55,463 nucleotides of DNA from contig JACRKA010000202.1 of assembly GCA_016219905.1 (NCBI GenBank), positions 1-55,463 on the forward strand, in the 5' to 3' direction. Below are positions 1 through 55,463 of the stretch, one piece after another (within the stretch, counting starts at the first letter, position 1; each line of letters starts with the position of its first letter). A program made the position numbers and the translations under genes. The notes under the pieces are model-generated. The model was given only the letters and a program-made list of their open reading frames with translations. It was not told the origin of the DNA and did not search any database. Source of the stretch: Verrucomicrobiota bacterium. GTDB taxonomy: Bacteria; Verrucomicrobiota; Verrucomicrobiia; CAIQCK01.

Positions 1-2895
1 CTCGGCGCGCAGCGATTCGATATCGGCGGCCAGCTTGTTCTCTTGCTTCCAATCTTCCGCGCCGGAGGTCAGCGAGGCCATCACCGGCTCGATCAGCTTC
101 GACTCGCCGCGATGCAACGTCGCCGCCAGCAGCAGCGCGCGAGTCGGGAGGATCGCCTCGACCTCGCGGTTGGCCGGGATGTTGACGGGGATGATCATCA
201 CCTTCTTCTTGAACATCGGCGGCCAGCCGTGCCACGCCACCGCCGGTTCGGCGCTGGCCATGGCGACAACGCCCTTGTCGAACTGGACGCTGAACCACGC
301 GTCCTTGTGCAGCGGCACATACGCCAGGAACAACGTCGCCGGCCCGTCCACCGCCCGGTCAAACTGCACCTTCGCGGCGCGCGCGACGAGGCCACCGGTC
401 AGCCGCGGCTCGCCCAGCATCAGCGGCACGCCAAACGCCCACCGCACGCCGCCGAGCCAGCCCGCCCACGAATCGGGATTCTCCCAGTCGCACTCGACAT
501 TCGTGTCATGCTCCAACGGCAGCAACTCGAACTCGCCCGCCTCATCCGAGCCTGCGCCGAGCAGCACCGGCCCGGTGGGCGGCTTCTCCTGCTCCAACAT
601 CCCCGCGACATTCATCGGCGGCGCGTCACGCTTCGGCGTGCCGACGACGACCACGTCGCCGTCGCGCACGCCGCGGACGTAGAGCGACGCCGGTGCTTGC
701 GGCGGGCGGTGGACATTGTTGCGCCAGTCCCACGGCTTGCCGCCGCGCTCGATCACGACCGGGCGGGCGGAGAGGTTGACCTGCGGATAACTCAGCGCGA
801 TGTCGAACGGCTCCGTCCGGTCGCTGACGACGCGGAACGCAAAGTGGCCGTCGCTGCTGCTGCGGTAGTCGCTCACGTCGAAATGTTCCTGCGTTTTCAC
901 GCACGCCAGCGCCGCACGCTCGCCGCAGACCACGCGCGCCGCCGCGTCGCCGACCGGCCACGCGTAGAGCAGGTCGTCGGCCCAGCCGTATTCGTAACGC
1001 TTGCCGTCGCCCGGCCCGCAGCCGCTATAGACGCCCCAGCCCTCCGTCATGGATGTGCGGTCGCACGCGCTGAGCGGCGGTTTCTCGATCTCCTGGTAGA
1101 GCTGGTGTCCGCGGTCGAGCGCGCCCCGCACCATGTAGCCCAGGCGCGCGTCGCCGGTGTGGACATAGACCTGCGCGAGCGTGTCGAGCACCCAGGCGGT
1201 CTCGTTGGCGCAGGGCGCGCCGGCCCACGCCTCGCCGCTGTTCGGCTCCATCAGGAACGCGGGGTCGTCGTTGTCGAAGCGGTCATTGTCCGACGGCCAC
1301 GCGGCGAGATAGCGGTAGGCGAGCGAGAGCGCCAGGTCGAGCGCGGCGTTGGCGCGCTCGGCCCGCTCGGGCGTGTTCTTGAACGTGAAGTAGTAGTCGA
1401 GCAGGAACACCGCCGGCAGCGTCCCGCCGATGGCGAACGGGCTGGCCGGCACGTCGGGGAACTCGTTGCGCGACCACACGAAATGCTTCGCCCAGTTGTA
1501 GATGCTATCAATGAACAGCAGCATCCGCGCGGACTCCTCGCGATTCGTCTCGTGCTCGTGCCGCCACACATCCACCATCGCAATGCCCGCCGCGAACCCG
1601 TTGGCGTTGTGCAACGAGCGGACCGGTTCGCCGCCCCACTTCTCCTGCCACTGGCCCTCGATCGGCTTCTCCCAGAACGCGCACGTCTCGCCGCCGGCCT
1701 GGAAGATCGTCGCGTTGGCCATCAGGAAATTCAGGTCCTCGCGCAGCCTGGCGAAGGCGTTGGCGTCGTAGCGCATGTAGGCCGCCTCGACGGGCGACTC
1801 GGCGTGCCACCGCCAGCCGCCGATTTCGACCGTGCCCGCGACGGCAAAGGTCGTGTCCTTCTCGTGCCGCACGATGAGCCGCGGCGCCGGCGGTTGCGGC
1901 CAGTCCTTCAACCGCGCCGCGCCGGGCAGGTAGCCGACGTTGGGCGTGCGCGAAACGCGCGGCGCGCCGGCCGTGTAACGCTGGCTGAAAAGCTGGTGCA
2001 GCCAGCGGTTCGGGTCGCCGGTGGACGGCAGGTCGTTGTTCCAGACCAGCGTGCAAAACGAGTCGTAGGTGCTCTTGGCCGGCGGGTAGGCGAGTTTGCG
2101 ATACTTCGGCGAGCCGTGCGGCGCGGCCAGCGTCACGAACTGCCGGTCGCGACCGTGTTGCCAGCAATACGCCGCGGCGATCTCGCGCTCGGTGTTGCGC
2201 TCGACGCGCGCGCCCTGGAACTCGAAAGCGACGTAACGCCGCAGTGACGGCGCCCACAGGCCGATCACCGGCAACGGCGAGCCGCCCATCGGACACACGT
2301 AGCTCCAATCGCGTGAGAACTCGCTGGCGATTGAGCCGCCGCCGAACGCCACGTCCTGCTGCAGCACGAATGGATCGCTCTTCGGCGTCGCCATCAGCCA
2401 GCCGCGCTGGTGCCACACCTCGGCCTCCGGCATGGCCAGCGTCAGGAAGTGGAACGGGGTCGGGCCGCCGTTGAACCGCTCCCATTCGCCGGCGGTGAAT
2501 CCCGCCACGGTGACATCGAAATCAATCCGCGGGAACGGGTCGTCGCCACGCAACGTCACCTTGATCCAGTCGTGGTCGCCGGTGGTCACGCCGGTGCCGA
2601 GCCGGCTGCGCACCTCGTTGAAGGCCATCGTCTGCACCGCCACGCCGCGGTCGTCGTGGTGCTCCACCGCGATGCGGTCGCCGAACAGCATGTCGTTGGA
2701 GGTGAACCGCACCGGCGCGATGAGCTGCCCGCTGGCTTGTTCAATGAGGTCAAAGCCGGTCCAAGCGCCCTCCGCGCCGACCGGGCGCACCAGCACCGCG
2801 GCGTTCTGGATCACCGTCGGCTCGGCGGCGGCGAACGCTGGCGGCATCGCCGTCAGCGTCGTCGTTGCGAGCGCATAAGCTAGCAAGGCTCTCAC
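1..2895 (-). CDS. Large secreted hypothetical protein, partial (C-terminus lies beyond the window start; more than 965 aa)
   Basis: A continuous reverse-strand frame runs from 2895 to the window edge. It is absent from the ORF track because it has no stop inside the window. Its amino-acid composition is ordinary, unlike the overlapping Arg-rich track ORFs 43..2247(+) and 1508..2485(-). The GTG at 2895 has AGGAGA 7 nt upstream; an alternative in-frame ATG lies at 2925. The N-terminus VRALLAYALATTTLTAMPPAFAAAEP looks like a Sec signal peptide. I recognised no family by eye. Confidence 0.7.
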   Translation of the reverse strand, partial: MRALLAYALATTTLTAMPPAFAAAEPTVIQNAAVLVRPVGAEGAWTGFDLIEQASGQLIAPVRFTSNDMLFGDRIAVEHHDDRGVAVQTMAFNEVRSRLGTGVTTGDHDWIKVTLRGDDPFPRIDFDVTVAGFTAGEWERFNGGPTPFHFLTLAMPEAEVWHQRGWLMATPKSDPFVLQQDVAFGGGSIASEFSRDWSYVCPMGGSPLPVIGLWAPSLRRYVAFEFQGARVERNTEREIAAAYCWQHGRDRQFVTLAAPHGSPKYRKLAYPPAKSTYDSFCTLVWNNDLPSTGDPNRWLHQLFSQRYTAGAPRVSRTPNVGYLPGAARLKDWPQPPAPRLIVRHEKDTTFAVAGTVEIGGWRWHAESPVEAAYMRYDANAFARLREDLNFLMANATIFQAGGETCAFWEKPIEGQWQEKWGGEPVRSLHNANGFAAGIAMVDVWRHEHETNREESARMLLFIDSIYNWAKHFVWSRNEFPDVPASPFAIGGTLPAVFLLDYYFTFKNTPERAERANAALDLALSLAYRYLAAWPSDNDRFDNDDPAFLMEPNSGEAWAGAPCANETAWVLDTLAQVYVHTGDARLGYMVRGALDRGHQLYQEIEKPPLSACDRTSMTEGWGVYSGCGPGDGKRYEYGWADDLLYAWPVGDAAARVVCGERAALACVKTQEHFDVSDYRSSSDGHFAFRVVSDRTEPFDIALSYPQVNLSARPVVIERGGKPWDWRNNVHRPPQAPASLYVRGVRDGDVVVVGTPKRDAPPMNVAGMLEQEKPPTGPVLLGAGSDEAGEFELLPLEHDTNVECDWENPDSWAGWLGGVRWAFGVPLMLGEPRLTGGLVARAAKVQFDRAVDGPATLFLAYVPLHKDAWFSVQFDKGVVAMASAEPAVAWHGWPPMFKKKVMIIPVNIPANREVEAILPTRALLLAATLHRGESKLIEPVMASLTSGAEDWKQENKLAADIESLRAE

Positions 2896-3024
2896 GTTGC
2901 GTTCTCCTGGTCTGTCTTCCCGCATGGCGGGCGCGGAACCTTACCGCAGCCGTGGCCACGATTGCACGTCTGGAAAGCGGTGCTGAACCAACACCGGCGG
3001 CCGTGGCAGGTTTCGGTCCGCCGG

Positions 3025-3717
3025 TCAATCGAGCGGCTTGATCTTCACGTTGCGGAACCAGATCGGCGCGCCGCCGTGCTTGCCCTGCAGGCCGATGCGG
3101 CCCTTCGTTGCCAGCCCGGCCATCGGCTTGCTCAGCCACGGCGGGATGTCGCTGCCGTCGGGGTTCTTCTTCGCGTCCGTCCACTTCCGGATGTCCGCCT
3201 CGGTGACCAGCGCGCCGTTGAGCAGCACGAAAACCATCGGCCCCTTGCACGCAACGGTCATGCGGTTCCACTCGCCCGCCTTCTTGACGGCCGGCTTCGC
3301 GGGCGCGAGCCGGCCGAAAAGCCCGCCGCACTTCCACGTCGGCGCGGCTGTCGCCCACTTCGGCGCGGCGTCGTCAAGAATCTGGATCTCGATGGAGTTC
3401 GGGATCCAGTTCTTGAGATCGGAGCAATAGACCACCACGCCGCTGTTGGCGGCCTCGCCCAGTTTGAACTCGAGGTCCAGCATGAAGTTTTCGTATTCCT
3501 TCTGGGTCCAGATGTTCTGGTCCTGGCTCGCGGTCAGCGCGCCGTCCTCCAAGAACCAGATGTCTTTCGGAAAGGTCGCGTTCGAGAGGTCCGGCGCGAA
3601 GAGGTTCTCCCACGCGGCCGAATCGGGATGCGCCTTGGGCGGCAACGCCTCGCCCGCGCGCGCCGCGGCGCCGCAGCCGATGCACAGCGTCAAGAGCAGG
3701 ATCGTCAGTCGTTTCAT
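3025..3717 (-). CDS. DUF1080 (3-keto-disaccharide hydrolase domain) family secreted protein
   Basis: 230-aa track ORF with signal peptide MKRLTILLLTLCIGCGAAARA. The C-terminal 'GRIGLQGKHGGAPIWFRNVKIKPL' is the typical end of DUF1080 domain proteins, which are common in PVC bacteria. Confidence 0.85.
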   Translation of the reverse strand: MKRLTILLLTLCIGCGAAARAGEALPPKAHPDSAAWENLFAPDLSNATFPKDIWFLEDGALTASQDQNIWTQKEYENFMLDLEFKLGEAANSGVVVYCSDLKNWIPNSIEIQILDDAAPKWATAAPTWKCGGLFGRLAPAKPAVKKAGEWNRMTVACKGPMVFVLLNGALVTEADIRKWTDAKKNPDGSDIPPWLSKPMAGLATKGRIGLQGKHGGAPIWFRNVKIKPLD

Positions 3718-3867
3718 CGTGATGTTCTCCGGTTGTATTGGCGGGCGGAAAGATAAACTACGCCCGCCCTTTTCGTCAGCGTTTTTCCAGTCTCGCAGAC
3801 GCTGGTTAGCGTTGACCCGGCTGCCGCTTCATGCGATATCGCCAGCGCGGCGGAATCTGCACCTGCA

Positions 3868-5022
3868 ATGAAAATCACCGACATCACGACTATCATCTGT
3901 GGCAACCCGTGGAAGAACTGGCTCTTCACCCGCGTCGAGACCGACGAGGGCATCCACGGCATCGGCGAAGGCACCATCAACGCCCTCTCGAAGACCGCCG
4001 AGGCGATGGTCCACGAGTTGAAGCCCCTCGTCATCGGCATGGACCCGTTCCAGACCGAATTGATCGTGCAGAAGCTCCAGCGCGACATTTTCAGCGAAGG
4101 CGGGCAGGTCCACGGCTGCGCCATCAGCGCCATCGAGATCGCCTGCTGGGACATCAAGGGCAAGGCGCTCAAGCAACCCATCTACAACCTCCTCGGCGGC
4201 CGTTGCCATGAAAAACTGCGCGCCTACGCCAACGGCTGGTATCGCGGCCCCCGCAAGCCGGAGAGTTTCGCGAAGAAGGCAAAAGAGGTCGTTCGCCGCG
4301 GCTACACGGCGCTGAAGTTCGACCCGTTCGGCTCGAACTGGCGAATGATGACGCCGGAGGAATCCGACCTCACATATGACATCTGCGCCGCCGTGCGCGA
4401 CGCGGTCGGGCCGAAGGTGGACATCCTCATCGAGGGCCACTGCCGGTTCAGCGTCGCCGAGGCCATCAAGTTCGGCGAGCGCATCACGCCGCTGCGGCCC
4501 GGCTGGTTCGAGGAACCGGTGCCGCACACCAACATCGCCGCGATGGTCGAGGTCGCGCGCCACCTGAACTTCCCGGTCGCGTGCGGCGAGAGTCTTTCCA
4601 GCAAGCAGCAGTTCGCCGAGTTGCTCAAGCACGACGCGGTCCACATCATCCAGCTCGAACCGCTCTTCGTCGGCGGCTTCGGCCCGGCCAAGCAGATTTG
4701 CGGCATGGTGGACGCGCACTTCGGCGTCACCGCGCCGCACAGCGCGCAGGGGCCGGTCTGCTCGGCCGCGTGCGCCCACCTCAACGCCAGCACGCCGAAC
4801 TTCTACATCCACGAGATCTTCGACGACTACAACGAGCCGTGGGAAAAGGACATCGTCATCGGCGGCGTCGAGGTCAAGGACGGCTACATCGAGCCGAGCA
4901 ACCGCCCCGGCCTCGGCCTCGACCTGAATTGGAAAGAGATCAAGAAGCACCCCCACCAGCAGGGTTACTGGCTGCCGCTGTTCAAGTCCGGCTGGGAAAA
5001 ACGTGAAGGAGAGAAAGGCTGA
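3868..5022 (+). CDS. Enolase-superfamily enzyme, mandelate racemase/muconate lactonizing family (sugar-acid dehydratase-like, D-galactonate dehydratase-type)
   Basis: 384-aa track ORF. The N-terminal capping domain 'MKITDITTI...RVETDEGIHGIGEG' and 'AISAIEIACWDIKGKALKQPIYNLLGG' are typical of the family. Barrel motifs 'KFDPFG', 'EEP' and 'CGES' are also present. Confidence 0.85.
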   Translation: MKITDITTIICGNPWKNWLFTRVETDEGIHGIGEGTINALSKTAEAMVHELKPLVIGMDPFQTELIVQKLQRDIFSEGGQVHGCAISAIEIACWDIKGKALKQPIYNLLGGRCHEKLRAYANGWYRGPRKPESFAKKAKEVVRRGYTALKFDPFGSNWRMMTPEESDLTYDICAAVRDAVGPKVDILIEGHCRFSVAEAIKFGERITPLRPGWFEEPVPHTNIAAMVEVARHLNFPVACGESLSSKQQFAELLKHDAVHIIQLEPLFVGGFGPAKQICGMVDAHFGVTAPHSAQGPVCSAACAHLNASTPNFYIHEIFDDYNEPWEKDIVIGGVEVKDGYIEPSNRPGLGLDLNWKEIKKHPHQQGYWLPLFKSGWEKREGEKG

Positions 5023-5025
5023 ACA

Positions 5026-5640
5026 ATGGCTGCAGCAGACGAGAAGATTCTAGGTTTCCCACGCGCGCTCTTCGAGAAACTCGGCGTGTTTCACGGCTTC
5101 AGCGCCGACGTGGACCGCTACCTGCCCGCGATCCTCGACCCGAAGAACAACGGATTCAGCCTGCGCGCCGAGGCGGAGACCGACCCGAGCTACAAGCAGA
5201 TCATCCCCTACGTCGTCATCACCGACGGCGAGCGCGTGCTGCACTACGTCCGCGGCAAGAAGGCCGGCGAGCAACGGCTGGTCGCGAAAGGTTCCATTGG
5301 CATCGGCGGTCACATCAACGACGAGGACCATTCGCTGTTCGCGGTCGGCATGGACGCCTTCCGCGCCGCCGTCGAGCGCGAGGTGCGCGAGGAACTCAAC
5401 GTCGAGGGCGCGTTCGACGCGAAGCCGGCGGGCCTGATCAACGACGACACCACGGAGGTCGGCCAGGTCCACTTCGGCATCGTCCACGTCCTGCGCCGCC
5501 GGCCGGAGCAGGTGAGGAAGCGCGAGCAGGTCATCGCGCAACAGGAGTGGCTGACGCCGACCGAACTGCGCGACCGCCGCGAGCGGATGGAGACATGGTC
5601 GCAGTTCTGCCTCGACAACTTCGCAAGCATCCTGAAGTGA
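5026..5640 (+). CDS. NUDIX-family hydrolase / MutT-like phosphoesterase
   Basis: 204-aa track ORF starting 4 nt after the upstream stop. It has a Nudix-box-like segment 'GGHINDEDHSLFAVGMDAFRAAVEREVREELNV'. Confidence 0.7.
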   Translation: MAAADEKILGFPRALFEKLGVFHGFSADVDRYLPAILDPKNNGFSLRAEAETDPSYKQIIPYVVITDGERVLHYVRGKKAGEQRLVAKGSIGIGGHINDEDHSLFAVGMDAFRAAVEREVREELNVEGAFDAKPAGLINDDTTEVGQVHFGIVHVLRRRPEQVRKREQVIAQQEWLTPTELRDRRERMETWSQFCLDNFASILK

Positions 5641-6311
5641 TCACCGCGACGTTCTCCATCGTGGCGCGCTGCCCAAAGACGGGCGACATGGGCGTCGCCA
5701 CGGCCTCGAAGTATCTCGCCGTGGGCGCCGTTGTGCCGTGGGCCGAGGAAGGCGTCGGCGCCGTCGCGACGCAGCACTACGGCTCGCCCCGCATGGGGCA
5801 ACGCGCGCTCGCGCTGATGCGGGACGGGCATCATCCGAAGCAGGCTCTCACGCAACTCATCGCCGACGACGGGGAGAAGGCCGTGACGCGGCAGTTGGCG
5901 CTGATGGACGCGCAGGGCCGCAAGGTGGCGTGGACGCCGGCGCTCGACGCGGGAGACCCGAACGCGAAATGCTTCGGCCACCTGGAACTGGAGAACGCCA
6001 TCGTCATCGGCAACACGCTGGCAGGTCCGCAGGTGTTGGAAGCGATGCGGGCGAAGTTCGGCGAACTGGAGAAGACCAGCGTGACGCTTGCGTGGCGGTT
6101 GCTCGCGGCGCTGAAGGCCGGCGACGATGCGGGCGGCGACCATCGTGGCAAACAATCGGCGGCGGTTCTGGTCGTCAGCGGGCGGAAGGGCGTGGCGGAG
6201 GACGTCCACAAGGTGAACTATCGCGTGGACGATCACACGGCACCGATTGAGGAACTCATCCGCATCTACAGGCTGCGGTTCAAGCGCGCGGGCGTGGATT
6301 TTTCGAACTAG
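5637..6311 (+). CDS. DUF1028 family (Ntn-hydrolase-fold) protein
   Basis: This is the C-terminal 224 codons of track ORF 5547..6311. 'TFSIVARCPKTGDMGVATAS...' is the characteristic N-terminus of DUF1028 proteins. The GTG at 5637 overlaps the upstream TGA (GTGA), so I prefer it to the far-upstream start at 5547, which would overlap the NUDIX gene by 94 nt. Confidence 0.75.
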   Translation: MITATFSIVARCPKTGDMGVATASKYLAVGAVVPWAEEGVGAVATQHYGSPRMGQRALALMRDGHHPKQALTQLIADDGEKAVTRQLALMDAQGRKVAWTPALDAGDPNAKCFGHLELENAIVIGNTLAGPQVLEAMRAKFGELEKTSVTLAWRLLAALKAGDDAGGDHRGKQSAAVLVVSGRKGVAEDVHKVNYRVDDHTAPIEELIRIYRLRFKRAGVDFSN

Positions 6312-6321
6312 CGGTGGTTGC

Positions 6322-6394
6322 CGTGAAACGTAAAACGTGAAACGTGAGGCAGACCGACCAGCCTTCACGTATTACGTTTCACGTTTTACGTTTT
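6322..6394. repeat. Imperfect long hairpin built from CGTRAAA heptads, between convergent genes (possible bidirectional terminator)
   Basis: Left arm 'cgtgaaacgtaaaacgtgaaacgtgagg' and right arm 'ccttcacgtattacgtttcacgttttacg' share the complementary core cgtaaaacgtgaaacgt. A T-rich run 'ttttatt' follows on the + strand. The right arm overlaps the last codons and stop (6386-6388) of the minus-strand gene. Confidence 0.6.
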
Positions 6395-7477
6395 ATTCTC
6401 GATGTGCGACCCCGGCCCCAGCGCATCAAGCTGGCCGGTGTCGAACTCCACCAGCAGGCCCAGCTTCACCAGCCCATCCACGTCGGCCTTCACATCCTGT
6501 TCGCTGGCGCCCTGGGCGGCGAAGTGGTCGCGGAGCGTGTGACGGTTCGGCTTGTGGCCGCGTCGGGCGGGCGCGGCGGCGAGCGCAAGCATCTCCTGCT
6601 GGCGTGGCGTGAGTTGGTCGCGGGGGCTGACGTGCCGCGGCCGGTAACGGCAGGCGAACTGGTGGCCGAGAATGTCGCGGAAAAGCTGGAGGCCCTTCTG
6701 GTTCAGCGCGTGGCGCAGCAGGGCAAGGAAGTGGCCGGGCGCCTTCTTCTCTTTGTCCAAAGCGTCGGTGCAGACGCGGCGCAGGTCGCGACATTCGAGT
6801 TGTTTCACCTGCGCGGCGTGGATGAGGAGTTCGTCCTCGGCCTTCGCGATGCGGTCGGCGTGGGCGCTCTTGAGGTGTTCGAGCGCTTCGCGGTCGTCGG
6901 CCAGGAGCTGGTCGCAGTGCGCGCAGTGGAGTTCCTCGATCACGCTGGCGGCTTTCCTCCACGCCTCGATCTCGTCGGGGAAACTGGAGTTGCTGACCCG
7001 GGCGCGGAACTCGTCGAACGGCACATTGTCGTGGCGGTCCTGATGGTGCCCGGCCAGTCTGGCCGTGAAGCCGTGGTAATTCGGCGGGCAGAGCAGCGCG
7101 CGGCAAAGGCCGCAGCGGGCGACGAACTGGAAGTTGCCCTTCGGCGGGTCAATCGCCTTCTCGACGGTCTTGACGGCCTGGGCGGCGTGCTCGTGCCGGA
7201 AATGGCGCAAGACCAGCTCGGCGGAGGTGAACGGCTGGCCGCACTCGGCGCAGGAGTGGAAGCGCGCCTTGGAATCCCTCTCCGGCTTCACGAGGAACGA
7301 GATCGCGTTGGGCTGGCCGACGAGGTTGCGCCAGAGGTCGAAGAGCGCGTGGGCGCGGCCGTCGGCCTTGAGGCGGTTGGCGAGCTTCTCGGCGACCGGC
7401 TCTTCGAGCCGCACGGTGCAGAAGACCGGGCGGTCGGCGGCGGCGGGCCTGGTTTGTTTGGCGTCTCGTGCGGCCAT
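6386..7477 (-). CDS. Hypothetical protein with C2H2-type zinc-finger-like motifs (363 aa)
   Basis: I take ATG 7477 (MAARDAKQTRPAA...) as the real start. The upstream 147 codons of track ORF 6386..7918 read through the repeat element and into the neighbouring gene. The protein has two canonical C-x2-C-x12-H-x4-H motifs: 'CAECGQPFTSAELVLRHFRHEH' (about 7187..7252) and 'CAHCDQLLADDREALEHLKSAH' (about 6860..6925). A degenerate third motif is 'CGLC...HHQDRH'. Confidence 0.7.
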   Translation of the reverse strand: MAARDAKQTRPAAADRPVFCTVRLEEPVAEKLANRLKADGRAHALFDLWRNLVGQPNAISFLVKPERDSKARFHSCAECGQPFTSAELVLRHFRHEHAAQAVKTVEKAIDPPKGNFQFVARCGLCRALLCPPNYHGFTARLAGHHQDRHDNVPFDEFRARVSNSSFPDEIEAWRKAASVIEELHCAHCDQLLADDREALEHLKSAHADRIAKAEDELLIHAAQVKQLECRDLRRVCTDALDKEKKAPGHFLALLRHALNQKGLQLFRDILGHQFACRYRPRHVSPRDQLTPRQQEMLALAAAPARRGHKPNRHTLRDHFAAQGASEQDVKADVDGLVKLGLLVEFDTGQLDALGPGSHIENKT

Positions 7478-7535
7478 GGATGGTGCGCGGCATTGTCGTT
7501 GAGCGGTCGCGCCAGTCAAGGAGAACTCTTGAGGA

Positions 7536-7694
7536 GAAATCCGAAATCCGAAACTCGAAATTCGAAACAAATCCCAAATCGAGAAAAGGCAAATGCCAGA
7601 ATAAGCCCTGATTCGTTGCCGGGAGTGCTTCCGAGGTTTCCTGTTTGGAACTTCGGATTTGTTTCGGGTTTCGAGTTTCGGATTTCGGATTTCC
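7536..7694. repeat. Long inverted repeat (about 45-bp arms, about 65-nt loop) built from GAAAYYC / CCGAAAT heptads; REP- or MITE-like hairpin element
   Basis: The left arm 7536..7583 is 'gaaatccgaaatccgaaactcgaaattcgaaacaaatcccaaatcgag'. The reverse complement of the right arm 7648..7694 is 'ggaaatccgaaatccgaaactcgaaacccgaaacaaatccgaagttcc'. There are only about 3 mismatches across the core. The element is AT-rich relative to its surroundings and lies between the radical-SAM stop (7708) and the zinc-finger gene start (7477). Confidence 0.75.
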
Positions 7695-7707
7695 GGCGGG
7701 ACGCCGG

Positions 7708-8913
7708 TCACATCCGCCAGCGACGCGCGTCGCCGGGCGCGCCGAGGAGCTTTCGCGCCTGGCGCCACGCGATGCGGGCCAGCCCGCCGGTGGTGGCGCG
7801 CATGGAGGTCCAGCGGTTGCACTCGTTGAAGCAGAGCGTGCAGGGTTTGGCGGCCATTTCGCTGCGGAACGCCCGCGCGGCGGGCGACTGCCAGAGCCGG
7901 CGCAGGTCGAAGCCGCACTCGCGGAGGTTGCCGAGCTTGCGGTCAAGCACGATGCACGGATAGACATCCCAATACGGGTCTATGTAACCGAGCGCCGTGC
8001 CGGCGAGGCAGCGCACGCCGCTGGCCGGGTCGCGCAGCCAGCCGAGATAGCTCTCGGTGTAATAGTTCCGCCCGAAGCCGGGATGCGTCTGTTGAAGCTC
8101 CGCGACGAGGGCGAGCAGTTCGTCGCGGGCGGTGACGGGCTGGAGGCCTTTCTCGTTCTGGTAGTAGTGCGCCGACGGCAGGGCGGACATGAAACCGATC
8201 TTGTGCGGCGGCACGCCCTGCGCGACGAGCCACTCGACGAACGCGGGGAACTCGCGGTAGTTGGCGGCGGTGAGCGTGCTGGAGATCTCGACGCGATAGA
8301 ACGGGTAACGCCGTTCCTGCTCGCGCGCCCACTGGAAGAGCCGCCACGCGCGGGCGAAGCCGCCGGGCGTGCCGCGGACGAGGACGTGCGTGGCTTCGAG
8401 GCCGTCGAGCGAGACGGCAAAGTTCCGCAGATGGCGGCCGGAGAGGCGCGAGAGCAGCGCGCCCTCGCGCTCGATGATGCGGTCGGTCTCGAGGGCGTTG
8501 GTGGCGCAACTGGTGCGGTGGCCGCGGCGGTCCATCGCGAGCCAGAACTCCTCGACGTCGTCGCGGTTGAACTGCTCGCCGCCGGTGGTGGCGACCTGGA
8601 TGAGCTGCGGGTTGGTGTCGAGGAACCGCTCGAACTCGGCGGGCGTCATCTCGCGCTGCGCCCGCTCCGGTTCCTTGCGATAGGTGGTCCAGATGCCGCA
8701 GTGGGTGCAGCGGCTGTCGCAGCGGTAGGTGACGCTGACGAGGAAGTGCGCGGGAAAAGCGGGCGACGGATCGGCCCCGCCGCCGGCGCAGCGGCGGAGG
8801 TCGTTGCGCAGGGCGGCGCCGAGCCAGCGCCGCCAGAGGCGCAGGCCGTCGCGGGCAAGGGTGTCAAGTGAACGTCTGATGGCTGCCTCGTGAGATGAAC
8901 TCGCCGGCATCAC
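7708..8913 (-). CDS. Radical SAM enzyme with C-terminal SPASM-like Cys cluster
   Basis: 401-aa track ORF with the CxxxCxxC motif in 'VSVTYRCDSRCTHCGIW'. C-terminal cysteines ('RCLAGT...YPCIV...CGF...KPCTLCFNECNRW') are consistent with an auxiliary Fe-S (SPASM or twitch) domain. Confidence 0.85.
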   Translation of the reverse strand: MMPASSSHEAAIRRSLDTLARDGLRLWRRWLGAALRNDLRRCAGGGADPSPAFPAHFLVSVTYRCDSRCTHCGIWTTYRKEPERAQREMTPAEFERFLDTNPQLIQVATTGGEQFNRDDVEEFWLAMDRRGHRTSCATNALETDRIIEREGALLSRLSGRHLRNFAVSLDGLEATHVLVRGTPGGFARAWRLFQWAREQERRYPFYRVEISSTLTAANYREFPAFVEWLVAQGVPPHKIGFMSALPSAHYYQNEKGLQPVTARDELLALVAELQQTHPGFGRNYYTESYLGWLRDPASGVRCLAGTALGYIDPYWDVYPCIVLDRKLGNLRECGFDLRRLWQSPAARAFRSEMAAKPCTLCFNECNRWTSMRATTGGLARIAWRQARKLLGAPGDARRWRM

Positions 8914-8950
8914 ACGCGCCCGGCGTCCGCTGAACGCCGGGACCGCGCGG

Positions 8951-11563
8951 TCATTTGGCCGGTTTCTTTTTCACCGGCGTGAACTCAACATCGGTGCTGA
9001 CCGGCGGCGCGTTGGTCTTGCCGGGGACGCGCTTGGTCTCGAGGACCGCCTGGGTGTCGCCGGCGGGGGCGGCCGGTTTGTCGCCGGGCGGCTCGGGCAG
9101 CGGCGCGGAGAGTTTGTCCCACTCGGCCTTCGCGTCGGGCGCGATCTTCGCGGCGTTGGCGGCGTAGGCGGCGGTGTATTGGGTTTGCTGGAGGTCGCGC
9201 GAGAGCCAGGCGAGCGCGACGAAGTTGGCGGCGCGGGCGGCCGGATTCTGGGCGTTGGTGATCTCGCTGTAGTAGGTCATCAGCGTGAGCATCGTGAGCG
9301 GGGAGAGGTCGGCCCATTTCTGGGCCGCCTCGCCGCCCGGCGTGGCAAACGTGACGCCGTTGTCATCGGCCTTGGTGGCGCTGCCGGCGAGGGCGGCGCC
9401 ACTTCGGTTGGTGAGGCCGGGGCGCGCGTAGGGCGTCTTGGCCATGTTCGCGATGATCAGCTTCTTCATCTCCACCATGCGCCGGTAGATGCCGGCGCGG
9501 TCGGCGGCGATCGGCTTGAGTTCAGGCGTCTCGATCTTGCCAGCGGCGTCATCGAAAGCCTTCGCGGCGGCGTCGAAGCTGTATTCGGCCAGCGCGGCGG
9601 TGGCGGCGGTGGCGGCGGCCTCAATCGCCTTCTTGCCGGCGGCGAACTGCTCTCGCTGTTTGACGGCGGGGTCCACTTTCTTTTCTTCCGTCTGCGCGGC
9701 GGCGGCCTTCTTGAGGTCTTCTTCGATGGACTTCACGCGCGCGAGCAGGATGGGGGTCTTGATCTGCTCGCCGAGACCTTTGATGATGTCGCCGGCCTGG
9801 TCCTCGTTGCCCGCAAGTCTCAACTTCGAGATGTCCGCCATGGCGTCGTTGATGACCTTCAGGTCGGCGGCGAGCCTGGTGGCGTCGGGCTGGAAGAGCG
9901 TGACCCACTTCGCGTCCTTGTCCTCCTTGGCCGCGACGTAGCCGTCCATCCATTTGCCCGCGTCCTTGAACTTGCCATCGGTCATCGCCTGCACGCCGAG
10001 GTAGAACTGGGCCAGCGTCCACGCCCACGGCAGTTGTTTTGCCAGCTTCGGCTGGACGGCAGGGAGCTTGAGGTCGCCGGCGAGGAGCTGGCCGAGGACC
10101 GGCGCGTAGTTGGATTGGAAGATCTGCTCGGGCAAGCCCGGCTTCTCCGCTGCGGCGGCCGCCGCCTTGAAGGCTTTCTTGGCCTCGGCGGCCTTGTCCT
10201 GGAGGTTGAGGGCGAGGCCAATCTGGCAGTCCAGCACGGGTCGCTTGGTTTTCTTGTCCTCAGGCACGGCCTCCCGGGCGCGGCGGTAACTGGTGACGGC
10301 GGCGGCATACTTGCCGTCCGCCAGCTTGCTGTCCGCATCAACCCACGCATCGAAGGCGGCGGGCCACGTGTCCACCGCCGCTTTGCCGGCCGGCTGGGCG
10401 GCGGAAGAAGCCGTGCGGTCGGCTTCGTCGTGCGATCCCCAGATGAGATGGCGGTAATGCCAGATGCCCCACGCCGTGGCGATGCAGCCGGCCAGGACCA
10501 GGACGGTGCCGATGACAGCCTTCAGCGTCACCGGAGGCGCGCCTTCCTTGGCGGCGATGACGCCGGCCTGCCTGGCTTTCAGCTTTTGCTTCTCGCCGGC
10601 GCGCTGCTCCGCGTGAACGATGGCCGCCTGTTTGGCCATCTGGAGTTCCTCGATCAACTCGTCGTAGGATTCGTGCCGCTCCTCGCGGGTCTTGCGAAGC
10701 ATCCGGCCGATGGCCTGCGCCGTGTCGTCGCAGATGTCGGGCGCGAACGTCTTCAGGGACAGGGCCGGCGTCTTCAAGTGCTTGAGCACCACCTCGGTGG
10801 CCGTGTCGGCCTCGAACGGCGCGCGCCCCGCCAGCGCGTGGAACATCGAGCCGCCCAGCGAGTAAATGTCGCTGCGAAAATCCTCCGGCTCGCCCGCCAC
10901 CTTCTCCGGCGCGATGTAATAAGGCGTGCCCCAGATGCCATCCTCCTCGCCCTTCTTCTCCTTCTCCTCGCCGGCGAACCGGGCCAGGCCGAAGTCCACG
11001 ACCTTCGCGTGCCCCTCGGCGTTGAAGAGGATGTTGCCCGGCTTGATGTCGCGGTGGATGACGCCCCGCTGGTGGGCGGCGCGCAACGCCGAGGCCACCT
11101 GGATGCCGATCTCCAGCGTCTCCAGTTCCGACACACGCTTGCGGGTCTCGATCTTGTGGTCGAGGCTGCCGCCCTCCAGCAGCTCCATGACGAGGTAATA
11201 CTGCTTGGCGATTTTTCCGAAGCTGAGGATCTGCGCGATGTTCGGGTGGTTCAGCGCGGCGGCGGCGCGCGCCTCGCGGGTGAAGTCCTCCACGAACTGC
11301 GGGTTGGCGGCCAGGTCCTTCTTCATCAACTTGACCGCCACATATCGCTGCAACGTCGAATCGAACGCCTTGTAAACCGTGCCCATGCCGCCGCTGCCGA
11401 GCGCGGTCAGGAGCTGGTAGTTGCCGATGATCATCGGCACCACCAGCACCGTCTGGCAGGAGGGGCATTGGGCCTTGCTGAACGGCTCCAGCTCCGTCAC
11501 GTCGAGGTGCTGGCCGCACTTCGAGCAGGCGATCTTGATTTTCTTGGCCGGGGCCTCTGGCAT
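8951..11563 (-). CDS. Ser/Thr protein kinase with N-terminal zinc ribbon, one TM helix and a large Ala/Lys-rich, TPR-like C-terminal domain (870 aa)
   Basis: Track ORF with a zinc ribbon 'CSKCGQHLDV...CPSCQTV'. Hanks kinase motifs are 'GSGGMGTVYKA', 'VAVKLMK', 'HRDIKPGNIL', 'DFGLA' and 'GTPYYIAPE'. A TM segment is 'VIGTVLVLAGCIATAWGIW'. Confidence 0.9.
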   Translation of the reverse strand: MPEAPAKKIKIACSKCGQHLDVTELEPFSKAQCPSCQTVLVVPMIIGNYQLLTALGSGGMGTVYKAFDSTLQRYVAVKLMKKDLAANPQFVEDFTREARAAAALNHPNIAQILSFGKIAKQYYLVMELLEGGSLDHKIETRKRVSELETLEIGIQVASALRAAHQRGVIHRDIKPGNILFNAEGHAKVVDFGLARFAGEEKEKKGEEDGIWGTPYYIAPEKVAGEPEDFRSDIYSLGGSMFHALAGRAPFEADTATEVVLKHLKTPALSLKTFAPDICDDTAQAIGRMLRKTREERHESYDELIEELQMAKQAAIVHAEQRAGEKQKLKARQAGVIAAKEGAPPVTLKAVIGTVLVLAGCIATAWGIWHYRHLIWGSHDEADRTASSAAQPAGKAAVDTWPAAFDAWVDADSKLADGKYAAAVTSYRRAREAVPEDKKTKRPVLDCQIGLALNLQDKAAEAKKAFKAAAAAAEKPGLPEQIFQSNYAPVLGQLLAGDLKLPAVQPKLAKQLPWAWTLAQFYLGVQAMTDGKFKDAGKWMDGYVAAKEDKDAKWVTLFQPDATRLAADLKVINDAMADISKLRLAGNEDQAGDIIKGLGEQIKTPILLARVKSIEEDLKKAAAAQTEEKKVDPAVKQREQFAAGKKAIEAAATAATAALAEYSFDAAAKAFDDAAGKIETPELKPIAADRAGIYRRMVEMKKLIIANMAKTPYARPGLTNRSGAALAGSATKADDNGVTFATPGGEAAQKWADLSPLTMLTLMTYYSEITNAQNPAARAANFVALAWLSRDLQQTQYTAAYAANAAKIAPDAKAEWDKLSAPLPEPPGDKPAAPAGDTQAVLETKRVPGKTNAPPVSTDVEFTPVKKKPAK

Positions 11564-11622
11564 GGCGCTAGATACTTATCATGCGGCCCGGAAAGCGGCA
11601 ATTGCAAAGCCGATGCGCCCCC

Positions 11623-13109
<1,487 letters not shown>

Positions 13110-13113
<4 letters not shown>

Positions 13114-13838
13114 TTCAGCTTCTTGATCCGGAGGTTTCGATACGCCACCGGGCCGTGGTCGCCCTGCAACATCAGCGGGCCGGCCGGCTTCTCGTCGTTG
13201 AAGGTGGACGCGCGCGTCGGGCCGGAGACCTCGACGTTATCGTGAACCACCTTGCCGTTGTGGACGACCTTCACGAAGCAAGCGTTCTTGATCTTCTTGC
13301 CACTGGCGTCGAAGCGCGGCGCGCGGAAGATCACGTCGAAGCTCTGCCATTCGCCCGGCGGCTTGCTGGCGTTGACGCGCGGCGCGTGGCCTTCGTAGCC
13401 GCGCTTCGCCGGGTCCGGCTCCGCGTCGTTCCAACGCTGGTAGATGCCGCCGCAGTCGGAGTATTTCGGATGCTCCACACCCCAACTGTCGAACACCTGG
13501 ATCTCGTAGCGCGCCATGAAATAAACGCCGGAGTTGGAGCCTTTCGGGACGCAGAACTCGACGTGGGCCTCGACGTCGCCGTGCCCCGTCTCGCTCAGCA
13601 GATTGCTCGTGCGCCCCTTCGGCCCGTTCACCAGCACGCCCGTGCCCGGCGTGATGACGAATTTCTTTGGCTCCGCAGCGTCGGGCGCAACGGCAGCGAC
13701 CGCCTGCCACTCGCCGGCTGGCTGGCGCCAGCCGTTGAGGTCCTTGCCGTTGAAAAGCTGGATTCCTTCGGCCCGGCCCGTTTGCGCGGCGCTGGCAAGC
13801 AAACCCAGTCCGATGAGGATGGAGATTCGCAGTTTCAT
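13110..13838 (-). CDS. DUF1080 (3-keto-disaccharide hydrolase domain) family secreted protein
   Basis: 242-aa track ORF with signal peptide MKLRISILIGLGLLASAAQTGRA. It has 'LFNGKDLNGW' near the N-terminus and 'LMLQGDHGPVAYRNLRIKKL' at the C-terminus, both typical of DUF1080. Confidence 0.85.
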
Positions 13839-13902
13839 GATGTCACCCGCGGCGGAGAGTAAACGGAAGCCGCACGACCGGCAATGGCGATTCGTCCGGC
13901 GC

Positions 13903-14202
13903 TCACGCTACGCGCTTGACCGCGACGGCGAGTTTCAATCCCAACGATTCGAGCAGGGTGGCAAGGCTGGAGAACGCCGGGTTGCCTTTCTTCGAGAGCA
14001 TCCGATAGATGTTCTCGCGGTTCAGCTCCGCTTCCTTCGCGACCCGGGCAATGCCCCGCGCCTCCGCGACGTCACGCAACGCCATCAGAAAGACATCCTG
14101 AGAACCGTCTTCCAATGCCGCGTTGAGATAGGCCGCCGCCTCTTTGGGGGCGGCGAGGTCGGCCTTCAAGCCTTCTTCGTAACTGACCGATGTCTTTTTC
14201 AT
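13903..14202 (-). CDS. higA: HigA-type antitoxin (addiction-module antidote, HTH/XRE-like), 99 aa
   Basis: This is the C-terminal part of track ORF 13903..14469, starting at ATG 14202 (MKKTSVSYEEGLKADL...). 'AALEDGSQDVFLMALRDVAEARGIARVAKEAELNRENIYRMLSKKGNP' matches the antidote-protein family HTH. It overlaps the upstream toxin stop by 4 nt. Confidence 0.8.
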   Translation of the reverse strand: MKKTSVSYEEGLKADLAAPKEAAAYLNAALEDGSQDVFLMALRDVAEARGIARVAKEAELNRENIYRMLSKKGNPAFSSLATLLESLGLKLAVAVKRVA

Positions 14203-14534
14203 GACTCTCTCCTGCGGTAATCCAGCCAGAATTCTCTCGCCCGCGCGATGTCCCGCGACTGCGACCCTTTGTCGCCGCCACAGAGCAGCACGACCAGCGT
14301 CCGGCCGTCTCTGCCGAAATAGACGCGATAGCCGGGGCCGCAAGCGATCCTCAGTTCCAGCACGCCTTCGCCCACGGACTTGCAGTCGCCGAAGTTGCCG
14401 AGACGGAGCCGGTTCAAACGAACACGGATCTTTGCGCGGCCGCGATCGTTTTTCAGCGCGTGCAACCACTCGCGAAACGGGTTCCGGCCATTTGCCATCA
14501 CATATTCGCGAAGCTCTTGCGGGAGCGCATCCAC
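14199..14534 (-). CDS. higB: HigB-like / addiction-module killer protein (RelE/ParE superfamily toxin), 111 aa
   Basis: Track ORF with a GTG start at 14534. '...REYVMANGRNPFREWLHAL...RLRLGNFGDCKSVGEGVLELRIACGPGYRVYFGRDGRTLVVLLCGGDKGSQSRDIARA' matches the conserved killer-protein pattern. The toxin-first gene order is typical of HigBA. Confidence 0.8.
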   Translation of the reverse strand: MDALPQELREYVMANGRNPFREWLHALKNDRGRAKIRVRLNRLRLGNFGDCKSVGEGVLELRIACGPGYRVYFGRDGRTLVVLLCGGDKGSQSRDIARAREFWLDYRRRES

Positions 14535-14544
14535 GCGAGGAATA

Positions 14545-14560
14545 GTAGCTTATAAGCTAC
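14545..14560. promoter_or_regulatory. Perfect 16-bp palindrome GTAGCTTATAAGCTAC immediately upstream of higB (candidate HigA operator)
   Basis: The palindrome was read directly from the sequence. It lies 11 nt upstream of the higB GTG, in an AT-rich patch of the 65-bp higB-nfo intergenic region. Confidence 0.5.
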
Positions 14561-14599
14561 AACAAGGCAACCGCGAATTGCACGAGGGCCGGCGCTCCG

Positions 14600-15457
14600 T
14601 CAGCTTTTCTTCAACAGCGACCGCAGCAGGCGGAGGTTGGCTTTGTCGAGTTGGCTCACGTCCTCGAAGTCGCCCTTCGGCGTTTCCAGCACGCCGGGCA
14701 CGCGCGAAAAGCGCGGATGGTTGAGCACGAGGCGGAACGCTCCCTTGCCGACGTGGCCCTTGCCGATGTGTTCGTGGCGGTCCACGCGCGAGCCGAGCGG
14801 CGTCTTGGAGTCGTTGAGATGGACGGCGACCAGAAACCGCCAGCCGATGATGCGGCCAAAGTCGGCTGCGACCTTCGCAAACGCCTTCGGCGTTCGGCTG
14901 TCGTAGCCCGCGGCGAGCAGGTGGCAGGTGTCCACGCAGACGGCGAGCCGTTCCGGGCCGGCGCGCGAGATCAGTTCGGCCAGATGCTCGAAGCGGTAGC
15001 CGAGGTTGGTGCCTTGCCCTGCCGTCGTCTCCAGCGCGACCTTCACGGATGAGCCGCGCGTCTGGCGGAAGACCTCCTTCAGGCTGTCGGCGATGCGGCG
15101 CAGGCCGGCATTTTCGCCCGCGCCCATGTGCGCGCCGGGATGGGCGACGACGAACGGCAATTCCAGCGCATCGGCGCGTTGCAGCTCGTCCACCATCCCC
15201 TCGATGCTCCGGCGCAGCGTGACGGGGTTCGTCGCGCCGAGGTTGATGAGATAGCAGTCGTGCGCGAAGACCGGCCCGATGCCAGTTTCGGCGCGCAGGC
15301 GCTTGAACGCCGCGATCTCCTCGGCGCGCAGCGCGCGCGAGTGCCATTGCATGTTGCCGCGCGTGAAGATCTGGATGGCGTCGCAGCCCGTGCGCCGGCC
15401 GCGCTCGATGGCCTTGTCCACGCCGCCGGCGATGGACATGTGCGCGCCGAGTTTCAC
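14600..15457 (-). CDS. nfo: Deoxyribonuclease IV (endonuclease IV)
   Basis: This is the C-terminal 285 aa of track ORF 14600..15883. '(V)KLGAHMSIAGGVDKAIERG...' is the canonical Nfo N-terminus. Metal-site motifs are 'VVAHPGAH', 'VCVDTCHL' and 'VHLNDSK'. The GTG at 15457 overlaps the upstream TGA (GTGA). Confidence 0.9.
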   Translation of the reverse strand: MKLGAHMSIAGGVDKAIERGRRTGCDAIQIFTRGNMQWHSRALRAEEIAAFKRLRAETGIGPVFAHDCYLINLGATNPVTLRRSIEGMVDELQRADALELPFVVAHPGAHMGAGENAGLRRIADSLKEVFRQTRGSSVKVALETTAGQGTNLGYRFEHLAELISRAGPERLAVCVDTCHLLAAGYDSRTPKAFAKVAADFGRIIGWRFLVAVHLNDSKTPLGSRVDRHEHIGKGHVGKGAFRLVLNHPRFSRVPGVLETPKGDFEDVSQLDKANLRLLRSLLKKS

Positions 15458-16218
15458 GCCGGGATGACGTCGAGGATTTCGGCGAGCTTGTTGTCCTGCG
15501 GGTAGGCGTGGCCGAGGTGCTGGCGGAAACCCTCGGCGAACTTCACGCCGCAACGCTGGCCGTTGGTCGTGCCCCAGCGCCGCATGTTGAGGACGTATTC
15601 GTCCATCCCGTGATGCTCCCGCAGCCAGTTGCGCTGGGTGGCGTGGCACTTGACCATCCGCTCCTTGGTCTTCATGACCGGGGTAACGTCCACGTAGAAG
15701 CTGGCCTGGATGGGCCGGCCGAAATGGTCTTTCATGTCCACCGCGTCGGCGTAGTAGAGATACGGGACGGCGGCGGTGTGGCGGGCCGGTGGCGTGATCA
15801 ACGTGTGAAGGTTCGGGGCGCCGGCGATGAACGTGGCCGTCCGCGCAAGCTGGGAGGTGATCTCGTGGTCCACCATGTAGCACACCGGCGAGTGGGTGAA
15901 GACGAGGAACGGGTTCACGCGCCGGACCAGTTCGATGACGGCCCGGAGCGTGGGCGGGTCATACATGATGAGGGCGTCGCGCGCGCCGCAACAGTGGTGT
16001 GTCGCGCCGATGACGGCGGCGGCGCGGCGCGCCTCTTCGAACCGGATGCGGGAGATGTCGTCGGTGCCGTATTCCAATGTGCCGCAGTCGCCAGCGGCGA
16101 CGTTGGCCATGTGGATGCGGTAGCCCTTTTTGGCGAGAAGGGCGAGCGTGCCGCCGCAGAGGAACTCGATGTCGTCGGGATGGGCCATGATGGCCAGAAC
16201 GGTCTTGTTGTCTTTCAT
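15454..16218 (-). CDS. PIG-L/LmbE family N-acetylglucosaminyl deacetylase
   Basis: Track ORF 15454..16251. I prefer the start at ATG 16218 (MKDNKTVLAIMAHPDDIEF...) because the longer start would overlap the upstream CDF gene. It carries the 'AHPDD' family signature. Confidence 0.85.
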   Translation of the reverse strand: MKDNKTVLAIMAHPDDIEFLCGGTLALLAKKGYRIHMANVAAGDCGTLEYGTDDISRIRFEEARRAAAVIGATHHCCGARDALIMYDPPTLRAVIELVRRVNPFLVFTHSPVCYMVDHEITSQLARTATFIAGAPNLHTLITPPARHTAAVPYLYYADAVDMKDHFGRPIQASFYVDVTPVMKTKERMVKCHATQRNWLREHHGMDEYVLNMRRWGTTNGQRCGVKFAEGFRQHLGHAYPQDNKLAEILDVIPA

Positions 16219-16237
16219 GTTGGCTTTCGTTTGTGTT

Positions 16238-17179
16238 CTAACGCGCGTCAATCGGCCGCCGGCCTTCCTGGCTGGCTTCGTGGTGCGGCTCGATGTGAAC
16301 GAGCACCTGTTCGACGCGCGGCACGTCGCGCCGGACGCGGACCTCGACCGCGTGGCCGAGGCGGTGACTTTCGCGCACGGTCATGTGATCGTCCACTTCG
16401 ATATGGATTTCCACCAAAATGTTGAGGCCGGACTTGCGGGCGTGAGTTTTCTCCACCAGCAACACGCCCGGCACGGCCGCGGCGGACGCGCGGATTTTCT
16501 CCAGCGTCTCGGCGGGCACCTGCGTGTCCATCAACTCCAGCGTGCTGCGGCGGAAGATGCCGACGGCCATCACGGACATGATGCCCGCGACGACGAACGC
16601 CGCGATCGGGTCGAGCACGCGCCAGCGTTCGCCGCCGGCAATGGCGCCGCCGATGCCGAGCGTGGCGGCGATGCTGGAGAAGGCGTCGCTGCGATGGTGC
16701 CACGCCTCGGCAATGAGGCTGGAGCTGTCGAGGCGGCGGCCGATGGAGAGTTTGTATTGGAACAGCGCCTCTTTGATCGCAATGGAGACCAGCGCGACGA
16801 CCAGCGCGAGCGCGGTGGGGCCTTTGAGCAACTCCGGGTGTTGGAGGCGTCCCCACGCGCCGTAGCTGATGCCGATGACCACGAGCAACAGGACGCCCGC
16901 GATGACGGTCGCGGCGATGCTCTCGATCTTGCCGTGGCCGTAGGGATGCTCGGGGTCGGCGGGCTTGGCGGCGGTGCGCAGGCTCCACGCGAGGCCCGTG
17001 GAGCTGACCACGTCGGTCAGCGAATGAAACGCGTCGGCGATCAGCGCGGTGGAGTGGCCGAGAATGCCGCCGACGAACTTCGCCACGACGAGCACCGCGT
17101 TCGCGATGATGCCCACGCGCGCCGCGCGGCAAGCTTGGCGGTAGGCATCGGCGGTGTCGCTCGGCGGGACGGCGATCAT
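16238..17179 (-). CDS. Cation diffusion facilitator (CDF) family divalent-metal efflux transporter
   Basis: 313-aa track ORF. It has the paired TM metal-site motifs 'HSLTDVVSS' and 'HHRSDAFSS', 'PYGHGKIE', and a C-terminal cytoplasmic domain. Confidence 0.9.
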   Translation of the reverse strand: MIAVPPSDTADAYRQACRAARVGIIANAVLVVAKFVGGILGHSTALIADAFHSLTDVVSSTGLAWSLRTAAKPADPEHPYGHGKIESIAATVIAGVLLLVVIGISYGAWGRLQHPELLKGPTALALVVALVSIAIKEALFQYKLSIGRRLDSSSLIAEAWHHRSDAFSSIAATLGIGGAIAGGERWRVLDPIAAFVVAGIMSVMAVGIFRRSTLELMDTQVPAETLEKIRASAAAVPGVLLVEKTHARKSGLNILVEIHIEVDDHMTVRESHRLGHAVEVRVRRDVPRVEQVLVHIEPHHEASQEGRRPIDAR

Positions 17180-17182
17180 CGG

Positions 17183-17917
17183 TCACTTGATCTCGAGCAC
17201 CCAGACCTCCTGCTTCGCGGGCAGGCCGGCTTTGCTGACGGAGAACGAGTCCGCGCCGAGCCGCTTCACGGCGGGTTTGCCCTTGAGGTATTCCTCCACC
17301 GCCGCGATGGGCAGCTTGGGCGTGTAGCGGGTCTTGAAGTGCATCGCGACGACGACGCGCGGGTTGAGTTGCGCGACGAGCTTGTCGAGTTTGCCGGTGT
17401 CTATCGTGAAGAATCCGCCCACCGGCAGGAGCAGCACGTTCACCGGGCCGATGTTCTTGATCTGTTCGGCGTCGAGCAGGTGGCCGAGGTCGCCCACGTG
17501 GCAGAAGCGCACCCCGTCCATCTCGAAGGAATAAACGGTGACATTGCCGCGCTCCGCCCCGCGGCTCTCGTCGTGGAACGCCGCCGTGCCGGTGACCGCG
17601 ATGCCTTTGCGGTCGAAACGGCCGACGCCTTTCTCGCTGCGGCAGACGAGCGGCGAGCCGCCGATGATGCCGATGTTGTTGTGGTCGTTGTGCTCGTGGG
17701 TGACCAGCAGCACGTCGGCGGTGAGGCCCTTCGGGATCGGGTAGTTGAAGAAGGTGTTGTCGAACGGGTCAATCACCAGCTTCGCGCCGCTGGAGGAGGT
17801 GAACTGGAAGAACGACTGGCCGAACCACTGCACGCGCACCGCGTTGGCCGTTGCCGCGCCCGCGCTCGCCAGCCAGTGGCAGCCGCCGCCGAGTAGCAGG
17901 AAGAACAATCGTTTCAT
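17183..17917 (-). CDS. Metallo-beta-lactamase-fold hydrolase with signal peptide
   Basis: Track ORF 17183..18034. I prefer ATG 17917 (MKRLFFLLLGGGCHWLASAGA...), which is preceded by GAAAGGAG. It carries the 'THEHNDH' HxHxDH motif. Confidence 0.8.
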   Translation of the reverse strand: MKRLFFLLLGGGCHWLASAGAATANAVRVQWFGQSFFQFTSSSGAKLVIDPFDNTFFNYPIPKGLTADVLLVTHEHNDHNNIGIIGGSPLVCRSEKGVGRFDRKGIAVTGTAAFHDESRGAERGNVTVYSFEMDGVRFCHVGDLGHLLDAEQIKNIGPVNVLLLPVGGFFTIDTGKLDKLVAQLNPRVVVAMHFKTRYTPKLPIAAVEEYLKGKPAVKRLGADSFSVSKAGLPAKQEVWVLEIK

Positions 17918-18087
17918 TGACTTCGCTCCTTTCTGTTCGAGGCGCGGTAGCATACACCAACCGACACGGCGGCGTGCAAGATTTTCCGCGGCCAGCGGAC
18001 CGGCAGCGGAGTTGACACCGCCGCCAAACTGCACTTACGTAGGCGCGAATCCCGGCCTCAACAAGGCCGCAAGAGACGCCGACCGCC

Positions 18088-19470
18088 GTGGAACCGGATC
18101 CTTCCAACCTGACAACCGCCACGCCAGATGCCGGCTGGCGCAAAGCCCCCGGCTCACCGAGCCTCGCGGAGGTGCATCGCTCGATCCACGTGCCAAGCGG
18201 CGCGGGGTTTTTCAGGAAGATGCTCGCGTTCGCCGGGCCGGGCTACCTCGTGGCGGTCGGCTACATGGATCCCGGCAACTGGGCCACCGACATCGCCGGC
18301 GGCTCGGCGTTCGGCTACACGCTGTTGTCGGTCATCCTGCTCTCCAACCTGATGGCGATCCTGCTCCAGTCGCTCGCGGCCAAGCTCGGCATCGTCACCG
18401 GCCGCGACCTCGCGCAGGCGTGCCGCGACCATTACTCGAAGCCGGTCGCGATCACGCTCTGGGCGCTGTGCGAGGTCGCCATCTGCGCGTGCGACCTGGC
18501 GGAGGTGCTCGGCTCGGCCATCGCGCTGAACCTGCTCTTCGGCCTGCCGATGATCTGGGGCGTGTGCCTGACCGTGCTGGACGTATTCGGCATCCTTTAC
18601 CTGCAAAACAAGAGCTTCCGCTGGATCGAGGCGCTGGTGGTGACGCTCATCGTCGCCATCCTCGCCGCATTCGTCGCCGAGATCTATTTCTGCAAACCCG
18701 ACGCGGTCGCGGTGTTCAAGGGGTTCCTGCCGCGCTTGGAGATCGTGAAGAACCCCGAGATGCTTTACATCGCGATTGGCATCCTCGGCGCGACGGTGAT
18801 GCCTCACAATCTTTACCTGCACTCCTCCATCATCCAGACGCGCAAATACGACCTCACCTCGGCCGGCAAACGCGAGGCCATCAAGTTCGCCGTGTTCGAC
18901 TCCGTCATCGCGCTCTCCACCGCGCTGCTGGTCAACGCCGCCATCCTCATCGTCGCTGCCGCCACGTTCCACAGCACCGGCCATCACAATGTCACCGACA
19001 TCAAGGACGCCTACCAGATGCTCGCGCCCGTGCTGGGCGTCGGGGTGGCGAGCACGTTCTTCGCGCTGGCGCTGCTGGCCTCCGGCCAGAACTCGACGCT
19101 CACCGGCACGCTCGCGGGCCAGATCGTGATGGAGGGTTTCCTGAACTTCCGCATGAAGCCCGCGCTCCAACGGTTCCTGACGCGGGCCGTCGCGATCACG
19201 CCGGCCATCATCGCCATCGCCATCTACGGCGACGCCGGCGCGGGCAAGCTGCTCGTGCTCAGCCAGGTCATCTTGAGCCTCCAGCTTTCGTTTGCCGTCA
19301 TCCCGCTCGTGAAGTTCACCGGCGAGCGCGCCAAGATGGGCGAGTTCACCAACCCGCGGTGGGTCAGCGCGCTGGCGTGGCTGGTCGCCGCCATCATCGT
19401 CGTGCTCAACGTGAAATTCCTCACGGATTACTTCGGCCTCACCGCGTCGCTGATGTCACTGTTCAAATAG
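18088..19470 (+). CDS. mntH: Nramp-family divalent metal (Mn2+/Fe2+) : H+ symporter
   Basis: 460-aa track ORF with a GTG start. 'GPGYLVAVGYMDPGNWATDIAGGSAFGY' carries the Nramp DPGN motif, and 'GATVMPHNLYLHSS' is the conserved MPH motif. Confidence 0.9.
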   Translation: MEPDPSNLTTATPDAGWRKAPGSPSLAEVHRSIHVPSGAGFFRKMLAFAGPGYLVAVGYMDPGNWATDIAGGSAFGYTLLSVILLSNLMAILLQSLAAKLGIVTGRDLAQACRDHYSKPVAITLWALCEVAICACDLAEVLGSAIALNLLFGLPMIWGVCLTVLDVFGILYLQNKSFRWIEALVVTLIVAILAAFVAEIYFCKPDAVAVFKGFLPRLEIVKNPEMLYIAIGILGATVMPHNLYLHSSIIQTRKYDLTSAGKREAIKFAVFDSVIALSTALLVNAAILIVAAATFHSTGHHNVTDIKDAYQMLAPVLGVGVASTFFALALLASGQNSTLTGTLAGQIVMEGFLNFRMKPALQRFLTRAVAITPAIIAIAIYGDAGAGKLLVLSQVILSLQLSFAVIPLVKFTGERAKMGEFTNPRWVSALAWLVAAIIVVLNVKFLTDYFGLTASLMSLFK

Positions 19471-19478
19471 GAGCCGCC

Positions 19479-19907
19479 ATGTATCAAAAAATCCTCGTCG
19501 CGCTGGAAAACAGCCGGGCCGACAAGAGCCTGCTGCCGCACGTCGCCGAACTGGCGAAGCTGCACAAGTCGAAGCTTCTCCTCGTCCACGTCGCCGACGG
19601 CTGGGTCGCCCGCAACTACGACCGCCTCCAGCTCCGCGAATCCCAGGAGATGGTGGAGGACCGCGCCTACCTCGAAGCCACGGCGAAACAGCTCCGCGAG
19701 AAGGGCCTGACCGTCGAGACTTGCCTCGCCCTCGGTGACCCGCCCAACGAAATCCTCAAGACCGCCCAGCGCGAAAAGTGCGACCTCATCGCGATGACCA
19801 CGCACGGCCACCGGCTGCTCGCGGACATTTTCTACGGCAGCACCATCGAGAAGGTGCGGCACGCCTCCATCATCCCGTTGTTGATCGTCCACGCGGCGTC
19901 GAAATAG
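19479..19907 (+). CDS. Universal stress protein (UspA family)
   Basis: This is the last 142 aa of track ORF 17745..19907, from ATG 19479 (MYQKILVALENSRADKSLL...). The C-terminal 'DLIAMTTHGHRLLADIFYGSTIEKVRHASIIPLLIV' is a typical Usp ATP-binding end. The start lies 9 nt after the mntH stop. Confidence 0.85.
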   Translation: MYQKILVALENSRADKSLLPHVAELAKLHKSKLLLVHVADGWVARNYDRLQLRESQEMVEDRAYLEATAKQLREKGLTVETCLALGDPPNEILKTAQREKCDLIAMTTHGHRLLADIFYGSTIEKVRHASIIPLLIVHAASK

Positions 19908-19952
19908 TCTTCCGCCTTCCGATTTCCGCCTTTCTCCTGTAGTCTCGCTGCC

Positions 19953-20960
19953 ATGAGCGACTTCGAGATGCCCGCATTTCCCGTGGCCCGTCCGCGACGG
20001 CTGCGCGCGACCGCAGCGTTGCGGCGGATGGTGCGCGAGACGCGCGTGACCACTGACGGATTGGTGATGCCGCTGTTTGTCCGGCCCGGCAAGGGCGTGC
20101 GCAAGCCCATCGCCTCCATGCCCGGCAACTTCCAGTGTTCCGTGGATGAACTGGTCAAGGAGGCGCGCGCGATCCGTGAGCTTGGCATCCCCGCGATCCT
20201 GCTCTTCGGCATTCCCGACAAGAAGGACGAGAAGGCCAGCGGCGCTTACGCGAAGAACGGCATCGTCCAGACCGCCGTGCGCGCGGTGAAGGACGCCGTC
20301 CCGGAACTGCTAATCATCACCGATGTCTGCAACTGCGAATACACCAGCCACGGCCACTGCGGCATCGTCCGCAAACGCCGCGACGGCGCGCTCGACGTGG
20401 ACAACGACGCGACACTGGAGCTGCTCGCGAAAAGCGCCGTCAGCCACGCCGAGGCGGGCGCGGACATCGTCGCGCCGAGCGACATGATGGACGGCCGTGT
20501 CGCCGCCATCCGCTGCGCGCTCGACAAGGCCGGGTTCGTGAACACGCCCATCATGAGTTACGCAGCGAAGTTCGCGAGCGGGTTCTACGGGCCGTTCCGC
20601 GACGCGGCGGAAAGCCCGCCGCAGTTCGGCGACCGGCGCACCTACCAGATGGACTGCGCCAATGCCGAGGAGGCGTTACGCGAAGTGGCGCTCGACATCG
20701 CCGAAGGCGCGGACATCGTCAGGGTGAAGCCGGGCCTCGCTTATCTCGACCTCGTGCGCCGCGTGAAGGAGCGGTTCGGCTATCCGACGGCGGTCTATAG
20801 CGTCAGCGGCGAGTTCTCGATGGTGAAGGCCGCTGCGAAGAACGGCTGGCTCGACGAGCGCGCCATCGTGATGGAAATCATGACCGCGTTTCGGCGTGCA
20901 GGCGCGGACATCATCATCACCTACTGGGCGAAGGACGTCGCGCGCTGGTTACAGGCGTGA
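19953..20960 (+). CDS. hemB: Porphobilinogen synthase (delta-aminolevulinic acid dehydratase), zinc-type
   Basis: 335-aa track ORF with 'RPRRLR', the Cys-rich zinc site 'DVCNCEYTSHGHCG', the active-site region 'VKPGLAYLD' and '...YSVSGEFSM'. Confidence 0.95.
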   Translation: MSDFEMPAFPVARPRRLRATAALRRMVRETRVTTDGLVMPLFVRPGKGVRKPIASMPGNFQCSVDELVKEARAIRELGIPAILLFGIPDKKDEKASGAYAKNGIVQTAVRAVKDAVPELLIITDVCNCEYTSHGHCGIVRKRRDGALDVDNDATLELLAKSAVSHAEAGADIVAPSDMMDGRVAAIRCALDKAGFVNTPIMSYAAKFASGFYGPFRDAAESPPQFGDRRTYQMDCANAEEALREVALDIAEGADIVRVKPGLAYLDLVRRVKERFGYPTAVYSVSGEFSMVKAAAKNGWLDERAIVMEIMTAFRRAGADIIITYWAKDVARWLQA

Positions 20961-21078
20961 ACGTCTCGCGCCCTTTCTCATGTGCCTGTTGCCGCCAAAG
21001 AGTAGGAAAGGGGGCCATGGAATCCGTGGTTGAATGCGGCGGATGAGTTAATCAACGCGCTGAGGAGATGAGGATGCG

Positions 21079-21834
21079 ATGAAGACTCGACATACATTCG
21101 GCACGCTCATTCTCGCGACGCTGTTGGTCGTTGCGGGGATTGAGACATCGGCAGAGGCACCTGCGCAGGGGCGGGAGGAACACAGCAAAAACTCCGGGAA
21201 GATTGAAAGGCTGGGTAGTTGGGAAGAGGTGACGTTAGAGGTGCATTCAATGACGAACCGGCCTGTAGAGCGTGTGCGCGCGAGAGCATCTCGACACATT
21301 GCTCGGTTTACCTTTCGAGGTGAAACCAAGCCTGCTGATGTCACTGTGACTGTTTTTGCAACGAAAAGCGGACGCGTATGGGTGGGACCGGAGCAGTTGT
21401 TTTATATTGAAACCGAGTCGGGTATTGTTGGTGGGAAAATGTGGGGCGAATCAAAGATCCTCTGGTGCGAAAGCTTAATTAACAAGGCGGAGAATCAACG
21501 CAGCGATCTTGACAGTGCGGTGGGACGCTTTGAAAAAGAGGTCAGTGGACCTAGACTGTTCGATGCCTACAACGGCTATGCACTCAGGAGTGATGAGGAA
21601 CAGATCAAGTTAATCACACCATTTAACCGTGTTTTGATCAACTTCCTCGGCTCAACAAGCGGAAACCCCGAGTGTGAATATAAAGTTCGAGTCGTTGACG
21701 TGATCGGAAACACGCTGTGTCTCGATATGAAAGGTCCACGTAAACGATGCCCTGCCGCCACGCTGTGGATTGACATTAAGTCGAGGAAAGTCGTCAAGGC
21801 CGTGGAAAACGGCAAACAGGTGTTTCCAAAATAG
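21079..21834 (+). CDS. Hypothetical secreted protein in a low-GC islet
   Basis: 251-aa track ORF with GAGGAG upstream of the ATG and a signal-like N-terminus MKTRHTFGTLILATLLVVAGIETSAEA. Composition is ordinary and I recognised no family. It is the only ORF of size in a patch of about 50% GC. Confidence 0.6.
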   Translation: MKTRHTFGTLILATLLVVAGIETSAEAPAQGREEHSKNSGKIERLGSWEEVTLEVHSMTNRPVERVRARASRHIARFTFRGETKPADVTVTVFATKSGRVWVGPEQLFYIETESGIVGGKMWGESKILWCESLINKAENQRSDLDSAVGRFEKEVSGPRLFDAYNGYALRSDEEQIKLITPFNRVLINFLGSTSGNPECEYKVRVVDVIGNTLCLDMKGPRKRCPAATLWIDIKSRKVVKAVENGKQVFPK

Positions 21835-21913
21835 GCAAGCGCAGCCTTGGTAGTTGAACAACCTGCGGTGAGACTCCGCCAAGGAGAGCGCCGCCCCTAC
21901 CGGCCGATGACCA

Positions 21914-22831
21914 TCAACTGGCGAGCCGGTTCTTCCACCACTCGACCGTCTGCCTCAATCCCGCGTCGAGGTCGTAGCGCGGTTTCCAGCCGGTGCTTTT
22001 ACGGAGGCGGGAATTGTCGGCGAGGATGAACATCGGGTCGCCCGGCGAGTAGGGCTGCGCGCCGAGGGCAAGGAGGTCGGGCCGGCCGATGATGGCGGCG
22101 ATTTTCTCGGCGATCTGGCGAACGGGGTCGGGCTGCGCGGAGCCGACGTTGACGATGCCGGTGAGCGCGCTCTGCGCAACGGCGACGATGCCGGAGGCGA
22201 CATCCTCGATGTGCAGGAAGTCGCGGACCTGTTCGCCCGGCGTGAGCTTGAGGGTCTGGCCTTTCAGCAGCGTGTTGATGGCGTAGGGCATGAGCCGCTG
22301 CGGGGCTTCGTCGGGGCCATATTGGTAGAAGAGGCGCACCCAGACGATTTGCATCGGCGTCAGCCGCGCGAACTGTTCGAGCATGAGCGCGGCGGAGAGT
22401 TTGCAGGCGGCGTAGAGGCTGCGCGGCTTGGTCGGGCTGGTCTCGGAGAGGATGGCGCCGGCGTGTTCATACTCGAAGCAGGTGCCGATGCCGACGAGCC
22501 GCCGGCAGCCGAGCGCGGCGAGTTTGCGGGCCAGTTCGATGGTGGCGTTGAGCGAGGCGAAGTTCTCGGGCGCGTCGAGGTATTTGCCGGGCACGGCATA
22601 CCACGCGAGGTGGATGCACAGCTCGGGCCGCACGGCGTCGAGGCACGACTCAAGCTCGGCGGGGTTTTCGAGATTGCACGGGATGACGTGCAGCCGCGGC
22701 AGGAGGTCGCGGATGCGGACGGTGTCGTGGTCGCCGAGAACGGTGGCGTGGACATCGTGCCCCTGCTGGACGAGCAGGCGCGCGACGTGGGAGCCGATGA
22801 AGCCGCCAGCGCCGGTGATCAGTATTTTCAT
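21914..22831 (-). CDS. NAD-dependent epimerase/dehydratase (extended SDR) family protein
   Basis: Track ORF 21914..22969. The real start is at ATG 22831 (MKILITGAGGFIGSHVARLL...). It has the Rossmann motif GAGGFIGS and the catalytic YxxxK motif 'YAACK'. Confidence 0.85.
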   Translation of the reverse strand: MKILITGAGGFIGSHVARLLVQQGHDVHATVLGDHDTVRIRDLLPRLHVIPCNLENPAELESCLDAVRPELCIHLAWYAVPGKYLDAPENFASLNATIELARKLAALGCRRLVGIGTCFEYEHAGAILSETSPTKPRSLYAACKLSAALMLEQFARLTPMQIVWVRLFYQYGPDEAPQRLMPYAINTLLKGQTLKLTPGEQVRDFLHIEDVASGIVAVAQSALTGIVNVGSAQPDPVRQIAEKIAAIIGRPDLLALGAQPYSPGDPMFILADNSRLRKSTGWKPRYDLDAGLRQTVEWWKNRLAS

Positions 22832-22955
22832 GCGGAAGCTTCCGGGATTCTGCGCGGGGCGCACGGCGGCGGCAAAACCAAGTTTTGCCGCATCAAAAAG
22901 TTTGACCGTGCGGCTGCGCGGGGCATGATGGCGGCGGACCAACAAAGGAGACCCC

Positions 22956-23654
22956 ATGAGCAACCCCAATGTCCCGCCCCCGATGCCGCCTGCCGCGCCG
23001 AAGAAGCGCGGTTGTTTCTTCTACGGATGCCTGACCGCCATCATCGCCGGCGTGTTGCTGGCGGTCCTTGGCGGCTTTGGCACCTACTTCGCGATGAAAA
23101 AACTCGCCGGCATCGCCGTGGACTACACGGAGGCCACGCCGGCCCAGTTGCCGAAGGTGGAAGTGTCGCCGTCGGCCTTCGACGCGCTCAAGAAACGCAT
23201 GAACGACTTCAAGGCGGCGTTGGATGCCAGCAAGCCAGCCGCGCTGGCGTTGACCGGCGACGAGTTGAACGTGCTGGTCGCCGGCGAGGCGAGCAAGTCG
23301 CCATGGAAAGACCGCGTCCGGTTTGCGATCGAGGGCAGCGACCTGAAATGCCAGGTCAGCATGCCGCTCGACGACATGGCGAAGGTGCCCGGCTTCGGCA
23401 AACTCAAGGGCCGCTACCTCAACGGCTCCGCCGCGGTGCGGGCGACGATGGAGACCGGCACGTTGGTCGTGACGCTCCAGTCGCTCGAAGTAAGAGGCAA
23501 ACCGCTGCCGTCGGCATTCCTACAGGCGCTGCGCAAAGAGAACCTCGCGAAGGAGGCCTACAACGACGCGGACAACGCGAAATTCCTCAACCGGCTGGAG
23601 AGCCTCAAGATCGCGGAGGGCGCGATGACGCTCGTGGGCAAGTCGGCGCGGTGA
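22956..23654 (+). CDS. Hypothetical membrane-anchored protein
   Basis: 232-aa track ORF with a Pro-rich N-terminus followed by the TM helix 'CFFYGCLTAIIAGVLLAVLGGFGTYFA'. Composition is ordinary and I recognised no family. Confidence 0.65.
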   Translation: MSNPNVPPPMPPAAPKKRGCFFYGCLTAIIAGVLLAVLGGFGTYFAMKKLAGIAVDYTEATPAQLPKVEVSPSAFDALKKRMNDFKAALDASKPAALALTGDELNVLVAGEASKSPWKDRVRFAIEGSDLKCQVSMPLDDMAKVPGFGKLKGRYLNGSAAVRATMETGTLVVTLQSLEVRGKPLPSAFLQALRKENLAKEAYNDADNAKFLNRLESLKIAEGAMTLVGKSAR

Positions 23655-23664
23655 AGCGCGCGCC

Positions 23665-25281
23665 TCACTTGCCGACCGGCTGCTGCTTCGGTTGCTGCAC
23701 GGCCCAGAGGTAACTCTGCGAGGCGACGTAGAGGACGCCGTTGGCCACGACGCCCGTGCAGTAGGACGGCGAGCCGAGGTTGATCTTGTCCAAGACCTTC
23801 GCCTCTTTGCCTGCGGCCATGATGTAGAACGCGTTCTTGGTCGCGAGATAAAGTTTCCCGTCGGCCACAAGCACGCCGCCCCATGTCTCGGCGTTCGTCT
23901 CGTAAACCCAGTAACACTTGCCCGTGTCGGCGTCGAGACAGTGCAGCCGGCCGGCGATGTCGGTGATATAGACCAGCCCGTCGTGCACTGCGGCGGTCGC
24001 AATGGTGCGGTCCAGCCCGTCGTAGCTCCAGAGGCAGCCGGTCTTGGTGATGTCGCCGGTCTTCGTTGCGTCAATGCAGTGAAACATCCCCCTGCCGCGG
24101 CCGTGCGCGGGATCCTGGCCGATGCCGACATAGACGCGGTTCTTGTAGAACACCGGCGTGGCGATGATCTCGCTGGGGCCGACGTAGGTGCCGTCGTTGG
24201 TGTTCGGGCTGGTCTTCTTGCGTTTGTCGCCCTCGTAGAGCGGAATCGGTTTGCCGTCGCGGAACTTGTAATGCGGCGGGTTGCACTCGTAGCGCCAGGC
24301 CTCCTTCAACTTGACCGGTTCCTTCGGCATCGTCGTCAACGCCTCGAACGCGTAACACACGCCGTCGCCGCCGCCGTGGAACACCAGCATCTTGTCGCCG
24401 ACCTTGCCTGCGGACGGCGGCGACCACTCGGCGTGATGGATGCGCCCGCTCAGGCCGTTACCTTCGGTGGCGACGAGCCGCCCAGTGCGCTTGTCCAGCA
24501 CGATCAACGCCGGCGCCTGCGGGTTGATGACGTGCTCGTGCGGCTTGTCCACGCCGTTGGAGGTGCTGGTGTAGAGGAAGTCGCCGATGATCAACACCGA
24601 GCAACTGGCCACGTCATGCGGCCGCACGGCCAACTCCTTCATCATATCCACGCGCCAGATGATGTCGCCGTCCTTCGGGCCGAGCTTGATGGGCGGCTTG
24701 CCGGTGCCGGCCATGAATTGGCCTTCGTCCTTGAACGGCCCGGCGTTGCCGTTGGCCTCGCCGCGCACATCGAGACACAAAATCTCCGCCGCGCTGGTGA
24801 CCACATAGACGCGGTCGCCGTCCACCGTCGGCGACGAACAGGTGCCGAGATGCTGCTGGCCGTAATGCAACCCTTCCGGCAACTCCGTCCGCTTCGGCAC
24901 CTCCAATTGCCAGAGCAGCTTGCCGGTGGCCTCCTCGTAACATTTCACCATCCCGCCCTTCGACCGCTGGAACCGCGGGTCATCGGCGACCCCGAAGTCG
25001 TCCGTGCCGACAAACACGCGCCCCTTGGCGACCGTCGGGTTGCCGTAGGTGGCCGAGCCGAGGCGCGTCACCCACTTCACGTTCTTCGTCGTCGCCATGT
25101 CAATCCCGCTGCCGTCGGTCTTCTTCTCGCCGGGCACGAACGAACCCGGCAGCCCCTTCTCGTCGCAGACCTGGTTGCGGTCGTTGTGACCGCCCCATTG
25201 CGTCCAGTCGGCGGCCATCAATGGCGACGAGAGGACGGCGCTGAGAGTCGTGAGCAGGGACAAACGATGACAGGTGTTCAT
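23665..25281 (-). CDS. PQQ-like beta-propeller repeat protein (BamB/PQQ-binding-like fold), secreted
   Basis: 538-aa track ORF with signal peptide MNTCHRLSLLTTLSAVLSSPLMA. It has 'DWTQWGG' and recurring 'G..Y.....G.L.CLD..TGK..W' blades, for example 'GRLHCLDADTGKCYWVY' and 'EILCLDVRG'. Confidence 0.8.
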   Translation of the reverse strand: MNTCHRLSLLTTLSAVLSSPLMAADWTQWGGHNDRNQVCDEKGLPGSFVPGEKKTDGSGIDMATTKNVKWVTRLGSATYGNPTVAKGRVFVGTDDFGVADDPRFQRSKGGMVKCYEEATGKLLWQLEVPKRTELPEGLHYGQQHLGTCSSPTVDGDRVYVVTSAAEILCLDVRGEANGNAGPFKDEGQFMAGTGKPPIKLGPKDGDIIWRVDMMKELAVRPHDVASCSVLIIGDFLYTSTSNGVDKPHEHVINPQAPALIVLDKRTGRLVATEGNGLSGRIHHAEWSPPSAGKVGDKMLVFHGGGDGVCYAFEALTTMPKEPVKLKEAWRYECNPPHYKFRDGKPIPLYEGDKRKKTSPNTNDGTYVGPSEIIATPVFYKNRVYVGIGQDPAHGRGRGMFHCIDATKTGDITKTGCLWSYDGLDRTIATAAVHDGLVYITDIAGRLHCLDADTGKCYWVYETNAETWGGVLVADGKLYLATKNAFYIMAAGKEAKVLDKINLGSPSYCTGVVANGVLYVASQSYLWAVQQPKQQPVGK

Positions 25282-25412
25282 GAGGAATTGTTCTTGTTGG
25301 TTCAGTGTTTTTGCGCGGTCAGCGTTCTAACACCGCAAGCCGGCGCGCGATTCACCGAGCTTGACGCAAGAGGCCGCGGTGCACAAGCTCTCAACCTCTT
25401 TTTGCCTGAAGG

Positions 25413-26402
25413 ATGACCATGAACCGAATGTGGAAGACTTGTTTGCTTGTCGCACTGAGTGGATTGACTGCCGCCGGCCAACCCGCGGCTTGGGCCGCTG
25501 CTCCGAAGACCGCAAAGAAGACGGCGCCTGCCGCGCCTGCGAAGAAGAACACCATCGCCCGCGACCCGTATCTGGGCGCGATCGTGATGGACGCCGCGAC
25601 CGGAAACGTCCTGTTCGAAGACAAAGCCGATACGAAAGGCTATCCCGCCAGCATGCTCAAGCTGATGGACCTGCTGATCATCCTTGAGATGGTCGAGCAG
25701 GGGAAACTTTCGATGAACGAGCAAGTCCCCGTCAGCGCCAAGGCATCGAAGACCGGCGGCTCGCAGGTCTGGCTCGCCGAGAAGGAATCGTTCACGCTCG
25801 ACGAGATGCTCTACGCGCTGATGGTGCAGTCGGCCAACGACGCCGCCGTGGCGCTGGCCGAGAAGATCGCCGGCTCCACCGAGGCGTTCGTCGGGCTGAT
25901 GAACCAGCGCGCCCAGCAGCTCGGCATGACCGGCACGGTCTTCAACTCGGTCCACGGCCTGCCGCCATCGGCGGGCCAGCAGCACGACGTGACCACCGCG
26001 CGCGACTTCGCCGTGCTCTGCCGTGAACTGCTCAAGCACAAGGACACGCTGCGCTATACCTCCACGCGCGAGCGGCCGTTCCGGCCCAACAATCCCAAGC
26101 ACATGGTTCTGATGCATACCCATAACCATCTGCTCGGCGCGGTCGAGGGCTGCGACGGATTGAAGACCGGCTACATCGCCGCTGCGGGCTACTCCATCGC
26201 CGTCACCGCGCAGCGCAAAGGCCAGCGCGTCATCGTTGTCGTGCTCGGCAGCGCCGACGGCAAGGTCCGCGACGCGAAAGCGGCGGAACTTCTCTCCAAA
26301 GGCTTCCTTGCCCTGCCCGCCGCACAACCAGCCGCGCCAGCCTCCACGCCACTGCCCGCGCCGACTACGGCGACACCGCCGCCGAAGCCAACGAGGAAGT
26401 AA
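25413..26402 (+). CDS. D-alanyl-D-alanine carboxypeptidase (peptidase S11, low-MW PBP)
   Basis: 329-aa track ORF with a signal peptide. It has SxxK in 'YPASMLKLM', SxN in 'VQSANDAA' and KTG in 'GLKTGY'. An alternative start ATG lies at 25419. Confidence 0.85.
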   Translation: MTMNRMWKTCLLVALSGLTAAGQPAAWAAAPKTAKKTAPAAPAKKNTIARDPYLGAIVMDAATGNVLFEDKADTKGYPASMLKLMDLLIILEMVEQGKLSMNEQVPVSAKASKTGGSQVWLAEKESFTLDEMLYALMVQSANDAAVALAEKIAGSTEAFVGLMNQRAQQLGMTGTVFNSVHGLPPSAGQQHDVTTARDFAVLCRELLKHKDTLRYTSTRERPFRPNNPKHMVLMHTHNHLLGAVEGCDGLKTGYIAAAGYSIAVTAQRKGQRVIVVVLGSADGKVRDAKAAELLSKGFLALPAAQPAAPASTPLPAPTTATPPPKPTRK

Positions 26403-26467
26403 GTCCGGTCTGGCGGGCCAAAAGCTGTATTGCACAAACGCCGCGCTTGTCATACAGTCGCCGCGTC

Positions 26468-26728
26468 ATGAAAACGCTGACCGTTCGCTTACCGGAAAAC
26501 CTCGTTTTGGATATCGAGGCGGAGGCGCGCCTTCGGAAGGTGCCGAAGTCCGATGTCGTGCGCGAGCGGTTGAGCCATGCGCCAACCCGCCCCAAGAGCA
26601 GGCAATCCAACGTCATGGACTTGATTGGCGACCTCATCGGCTCGGTGGCGGGCCTGCCGCCCGATTTGAGCGCGCGCAAGAAGCACTACCTGAAGGCGTC
26701 GGGCTATGGTCAAAACCGTCCTCGTTGA
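26468..26728 (+). CDS. vapB: Ribbon-helix-helix (CopG/VapB-like) antitoxin
   Basis: Track ORF 26447..26728. I prefer ATG 26468 (MKTLTVRLPENLVLDIEAEARLRKVPKSDVVRERL), which has a typical RHH N-terminus. It overlaps the downstream PIN gene by 23 nt. Confidence 0.7.
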   Translation: MKTLTVRLPENLVLDIEAEARLRKVPKSDVVRERLSHAPTRPKSRQSNVMDLIGDLIGSVAGLPPDLSARKKHYLKASGYGQNRPR

Positions 26729-27113
26729 TACGGGCTTTCTCGTCGCGCTCTTGAGCCGGGAAGACCGGCATCGTGCTTGGGCGGCCGCCCATGTGCCACA
26801 GCTTGGGCAGATCTGGGTGACATGCGAGGCCGTGCTTTCAGAAGCATTCCATTTGCTCGGCCCGGCGGGCGGATCGAAGCTCGCAGAACTGTTGCGGCGC
26901 GGGGTGGTAGTGCCGGGATTTGACTTGGGTGACGAGCTAGAGCCGGTCCTCAGCCTCATGGACAAATACAGCGATGTGCCGATGAGCATGGCCGACGCCT
27001 GCCTCGTGCGCATGACCGAAACGCTCGCCGATCCCGTCGTCGTCACCACCGACACCGACTTCCGCATCTACCGCCGCCACAGCCGGCAGGTCATCCCCTG
27101 CCTGATGCCGTAA
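26706..27113 (+). CDS. vapC: PIN-domain ribonuclease toxin (VapC family)
   Basis: 135-aa track ORF. 'VLVDTGFLVALL' carries the first acidic residue, followed by 'CEAVLSEAFHLL', 'MSMADACLV' and 'VVTTDTDF'. This is the classic PIN acidic-residue pattern. Confidence 0.85.
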   Translation: MVKTVLVDTGFLVALLSREDRHRAWAAAHVPQLGQIWVTCEAVLSEAFHLLGPAGGSKLAELLRRGVVVPGFDLGDELEPVLSLMDKYSDVPMSMADACLVRMTETLADPVVVTTDTDFRIYRRHSRQVIPCLMP

Positions 27114-27139
27114 CCGTTCGCATTGGCGGGCTGCGCCTG

Positions 27140-28126
27140 CTACACCACGCTGCGCAACAGCGCGATCTCCTTCTTCAGCACGCCGGGCTGTTCCTCCTTC
27201 GGATACTTGCGGACGCACTCGTTTTCGAGGCAAAGGTCGCCCGCGTAGCCGGCCTTGCGCAGGATGCCGGCGACGCGCTTGTAGTCAATGTCGCCTTCGT
27301 AGATCGGCGCGGAGTATTTGCCATATTCCCAGCCCATCGGCCGGCGCACGTTCCGCTGGTCCTCGGGATAGCGCACGCTCTTGCAGTGCGTGTGGAAGGT
27401 GCGCGGGGCGAACTTCTCGTAGATGCCGTAGAGCGATTCCAGCGGATGGCCAAACCAGTAGAAGTTCAGGAAGTCCAGCGTCAGCCCCATCTTTGGCGAG
27501 CCGACGCCGTCGAAGAGTTTGTCGAGGAACTCGGGGTCGTTGGTGGTCTTGCCGTGGTTCTCGATGCCGAAGCGGACCGGCGTGCCCTCGGCGGCCTCGC
27601 AGAGTTGTTTGCAGGCCTTGATGGCGAACGCGAGGAATTCCTCCGGCTTGGTCTTGCGCGGCACGACGTCAATGCGGATGACGCCGACGCCTAGCTCCAC
27701 GCAGGCCTTCACCAGCTTGCGCGTCCACTCGATCTCCTGCTCCAGCCGCTCGTCGAGCCGGTTGTGCATGCAGAACGCGGTGAGGACGCGGCGGTTTTTG
27801 GCGAAGGCGTCTTTCACTTGTTTGATGCCGTCGTCGGTGGCGAGGCTGTATTTCTTCTCCGGCCACGAGAGGCTGTAGCACTCCATCTGGTCGTTGACGT
27901 CCACCTCCGCGCCGTCCACGCCGAGAAACTTCATCGCAGCCCAGCAGTCGGGTTGGCCGGTTTCCTTCAGGTGGGCGTCGCGGCAGGCCACGAGCCACTT
28001 GCGGCGCTTCGCGGCGGCGAGGCTGACGGCCGGCGCGCCGGTGAGCGCCGCGCCGAGGGCGAGGGTGGTGGAGGTCCGGATGAAATGACGGCGGGAGATG
28101 CGAGCGGTGTTGTTCATGGGGGTCAT
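27140..28126 (-). CDS. Sugar phosphate isomerase/epimerase (xylose-isomerase-like TIM barrel) with Tat signal
   Basis: 328-aa track ORF with the twin-arginine motif 'SRRHFIRTSTTLALGAALTG'. 'FGIENHG' and 'AGYAGDLCLE' are typical of AP-endonuclease-2/XylA-like TIM barrels. Its ATG overlaps the lpxA stop (ATGA). Confidence 0.8.
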   Translation of the reverse strand: MTPMNNTARISRRHFIRTSTTLALGAALTGAPAVSLAAAKRRKWLVACRDAHLKETGQPDCWAAMKFLGVDGAEVDVNDQMECYSLSWPEKKYSLATDDGIKQVKDAFAKNRRVLTAFCMHNRLDERLEQEIEWTRKLVKACVELGVGVIRIDVVPRKTKPEEFLAFAIKACKQLCEAAEGTPVRFGIENHGKTTNDPEFLDKLFDGVGSPKMGLTLDFLNFYWFGHPLESLYGIYEKFAPRTFHTHCKSVRYPEDQRNVRRPMGWEYGKYSAPIYEGDIDYKRVAGILRKAGYAGDLCLENECVRKYPKEEQPGVLKKEIALLRSVV

Positions 28127-28923
28127 TCGGTTTCGGTTTCGTCGCTGCCGCCGTGGTAGGCGCAGATGCCGCGTTTGCTGGCGGCGATGAACTCGATGAA
28201 GTGGGCGATCTCCGGCGTCTGGGGCATGGCGCGGAGTTGGGGCAGGGCCTCGGAGACGTTGAGGCCGCCGAGGTAGAGGGTGCGGAAGGCCTGCTTGAGC
28301 AGGGCGCGGTTTTTCGGGGAGACGCCGGCGCGGCGCAGGCCGATGGCGTTGAGGCCGCTGACGTCGTTGGTGAAGTTGGTGATGCAGTAGGGCGGCACGT
28401 CCTTGGAGACGCGGGAGCCGCCGCGCATCATGGCGAGCGTGCCGATGCGGGTGAACTGGTGGACGAGGCAGTTGCCGCTGATGTTGGCGCGGTCTTCGAC
28501 GGTGACGTGGCCGGCCAGCAGCGCGCCGGTGGCGACGATGACGCCGTTGCCGATGGTGCAGTTGTGGCCGGCGTGGCTGTGGGCGATGAAGAAGCAGTGG
28601 TTGCCGATGCGGGTGGTGCGGTCGTCCTTGGCGGCGCCGCGGTGGATGGTGGTGTATTCGCGGAAGACGTTGCCGGCGCCGATTTTCAGGAACGTCTCGC
28701 TGCCGTCGTAGCCGATGTCCTGCGGTTCGTGGCCGATGACGCAGCCGAAGTGGATGGCGTTGTCGGGGCCGATGTCGGTCCAGCCGGTGAGCCAGGCGTG
28801 GGGGCCGACGCGGGTGCGCGGGCCGATGCGGACGTGGTCTTCGATGATGGCGTAGGGGCCGACCTCGACGGTGGGGTCGAGTTCGGCCTTGGGCGAGATG
28901 ATGGCGGTGGGATGGATGGACAT
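28123..28923 (-). CDS. lpxA: Acyl-ACP--UDP-N-acetylglucosamine O-acyltransferase
   Basis: 266-aa track ORF. 'MSIHPTAIISPKAELDPTVEVGPYAII' is followed by left-handed beta-helix hexapeptide repeats. Also present are 'IGHEPQD', 'HSHAGHNCTIGN', 'VHQFTRIG' and 'DVPPY'. Confidence 0.9.
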   Translation of the reverse strand: MSIHPTAIISPKAELDPTVEVGPYAIIEDHVRIGPRTRVGPHAWLTGWTDIGPDNAIHFGCVIGHEPQDIGYDGSETFLKIGAGNVFREYTTIHRGAAKDDRTTRIGNHCFFIAHSHAGHNCTIGNGVIVATGALLAGHVTVEDRANISGNCLVHQFTRIGTLAMMRGGSRVSKDVPPYCITNFTNDVSGLNAIGLRRAGVSPKNRALLKQAFRTLYLGGLNVSEALPQLRAMPQTPEIAHFIEFIAASKRGICAYHGGSDETETE

Positions 28924-28926
28924 GGA

Positions 28927-29622
28927 TCAGAGCACTCCCATTTCTTTGAGGCTGACGTAGTCGGTGGTGCGGCTGAGGGTGCGCTTGCCGACGATGATGT
29001 GGTCGAGGACTTCGATCTTCATGATGCGGCCGGCCTCGACGAGTTCGCGGGTGATCTTGAGGTCGTCGGAGGAGGGCGTCGGGTCGCCGCTGGGATGGTT
29101 GTGGGCCAGCACGACGCTGGCGGCCTTGGCCTTGACGGCTTCGTGGAAGACTTCGCGGGGGTGGACGAGGCTGGCGTTGAGGGTGCCGCGGCTGACCTCC
29201 ACGTCGCGGATGAGACGGTTGCGGGAGTCGAGCAGCAGGACGTGGAACTTTTCGATGTCGTAGTGCTGCATCGGCTCGCGGAGCAGGTCGGCGACGTCGG
29301 CGGGCGTGGCGATGGGCTTGCGGTCTTCGCGCGAGTTGGGCAGGCGGGCGGCCAGTTCGAAGGCGGCTTTGAGCTGGACTGCCTTGGCGAGACCGATGCC
29401 TTTGATCTCGCTGAGTTCCTCGACGGAGGCTGCCGAAAGCCTCTCGATGGTCTGAAAGCGTTTGAGCAGTTCGTTGGCGGTTTCGAGAGCGGACTGGCCG
29501 CTGGTTCCGGTGCGCAGGAGGATGGCGATGAGTTCGGCGGTGCTGAGGCGGTCGGCGCCTAGCGCGTGGAGTTTCTCGCGCGGGCGCTCGTGTGTCGGCA
29601 GATCAGGGATTCGGACGGCCAC
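28927..29622 (-). CDS. radC: RadC-family protein (JAB/MPN domain, UPF0758)
   Basis: This is the last 231 aa of track ORF 28927..30552, starting at GTG 29622 ((V)AVRIPDLPTHERPREKL...). It has the HhH motif 'IKGIGLAKA' and the JAMM motif 'VLAHNHPSGDPTPSSDD'. The upstream part of the track ORF has junk composition. Confidence 0.85.
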   Translation of the reverse strand: MAVRIPDLPTHERPREKLHALGADRLSTAELIAILLRTGTSGQSALETANELLKRFQTIERLSAASVEELSEIKGIGLAKAVQLKAAFELAARLPNSREDRKPIATPADVADLLREPMQHYDIEKFHVLLLDSRNRLIRDVEVSRGTLNASLVHPREVFHEAVKAKAASVVLAHNHPSGDPTPSSDDLKITRELVEAGRIMKIEVLDHIIVGKRTLSRTTDYVSLKEMGVL

Positions 29623-29731
29623 GGCGGGGCATCTTAGCGGCGGGGGCGTGCGTTGCAAGGCTGGTTTCCAACAGGAGCGGGGTGCGGGATTTTTCTCGTG
29701 CGGCCGGGGGCGGCCGATTAGACTGCAACGC

Positions 29732-29908
29732 ATGAAAGTGCGACTGGTTTCCGAGATCACGGTGCTGTGCATGGCGGTGGTTCTGGTGGGAACATGGCAG
29801 GGGTGGTTGGATGTGCCCGAGAGTGCGTTGATTGCGGCGACGATGTGTTTGGCCACAGCGCTGGCAATGTTGCTGCACAGCGCGTGGAGGAAGACGCCGA
29901 AGGAGTGA
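29732..29908 (+). CDS. Possible small membrane protein (58 aa)
   Basis: This is the tail of track ORF 29462..29908, from ATG 29732: MKVRLVSEITVLCMAVVLVGTWQGWLDVPESALIAATMCLATALAMLLHSAWRKTPKE, with two hydrophobic helices. I saw no clear RBS and no homology evidence. Confidence 0.3.
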   Translation: MKVRLVSEITVLCMAVVLVGTWQGWLDVPESALIAATMCLATALAMLLHSAWRKTPKE

Positions 29909-30003
29909 CGGGGGCGGGTGCCCGGTGGCGCGTGGGCGGACCGTTGTGTAACCTTTGGCCCGCAGGGCGGTAAGAGGGGGTTGAAACCATTTGGAGAAAA
30001 ACC

Positions 30004-30513
30004 ATGCGCATCACCCGTCCCGTTGTCATCCTGCTGGCCGTGGGGGCCACGCTCGGTTTGTTTGCCATCAGCAAGAAACAGCCCGGCGCACCAGGTGCGA
30101 AGGCGGCGAAGGCCAAGCCCGCCGCCGTGGCCGGCGAAGGGCGCGACGCGCGCGCCGTGCTGGACAAGTTCGCGGCGTTGATCAACCAGCGCGACGCGGC
30201 GGGGCTGGAGGCGATGATCCACCGGCCGTTTTACGCTGACGGCAAGAAGTTCGAGGACGACCAGGAGCGCCGTGAGTTGATCGAGAAACTCACGCGCGAT
30301 GTCAACCTCCCGGTGACCATCGCCGAAGCCAAGGCCGTCACCTTGGCCGAGTCGGGCCTGCCGCCGGAGGCGGACCAGGTGTTGACGGCTGACGACTCCA
30401 TCTTCCTGACCGAGCTGCACGCAGGCGACCGCTCTGAAAGCCACACCGTTGTAGTGCGCAAGACCGAAGCAGGCTTTCGGATGCTGGCAATCGTCAAGAA
30501 TACCGCGCCCTGA
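30004..30513 (+). CDS. Hypothetical membrane-anchored protein
   Basis: 169-aa track ORF with GGAGAAAAACC upstream of the ATG and an N-terminal anchor 'MRITRPVVILLAVGATLGLFAI'. Composition is ordinary and I recognised no family. Confidence 0.6.
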   Translation: MRITRPVVILLAVGATLGLFAISKKQPGAPGAKAAKAKPAAVAGEGRDARAVLDKFAALINQRDAAGLEAMIHRPFYADGKKFEDDQERRELIEKLTRDVNLPVTIAEAKAVTLAESGLPPEADQVLTADDSIFLTELHAGDRSESHTVVVRKTEAGFRMLAIVKNTAP

Positions 30514-30605
30514 ACTGGACAGGCAGCGGTCGTTTTTGTCCAAGAACCACACATATTGCGCCAGCCAGCGTCTCGCGGACGCACGCTTGGGGGGCTTTGG
30601 GCGCT

Positions 30606-30621
30606 TGGCAACACACCTGCA
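30606..30621 (+). promoter_or_regulatory. Candidate sigma-54 (-24/-12) promoter upstream of the first TadE-like gene
   Basis: TGGCAACACACCTGCA matches TGGCAC-N5-TTGCW. The GG (30607-08) to GC (30619-20) spacing is the canonical 12 nt. The site lies 36 nt upstream of ATG 30657. Confidence 0.5.
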
Positions 30622-30656
30622 AGATGATATGAGGAATCCGTAGGTGGAAGAGTCCT

Positions 30657-31109
30657 ATGTTCTCAGTCAATCGAGCCATCCTGAAGATCCAACGCCGCGC
30701 GCCTCGTCGAATGAAAGCGCGCACCGTCATCCCCGCCCCAAGACCTCGCGGCCAGGCGCTGGCCGAGTTGGCCATCTTGCTGCCCGTGCTCATCATCCTC
30801 GTGCTCGGCGCGGCCGACTTCGGGCGGATCTACTACCACTTCGTGACCGTCGAGTCCGCGGCCGCCGCCGGTGTGCAATACGGCTGCGTGGACACCACCA
30901 AGGCTGCCGATACCGATGGCATCCGCCTCGCCGCGATGCGACAGGTCCAGGACATCACCAACCGCTCCGTCGTGGTCGTCAGCTCTCTGGTGACCAACAG
31001 CATCCTCACTGTCAACGTCAAGGCGCGGTTCGTCACCTTTTTCCACTGGCCGTTGATGCCCACCGACACGCTGGTCTCCCGCTCCGCCCAGATGCGGATA
31101 CTGAAGTAA
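30657..31109 (+). CDS. TadE-like pseudopilin family protein (E0)
   Basis: Track ORF with a pseudopilin N-terminus 'RGQALAELAILLPVLIILVLGAADFGR'. By eye it is about 70% identical to the TadE-like gene at 34129. GGTGGAAGAG lies upstream of ATG 30657. The alternative start ATG 30711 (MKARTVIPAPRPRGQALAEL) gives the same leader length as the paralogues. Confidence 0.8.
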   Translation: MFSVNRAILKIQRRAPRRMKARTVIPAPRPRGQALAELAILLPVLIILVLGAADFGRIYYHFVTVESAAAAGVQYGCVDTTKAADTDGIRLAAMRQVQDITNRSVVVVSSLVTNSILTVNVKARFVTFFHWPLMPTDTLVSRSAQMRILK

Positions 31110-31286
31110 GATCCGTTGCGCCCGCCTGCCGTTCAAAGCAGGACCGTCTTGCAACAATTGCTTGCGCTCTGCCAGCGGGCTATCGCGACGGATTGCGGAT
31201 TGGCGGCTTGCAGGTTGCGTGGTATGTTTTGCCAAACCAGCCGGGCCGATGAGGAAGCTGTCCCGGCTGGCCAAAGGATATTCGCG

Positions 31287-31766
31287 ATGAGAAACTGGAT
31301 TGCCGGCAAGCGCGGGGACTGCGTGGTGCGAAAAGGCCAGTCGCTGGTCGAGTTCGCCATCGCTCTGCTGGTGACGCTGCTGTTGGTTTTCGGGGCGGTG
31401 GAGATCGGGCGGGCGGTGTTCGCCTATAACACCGTCGCCAACGCCGCGCGGGAGGGGGTGCGTTACGCCATCGTTCACGGGGCCGACGCCCGCAGCGACG
31501 CACAGCTTGGCCCCACGTTGAACGATTCGCGCATGCAGAATCTCGTGCGCCGCTGGTGCATGGGGTTGCAGACGAACCTGGTCACCACGACCTGCGTGTG
31601 GACCAACGCGACCGGCGCGGTGCAGAACGCGCCGGGAGCCGCGGTGACGCTGCGGGTGAACTACACGTTTGTCCCGCTGGCCTTCGGGAGGAATTCGCAG
31701 TTTCCTAGCAACTACTTCTTCACCCTCCAGCTTCGCAGCACTTCCTCCGGCATCATCCTCAACTGA
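31287..31766 (+). CDS. TadE-like pseudopilin family protein (divergent type, Eb)
   Basis: This is the last 159 aa of track ORF 31116..31766, from ATG 31287 (MRNWIAGKRGDCVVRKGQSLVEFAIALLVTLLLVFGAVEIGRAVF...). It has the classical G|xxxxEF prepilin-like motif followed by a hydrophobic helix. Confidence 0.75.
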   Translation: MRNWIAGKRGDCVVRKGQSLVEFAIALLVTLLLVFGAVEIGRAVFAYNTVANAAREGVRYAIVHGADARSDAQLGPTLNDSRMQNLVRRWCMGLQTNLVTTTCVWTNATGAVQNAPGAAVTLRVNYTFVPLAFGRNSQFPSNYFFTLQLRSTSSGIILN

Positions 31767-32553
31767 CACGCCGCCGACGGCGAGTCATTGCCAGCACAGC
31801 CGCCCCGCCGGCCAACGCCAGGCCGGCTGACCCCGGTTCGGGAATCAACTGGATCATGAGCTTGTCCAGCCCGAACTCGTAGTTGACACCCGGATCGCCG
31901 GGGCCGGGCGCGATATAAGCGAACCCTGCGCCCGGCGCGACGCCGGTCGGCATGCCCGCCAGAAGCGTGTTGGTCGTGCTGCCTTGGACCGTGACGACGT
32001 TGAAAATCATCGCGTCCAGGTTGATCAGAAACTCGATGTTGGTGAACGCGCCCGCCTGGTATTCGCCGATTTCCGCGGACACGCCGAGCGCGTTCTCCAC
32101 GCGAAACTTCCCGTTGGCGCGGAAGTCCAGCGTGAGCTGGCTGCTGTCGGAGAAAGACAGGGGCATCCAGTTGGTGGTTGTCACAAGCCCGGCAGCGGCC
32201 AATTCCATCGCCACGCGCAAAAAGCCGTTGGTGGGCTGGTTGACGGCGTTGATTTGCGCGAGCAAATAGGCCGACGCGCTGTTCGTGGCGTTGAAGTAAG
32301 CGAACTTCGACGGGTTCCCCCACAGATTGTTGGTGATGGAAATGAACGAGGGCGAAGAGATCGCCGAGGCGGTGAAGTTCGTGGCGACCGGCAGGGGCAG
32401 CGGGCCGAGACTTGGTTCCAGGCCGATGGTTTCGTGTTCGAAGTCCACATTGAAGTAAATCGGCAGGAGGGCCTGCGCCGTCCACGGCGCCAACCCCAGA
32501 AGGAGGCTCGTGGCGAGTCCCGCACAGAACCTGCTCAATGACGTTGTCTTCAT
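31759..32553 (-). CDS. PEP-CTERM sorting-domain secreted protein
   Basis: Track ORF 31759..32565. I prefer ATG 32553 (MKTTSLSRFCAGLATSLLLGLAPWTAQA); GTG 32565 is the alternative. The C-terminus 'IPEPGSAGLALAGGAAVLAMTRRRRRVS' has PEP, a TM helix and an Arg cluster, which is the PEP-CTERM exosortase signal. Confidence 0.8.
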   Translation of the reverse strand: MKTTSLSRFCAGLATSLLLGLAPWTAQALLPIYFNVDFEHETIGLEPSLGPLPLPVATNFTASAISSPSFISITNNLWGNPSKFAYFNATNSASAYLLAQINAVNQPTNGFLRVAMELAAAGLVTTTNWMPLSFSDSSQLTLDFRANGKFRVENALGVSAEIGEYQAGAFTNIEFLINLDAMIFNVVTVQGSTTNTLLAGMPTGVAPGAGFAYIAPGPGDPGVNYEFGLDKLMIQLIPEPGSAGLALAGGAAVLAMTRRRRRVS

Positions 32554-32620
32554 CTCGATTTTCACGTTTGACCTGCGCGCTCGCGCATCTCCCGCCTATC
32601 ATATCCGTGCGACGCCCGCA

Positions 32621-32656
32621 AGCTTCGTCTGCAGCTTCGTCTGCAGCTTCGTCTGC
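32621..32656. repeat. Perfect 12-bp x 3 tandem direct repeat (AGCTTCGTCTGC) in a divergent intergenic region
   Basis: Read directly from the sequence as agcttcgtctgc agcttcgtctgc agcttcgtctgc. It lies between the PEP-CTERM gene start (32553/32565, minus strand) and the TadG-like start (32789, plus strand). Confidence 0.85.
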
Positions 32657-32788
32657 CGCGCCGCGGGATGGGGGCGCGCGTGGCCCGACCAGCCCACGCG
32701 CGGTGGCGGGGTGAGGGTTGTTGTGCCATATTCGGCCAGCATAAAGGAACAACCGAGACGCCGATGGCATAGGGAAGGGGGAAGCAGG

Positions 32789-34132
32789 ATGAAGCGACAT
32801 CCGCAAGAACGTTCGTTCGGGCAGGCGGCCCACCCGCAATCAGGGCAGATTCTGCCCGTGATCGCGTGCGTGCTGATCGCGATGGTCGCCATCCTGGGGC
32901 TGGTCATAGACGCCGGCATGATCCAGGCGAACCGCCGGCACGCCCAGCGGGCCGCGGACGCCGCCGCGCAAGCCGGCGCGCGCTGGCTGCTCAGCGGCAC
33001 CAACGCCGCCAACCGGCTGGCCGCCATCAGCGCCGCCCAACTCTACGCGGCACAGAACCTGATCCTCGCCAACAACGTCAGCGTCGAGATCCCGCCGACC
33101 AGCAGCCACTACTTCAACGGCAGCAACGGCTACGTCCGCGTGCTCGTCACCCGGCCCGTGAACACAACCTTCATGCGGCTGTTCCTGCGGCTGCCCACCG
33201 CCAACGTCGCCGCCTACGCCACGGCCGCCGCGGTCCCGGTGCCCATCCCGGTCACAATCCTGGCGCTGGATCCAACGGGCCGGGCGTCTTTGAAAATCAG
33301 CGGCGGCGGCACCCTGCGCGTGGTTGGGGGCGCGGTCCAGGTGGACTCCGGCAATGCCCAAGCCCTGTCGTTGGATGGCGGCGCGGAGCTTCAAGCCGAT
33401 GAAATCAACGTGGTCGGCGGCGCGAATAACCCCGATCAAGTCCAGGGGCCGCTCAACACCGGCGCTCCTTATTATCCGGATCCATTCATCGCGAAGGATC
33501 CGCCCGTGTTCATTGACCACAACACGGTTCGTTATGGCGACGGCGCCACCACCTCGAACGGCCAGCATGGCTCGTGGAACAACCCGAACACCTATAACAT
33601 CAATGGCGGCAACCACACTCTCGACCCCGGCATCTATTACGGCGGCATCAAGATCACCGGCGGCAACGTCACGATGCGCCCCGGCCGCTACGTCATGGCC
33701 GGCGGCGGATTCAGCGTGTCGGGCAACGGCACCTCGGTGTCAGGGACCGACCTTTTCATCTACAACACGAACGATCCCTTCGACCCCAAGGGCCAGGGGG
33801 CCTTTGGCGACATCAGCCTCACCGGCGCCGCCAACCTCCAGGCGCCCAACACCGGCGCCGACGCCTACTACAAGGGCTTGCTGTTCTTCAACGACCGCGA
33901 CCCGCTCAACACCACCACCGTCAAACTGGCCGGCCAGACGGTCTCCGGCAACGACTCTCCCTTGGTGGGCTTCGTCTATAGCGTCAACGGCCAGGTGCAG
34001 ATCACGGGCGGGGCCGGCAGCGCCGGCTTGGGCGTCGTCGCGTGGAACATCTCGATTTCCGGCGGCGGGACCTTGGGCGTCACCGACCCGACCCGGATTC
34101 CAGACGACAGAGCCGTGAGGTTGGTCGAATGA
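32789..34132 (+). CDS. TadG-like pseudopilin/pilus-associated protein, paralogue 1 (447 aa)
   Basis: Track ORF 32510..34132. I prefer ATG 32789 (MKRHPQERSF...), which is preceded by GGGAAGGGGGAAG. The N-terminus 'SGQILPVIACVLIAMVAILGLVIDAGMIQANRRHAQRAADAAAQAGA' is TadE/G-like. The beta-helix-like 'PGIYYGGIKITGGNVTMRPGRYVMAGGGFSVSG' is typical of TadG proteins. Confidence 0.8.
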   Translation: MKRHPQERSFGQAAHPQSGQILPVIACVLIAMVAILGLVIDAGMIQANRRHAQRAADAAAQAGARWLLSGTNAANRLAAISAAQLYAAQNLILANNVSVEIPPTSSHYFNGSNGYVRVLVTRPVNTTFMRLFLRLPTANVAAYATAAAVPVPIPVTILALDPTGRASLKISGGGTLRVVGGAVQVDSGNAQALSLDGGAELQADEINVVGGANNPDQVQGPLNTGAPYYPDPFIAKDPPVFIDHNTVRYGDGATTSNGQHGSWNNPNTYNINGGNHTLDPGIYYGGIKITGGNVTMRPGRYVMAGGGFSVSGNGTSVSGTDLFIYNTNDPFDPKGQGAFGDISLTGAANLQAPNTGADAYYKGLLFFNDRDPLNTTTVKLAGQTVSGNDSPLVGFVYSVNGQVQITGGAGSAGLGVVAWNISISGGGTLGVTDPTRIPDDRAVRLVE

Positions 34133-34521
34133 AAACCCAAAGCCTATTCCGACACCGTTCCGGCGGCCAGGCGCTCGCCGAGTTGGCGATCCTGCTGCCG
34201 CTCTTGATCATCATCGTGCTCGGCGCGGCCGACTACGGCCGGGTCTATTACCACTTCGTGACCATCGAGTCCGCCGCGGCGGCCGGCGCGCAATACGGCT
34301 GCGTCAGCACGACCAAGGCCGCCGACGCCAACGGCATCCGCCTCGCCGCCATGCGCCAGCTTCAAGACATCACCAACGCCAACCCCGTCGTGACCTCCTC
34401 CGTGAACAACAGCGTCCTCACCGTCAAAGTCACCGCCACCTTCTCGACGGTCCTCCACTGGCCCGGCATGCCCAACGGCGCCGTCATCACCCGCGGCACC
34501 CAGATGCGCATCCTGAAGTAA
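34129..34521 (+). CDS. TadE-like pseudopilin family protein (E1)
   Basis: Tail of track ORF 34042..34521. ATG 34129 overlaps the TadG-1 stop (ATGA). The N-terminus is MKTQSLFRHRSGGQALAELAILLPLLIIIVLGAADYGR.... Confidence 0.85.
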   Translation: MKTQSLFRHRSGGQALAELAILLPLLIIIVLGAADYGRVYYHFVTIESAAAAGAQYGCVSTTKAADANGIRLAAMRQLQDITNANPVVTSSVNNSVLTVKVTATFSTVLHWPGMPNGAVITRGTQMRILK

Positions 34522-34635
34522 CCCGCCCGCGCCGCGGCCAGAGAGCCGATCCGCGTTCCGCCGTCCCAGTCCGGCTTTGCGGACATGGCTGTCCTCAAGC
34601 CGCACTCTCCACGTTGCAACCTCATGGCCGCGAGC

Positions 34636-34651
34636 TGGCAACCGCCCTGCT
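34636..34651 (+). promoter_or_regulatory. Candidate sigma-54 (-24/-12) promoter upstream of TadG-like paralogue 2
   Basis: TGGCAACCGCCCTGCT has GG at 34637-38 and GC at 34649-50 (12-nt spacing). It lies about 72 nt upstream of GTG 34722. The leader is homologous to the one upstream of paralogue 3: both have CGAACAG exactly 45 nt before the start codon. Confidence 0.5.
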
Positions 34652-34721
34652 CTCCTTCGCAGAGAGGTTCATAATCCGAACAGACGGCGTGTCTGTCATC
34701 GTCGCCAACCGAGAGGTGAAT

Positions 34722-36062
34722 GTGAAGCAGACAAGAGGTTCCCCGAAGCTGCCCACCGCCCGAAAGTCAGGCCAGATGGTTGTCGCTGCCGCGTGCCTGA
34801 TGCTGGCCATGATCGCGGTCCTGGGCTTGGTCACGGATGTCGGGCTGCTTGAGTGCAGCCGTCTGCACGCGCAACGGGCCGCCGACGCCGCCGCGCAGGC
34901 CGGCGCGCGCGAACTGCTCATGGCCACCGGCGGCATATACGACGAGAACGCCGTCAGCGCCGCGCAAACCTACGCCCTCAAGAACGCGATTCTCTCCAGC
35001 AACGTGACGGTGGAGTTGCCGCCAACCACCAGCGCGCACTTCAACAGCAGCAACCGTTACGTGCGCGTGCATGTCAAGCTGCCGACGCGGACGACGTTCA
35101 TGCGGCTGTTCCTGCGGCTGCCGGTGGTCAACGTGGCCGCCGCGGCGACCGCGGGCGCGGTGCCCTCGCCGATCCCGGTGACGATCCTGACGTCCTCCCC
35201 CCATGCCCCGGCCGCCCTGAAGGTCAGCGGCGGCGGCACATTGAGGATCGTGGGCGGCAGCGTCTATGTGAACTCGGACGACGCGCAGGCGGCCTCGATT
35301 GACGGCTCGAGCACGGTCGAAGCGACGGAGTTCGACGTGGTCGGCGGCGTGGACCATCCCGACCAGATCCAAGGGACCGTGCTCACGGGGATGCTGGCGG
35401 AGTCGGACCCGTTCGCCCAGAGAGTCGCGCCGGAGTTCGTGGATGCCAGCGCGGTGCGTTATCCGGACGGCACGATGGGTTACATCTCGCCCACCAGTGG
35501 CGGCACGGCCTCCAAGCCCGCTTCCAAGAGCGTGAGCAGCGATACGACGCTCTATCCCGGCATCTATTACGGCGGCATCAAGATCACCGGCGGCAATGTC
35601 ACGCTCATGCCGGGCCGCTACATCATGGCCGGCGGCGGCTTCAGCGTCTCGGGCAGCGGCACCGGCATCTCCGGCACGGATGTGTTCTTCTACAACACGC
35701 AGGACCCCTACAGGACCACGGCCGCCGGCGCCTTCGCCGACATCAGCCTGACGGGCGGCGCGAATCTGTTCGCGCCCACCGCCGCCATTGACAGCTACTA
35801 CAAGGGCTTTCTCTTCTTCAACGACCGCAATCCCGACAACACCTCCACCATCAAGCTGGCCGGCCAGATGGCCGTGGGGGACTCCGCGCCCCTGAAGGGT
35901 TACATCTACTCCGCGAACGGCGACGTGCAGATCACGGGCGGCGCCGGCAGCGCCGGCCTGGGCGTCGTCGCAAAGACCGTCACCATCACCGGCGGCGGCA
36001 CTTTGGGTGCCATTGACAAGACCCGCATCCCCAACATGAACATCGTCCGACTGGTCGAATGA
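34722..36062 (+). CDS. TadG-like protein, paralogue 2 (446 aa)
   Basis: Track ORF 34614..36062. I prefer GTG 34722 ((M)KQTRGSPKL...) because GAGAGGTG lies upstream, the paralogue-3 start aligns with it (conserved 'VKQT'), and the predicted sigma-54 promoter lies inside the longer ORF. Confidence 0.8.
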   Translation: MKQTRGSPKLPTARKSGQMVVAAACLMLAMIAVLGLVTDVGLLECSRLHAQRAADAAAQAGARELLMATGGIYDENAVSAAQTYALKNAILSSNVTVELPPTTSAHFNSSNRYVRVHVKLPTRTTFMRLFLRLPVVNVAAAATAGAVPSPIPVTILTSSPHAPAALKVSGGGTLRIVGGSVYVNSDDAQAASIDGSSTVEATEFDVVGGVDHPDQIQGTVLTGMLAESDPFAQRVAPEFVDASAVRYPDGTMGYISPTSGGTASKPASKSVSSDTTLYPGIYYGGIKITGGNVTLMPGRYIMAGGGFSVSGSGTGISGTDVFFYNTQDPYRTTAAGAFADISLTGGANLFAPTAAIDSYYKGFLFFNDRNPDNTSTIKLAGQMAVGDSAPLKGYIYSANGDVQITGGAGSAGLGVVAKTVTITGGGTLGAIDKTRIPNMNIVRLVE

Positions 36063-36451
36063 GAACCTGCAAACACATCCGACAACTGCTCGACGGCCAG
36101 GCGCTGGCCGAGCTGGCCATCATCCTGCCCCTGCTCATCCTCCTGGCCCTCGGCGCCACCGACTTCAGCCGTCTTTACCACCACTTCCAAGCCGTCGAGT
36201 CGGCGGCTGCCGCCGGCGCGCAATACGGCTGCACCAGCGTCTCCCGGGCGGTGGACACCAACGGCATCTGGCAAGCCGCGATGGGCCAAGCCCAGGACAT
36301 CACCAACCGCCACCCGGTTGTGTCTTCATCGGTTGCCAGCAACATGATCAGCGTGACGGTGACGGCGACCTTCTCGACCTGCATCCGCTGGCCCGGCATC
36401 CCCAGTTCCACCACCGTCTCGCGGTCTGCGCAGATGCGCGTCCTGAGATAG
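36059..36451 (+). CDS. TadE-like pseudopilin family protein (E2)
   Basis: 130-aa track ORF with an ATGA overlap with the TadG-2 stop. Its N-terminus is 'DGQALAELAIILPLLILLALGATDFSR'. Confidence 0.85.
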   Translation: MRTCKHIRQLLDGQALAELAIILPLLILLALGATDFSRLYHHFQAVESAAAAGAQYGCTSVSRAVDTNGIWQAAMGQAQDITNRHPVVSSSVASNMISVTVTATFSTCIRWPGIPSSTTVSRSAQMRVLR

Positions 36452-36586
36452 CCGCCCCAAGCTGCGCCGCTGCCCGCCGCCCGCCGTGTTGCGGCCAAGC
36501 GCGGCCTCAATCCATCCATAGTCCACTACATGGACACCCCCATGCCCAAACGGCATGATGAAGCGCCGCGCCCCGCAGTCACAGGC

Positions 36587-36602
36587 TGGCAAGCGCTGTG
36601 CT
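36587..36602 (+). promoter_or_regulatory. Candidate sigma-54 (-24/-12) promoter upstream of TadG-like paralogue 3
   Basis: TGGCAAGCGCTGTGCT has GG at 36588-89 and GC at 36600-01 (12-nt spacing). It lies about 69 nt upstream of GTG 36670. Confidence 0.5.
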
Positions 36603-36669
36603 AATCCATGGCGGTGTCGAAGTTCGAACAGGGAGCGAGTCTGGCAGTCTGGGGAACGAAAGGGCGAAC

Positions 36670-38010
36670 GTGAAACAAACAAGTGGCTTCCTGAAACCGC
36701 TGGTGGCGCAGCGGTCGGGGCAGATGTTGGTGGTGGCGGCATGCCTGATGGTGGCAATGATCAGTTTCCTGGGCCTGGTCACGGATGTCGGGCTGATCGA
36801 ATGCAACCGCCGCCACGCGCAACGGGCCGCCGACGCCGCGGCGCAGGCCGGCGCGCGGGAACTGCTGGCCGGCGCCAGCAGCACCCACACCGCCAATGCG
36901 CTCAGCGCGGCGCAGAACTACGCCTTCCAGAACGCCATCCTTGCCGGCAACGTCACTGTGGAACTGCCGCCGACCACCAGCGCGTATTTCAACGGCAGCA
37001 ACCGTTTCGTGCGCGTGCATGTCGTCCGGCCGACCAACACCACCTTCATGCGGCTGTTCCTGCGCCTGCGGACAGCCAATGTCACCGCCAGCGCGACGGC
37101 CGGCTCCGTGCCCAACCCGATCCCGATCACAATCCTGGCGCTGGATCCCAGCGCTTCGGCCGCGTTGAAAGTCAGCGGTGGCGGCACGCTGCGCATCGTC
37201 GGCGGCAGCGTCTATGTGGACTCCAACAGCGATGTGGCCGCTTCGATTGACGGCGCCTGCACCGTCGTGGCGACCGAATTCGACACGGTGGGCGGGGTGG
37301 ACCATCCCGATCAGATTGAGGGAACCGTCGCCACGGGCGTCGGGGTGGAGCCGGATCCCTTCGCGTCGAAAGTCGCGCCGGTGATTGTCAACAGCAGCAC
37401 CGTGAGTTACCCCGACGGCACGACCGGCAGCACCTCGCCCTCCAGCGGCGGCACCGCCACCAAGCCCGCCTCCAAGATGGTGAGCGGCGACACCACGCTT
37501 TATCCCGGCATCTACTGGGGCGGCATCAAGATCACCGGCGGCAACGTCACCCTCATGCCCGGCCGCTACATCATGGCCGGCGGCGGCTTCAGCGTCTCCG
37601 GCAGCGGCACCGGCATCACAGGCACCGATGTTTTCTTCTACAACACACAGGATCCCTACAAGACCACGGGCGCTGGCGCGTTCGCGGACATCAACCTCAC
37701 CGGCGGCGCCAACCTGCTCGCGCCCACTCTCGAAGCCGACGGCTATTACAAAGGCTTCCTGTTCTTCAACGACCGCAATCCCGCCAACAACACCGTCATC
37801 AAACTGGCGGGCCAGATCGCCGTCGGCGATTCCGCGCCGTTGAAAGGCTACCTCTACACCGCCAACGGCAGTGTGGACATCAGTGGCGGCTCCGGCAGCG
37901 CCGGCCTCGGCGTGGTGGCCAACACCATCAAAGTCACCGGCGGCGCCACCTTGGGCGCCATTGACAGAAACCGCATCCCGAGCATCCCCATCGTCAGACT
38001 GGTCGAATGA
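36670..38010 (+). CDS. TadG-like protein, paralogue 3 (446 aa)
   Basis: Track ORF 36598..38010. I prefer GTG 36670 ((M)KQTSGFLKP...), which is preceded by GAAAGGG. It has the same length as paralogue 2 and is collinear with it. Confidence 0.8.
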   Translation: MKQTSGFLKPLVAQRSGQMLVVAACLMVAMISFLGLVTDVGLIECNRRHAQRAADAAAQAGARELLAGASSTHTANALSAAQNYAFQNAILAGNVTVELPPTTSAYFNGSNRFVRVHVVRPTNTTFMRLFLRLRTANVTASATAGSVPNPIPITILALDPSASAALKVSGGGTLRIVGGSVYVDSNSDVAASIDGACTVVATEFDTVGGVDHPDQIEGTVATGVGVEPDPFASKVAPVIVNSSTVSYPDGTTGSTSPSSGGTATKPASKMVSGDTTLYPGIYWGGIKITGGNVTLMPGRYIMAGGGFSVSGSGTGITGTDVFFYNTQDPYKTTGAGAFADINLTGGANLLAPTLEADGYYKGFLFFNDRNPANNTVIKLAGQIAVGDSAPLKGYLYTANGSVDISGGSGSAGLGVVANTIKVTGGATLGAIDRNRIPSIPIVRLVE

Positions 38011-38396
38011 AAACCAACAATCATAATCCACGGCACTCCGGCCAGGCGCTCGCCGAGATGGCCATCATCCTGCCTCTGCTGCTCCTCATCGCCCTCGGTG
38101 CGACAGACTTCAGCCGCCTCTACTCCCACTTCATGGTGGTCGAGTCGGCCGCAGCCGCGGGCGCGCAATTCGGCTGTATCAGTCCCGCCAAGGCAACCGA
38201 TACCGATGGCATCAGGCGCGCCGCCATGGCCCAAGCCCAGGACATCACCCAACGCCACCCGGTCGTGTCCTCCTCCGTCGCCAACAACATGCTCAGCGTG
38301 ACCGTCACCGCGACCTTCGCGCCCTGTGTCCCCTGGCCTGGCATCCCCCACTCCACCACCGTCTCGCGCTCTGCCCGGATGCGCGTCCTGAGGTGA
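38007..38396 (+). CDS. TadE-like pseudopilin family protein (E3)
   Basis: 129-aa track ORF with an ATGA overlap with the TadG-3 stop. Its N-terminus is 'SGQALAEMAIILPLLLLIALGATDFSR'. By eye it is about 75% identical to E2. Confidence 0.85.
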   Translation: MKTNNHNPRHSGQALAEMAIILPLLLLIALGATDFSRLYSHFMVVESAAAAGAQFGCISPAKATDTDGIRRAAMAQAQDITQRHPVVSSSVANNMLSVTVTATFAPCVPWPGIPHSTTVSRSARMRVLR

Positions 38397-38409
38397 TGCG
38401 CGTCCGTCC

Positions 38410-41010
38410 TCACAGCCACGCCACGCCCTTGTATTTCGTCAACACGCCCCGCTTGAGCTGCGGGTAGCCCGTCTTCCAGAACGCCTCCAGGTCCTGCGTC
38501 GTCTCCAACCGCTTGCCATCGGGCGCGGTTAGATGCACGGCCACGGCCACCTTGCCGTCGCAGACGCGCGGCTGGTCTTTCACGCCGAAAAGGTCGTTGA
38601 GCTTGACCGTGATCGCGGGCGGCCCGTCCTCGTCATAGACCAGCTTGCAGCGTTTGCCGTTGGCCAGCGTCACCGACTCCGGCGTGAGGTCCGCGATGAA
38701 GTCGCGCTGGACGGGGGTAAGGAACTCCCGGAACGCCGGCAGCAGCGGTTTCTCCTTCGCCTCCTTGTAGAGCAACGTGCCCGCCAGCGCGCGACTGAGG
38801 CACTCCAGCTTCGCCGCGTCGTCATAGGGCCGGATTTCCAGTTCGGGGAAAAGCCGCGCCACCAGCTTCACGCGGGCCAGCCACTGGTCCAGTTCGTGGT
38901 TCCACAGCGGCAACTCGATGTTCTCGGCGAGGAATTCCTTCGCGAGCGCGGCAGCCGATTCCTTCGGGTGCGTGCAGTTCTGGTGGGTGTGGTCGAGGAT
39001 CAGGTCGCGGTAACGCAGCAGCCGCACGCAGGCCACGCGCCGCTGGACGCGGTCGTAAAGGTGTTCGGTCTTCTCGACGAGCTGGTCGGCGAACAACTCG
39101 CGCAGCCATTCCAGTTTCACCTCGCTCGCCAGCCCGAGCAACGTCATCTCCTTGCCCTCGCGCGTGGCGATCTGGCGGATCTCGGCCGTCACCAGCAGGT
39201 CGCTCTTCTGCACCACGCTCTCCCGCATCAACGTGCCGGAGCGTTTGCCGGCCACCACGCAGTCCAGCGTGCCTTTGCTGACGCGGCGGGCCAGATGGTC
39301 CACGAAACCGGCCAGCACGCACTTGAGCATGTCGTCGTCGGCGTGCTCGCGGTCCTCGCCGCGGATGCCGTTCTTCTCGCAGAGGTCGAGCAGTTGCTCG
39401 TAGGTGTCCTCGACGTTCGCGGCGGTCAGCGCGTGGATGCCGGCGCGGCGGCAGGCCTCCAGGCTGAAGTTGCGCTGCCGCGCCCACTGGAACGCGCGCG
39501 AGAGCGTGAAAAAGTCGGAGTTCTCGTTGGTCTGGAAAATCTCCAGCATCTCCTTCGCCGACTCGTCCTTCGCGCGCACCATCATATCCCGCCCGCTGAC
39601 CAGCGCGGCCCAAAGCGCGATGGTCCGCACGCAGCCGCGGCGCGACGCCTCGATGAGCATCCGCGCGTAACGCGGATGAACCGGCAACCGCAGCATCTGC
39701 CGGCCTGTCCCGGTGATTCGTCCCGTAGCGCCGGCATCCTTGCCGGCGAATTTCTCTGAGGCGGACTGGGCCGGCAAGGATGCCGGCGTTACAGCACCCA
39801 ACCGCTCCAGCATCTCCAGCGCGGCCTGCACGGCCGCCGGGTCCATTTTGTCGGGCAGGTCGAAGCCGGCGATGTCCTGCACGCCGAGCGAGCGCAACAG
39901 CAGCACGACGCTCGCGAGGTCGGTGCGGTGGATCTCCGGCGTGTTGGTCTTCGGCCGGTCCTTGTGGTTGACGAACGTCCAGAGCCGGCTGCACTCGCCC
40001 GGCGCGGTGCGCCCGGCGCGGCCGGCGCGCTGGTCGGCAGAGGCATGGCTGATCGGCTCGATGCGCAGCGCGCTGATGCCCAGCGCCGGGTCGTAGCGGT
40101 TGATGCGCGCCAGGCCGCTGTCCACGACAAAGCGCACGCCGTCAATCGTCACCGAGGTCTCGGCGACGTTCGTGGCGACGATGACCTTGCGCGACACCGA
40201 CGGCTGGAAGACGAGGTCTTGCTGGTTGGGCGGCAGTTCGCCGTAGAGCGGCAACAGCGCGAGCGGTTCGTGCGAGCGCAGGCTGCGGACGGCGTTGAGG
40301 GTCTGCTGGATCTCCCAAACGCCCGGCATGAACACGAGGATGTCGCCCGGCTTGCCGCTGGCGAGGATGTGCTCGACGGCGTCGGCGGCGACCTCCTGCG
40401 GTGGCCGGCGGTCGGGCGCGTCGAGATGTTTGATGGTGACAGGAAACGACCGGCCTTCGGAGCGCAGGATGGGGCAGTCGCCAAGGAACTTCGCCACCGG
40501 CTCCGCGTCCAGCGTGGCGGACATCACCATTATTAACAGGTCAGGCCGGCGCGCCGCCTGCAACTGTTTGGCAAGGCCGAGCGCGACGTCGCTGAACAGG
40601 TTGCGCTCGTGAAACTCGTCGAACAGGATCGCTCCCACGGAAGCCAGGTCCGGCTCGTCCTGCAACCGGCGCAGCAGGACGCCTTCCGTCATGAAGAGGA
40701 TGCGCGTCTGCGCCGACGCGCGGTCGTCGAAGCGGATCAGGTAGCCGACCTCGCCGCCGAGCGCCACGCCGCGTTCGGCGGCCACGCGCGCGGCCACGCT
40801 GCGGGTCGCCACGCGGCGCGGCTGGAGCACAATGATCTGCCGGTCGCCAGCGTGGCCGTCTTCGAGGAGCATCTGGCAGACCTGCGTGGTCTTCCCGGAA
40901 CCGGTCGGCGCGATGAGCACGAGCCGGTTCTGCTGCCGCCACGCGGCGCGCAGCGGCTCGTGCAGCGTCCAGATCGGCAGCGCGCGGGCGGTTTGGGCGA
41001 GCGATGTCAT
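38410..41010 (-). CDS. hrpB: ATP-dependent RNA helicase HrpB (DEAH-box)
   Basis: 866-aa track ORF with 'APTGSGKTTQ', 'DEFHERNL' and 'SATL'. HA2/OB C-terminal regions and an HrpB-type C-terminal extension are present. Confidence 0.9.
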   Translation of the reverse strand: MTSLAQTARALPIWTLHEPLRAAWRQQNRLVLIAPTGSGKTTQVCQMLLEDGHAGDRQIIVLQPRRVATRSVAARVAAERGVALGGEVGYLIRFDDRASAQTRILFMTEGVLLRRLQDEPDLASVGAILFDEFHERNLFSDVALGLAKQLQAARRPDLLIMVMSATLDAEPVAKFLGDCPILRSEGRSFPVTIKHLDAPDRRPPQEVAADAVEHILASGKPGDILVFMPGVWEIQQTLNAVRSLRSHEPLALLPLYGELPPNQQDLVFQPSVSRKVIVATNVAETSVTIDGVRFVVDSGLARINRYDPALGISALRIEPISHASADQRAGRAGRTAPGECSRLWTFVNHKDRPKTNTPEIHRTDLASVVLLLRSLGVQDIAGFDLPDKMDPAAVQAALEMLERLGAVTPASLPAQSASEKFAGKDAGATGRITGTGRQMLRLPVHPRYARMLIEASRRGCVRTIALWAALVSGRDMMVRAKDESAKEMLEIFQTNENSDFFTLSRAFQWARQRNFSLEACRRAGIHALTAANVEDTYEQLLDLCEKNGIRGEDREHADDDMLKCVLAGFVDHLARRVSKGTLDCVVAGKRSGTLMRESVVQKSDLLVTAEIRQIATREGKEMTLLGLASEVKLEWLRELFADQLVEKTEHLYDRVQRRVACVRLLRYRDLILDHTHQNCTHPKESAAALAKEFLAENIELPLWNHELDQWLARVKLVARLFPELEIRPYDDAAKLECLSRALAGTLLYKEAKEKPLLPAFREFLTPVQRDFIADLTPESVTLANGKRCKLVYDEDGPPAITVKLNDLFGVKDQPRVCDGKVAVAVHLTAPDGKRLETTQDLEAFWKTGYPQLKRGVLTKYKGVAWL

Positions 41011-41058
41011 GAGTGCGACATGATAGGGCGGGCCGGCGTCAGTTCACGGCGAACGGAC

Positions 41059-42612
41059 TCAACTCAAGAGCTGCCGGTCGAGCGAGCGGTATTGGATCGC
41101 CTCGCTGACGTGGTGGGACTGGATGGTCTCGCTGCGGTCGAGGTCGGCGATGGTGCGGGCCACCTTCACGATGCGGTCGTAGGCGCGGGCGCTGAAGTTG
41201 AGCTGGGTCATTGCCATCTGCAGAAGCTGGTGGCAGCCCTCGTCGAGTTTGCAGAACTGCTTCAGTTCGCGCGGCCCCATGCGGGCGTTGCAGAAAACTT
41301 TCCGTTTGCCGGCGAAGCGCTTCGCCTGCACCTCGCGCGCGGCGATGACGCGCTCGCGAAGCTTCTCGCTCGGCTCGCCGGTGGTGTCGCCAGCCATCGT
41401 CTTGTAGGGGACGTTCGGCACCTCGACGTGGAGGTCAATGCGGTCGAGCAACGGCCCCGACACGCGCGAGCGGTAACGTTGGATCGCGATCGGGTTGCAG
41501 CGGCATTCGCGCTTCGAGTCGCCATAGTAGCCGCACGGGCAGGGGTTCATCGCGGCGACGAGCATAAACTCGCTGGGGAACGTCATCGAGCCGACGGCGC
41601 GGGAGATGGTGACGCGGCCTTCTTCGAGCGGCTGGCGCAGGACTTCGAGCGCGTTGCGGTGGAACTCCGGCAGTTCGTCGAGGAACAACACGCCGTGATG
41701 CGCGAGGCTGACCTCGCCAGGCGCGGGCGTCGTGCCGCCGCCGATGAGGCCCGCGTCGCTGACGGTATGGTGAGGCGAGCGGAACGGCCGGGTTGCCACC
41801 AACGCCTGGCCGGGCACGAGCAGGCCCATGATGCTGTGGATCTTCGTCGTCTCCAGCGCCTCCTCCAGCGATAGCGGCGGCAGGACGCTGGCGATGCGCT
41901 TGGCCAACATGCTCTTGCCGGTGCCGGGCGGGCCGACCATGAGGACGTTGTGGCCGCCGGCGACGGCGACCTCCAGCGCGCGCTTGACGCTTTCCTGGCC
42001 CTTCACGTCGGCGAAGTCCACGTCGTAGCTGGCGTGGTCGCGGAAGAGGGCGTCGAGGTCCACGCGGTGCGGGGCGATGTCGGCGTTGCCGGTGAGAAAG
42101 TCGGCCGCTTCGCGGAGGTTGCGGACGGGGATGATGTCGAGGCCGGTGACAACGGCGGCCTCGGAGGCGTTGGGCACGGGCACGAGCAGGCCCTTGAGTT
42201 TCATCGCGCGGGCGCGGAGGGCGACGGGCAGGACGCCTTTGACGGCGCGCACGCCACCGTCGAGGGCGAGTTCGCCGACGAGGGCGTATTGTTTGAGGAC
42301 CTCGCCGCGGAGGTCGTCGAGGGCGATCTGGCCGTCGCCGGCGAGGATGCCGATGGCGATGGGCAGCTCGAAGCTGGGGCCTTCCTTCGGCACATCGGCG
42401 GGGGCGAGGTTGATGGTGACGGTGCCGCGATGGTAGTAGAAGCCGCTGTTCTGGATGGCGGTATAGACGCGGTCGCGGCTCTCGCGCACGGCGGCGTCGG
42501 GCAGGCCGACGATGACGGTGTTGAACTTGCCGTGGCCGGGGCAGTTGGCCTCGATCTCGACCGGGATGGCGTCAATGCCGTGGACGGCGACGGAATGGAC
42601 CTTGGCGAGCAT
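41059..42612 (-). CDS. comM: Mg-chelatase-like AAA+ protein ComM/YifB
   Basis: Track ORF 41059..42678. The real start is ATG 42612 ([21 protein letters not shown]...). It has Walker A 'GPPGTGKS', '[10 protein letters not shown]', and a C-terminal '[18 protein letters not shown]'. Confidence 0.9.
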
Positions 42613-42698
42613 GACCTCGGCGCAGATGAAAGCCGCCGCCGCGGGCGGAGTCAAACGCAATTGTTGGCGGCGGCGCACACAGGGGGCACACGCGAAGG

Positions 42699-42728
42699 TT
42701 GACGCCGACGCGGCGTGTCCGCTATTTT
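42699..42728 (+). promoter_or_regulatory. Possible sigma-70-type promoter for tRNA-Phe
   Basis: TTGACG (42699-42704), then an 18-nt spacer, then TATTTT (42723-42728), about 38 nt upstream of the tRNA 5' end. This is a pattern match only. Confidence 0.3.
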
Positions 42729-42766
42729 ACGCGCGCTCTTCGGCGGGGAACAGCCCGCCGGCGGTC

Positions 42767-42842
<76 letters not shown>

Positions 42843-42924
42843 TTCTCAGACGCGCTTTTCGTCAGCGGCCCGCGCGGGCCGGCAGCCTGCGGTTGATGGT
42901 GCACACTCAAACCAAGGAGTTGAC

Positions 42925-43266
42925 ATGACTGAGATCGCTTCACAATCCCCGGTGACCAGGAACTTCCGCTGGGCCGGCCTGGCGTGCGTGCTGATCGGCA
43001 TCGCGATGTTTTTCTACGCGGGACTCCGTTTCATGGAATCCATGACACAGGTGGATGCCGCCCAGAAAAACTATGCGCTGGTCCACGAGCAATGGGACCG
43101 GATCGCCCAGAACCCGGCCCAGAGCGCCAAGCTCGCCCAAGCCCTGAGCAGCAGCACGCACCAACTCGCCCTCACCAACCGCCGCCTCAAGATCGCCATC
43201 CTCGGCCTCAGCGTCCTGCTGGCCGGCGCGGGCGGCATGCTCTGGTTCAGCGGCCAGCGGCGCTGA
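42925..43266 (+). CDS. Hypothetical small membrane protein (113 aa)
   Basis: Track ORF with a strong AAGGAG RBS upstream of the ATG. It has two TM helices ('WAGLACVLIGIAMFFYAGL' and 'IAILGLSVLLAGAGGMLWF'). Confidence 0.6.
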   Translation: MTEIASQSPVTRNFRWAGLACVLIGIAMFFYAGLRFMESMTQVDAAQKNYALVHEQWDRIAQNPAQSAKLAQALSSSTHQLALTNRRLKIAILGLSVLLAGAGGMLWFSGQRR

Positions 43267-43347
43267 ACGGCCGCGGCACCCTCCAACTCCCGCCCGACGG
43301 CCGCTGCCTTGCAAAGCGGCCGGCGTTGTGGCACGCATAAGCCGACG

Positions 43348-43596
43348 ATGGCGCCGAAGAAACCACCCAAACGCAAGAAGGCCGTCCTCCTCGGCCTGGG
43401 CCTCGACAACAAGGACGGCCACAAGCGCATCACGCAGGGCGAGACCTTCGTCCTCCTCGACGGCTCGCAGGAAACCCATGAGCGCATGACCGAGAAGGCC
43501 ATCAAGTTCAACGAGAAACTCAAGCACCGCGGCAAGCAACTCGAGGAGATCAACAAGGACGAGTTCCTCGACATCGCCCACGAAGTGGACATGTGA
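43348..43596 (+). CDS. Hypothetical small basic protein (82 aa)
   Basis: Track ORF 43309..43596. I prefer ATG 43348 (MAPKKPPKRKKAVLLGLGLDNKDGHKRITQGE...). Composition is ordinary and I recognised no family. Confidence 0.55.
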   Translation: MAPKKPPKRKKAVLLGLGLDNKDGHKRITQGETFVLLDGSQETHERMTEKAIKFNEKLKHRGKQLEEINKDEFLDIAHEVDM

Positions 43597-43896
43597 GGCC
43601 AGTGTGTCGGAAAATAATTGACAATGTTTGTTTTGCCTCAGGCATTCTTTCGCGCGTCGTTCGGGAACCAAGGGATTGGTCAACCGCAGTTCTAAAACAT
43701 GGAGGAGTCCGCGGTGAATAGATTCAAGATCGGCAAGTCGGTGCAACGCTCCTGCGCCAGCCAGTTAGCCATCCCCAAGTTTAGCATGGCAGAAATGCCA
43801 AGAATCAGGAGTTGACCCCATGAACTCGTCGAGTCCTCGACTTCAGCCTGGACCGCAACGTGCAGACCGAGCGCGAGAGTGGCAAGAGACATTCCA

Positions 43897-44427
43897 ATGA
43901 GAACCCGGATAATGATGCAACTTTGCTGCATAGCAGCCACCACAGTCCCGTTTTGGGGATGTGTTGATTGTCGCCGTGTCTCTGATGTGAAACAGACTGA
44001 AGCGGTGATTTCTGACCAAAAGCTGAAGGACCTTGTCGGCGAGTGGAGGAGCACCATGGTTGTCTGCACTCTTTCTGATGTTGTTAGAGGTATCAACGAG
44101 TGCATTTTTCGCATTTACGATATTGATCCAGAGCAGCGGAGTGGCGACAAAGGAGGATGGTGGCCAGTCCATGCCGAATTGCTTGTCCGAGGATCAGACG
44201 GCGAATTGGTTCCGTTGGACTACGACGCGGGTGATTGGGCGTATTTCTCTGGAGAAGAATTTCGCACCGGATTCATTGGATATACTCTTCAGTGGAGAAT
44301 GCATAACAATCGTCTTGAAATGTCGCTTCAAGCAGACAGCGGTCGCTTCCACGCAGTGTTTGAAAAAGTGAGTAACAAGCCTCCACACGAATGGGTATCG
44401 CGTTGGGGGCGGAAAAGCCGTGACTAA
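43897..44427 (+). CDS. Hypothetical protein with signal/lipoprotein-like N-terminus, in a low-GC islet
   Basis: Track ORF 43879..44427, taken from ATG 43897 (MRTRIMMQLCCIAATTVPFWGCVDC...). It has protein-like composition in a patch of about 50% GC. I recognised no family. Confidence 0.5.
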   Translation: MRTRIMMQLCCIAATTVPFWGCVDCRRVSDVKQTEAVISDQKLKDLVGEWRSTMVVCTLSDVVRGINECIFRIYDIDPEQRSGDKGGWWPVHAELLVRGSDGELVPLDYDAGDWAYFSGEEFRTGFIGYTLQWRMHNNRLEMSLQADSGRFHAVFEKVSNKPPHEWVSRWGRKSRD

Positions 44428-44606
44428 TGTGTCGGTGCGAAGAAACTTCGGGTCGCCCGCGATTTCTCAGAGAGAAGTCATGGGGTCAATTCCCGACTCT
44501 TGACAGATTCATGAAGGCTGTTCATTGCGGTTGACTCAACGAAGGCGCAGGCAGAAAAGACGGTCGCGGAAACATGTGTGTGCCGTGAAGAACAACTGAA
44601 TCGCAG

Positions 44607-44912
44607 ATGCCGAAGAGACGAACATTGCTGATTGGCGGATGCGCGGCGGCGCTGCTGCTGGTGCTGGCGGTCATCGCTGCGGCGGCGGGGGGGGGGGACG
44701 TAGAGAGGGGGTGGAGGATCGAGGATGGAGGCAAGATAATGACGATTGGCCGCGCCGGAGTCGCGGCCCACTCTATGGCGAACCTGGCGGCGGTGGTGGA
44801 ACTGGATGAGCAGAAGCAGGTGGCGTTTGAGTTTCAGGCGACGGCGAGCCGGGGCATCCATCGGGTGGCGCTGCGAAAGGGGAGCGACGTGAAGGTAATC
44901 AGATCCGCGTAA
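44607..44912 (+). CDS. Hypothetical small secreted/anchored protein (101 aa) containing a G11 tract
   Basis: Track ORF with the N-terminus 'MPKRRTLLIGGCAAALLLVLAVIAAAAGGG'. I recognised no family. The competing antisense ORF 44478..44933 is Arg/His-rich junk. Confidence 0.45.
   Translation: MPKRRTLLIGGCAAALLLVLAVIAAAAGGGDVERGWRIEDGGKIMTIGRAGVAAHSMANLAAVVELDEQKQVAFEFQATASRGIHRVALRKGSDVKVIRSA
44687..44697. repeat. Homopolymeric G11 tract inside a CDS
   Basis: Read directly from the sequence: gcg gcG GGG GGG GGG Gac, which encodes A-G-G-G-D of ORF 44607..44912. Confidence 0.9.
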
Positions 44913-44931
44913 TTTTTCCTCTTCACGATTC

Positions 44932-45735
44932 ATGTTTCAGACTCTACGCTCCGCCGTGGCCATGAAAAAACCGCCCTCCCTCAAAGCCTGGCTGCCGCTC
45001 GCGCGCGGGGCGGCAAACGGAACTGCGGAACTGCCTACCGGTGCGGCGTTCCGCGGCGAGTGGATTGATTTTGAGCGCGGCCTCCGCGTCGGCAACCTCG
45101 AGCCGCACGAGCGCATCACGCAGATTTTCAAATACCACCTCGAAAGCCGTTACCGGCAGCCGTTCACCTGCGACCGCTGGGGCCGCGGCGTGTTCTGGCA
45201 GTGGATCTGTTGGGTGCCGCGCAAGAACCGCGACGCCAAGCCCGTCAGCCATGACGTGAACTGGAGTTGCGCGAAGTTCTTCATCTCCGTGGACCAGGAG
45301 GAGCGCGTCTTCAAGGCCGGCGCGCAGGTCGAGCGCGGCCCGGCCGAGGGGCCGGAGGAATTCCCCGGCTGCGTGCTCAAGCCCGACTGGGACTGGCACC
45401 GCTTCGCCGCCGGCCTGCGCGCCGGCAGCGCGCTGGAGCGCGAACTGGCGCGGCTGATCCGCCGCGATGATTTCGTCGCCCGCATCGGCGACTGGGAACG
45501 GATGGAGAGCTTCAACGCGAAGAACTTCCGTTCCGCAGCGCAACTCCGCGCCGCGCTCCGGCGCGTCGGCCCGCGCGACTGGGTCGGCTTCCAGCTCTAC
45601 TATCCGTTTCCCGAAAAGGAGGTCCGCTCGATGACCGGCCATGAGCTGGTGCAAGCCGTCGCCGCGGTCTTTGGCGAAACCACGCCCGCAATGAACACGT
45701 GGATGCAGGTGCCGCTGGAAACGGCGGCCGGCTAG
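44932..45735 (+). CDS. Hypothetical protein (267 aa)
   Basis: Track ORF with ordinary, Trp-rich composition ('RGVFWQWICWVPRKN', 'KPDWDWHRF'). An alternative start ATG lies at 44962. I recognised no family. Confidence 0.6.
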   Translation: MFQTLRSAVAMKKPPSLKAWLPLARGAANGTAELPTGAAFRGEWIDFERGLRVGNLEPHERITQIFKYHLESRYRQPFTCDRWGRGVFWQWICWVPRKNRDAKPVSHDVNWSCAKFFISVDQEERVFKAGAQVERGPAEGPEEFPGCVLKPDWDWHRFAAGLRAGSALERELARLIRRDDFVARIGDWERMESFNAKNFRSAAQLRAALRRVGPRDWVGFQLYYPFPEKEVRSMTGHELVQAVAAVFGETTPAMNTWMQVPLETAAG

Positions 45736-45956
45736 AACGTCGCGATGTCGCCGAGCGTGTCCGCGATTTCCTTGCGGCTGTCGGCGGCGTCATACTGGTA
45801 GAGCTTGCCCGGCTCCTCGGTGCGAGCCTGCTTGTGGCGGCCGTCGCAGTAGGGCTGCTTTTGCGACAGGCCGCACTGGCAAATCCACAGCGGCTGGCCG
45901 CCGGGCACTTCGATTTTCAAGGGGCTGGTCTGCGTGCGTTTGATGATGCGTGCCAT
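45732..45956 (-). CDS. CDGSH iron-sulfur domain protein (mitoNEET-like [2Fe-2S])
   Basis: 74-aa track ORF. 'CQCGLSQKQPYCDGRH' matches the CDGSH signature C-x-C-x2-S-x3-P-x-C-D-G-x-H. Confidence 0.85.
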   Translation of the reverse strand: MARIIKRTQTSPLKIEVPGGQPLWICQCGLSQKQPYCDGRHKQARTEEPGKLYQYDAADSRKEIADTLGDIATF

Positions 45957-46087
45957 GATGATCTCCGGTTTGGGCTTGGTTTGAACGGGCGCACTCTAAA
46001 CCCTCCCGCGACGAACGCAAAATGCGGCCATCGCCTGGCCGGATTGTTCTTGCCACCGCTTCCCGCCTTTTGCGAAACGTGGTGGCC

Positions 46088-47596
46088 ATGAGCATGCAAA
46101 CACCGCCACCGGATGAAGGACGCGCCACGCTCTGGAGCGTCACGCTGATCGTGCTGGTGTGGGCGGCGCTGTTCGGCATCCGGCTGGCCGGGCCGCCCGA
46201 CCTGCTCGACAAGGACCAGCAACGGCCTGCGATGTATGTGCTCGACGCGGTCCGCAACGGCCACTGGATCTGCCAGCGCGACGACTGGGGCGAGATCACC
46301 TCCAAGCCTCCGATGCACACCTGGCTGGCGGCGCTGGCGACGCTGCCGTTTGAGCGTATCAACCGCTTCTCGCTCTACCTGCCGGGCGCGCTGGCGACGC
46401 TGGCGCTGGCGTTGATCATCTTCGCCGTGGGCCGCAAGCAATTTGGCGGCTGGGCCGGATTGTCCGGCGCGCTGGCGTATCTGGTCTCGATGCCCGGCGC
46501 GCGGCAGGTGGCGCTGGCGCGCACCGACGGGCTGTTCGCGCTGACCATCGCGCTCGCGGCGCTCGCGGCGTGGCGCGCGTGGCGGCTCGGGCGCGGCTGG
46601 ACGTGGTTCTGGCTGGCGGCCGCGGCGGTGACGTTGACGAAAGGCCCGCTCGGTGTCGTGCTGGCGGCCGGCGGCTTGCTCGCGGCACTCTGGGAGCGTC
46701 GCAGTGGCGAACGCGCGCCGCTGCGCGGCTCGCAGGTCGCGGGCATCGCGTTGTTCGCATTGCTCGCCGGCGGCTGGTTTGCGCTGGCGTGGTGGCAGAT
46801 GGGGCAGGAGTTGATTGACAAGATGATCGGCAGCGAACTGGTCGAGCAGGCCGTCGGCCGCAAATACGGCATCGTCGGGGCCGGTTTCGCAAAGCCGGCG
46901 ATCTATTTCCTGGTGCGGTTCGCGCCGTGGAGCCTGCTGGCGTGCCTCGGCTTCTGGCGCGTGTGGGCGCGGCCGTCGGCCGATGCGGGGCAGCGGCGAT
47001 TCGAGCGGTTCCTGTTCTGCTGGTTCTTCACCGGGCTTGTCATCTTCTCGCTCGCGACGCACCAGCGGTTCGACCACCTCCTCCCGCTGATCCCCGTCGC
47101 GGCGTTGTTCGCCGGCCGTGAACTCTCGCGGCTCGCCGGCACGGCGCGGCCGCGCGCGGTGCTGACCGGCGTCGTTGCTACCATCACTGTCGGTCTTGCG
47201 GCCATCGGCCACTCGTTCGGGCCGGCGCTGGCGACGACGGAGCGCGCGATCCGGACCAAGGCGCTGGAGCGGGCGGCGGAACTGATCCGCTCGCGCGCCG
47301 GGGAAGGTTTCCCGCTGACTTACGTGGACACGGAGTCCACGTTCCAGTTCTACATGAACACGATGCGGACGCGCGTGCCGGCGGAACGCGCGGCGGAGTT
47401 GCTGCGCGGCGAAACGCCGGCGTTCGTGGCGGTCCGGAGGCTGGAGGGTTTCGGGACGGTCTTGGGGACCCACGCGCCGCCGCTGCACGTGCTGTTGCGC
47501 TGGCCGGCGACCGGGGAGTGTTTCATCGCCATCGTCAGCAACCATCCGCGGCTGGAACGGACCGGGCGCATCGCCTCCGCCGTGGGCCGGCCCTGA
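46088..47596 (+). CDS. Glycosyltransferase family 39 (ArnT/PMT-like) polytopic membrane protein
   Basis: Track ORF 46022..47596. I prefer ATG 46088 (MSMQTPPPDEGRATLWSVTLIVLVWAALFG...). It has many TM helices, the periplasmic loop 'LLDKDQQRPAMY...SKPPMHTWL', and a soluble C-terminal domain. Confidence 0.8.
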   Translation: MSMQTPPPDEGRATLWSVTLIVLVWAALFGIRLAGPPDLLDKDQQRPAMYVLDAVRNGHWICQRDDWGEITSKPPMHTWLAALATLPFERINRFSLYLPGALATLALALIIFAVGRKQFGGWAGLSGALAYLVSMPGARQVALARTDGLFALTIALAALAAWRAWRLGRGWTWFWLAAAAVTLTKGPLGVVLAAGGLLAALWERRSGERAPLRGSQVAGIALFALLAGGWFALAWWQMGQELIDKMIGSELVEQAVGRKYGIVGAGFAKPAIYFLVRFAPWSLLACLGFWRVWARPSADAGQRRFERFLFCWFFTGLVIFSLATHQRFDHLLPLIPVAALFAGRELSRLAGTARPRAVLTGVVATITVGLAAIGHSFGPALATTERAIRTKALERAAELIRSRAGEGFPLTYVDTESTFQFYMNTMRTRVPAERAAELLRGETPAFVAVRRLEGFGTVLGTHAPPLHVLLRWPATGECFIAIVSNHPRLERTGRIASAVGRP

Positions 47597-47602
47597 AGGC
47601 CA

Positions 47603-48133
47603 TCACGCCGGTTTGATCTCGGCGTCCACGTTGACGGCCTCGCACGCGGCGTTGAGTTTCTCGCGAAGCTGCTTCTCATCGAGGCTCGGCGGCGCTTCGA
47701 TTTTCAGGTCGAGGATGAACTGCGGCGCGCCGGTGATGGGGGCGCTGGCGGCGGTGCTCTCCAGCGCCTCGATGTTGACGCCGAGCGAAGCCAGCGTGCG
47801 GGTGATCTGGTGGACGATGCCCTCGTGGTCGAGGCCGACGGCGTGGACGCTGTAGCGGCGGTAGCCCTTCGCGGCACGGTCGGCGGGCGACGAGGTCGTC
47901 TTGGTCACGATGGTCAGCTTGGTGTGCTCGCCAAACCCGGCCTCCGCGTCCTGCAACGCGGCGATCTTCTCGGGCGCGCCGGAGACCAGCACGATGAGCG
48001 CGAACTCGCCGCCGAGGACCGCCATGCGGCTGTCCTCGATGTTGCAGCCGAACTGCAGGATGAACTTGGAGACGGTTTCGACGATGCCGGGCTTATCGTG
48101 GCCGACGGCGGAAAGGACGAGATACCGGTGCAT
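47603..48133 (-). CDS. gcvR: Glycine cleavage system transcriptional repressor-like tandem-ACT protein
   Basis: 176-aa track ORF. It has two ACT-domain starts, 'YLVLSAVGHDKPGIVETVSKFI' and 'YSVHAVGLDHEGIVHQITRTLA'. Confidence 0.75.
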   Translation of the reverse strand: MHRYLVLSAVGHDKPGIVETVSKFILQFGCNIEDSRMAVLGGEFALIVLVSGAPEKIAALQDAEAGFGEHTKLTIVTKTTSSPADRAAKGYRRYSVHAVGLDHEGIVHQITRTLASLGVNIEALESTAASAPITGAPQFILDLKIEAPPSLDEKQLREKLNAACEAVNVDAEIKPA

Positions 48134-48273
48134 GTGTTTTTCCTCGCGGGTTGCAGGTTGCGCGCCAGCTTAGCGGAAGTTGGGCGCGGTGCAAGCCCGC
48201 TGCGGGATGAGTCTCACCGCTGGCTGGAAAAATCCGTCGAAAACTTGGGTCCGGCGAAGTATAAGCGGCGGTC

Positions 48274-49893
48274 ATGTGGCAGCAGAACTACACGGCGGTC
48301 GGCGGCAACTTGTGGCTTTCGGCGACGGTGGCGGCGCTGCCCATCCTTCTCCTGTTCTATCTCATCGGCGTGCGGCAGCTCGCGGCGTGGAAATCCGCGC
48401 TCGCGGCGCTGGCCGCGGCGTTCGCCATCGCGTGCTTCGCGTTCGGCACGCCGGTGACGGTGGCGGTCGCGTCGGCGCTCTACGGCGCGGCGTTCGGTTT
48501 GTTTCCCATCTGCTGGATCGTGCTGTCGGCCATCTTCCTCTACCGGCTGACGGTGGAGAGCGGGCAGTTCGAGGTCATCAAGGATTCCATCGCGCACCTC
48601 ACCGACGACAAGCGGCTGCACGTGCTGCTGATCGCGTTCGCGTTCGGCGCGTTCGTGGAGGGCGCGGCGGGCTTCGGCGCGCCGGTGGCCATCGCGGGCG
48701 CGATGCTGGCGGGTGTCGGCGTCAAGCCGTTCCACGCGGCGGCGCTCTGCCTGCTGGCCAACACCGCGCCGGTGGCGTTCGGGTCCATCGGCATCCCGAT
48801 CATCACGCTGGCGGGGCTGACCGGCCTGCCGCTCGACAAGGTCAGCGCGAGCGTCGGCCGCATCTCGCCGATCCTGTCGCTGGCCATCCCGCTTTACCTG
48901 ACGGTGGTGTTCGCCGGCTGGCGCAAGACGCGCAGCGTGCTGCCGGCCATCGCGGTGGTCAGCGTTGCGTTCGCCGGCGTGCAGTTTGCCGTCGCGAATT
49001 TCCACGGGCCTTACCTGACGGACATCCTCGCGTCGCTGGCGGCAATGGCAGGGTTGGTGGCGCTGCTGCGGTTCTGGAAGCCGCGCGATGATTTCTTCCA
49101 CGAGGACGCCGCGCCGACGCGGCATCGCACGCACTCTGCCGGCGCGGTGCTGCGGGCGTGGACGCCCTATCTGCTGCTGGTGGTGTTCGTGCTCCTGTGG
49201 GGTGTCCTGCCGCTCGAAGGCGTCACGGTGAAGTGGGAGGTGCCGTTCCTCCACAACGAAGTTCAGCGTGTGCCGCCGGTGGCGCAGGCCGCGGCGGCGG
49301 TGGAGGCGGTGTTCAAGTTCAACTGGCTCTCGGCGGCAGGCACGGGCTGCATGTTCGCCGCGATCCTCGGCGGGCTGGCGACCGGGATGCGTCCGCGGCA
49401 GATGACGCGGGTCTTCGGCGCGACGTTGCGGCAGCTCGCGCTTCCGGTGCTGACCATCGCGTCGGTGCTCGGGTTCGCGTTCCTGATGAACTACTCCGGC
49501 ATGACGGCGACGCTGGGGCTGGCGTTCGCGGCGACGGGCTGGTTCTTCCCGTTCTTCAGCGCGTTCCTCGGATGGCTCGGTGTGTTCGTGACCGGCAGCG
49601 ACACGTCGGCGAACGCTCTCTTCGGCAACCTGCAGATGGTGACGGCGCAGGCGCTCGGCCTGAACCCGCTGCTGACGACCGCCACCAACTCGGCCGCGGG
49701 CGTGATGGGCAAGATGATCTCGCTCCAGAGCATCGCGGTGGCCGTCGCGGCGACGGGCATGCCGCAGTCGGACGAAGGAAAACTGTTCCGCTGGACGATC
49801 AAGCACAGCCTGCTGCTGACGGCGGTGATCGGCCTCATCGCGATGCTATTCGCGCACGTCGTGCCGTGGGTGATGCCGTCCGTGGCGCACTAA
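48274..49893 (+). CDS. lctP: L-lactate permease (LctP family)
   Basis: 539-aa track ORF. 'MWQQNYTAVGGNLWLSA...' and 'AFAFGAFVEGAAGFGAPVAIAGAML' are characteristic of the LctP/LldP family. Confidence 0.9.
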   Translation: MWQQNYTAVGGNLWLSATVAALPILLLFYLIGVRQLAAWKSALAALAAAFAIACFAFGTPVTVAVASALYGAAFGLFPICWIVLSAIFLYRLTVESGQFEVIKDSIAHLTDDKRLHVLLIAFAFGAFVEGAAGFGAPVAIAGAMLAGVGVKPFHAAALCLLANTAPVAFGSIGIPIITLAGLTGLPLDKVSASVGRISPILSLAIPLYLTVVFAGWRKTRSVLPAIAVVSVAFAGVQFAVANFHGPYLTDILASLAAMAGLVALLRFWKPRDDFFHEDAAPTRHRTHSAGAVLRAWTPYLLLVVFVLLWGVLPLEGVTVKWEVPFLHNEVQRVPPVAQAAAAVEAVFKFNWLSAAGTGCMFAAILGGLATGMRPRQMTRVFGATLRQLALPVLTIASVLGFAFLMNYSGMTATLGLAFAATGWFFPFFSAFLGWLGVFVTGSDTSANALFGNLQMVTAQALGLNPLLTTATNSAAGVMGKMISLQSIAVAVAATGMPQSDEGKLFRWTIKHSLLLTAVIGLIAMLFAHVVPWVMPSVAH

Positions 49894-50105
49894 AGGGGCG
49901 GGAGCGGTTCGTGGGCCTTGCGGCCATAGACGCGCTCGTAGGCGCGGCAGAACGGACAGACGTGCTTCTCGACGGTCTTGACAAGGTTGAAGGCGGCGCC
50001 TTGCTGTTTCTTGCGGGCGATGTTGCACGCGGGACAGAAGCCGCAGGCGCGCGCCATCACGCGGTCGAGGGTGCTGACGGATCGGGGTTGCATGGGGGTT
50101 TCCAC
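49890..50105 (-). CDS. Possible small Cys-rich (zinc-ribbon-like) protein, about 67-71 aa
   Basis: Track ORF with two CxxC pairs ('CGFCPAC' and 'CPFC'). The GTG start is at 50105 and an alternative ATG is at 50093. It converges on and overlaps the lctP stop by 4 nt. I have no homology evidence. Confidence 0.4.
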   Translation of the reverse strand: METPMQPRSVSTLDRVMARACGFCPACNIARKKQQGAAFNLVKTVEKHVCPFCRAYERVYGRKAHEPLPPL

Positions 50106-50163
50106 GGCGATGGCGAGGATAGGCCGCGGGGCCGCCGATGTCGAGCGTGGAGCGGGCGGCGGA

Positions 50164-50192
50164 TTGACCCGTCGGCGGCGTTGCTCTATCCT
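50164..50192 (+). promoter_or_regulatory. Possible sigma-70-type promoter for the purine permease/deaminase pair
   Basis: TTGACC (50164-69), then a 17-nt spacer, then TATCCT (50187-92). GAGGAGG (50205-11) follows, 7 nt before ATG 50219. This is a pattern match only. Confidence 0.35.
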
Positions 50193-50218
50193 GCGGCGCG
50201 TGTGAGGAGGAACGCGCG

Positions 50219-51550
50219 ATGATCGAGAAACTGTTCCGAGTGCGGGAACGCGGCAGCCGCGTCCGCACCGAGTGCCTGGCCGGCGTCACGACGTTCCTGA
50301 CGATGGCCTACATCCTGTTCGTGCAGCCGGTCGTGCTCTCGGCGGCGGGCATGGACAAGGACGCGGTGCTGATCGCGACGGCGGTCGGCAGCGCGCTGGC
50401 GACGCTGGTGATGGGCCTCTACGCGAACTACCCCATCGCGCTCGCGCCGGCGATGGGCCACAATTTTTTCTTCGCCTACACCGTCTGCATCGGCATGAAA
50501 ATCCCGTGGCAGGTGGCGCTCGGCGCGAACTTCATCTCCAGCGCGCTCTTCGTGCTGCTCTCCACCGTGAAGTTCCGCGAGGCGATCTTCGACAGCGTGC
50601 CGGCCAGCCTCAAGCACGCCATCGCGGCGGGCATCGGGCTGTTCATCGCGTTCATCGGCCTGCAATGGAGCGGCATCGTCATCGCCAAGCCGGGCACGTT
50701 CGTCGGCCTCGGCCCGTTGAACACGCCGCCCACGATGCTCGCGCTGGCCGGGCTGGCGATCACCGCCGCGCTGCTGGCGCGCCGGGTCCACAGCGCCATC
50801 CTGCTCGGCATCCTCGCCACGCTGGCCATCGGACTGCTGACCGGGCTGGTGAAGTTCCAGGGCGTCGTCGGCGTGCCGCATCCGCAGCACGTGGCGGCGC
50901 TGCAACTCGACATCGCTGGCGCGTTGAAGCTGGGGTTTGTCACGGTGATTTTCACGTTCTTCCTGCTGGCGGTGTTCGACACGGTCGGCACGTTGTTCGG
51001 CGTCTCGCAGCAGGCGGGCTTCCTGCGCGACGGCAAGCTGCCCGGCGCGGGCCGCGCGTTGTTGTCGGACGCGGTCGGCACAATGGCCGGCACGTTGCTC
51101 GGCACCTCGACCATCACGGCCTACATCGAGAGCGCATCGGGCGTCACGGCGGGCGGGCGCACGGGCCTCGCGAACGTCGTGACGGCGGCGCTGTTCTTGT
51201 TGTCGCTGGTGTTCGCGCCGCTGATCGCCATGGTTGGCATGAGCATCGCGGGCAACGGTGGTGCGATGCTCCACCCGGTGACCGCGCCGGCGCTGATCAT
51301 CGTCGGGTCGCTGATGGCGCGCAGCGTGTTGGAAATCCCGTGGAGCGACCCGACGGAGGCGCTGCCGGCGTTCCTGACGCTGGTGGGCATCCCGCTGGGC
51401 GACAGCATCGTGGACGGCATCGCGTTGGGCTTCATCAGCTACGTGCTGCTGAAGGCGGTCACCGGTCAGTTCCGCGCGATCTCGTGGGTGTCGCTGGCGA
51501 CCGCGGTGGTGTTCGTCGTGAGATTCGCGTTGGAGCCGGGGGCGAAGTGA
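50219..51550 (+). CDS. NCS2/AzgA-family purine (adenine/guanine/hypoxanthine) permease
   Basis: 443-aa track ORF. 'RTECLAGVTTFLTMAYILFVQP' and 'SGVTAGGRTGL' are typical of the AzgA/PurP family. Confidence 0.9.
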   Translation: MIEKLFRVRERGSRVRTECLAGVTTFLTMAYILFVQPVVLSAAGMDKDAVLIATAVGSALATLVMGLYANYPIALAPAMGHNFFFAYTVCIGMKIPWQVALGANFISSALFVLLSTVKFREAIFDSVPASLKHAIAAGIGLFIAFIGLQWSGIVIAKPGTFVGLGPLNTPPTMLALAGLAITAALLARRVHSAILLGILATLAIGLLTGLVKFQGVVGVPHPQHVAALQLDIAGALKLGFVTVIFTFFLLAVFDTVGTLFGVSQQAGFLRDGKLPGAGRALLSDAVGTMAGTLLGTSTITAYIESASGVTAGGRTGLANVVTAALFLLSLVFAPLIAMVGMSIAGNGGAMLHPVTAPALIIVGSLMARSVLEIPWSDPTEALPAFLTLVGIPLGDSIVDGIALGFISYVLLKAVTGQFRAISWVSLATAVVFVVRFALEPGAK

Positions 51551-52029
51551 AACGATCCACAAATCACGCCGAGTTCATGCGCGCGGCGATCCGGCTGTCG
51601 CTGCGGGCGGTGTGGCGCGGGACGGGCGGGCCGTTCGGGGCGGTGGTGGTGAAGGACGGCGTGGTCGTCGGGCGCGGCTGGAACGCGGTGACGTCGCGCA
51701 ACGACCCGACGGCGCACGCGGAGGTGATGGCGATCCGCGCGGCGTGCCTGCGGCTCGGGACGTTCACGCTCAGCGGGTGCGAACTCTACGCGAGCTGCGA
51801 GCCGTGCCCGATGTGTCTCGGCGCGATCCATTGGGCGCGGATCGGGCGCGTGTTTTACGCCAACACGCGGCAGGACGCGGCGGCGATCGGGTTTGACGAC
51901 GCGCGCTTCTACGCGGAGCTGGCGCGGCCGGCGGCAAAGCGGCGGATCAGGATGAGGCCGTTGTTGCGGGTGGAGGCGCTGGCGGCTTTCGAGGCCTGGC
52001 GGCGGAAGAGCGACCGGGTCGAATACTGA
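51547..52029 (+). CDS. guaD: CDA-fold nucleoside/guanine deaminase (GuaD-like)
   Basis: Tail of track ORF 50272..52029. GTG 51547 overlaps the permease TGA (GTGA). '(V)KRSTNHAEFMRAAIRL...GGPFGAVVVKDG...DPTAHAEVMAIR...CEPCPMCLGAIHWARI...GFDD' has the HAE and PCxxC zinc motifs and is collinear with Bacillus-type guanine deaminase. Confidence 0.85.
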   Translation: MKRSTNHAEFMRAAIRLSLRAVWRGTGGPFGAVVVKDGVVVGRGWNAVTSRNDPTAHAEVMAIRAACLRLGTFTLSGCELYASCEPCPMCLGAIHWARIGRVFYANTRQDAAAIGFDDARFYAELARPAAKRRIRMRPLLRVEALAAFEAWRRKSDRVEY

Positions 52030-52248
52030 CCGGGCCGGTTGCACGCAATGGTTGGGGGGAGAACGGCGCGGAGAGCGCTCGAGCGAGGCGAGACGGGAAA
52101 ATTCTTGGAGATTGGGATGTGATGTCCTATTCTCCGGAGTTTATGCAGCCCGCAAGCGAGCCAGCCGGTGGTTGCGGCGCGGGCCGGGTCAGGGGATTCC
52201 CCGACCGGCCGCGACGCGGGCGGGACGGCGGGCAGGACCCCCAGGGCC

Positions 52249-55200
52249 ATGAGCCTGAAGAATAAATCCGCCGCGGTTGCCGGCATCGCGCTGGCGTTGC
52301 TGGCGTTTGCGGCCGGCGTGTCTTTGTGGAACGACACGCCGGCGGCGATCATGGCGTTCACGCTGGCGGGGCTGGCGGTGGTGGTGGCGGGCTGGGTGAT
52401 CACGGGCCGTTACGTCACCGAACGCCGGCGCGCGGAGGAGATGGTGTTGGAGACGGACCCGCGTTTCCGGCGGTTCACGGAGGTGGCGCTGGCCGGCGTC
52501 TATATCATCGAAGGCGAAAAATTCCGCTACGTGAACCCGGGGCTGGCCCGCATGTTCGGCTACGAACCGCACGAGGTGGTGGACCGGCTTGGCCCGGCGG
52601 ACCTGACCCATCCGGCCGACCGCGCGCTGGTGATGGAGAGCGTCCGCAAGCGGCTCGCGGGCGAGGTGGACTGGCTGCATTACACCTTCCGCGGGCTGTG
52701 CAAGGACGGGCGGGGCATCGAGGTGGAGTGCCTGGGACGGCGGACGGATTACCACGGCCGGCCGGCGTTGATGGGCACGTTGCTGAACGTGACGGAACGC
52801 AAGCGCGACGAGGAGCGCGTGCGTCTGCAATCCGCCGCGCTGGACGCGGCGGCCAACGGCATTGTGATCACCGACCGCGACGGCCAGGTCATCTGGGTCA
52901 ACCCGGCCTTCACGACGCTGACCGGCTACGAGCCGGCGGAGACCCTCGGCAGGAACATCCGTCTGTTGAAGTCGGGCCAGCACGACGACGAGTTCTTCAA
53001 GCAAGTATGGGACACCGTGCTGGGAGGCGCCGTGTGGCACGGCGAGATGGTCAACCGGCGCAAGGACGGCAAGTTCTACACCGAAGAGCAGACCATCACG
53101 CCCGTCAGCGACAGCGGCGGCCGGATCACCCACTTCATCGCCGTCAAGCAGGACGTCACCTCGCGCCGGCACACGGAGGAGGAGTTGCAGCAACGCGCCG
53201 GGTTCATGCAGTTGCTGCAAGTGGTGGCCGTGGCGGCCAACGAAGCGACGAGCGGCGACGCCGCCCTCCGCGCCGCCCTCACGCTGGTTTGCGCCTACAC
53301 CGGCTGGGCCGTGGGCCACGTGTATCTGGTGGAACCCGATGGCGGACTTGCGCCGACGGACATCTGGCACCTCAAGGATCCGCAACGGCTGGCCGCGTTC
53401 CGCAACGCGACGGAGCAGACGCGGTTCACGAGGGGCGTCGGGCTGCCCGGCCAGGTGCTGGCCACCGGCCGCGCCGTCTATGCGGTGGACCTGGGACAGC
53501 AGCCCGATCTGGTCCGCGCACGGGCCGCCGTCGAGGCCGGCCTGCACGCGGCGTTTGGGTTCCCGGTCTGGGTCGGCAGCGAGATCGTCGCCGTGATCGA
53601 GTTCTTCTCCGAACAGGCCGTGGCGCCGGACGAGCGCCTGCAACAGGTGATCCTCCAGATCGGCACCCAGCTCGGCCGCGTCATCGAGCGCCAGCGCGCC
53701 GTCGAGCGGGTGCGCGCCGAGGCGCATGTCAATGCCGCGCTGCTGCTGCTGGAGACGACGTTGAACCGCGCGCGCGGCACGCAGGCGGTGTGCTCCTCCG
53801 TCGTGACGGCGGCCCCGACGCTGCTGCCCGGCGCGCAGGTCATGGTCTGGACCTGGGACGACGACCGCGAAATCCTCCATCCGATCGCCGCGCCGCAGGA
53901 ATTGCCCGAGCGGGCGCGCGCCTCCTTCCTGAAATCCGAGCCGGCCCGCCAGCAGAGCGAGGATTTCGCCGCCGTCCTGCGGACACAACAGGCCGTGTGC
54001 GTGACCGACACGGCGACGGACCCGCGCGCCTGCGAACCTTTCTGGCAGGAGTTGGGCATCCACTCATTCCTGCTGGAGCCGTTGCTGGCCGGCGACCGGC
54101 TGCTCGGCGTGATCGCCTTCGGCCGCAAGGAAGCCGGCGCGTTCAACCCGCGCGAAGCGGAGCTGGCGCGGGGCGCGGCCCAGCGCGTGGCCATGGCCCT
54201 CCAGGGCGAGCAGGCCCGCGAAGAAGCACAGCGCCAACTGGACCACGTCCGGCTCCTGAACCAGATCACCCGCGCCATCGCCGACCGCCAGGATCTCGCG
54301 AGCATCTTCCGCGTCGTGCTGGAGCACCTCGAAGATTACCTGCCGGTGGACCTCGGCGTCATCTGTCAGGCGGAAGCCGCGGCCAACGGGTTCTCCGTCG
54401 CGGCCCACGGACGCAAGAGCGCGCCCCTCGCCGCGCAGTTGGGGCTGGCCGAGGGCGCGCCCCTGGCCGCCGAGCGCACCTCGTTCCGCCAATGCCTGCT
54501 GGGCCACATGGTCTGCGAAGCCAACACGGCCGCCGCCACCTCGCCGCTTTCGCGCGCCATGGCCGAGGCCGGCCTCCGCTCCGCCGTCGCCACGCCGCTG
54601 ACCGTCGAAGACCGGCTTGTGGGCATCCTGCTCACGGCCCGCCGCGCCGCGGACGGTTTCAGCAGCAGCGAATGCGAATTCCTGCGGATGCTCAGCGAAC
54701 ACGTCGCGCTGGCCGCCGACGACGCCCGCCTGCGCGACAACCTCCAGGCCGCCTACAACGAGCTGCGCGAGACCCACCGCGCCGCGATGCAACAGGAACG
54801 GCTGCGCGCCCTCGGCCAGATGGCCTCCGGCATCGCCCACGACATCAACAACGCCATCTCCCCCATCGCCGGCTACACCGAGCTGCTCCTGAGCGACGAG
54901 ACCAGCCTCAACGACCGCAACCGGCGCTACGTCGAGATCATCCAGACCGCCTGCGGCAACATCGCGCAGATCGTCGGCCGCCTGCGCGACTTCTACCGCC
55001 AGCGCGGCCAGCGCGACCTCTTCGCCCCCGTCAACCTCGACCAAGCCATCCGCCACGTGCTGGAACTGACCCGTCCCCGCTGGCGCGACATCCCCCACCA
55101 ACAAGGCCACGTTGTGGACCTGCGCACCGACATCGCCCCCGACCTGCCCGCCATCATGGGCATCGAGAGCGAGATCCGCGAGGCCCTCACCAACCTCATC

Positions 55201-55463
55201 ATTAACGCCGTGGACGCGATGTCGCACGGCGGCACCGTGACCATCCGCGCCTTCGCCGCGAAAGAGGAGCCGCCCGCCAGCGACGCCCCGCACGGCCACC
55301 TCATCGTCGAAGTCGCCGACACCGGCGCCGGCATGGACGAGGAAACCCGCCGCCGCTGTCTGGAACCTTTCTACTCCACCAAAGGCGAGCACGGCACCGG
55401 CCTCGGCCTCTCCCTCGTCTATGGCGCGATGCAACGCCACGAAGGCGACATCCAGATCGAGAG
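52249..55463 (+). CDS. Multidomain sensor histidine kinase (TM - PAS - PAS - GAF x ~3 - HisKA - HATPase_c), partial at window end
   Basis: The frame from ATG 52249 (MSLKNKSAAVAGIALALLAFAAG...) is open to the window edge, which is why it is absent from the track. PAS segments include 'GVYIIEGEKFRYVNPGLARMFGYEP' and 'NGIVITDRDGQVIWVNPAFTTLTGYEP...RLLKSG'. The H-box is 'LGQMASGIAHDINNAISPI', the N-box is 'EALTNLIINAVDAM', and the G-boxes are 'DTGAGMD' and 'GTGLGLS'. Overlapping track ORFs 52326..55205, 52189..54063 and 54064..55440 are Arg-rich shadows. Confidence 0.85.
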   Translation, partial: MSLKNKSAAVAGIALALLAFAAGVSLWNDTPAAIMAFTLAGLAVVVAGWVITGRYVTERRRAEEMVLETDPRFRRFTEVALAGVYIIEGEKFRYVNPGLARMFGYEPHEVVDRLGPADLTHPADRALVMESVRKRLAGEVDWLHYTFRGLCKDGRGIEVECLGRRTDYHGRPALMGTLLNVTERKRDEERVRLQSAALDAAANGIVITDRDGQVIWVNPAFTTLTGYEPAETLGRNIRLLKSGQHDDEFFKQVWDTVLGGAVWHGEMVNRRKDGKFYTEEQTITPVSDSGGRITHFIAVKQDVTSRRHTEEELQQRAGFMQLLQVVAVAANEATSGDAALRAALTLVCAYTGWAVGHVYLVEPDGGLAPTDIWHLKDPQRLAAFRNATEQTRFTRGVGLPGQVLATGRAVYAVDLGQQPDLVRARAAVEAGLHAAFGFPVWVGSEIVAVIEFFSEQAVAPDERLQQVILQIGTQLGRVIERQRAVERVRAEAHVNAALLLLETTLNRARGTQAVCSSVVTAAPTLLPGAQVMVWTWDDDREILHPIAAPQELPERARASFLKSEPARQQSEDFAAVLRTQQAVCVTDTATDPRACEPFWQELGIHSFLLEPLLAGDRLLGVIAFGRKEAGAFNPREAELARGAAQRVAMALQGEQAREEAQRQLDHVRLLNQITRAIADRQDLASIFRVVLEHLEDYLPVDLGVICQAEAAANGFSVAAHGRKSAPLAAQLGLAEGAPLAAERTSFRQCLLGHMVCEANTAAATSPLSRAMAEAGLRSAVATPLTVEDRLVGILLTARRAADGFSSSECEFLRMLSEHVALAADDARLRDNLQAAYNELRETHRAAMQQERLRALGQMASGIAHDINNAISPIAGYTELLLSDETSLNDRNRRYVEIIQTACGNIAQIVGRLRDFYRQRGQRDLFAPVNLDQAIRHVLELTRPRWRDIPHQQGHVVDLRTDIAPDLPAIMGIESEIREALTNLIINAVDAMSHGGTVTIRAFAAKEEPPASDAPHGHLIVEVADTGAGMDEETRRRCLEPFYSTKGEHGTGLGLSLVYGAMQRHEGDIQIE

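Follow-up and report, generated by a model that had tools for sequence, protein, structure and literature searches.

A tandem array of Tad-type minor pilin genes on a Verrucomicrobiota contig as a possible source of alternative pilus tips

What is the role of a cluster of pilin-like genes that has no pilus machinery beside it? This question is raised by a contig of a Verrucomicrobiota bacterium, and the whole contig (longest contig, 55,463 nt) is the window analysed here. Verrucomicrobiota is an abundant, mostly uncultured environmental phylum, and the host is a soil- or water-type Verrucomicrobium. Between 30.7 and 38.4 kb, five TadE-family and three TadG-type pilin-like genes lie on the plus strand, all with intact open reading frames. 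A preliminary description had placed eight such genes here, and all of them were found in the places that it gave, on the plus strand. Database gene calls agree with its starts for the three TadG proteins (446/446/447 aa) and for TadE1 to TadE3 (130/130/129 aa). The start of the first TadE gene had to be moved from 30657 to 30711, because the database call gives a protein of 132 aa. This gene, TadE0 (30711-31109; PF07811 E 8e-11), encodes a small TadE-family pilin with the leader MKARTVIPAPRPRG|QALAEL. Just upstream of it (30700-30714) are the codons RLVE-stop and an ATGA overlap, resembling the TadG/TadE junction. It is followed by TadEb (31287-31766; start at 31287 most likely; PF07811 E 1.4e-13), a longer, single-copy TadE-family pilin (about 159 aa) that occupies the TadF position.

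The remaining six genes form three TadG+TadE cassettes arranged head to tail on the plus strand. The first consists of TadG1 (32789-34132, 447 aa; PF13400 E 8e-10) and TadE1 (34129-34521; PF07811 E 3e-11), with the ATGA overlap at 34122-34136. The second consists of TadG2 (34722-36062, 446 aa, GTG start; E 6e-7) and TadE2 (36059-36451; E 4e-12), and the third of TadG3 (36670-38010, 446 aa, GTG start; E 1e-10) and TadE3 (38007-38396; E 7e-11). The cassette period is 1927-1948 nt, and inter-cassette DNA identity is 70-79%. The junction TGGTCGAATGARAAC is found at 34122, 36052 and 38000 and nowhere else, against a chance expectation of 0, and it places the ATG of TadE over the TGA of TadG as an overlapping stop and start. 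The view that these are three translationally coupled units with a common junction is thus borne out.

The family assignment was confirmed by profile searches, in which 8/8 proteins scored above the Pfam gathering scores (22.9 bits for PF07811 and 22.3 bits for PF13400). All five small proteins matched PF07811 TadE at 42-51 bits (E ~8e-11 to 1e-13), and TadG1, TadG2 and TadG3 matched PF13400 (TadE/G-like) at 39.4, 30.1 and 42.3 bits, respectively (E 6e-7 to 1e-10). None of the eight reached an NCBIfam cutoff; the TadG proteins gave only sub-threshold matches to TIGR03816 (18-19 bits vs a cutoff of 51), and the TadE proteins gave no NCBIfam match. In 5/5 TadE-type proteins, a short basic leader ends in Gly ahead of a hydrophobic helix, with the motif G|Q(A/S)L(A/V)E and Glu5 kept in all, as RG|QALAEL or KG|QSLVEF (...RKG|QSLVEF in TadEb). 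Flp pilins of relatives carry the leader KSG|QSLVEY, whose motif is common to the TadE proteins of the window, so both have a prepilin peptidase site of one class, the TadV/CpaA type. All three TadG proteins have SG|QMVVA, with Ala at +5 and without Glu5. In type II secretion, the tip-capping minor pseudopilin GspK is marked by loss of Glu5. The Ala at +5 in the TadG leaders is as would be expected of a capping rather than a body subunit.

Sequence comparison indicates that the cassettes are old paralogs (59-75% protein identity) under purifying selection. TadG1 is 59-60% identical to TadG2 and TadG3, which are 75% identical to each other. TadE3 shares 79% identity with TadE2 over the tblastn alignment and 74% by BLASTP. 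Since TadG2/TadG3 and TadE2/TadE3 are both the closest pairs, TadG and TadE co-diverge and the duplication unit is the gene pair. TadE1 is the closest copy of TadE0 (70% identical), and TadEb shares only 32% identity with the other TadE copies. The dN/dS values of 0.28-0.49 for TadG and 0.34-0.59 for TadE are rough, because dS probably comes out too low in a genome so rich in GC3. Divergence is uneven along TadG: residues 198-276, within the head, are the most variable stretch, residues 277-316 are 80% invariant, and the pilin helix and the beta-solenoid core are strongly conserved among the copies.

The AlphaFold2 model of TadG2 (pLDDT 88.5, pTM 0.77) has a helix at 16-64 followed by an all-beta region, and it confidently predicts a long pilin helix with a large beta-solenoid head. 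TadE2 (pLDDT 79; helix 11-57, strands 87-93, 96-106 and 117-127) is predicted to be a minimal pilin with an N-terminal helix and a three-stranded sheet. With the TadG2 model, the top Foldseek match was the pilin ComZ (6qvi), which was weak (E 1.2e-3, TM 0.24, 11% identity); the others, with E above 0.01 and TM <=0.24, included PL3 pectate lyases, tapirins and autotransporter beta-helices. Pfam, NCBIfam and PDB sequence searches found no catalytic family in the TadG heads. The beta-rich domain DUF7305 (PF23981) occurs on TadG-type and PilX_N-type pilins. A distant TadG homologue, P0024 (31% identity), gave a sub-threshold C-terminal match (25.4 bits; gathering score 27 bits) over the region equivalent to the C-terminus of TadG in the window, and the domain is also present behind the PilX_N leader in P0040. 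The TadG proteins of the window gave no DUF7305 match in Pfam even at E<=1, including the C-terminal region of TadG2.

The absence of Tad machinery from these 55 kb, noted in the preliminary description, was confirmed by three kinds of search. Pfam scans of about 45 other ORFs along the window gave no genes beyond housekeeping or unrelated ones, and tblastn with Flp, RcpC, secretin, TadZ, TadA, TadB and TadC from the operon of a relative gave no match in the window. An Flp HMM built from relatives matched only the leader motif shared by the TadE genes. There is also no prepilin peptidase gene on the contig. The array lies in the interior of the contig, with 30 kb to its left and 17 kb to its right. 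Its flanking genes are lpxA and radC on one side and, on the other, hrpB and a gene for a ComM-like Mg-chelatase, on the opposite strand. Directly before the array is ORF169 (30004-30513, plus strand), a membrane-anchored protein without Pfam or NCBIfam match. In a related locus, L009, the gene immediately before the TadG+TadE cassette encodes a homologue (47% identity over 138 aa), so that ORF169 is possibly a conserved neighbour of such cassettes. A gene for a PEP-CTERM sorting-signal protein (31759-32565, minus strand; PF07589 E 0.006, below cutoff, and weak NCBIfam PEP-CTERM matches), missed in the preliminary description, separates the first two TadE genes from the first cassette. No related locus contains a homologue of it, and it is probably unrelated to the cluster.

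Related Verrucomicrobia loci revealed the settings in which this family occurs. Linkage to tadA/tadB/tadC, rcpA and flp, which the window lacks, was found for family members in L001, L010, L007, L016 and L018. L001, from MAG GCA_016222825.1, is a complete operon in the order flp-flp-DUF362-RcpC-secretin-TadZ-TadA-TadB-TadC-TadG-TadG-TadE, and the TadG family of the window forms its distal end. The TadG/TadE family lies likewise within tad operons in L010, L007, L016 and L018, and the family holds the end position in L001, L010, L016 and L018. Because L001 has two TadG paralogs, the earlier statement that tadE, tadF and tadG are always single-copy does not hold. Another contig of the same MAG carries an orphan TadG-TadE-TadEb cassette (L002), and L009 is one orphan TadG+TadE cassette. 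L012/L013 form a TadG-TadE-TadG-TadG array, and L011 and L003 have two or more TadG genes, several TadE genes and an Flp gene, with no TadA within reach. In the orphan cassettes L002, L003 and L011, TadG-TadE is followed by a homologue of TadEb; such homologues also occur in distant tad-operon loci (TadE-TadEb-TadG in L016; TadEb-TadG in L007/L018). In related MAGs, the TadG family is therefore found both in complete tad operons and as orphan single or multiple cassettes.

We also found candidate regulatory elements. The sigma-54-like -24/-12 motif TGGCA-N7-TGCW has only four matches in the window, vs 0.89 expected on both strands, and these four are located just upstream of ORF169, TadE0, TadG2 and TadG3, all on the plus strand. 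They are TGGCAATGTTGCTGCA (29862-29877; intergenic between radC, on the minus strand, and ORF169, 127 nt upstream of the latter), TGGCAACACACCTGCA (30606-30621; 90 nt upstream of the TadE0 start), TGGCAACCGCCCTGCT (34636-34651; 71 nt upstream of TadG2) and TGGCAAGCGCTGTGCT (36587-36602; 68 nt upstream of TadG3). The motif scan of the window found none upstream of TadG1. A fifth element is present at an equivalent position in the related locus L012. These candidate sigma-54 promoters may point to separate regulation of the cassettes.

We consider it probable that the cluster encodes alternative tip complexes, for priming or adhesion, of a Tad (Flp, type IVc) pilus, and that the genes for its motor, secretin, major pilin and prepilin peptidase lie elsewhere in the genome. 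That the array supplies interchangeable tip or adhesin modules to a distant machine had been proposed in the preliminary description, and it is the best-supported reading, in view of the tad operons of relatives and a precedent in Myxococcus. A Tad machine in this organism is presumed from its relatives only. Translational coupling would make each cassette yield one large TadG-type and one small TadE pilin in a set ratio. As KilL/M/N and CpaJ/K/L suggest by analogy, each TadG would form a small complex with its own TadE, probably together with the single TadEb; the coupling of TadG and TadE lends this indirect support. The complex would start pilus polymerisation and remain at the far end, where the exposed beta-solenoid head would make contact. 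With three heads that have diverged from one another, two of which are preceded by a sigma-54-like element, the cell could fit one machine with different tips. The analysis itself shows family membership, gene architecture, the age of the paralogs and the selection on them, the predicted fold, and the link of the family to tad operons in relatives, whereas we infer that the complexes form, that they sit at the tip and that the cassettes differ in specificity or regulation. The picture of three independent tips is not symmetrical, since the cassettes have a single TadF-position gene between them and TadG1 has no sigma-54-like element.

It is rather unlikely that the cassettes are redundant duplicates of the ordinary TadG/TadE priming pilins, serving assembly start or dosage without distinct specificity or regulation. 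The strong conservation of the pilin helix and the beta-solenoid core, with the invariant stretch that follows the variable one, fits such redundancy, and the two TadG paralogs of the complete L001 operon mean that duplication may be a neutral habit of the lineage. However, the copies are old and still under purifying selection, the differences between them cluster in one part of the head, promoter-like elements precede cassettes 2 and 3 individually, several relatives retain multi-copy arrays, and paralogous tips of Myxococcus are only partly redundant (PMC12075869). The TadG proteins might instead be enzymes or binding proteins of the beta-helix kind (polysaccharide lyase-like, for instance), with a pilin-like anchor for Tad or type II-like export or display, the TadE proteins being a short pseudopilus piston. 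The lyase, tapirin and autotransporter matches would agree with this, and the neighbours of the organism are rich in glycan-degrading genes. These matches are, however, weak, the best structural match is a pilin, no catalytic family was detected, and secretion substrates and type II secretion genes are absent beside the cassettes, so we regard this explanation as improbable.

Two further explanations concern the missing machinery itself. The only point in favour of a surface structure built by the pilin-like proteins independently of a Tad machine, as the preliminary description had also suggested, is the contig without machinery. Pilins of type IV filaments require a prepilin peptidase, a platform protein and an ATPase. 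Moreover, the family is embedded in tad operons of relatives, at the distal end of complete ones, and its leader is the motif of their Flp pilins; we therefore set this suggestion aside as very improbable. That a tad operon lies just outside the window, with the array as its normal final part, is scarcely credible. The family does close tad operons in four relatives, but the array is mid-contig, with no tad gene between it and its lpxA/radC and hrpB/ComM-like flanks. A tad operon adjacent to the array is ruled out by this position, and only misassembly of the contig could rescue it.

The preferred reading, of alternative tips for one Tad pilus, would extend the principle of exchangeable minor-pilin tips, which was recently proposed and so far shown only in predatory Myxococcota, to Verrucomicrobiota. 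It points to a different, widespread head domain, the beta-solenoid on a TadG-type pilin; TadG-type pilins with a beta-solenoid fall into about 4,300 clusters when grouped at 50% identity. Together, the tandem arrangement and the candidate sigma-54 promoters offer a simple, testable model for the choice of a tip by the cell. A bolder and quite doubtful version is that the three heads bind particular glycans or particles, possibly with lyase-like activity, and are displayed where one Tad pilus ends; every cassette would be turned on by itself, according to what is available, through a sigma-54 promoter and an enhancer-binding protein of its own. If so, a polysaccharide-degrading Verrucomicrobium could choose which polymer or surface its pili grip, and programmable tips would exist in an environmental phylum that is not predatory. 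As long as no genome or isolate ties the cassettes to a working Tad machine, the practical value is limited.

How does the array compare with known systems? In canonical tad loci of the Aggregatibacter/Pseudomonas type, tadE-tadF-tadG are single-copy and contiguous with tadA-D, whereas the window has five TadE-type and three TadG-type genes and no machinery within 55 kb. A close likeness is to Myxococcus xanthus, which has four paralogous TadE/F/G-like kilLMN 'Tip' clusters, only one of them in the kil machinery cluster; these Tips are proposed to be interchangeable, with paralogs only partly redundant (Herrou et al. 2025, PMC12075869). Together with the orphan and multi-copy cassettes in Verrucomicrobia MAGs, this precedent means that a stand-alone, multiplied array of Tad minor pilins is not undescribed, contrary to what had been supposed. 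In both organisms, several paralogous TadE/F/G-like sets lie mostly away from the machinery (Kil) or with none on the contig (here three TadG+TadE sets, an extra TadE gene and the TadF-position gene). The large TadG-like member of Kil has a variable C-terminal head and a proposed position at the pilus extremity, to which the TadG head can be likened. This resemblance is functional and architectural; orthology to kilL/kilM/kilN is unlikely, because tip1-4 are reported as restricted by sequence to Myxococcota (PMC12075869). Kil Tips are three-gene sets dispersed in the genome, whereas the window has a tandem of two-gene TadG+TadE units sharing one TadF-position gene. The Kil head is a helix/beta-scaffold without PDB analogue, and the TadG head is a predicted beta-solenoid. 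Kil Tips are tied to predation and a T3SS* and have genetic support; the host of the present cassettes is a Verrucomicrobium.

CpaL of Caulobacter crescentus is an orphan TadG-type minor pilin that works with the Tad pilus, and this large pilin-like protein is predicted to sit with two small minor pilins, CpaJ and CpaK, at the pilus tip (PMC12607857). In these respects it resembles TadG, but CpaL is single-copy, has a vWA (MIDAS) head and is linked to mechanosensing (PMC12607857), whereas TadG is triplicated and has a beta-solenoid without vWA. ComZ of Thermus thermophilus is a competence pilin with a beta-solenoid insert and a proposed pilus-tip location (PDB 6qvi; PMC6561018). ComZ/PilA2 is like TadG/TadE in pairing a beta-solenoid pilin with a small partner pilin at a proposed tip position. 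The structural match is weak, and the PDB sequence search revealed no sequence relationship between ComZ and TadG; ComZ belongs to a type IVa system and is implicated in DNA uptake (PMC6561018). In summary, what is new here compared with these systems is the tandem layout, the two-gene unit, the beta-solenoid head, the phylum, and the sigma-54-like elements before four transcription units.

The pilin-like cluster spans 30.7-38.4 kb of the window, which is a complete contig (55,463 bp, ~65% G+C), and every gene of the cluster is on the + strand. It opens with two TadE-family genes, TadE0 (30711-31109) and the longer TadEb (about 31287-31766), which takes the TadF position. These are followed by three head-to-tail cassettes, each consisting of a large TadG-type pilin gene (446-447 aa) and a small TadE pilin gene: TadG1 (32789-34132) and TadE1 (34129-34521), TadG2 (34722-36062) and TadE2 (36059-36451), and TadG3 (36670-38010) and TadE3 (38007-38396). 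All five small proteins matched PF07811 (TadE; E 1e-11 to 1e-13) and all three large proteins matched PF13400 ('Tad', TadE/G-like; E 6e-7 to 1e-10), in both cases above the Pfam gathering cutoff. The TadG stop overlaps the TadE start in the junction TGGTCGAATGARAAC, which was found in three exact copies and nowhere else (0 expected). The Pfam assignments together with the threefold junction confirm the eight-gene TadE/TadG cluster reported in the preliminary description; it is a real feature and was correctly identified there.

Between TadEb and TadG1, we found an additional, overlooked gene on the opposite strand (31759-32565, -), which encodes a protein with a PEP-CTERM sorting signal and whose stop overlaps that of TadEb by 8 nt. 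It was rejected as a member of the system because its homologue is absent from all related loci. The divergent intergenic region between this gene and TadG1 contains a perfect 12-nt tandem repeat (AGCTTCGTCTGC x3, 32621-32656). Directly 5' of TadE0, at 30697-30714, ARLVE-stop codons and an ATGA overlap mimic the junction between a TadG C-terminus and a TadE start. A deleted fourth TadG at this place was rejected, since there are only five codons and the ATGA overlap, and the upstream frame is stop-ridden; at most, the stretch would be a small remnant of a fourth TadG that was lost.

The cluster is flanked by lpxA and radC upstream and by hrpB and a ComM-like Mg-chelatase gene downstream, and Pfam assigned transporters, hemB, a Ser/Thr kinase, DUF1080 proteins and a PAS-GAF histidine kinase to the rest of the window. 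Pfam scans of ~45 further ORFs in the window found housekeeping or unrelated genes and no Tad machinery, and tblastn against the window gave no match when the Flp, RcpC, secretin, TadZ, TadA, TadB and TadC proteins of a related operon were used as queries. With a Flp HMM built from relatives, the sole matches in the window were to the TadE leader motif. The claim that the window lacks the machinery was thus upheld by all of these searches. The idea that the array is merely the tail of an adjacent tad operon was rejected, because the 30 kb and 17 kb that separate it from the contig ends are machinery-free. A different origin of the repeated cassettes, gene conversion or antigenic variation from silent cassettes of the pilE/pilS kind, was also considered. 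The cassettes repeat with a period of 1927-1948 nt and share 70-79% DNA identity, and neither long identical tracts nor inverted repeats were seen among them; for this reason, and because the cassettes are full length and each has its own start, this explanation was rejected. The cassettes are maintained paralogs, neither fresh duplicates nor decaying copies. Protein identity is 59-75% among the TadG paralogs and 58-79% among the TadE copies, and dN/dS ranges from 0.28 to 0.49 in TadG and from 0.34 to 0.59 in TadE. TadG2 is most similar to TadG3 and TadE2 to TadE3, indicating that the gene pair was duplicated as a unit, and TadE0 is nearest to TadE1. Variability of TadG peaks at residues 198-276, and residues 277-316 are 80% invariant.

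Several other genes on the contig attracted attention. A radical SAM/SPASM maturase gene adjoins a gene for an 870-aa Ser/Thr protein kinase (7708-11563, -), with two ORFs without known family upstream of them (5310-7918); this pair is unrelated to the pilin cluster. A lone PIN-domain (VapC-like) gene (26694-27113, +) likewise has no relation to it. An open reading frame of 980 codons (1-2940, -) is truncated by the left contig end; its coding bias is strong (GC3 0.91), and it has no Pfam match.

The structure of TadG2 was predicted with confidence (pLDDT 88.5, pTM 0.77) as a long N-terminal helix (residues 16-64), a second helix and an all-beta body. Its top Foldseek match in the PDB was ComZ of Thermus thermophilus (6qvi, E 1.2e-3). 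This competence pilin contains a beta-solenoid as an insert, and a location at the tip has been proposed for it (PMC6561018). ComZ was followed by ice-binding proteins, PL3 pectate lyases, TibA/Ag43 and tapirins; all of these matches are weak. The model and these matches support the beta-helix-like core proposed earlier, with no close solved relative of the head found. Foldseek of the TadG2 model against viral structures gave nothing meaningful, and PDB sequence searches with the TadG and TadE family profiles gave no match. TadE2 is predicted to be a minimal pilin, a helix (11-57) followed by a three-stranded sheet (pLDDT 79), and had no meaningful Foldseek match in the PDB. At position +5 after the leader glycine, Glu is found in all five TadE-type proteins and in the Flp pilins of relatives, and Ala in all TadG proteins. 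In type II secretion, GspK, the minor pseudopilin that caps the tip, is the subunit without Glu5. The beta-solenoid head was also observed without a Tad leader: alone at one locus of a Verrucomicrobia MAG (GCA_016222825.1, L004, 10001-10627), and behind PilX_N, the type IVa minor pilin leader, in metagenome proteins. P0040, P0042, P0044 and P0059 are among the head-bearing proteins that lack a Tad leader. This suggests that the head may be a module common to different pilus classes.

The motif TGGCA-N7-TGCW shares its spacing with the -24/-12 consensus of sigma-54 promoters, and the window contains four copies of it (0.89 expected). All four sites are on the + strand, intergenic and 68-127 nt 5' of cluster units: ORF169 (site at 29862-29877), TadE0 (30606-30621), TadG2 (34636-34651) and TadG3 (36587-36602). 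The spacers upstream of these genes make up <1% of the two-strand sequence. No such element lies upstream of TadG1. A fifth site was found at a related locus, L012 (5499-5514), 53 nt 5' of its first TadG. This match to a consensus suggests that the units might be under separate enhancer-dependent control. Scans for sigma-70 promoters and terminators gave counts that did not differ from those in shuffled sequence. ORF169 (30004-30513, +), which is located directly 5' of the pilin genes and is preceded by a sigma-54-like element of its own, encodes a membrane-anchored protein that could be assigned to neither a Pfam nor an NCBIfam family. At 4434-5867 of another locus, L009, a homologue (47% identity over 138 aa, with an insertion of roughly 300 aa) sits directly 5' of the single orphan TadG-TadE cassette of that locus. 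ORF169 may be an unrecognised accessory gene.

Close TadG homologues (41-65% identity) were found only in Verrucomicrobia MAGs, and HemB, 90-92% identical to MAG proteins, places the contig in Verrucomicrobiia. No NCBIfam family scored above its cutoff. At E<=1e-3, an exhaustive HMMER search recovered 4,308 cluster representatives (1,303 at E<=1e-10), and thus the TadG-type family is widespread, not rare; the best 150 of the 4,308 were mostly 400-450 aa, that is, full-length. Scans with the TadG alignment gave at least six loci each from genome and metagenome contigs, which serve as context, not as a census. GCA_016222825.1 carries a complete operon, flp-flp-DUF362-RcpC-secretin-TadZ-TadA-TadB-TadC-TadG-TadG-TadE (L001), and, besides the lone head, an orphan TadG-TadE-TadEb cassette beside his genes (L002). 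A further member lies within a tad locus (L010), and L011 and L003 have at least two TadG genes, several TadE genes and one Flp gene, with TadA absent within reach. Distant members (~30% identity) belong to tad operons of a Dehalococcoidia contig (L007) and of unclassified metagenome contigs (L016, L018); in L016, the canonical order TadE-TadEb-TadG stands 3' of TadA-TadB-TadC. The nearest analogue of the window is L012/L013, a tandem TadG-TadE-TadG-TadG with non-tad genes on the sole side not ending at a contig edge. L020-L022, whose HemB is 89-90% identical, are uninformative on the array because their hemB neighbours differ from those of the window. The tad loci of Verrucomicrobia have a gene for a DUF362 protein between the flp genes and rcpC (L001, 1208-2263; L010, 13219-14235), and no A24-family prepilin peptidase gene was called in the stretches of L001 and L010 analysed. 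An orphan cluster of Verrucomicrobia type (L023, 1-8243) encodes a beta-solenoid TadG and TadE pair, four more TadE-family proteins, a Sel1-repeat protein and a vWA-type TadG, so different head types coexist in one array.

From family membership, architecture, selection, predicted fold and the operon association of relatives, we infer that the cluster most probably encodes alternative tips for Tad pili. Each cassette would supply a TadG-type cap pilin and its cognate small pilin, and the single TadEb is probably common to the cassettes. TadG, TadE and TadEb would together form a complex that primes a Flp pilus on a Tad machine whose genes would lie elsewhere in the host genome. The complex would stay at the pilus tip with the beta-solenoid head exposed, and the cell would have a choice of tips in the three diverged heads, presumably with distinct specificities. 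Should the heads turn out to be substrate-specific and separately regulated, the cluster would gain in interest.

Among the papers that a search of the Tad/Flp pilus literature for Verrucomicrobia listed, none mentions the phylum. Comparable arrangements are known from other bacteria. Herrou et al. 2025 showed for the M. xanthus Kil Tad-like pilus that its interchangeable 'Tips' come from four paralogous kilLMN clusters of TadE/F/G-like genes, with just one of the four located in a kil machinery cluster, and suggested that the tips of other bacteria are likewise formed by TadEFG (PMC12075869). Caulobacter cpaL is an orphan gene for a large vWA-type minor pilin comparable to TadG, a predicted tip partner of CpaJ and CpaK (PMC12607857). 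Because the kilLMN Tips and the orphan cpaL were already described, the suggestion of an undescribed arrangement does not hold as it was stated. Unlike these systems, the window has a tandem head-to-tail layout, its unit consists of two coupled genes with one shared TadF-like gene, and its heads are predicted beta-solenoids; it also differs in phylum and in its candidate sigma-54 control.
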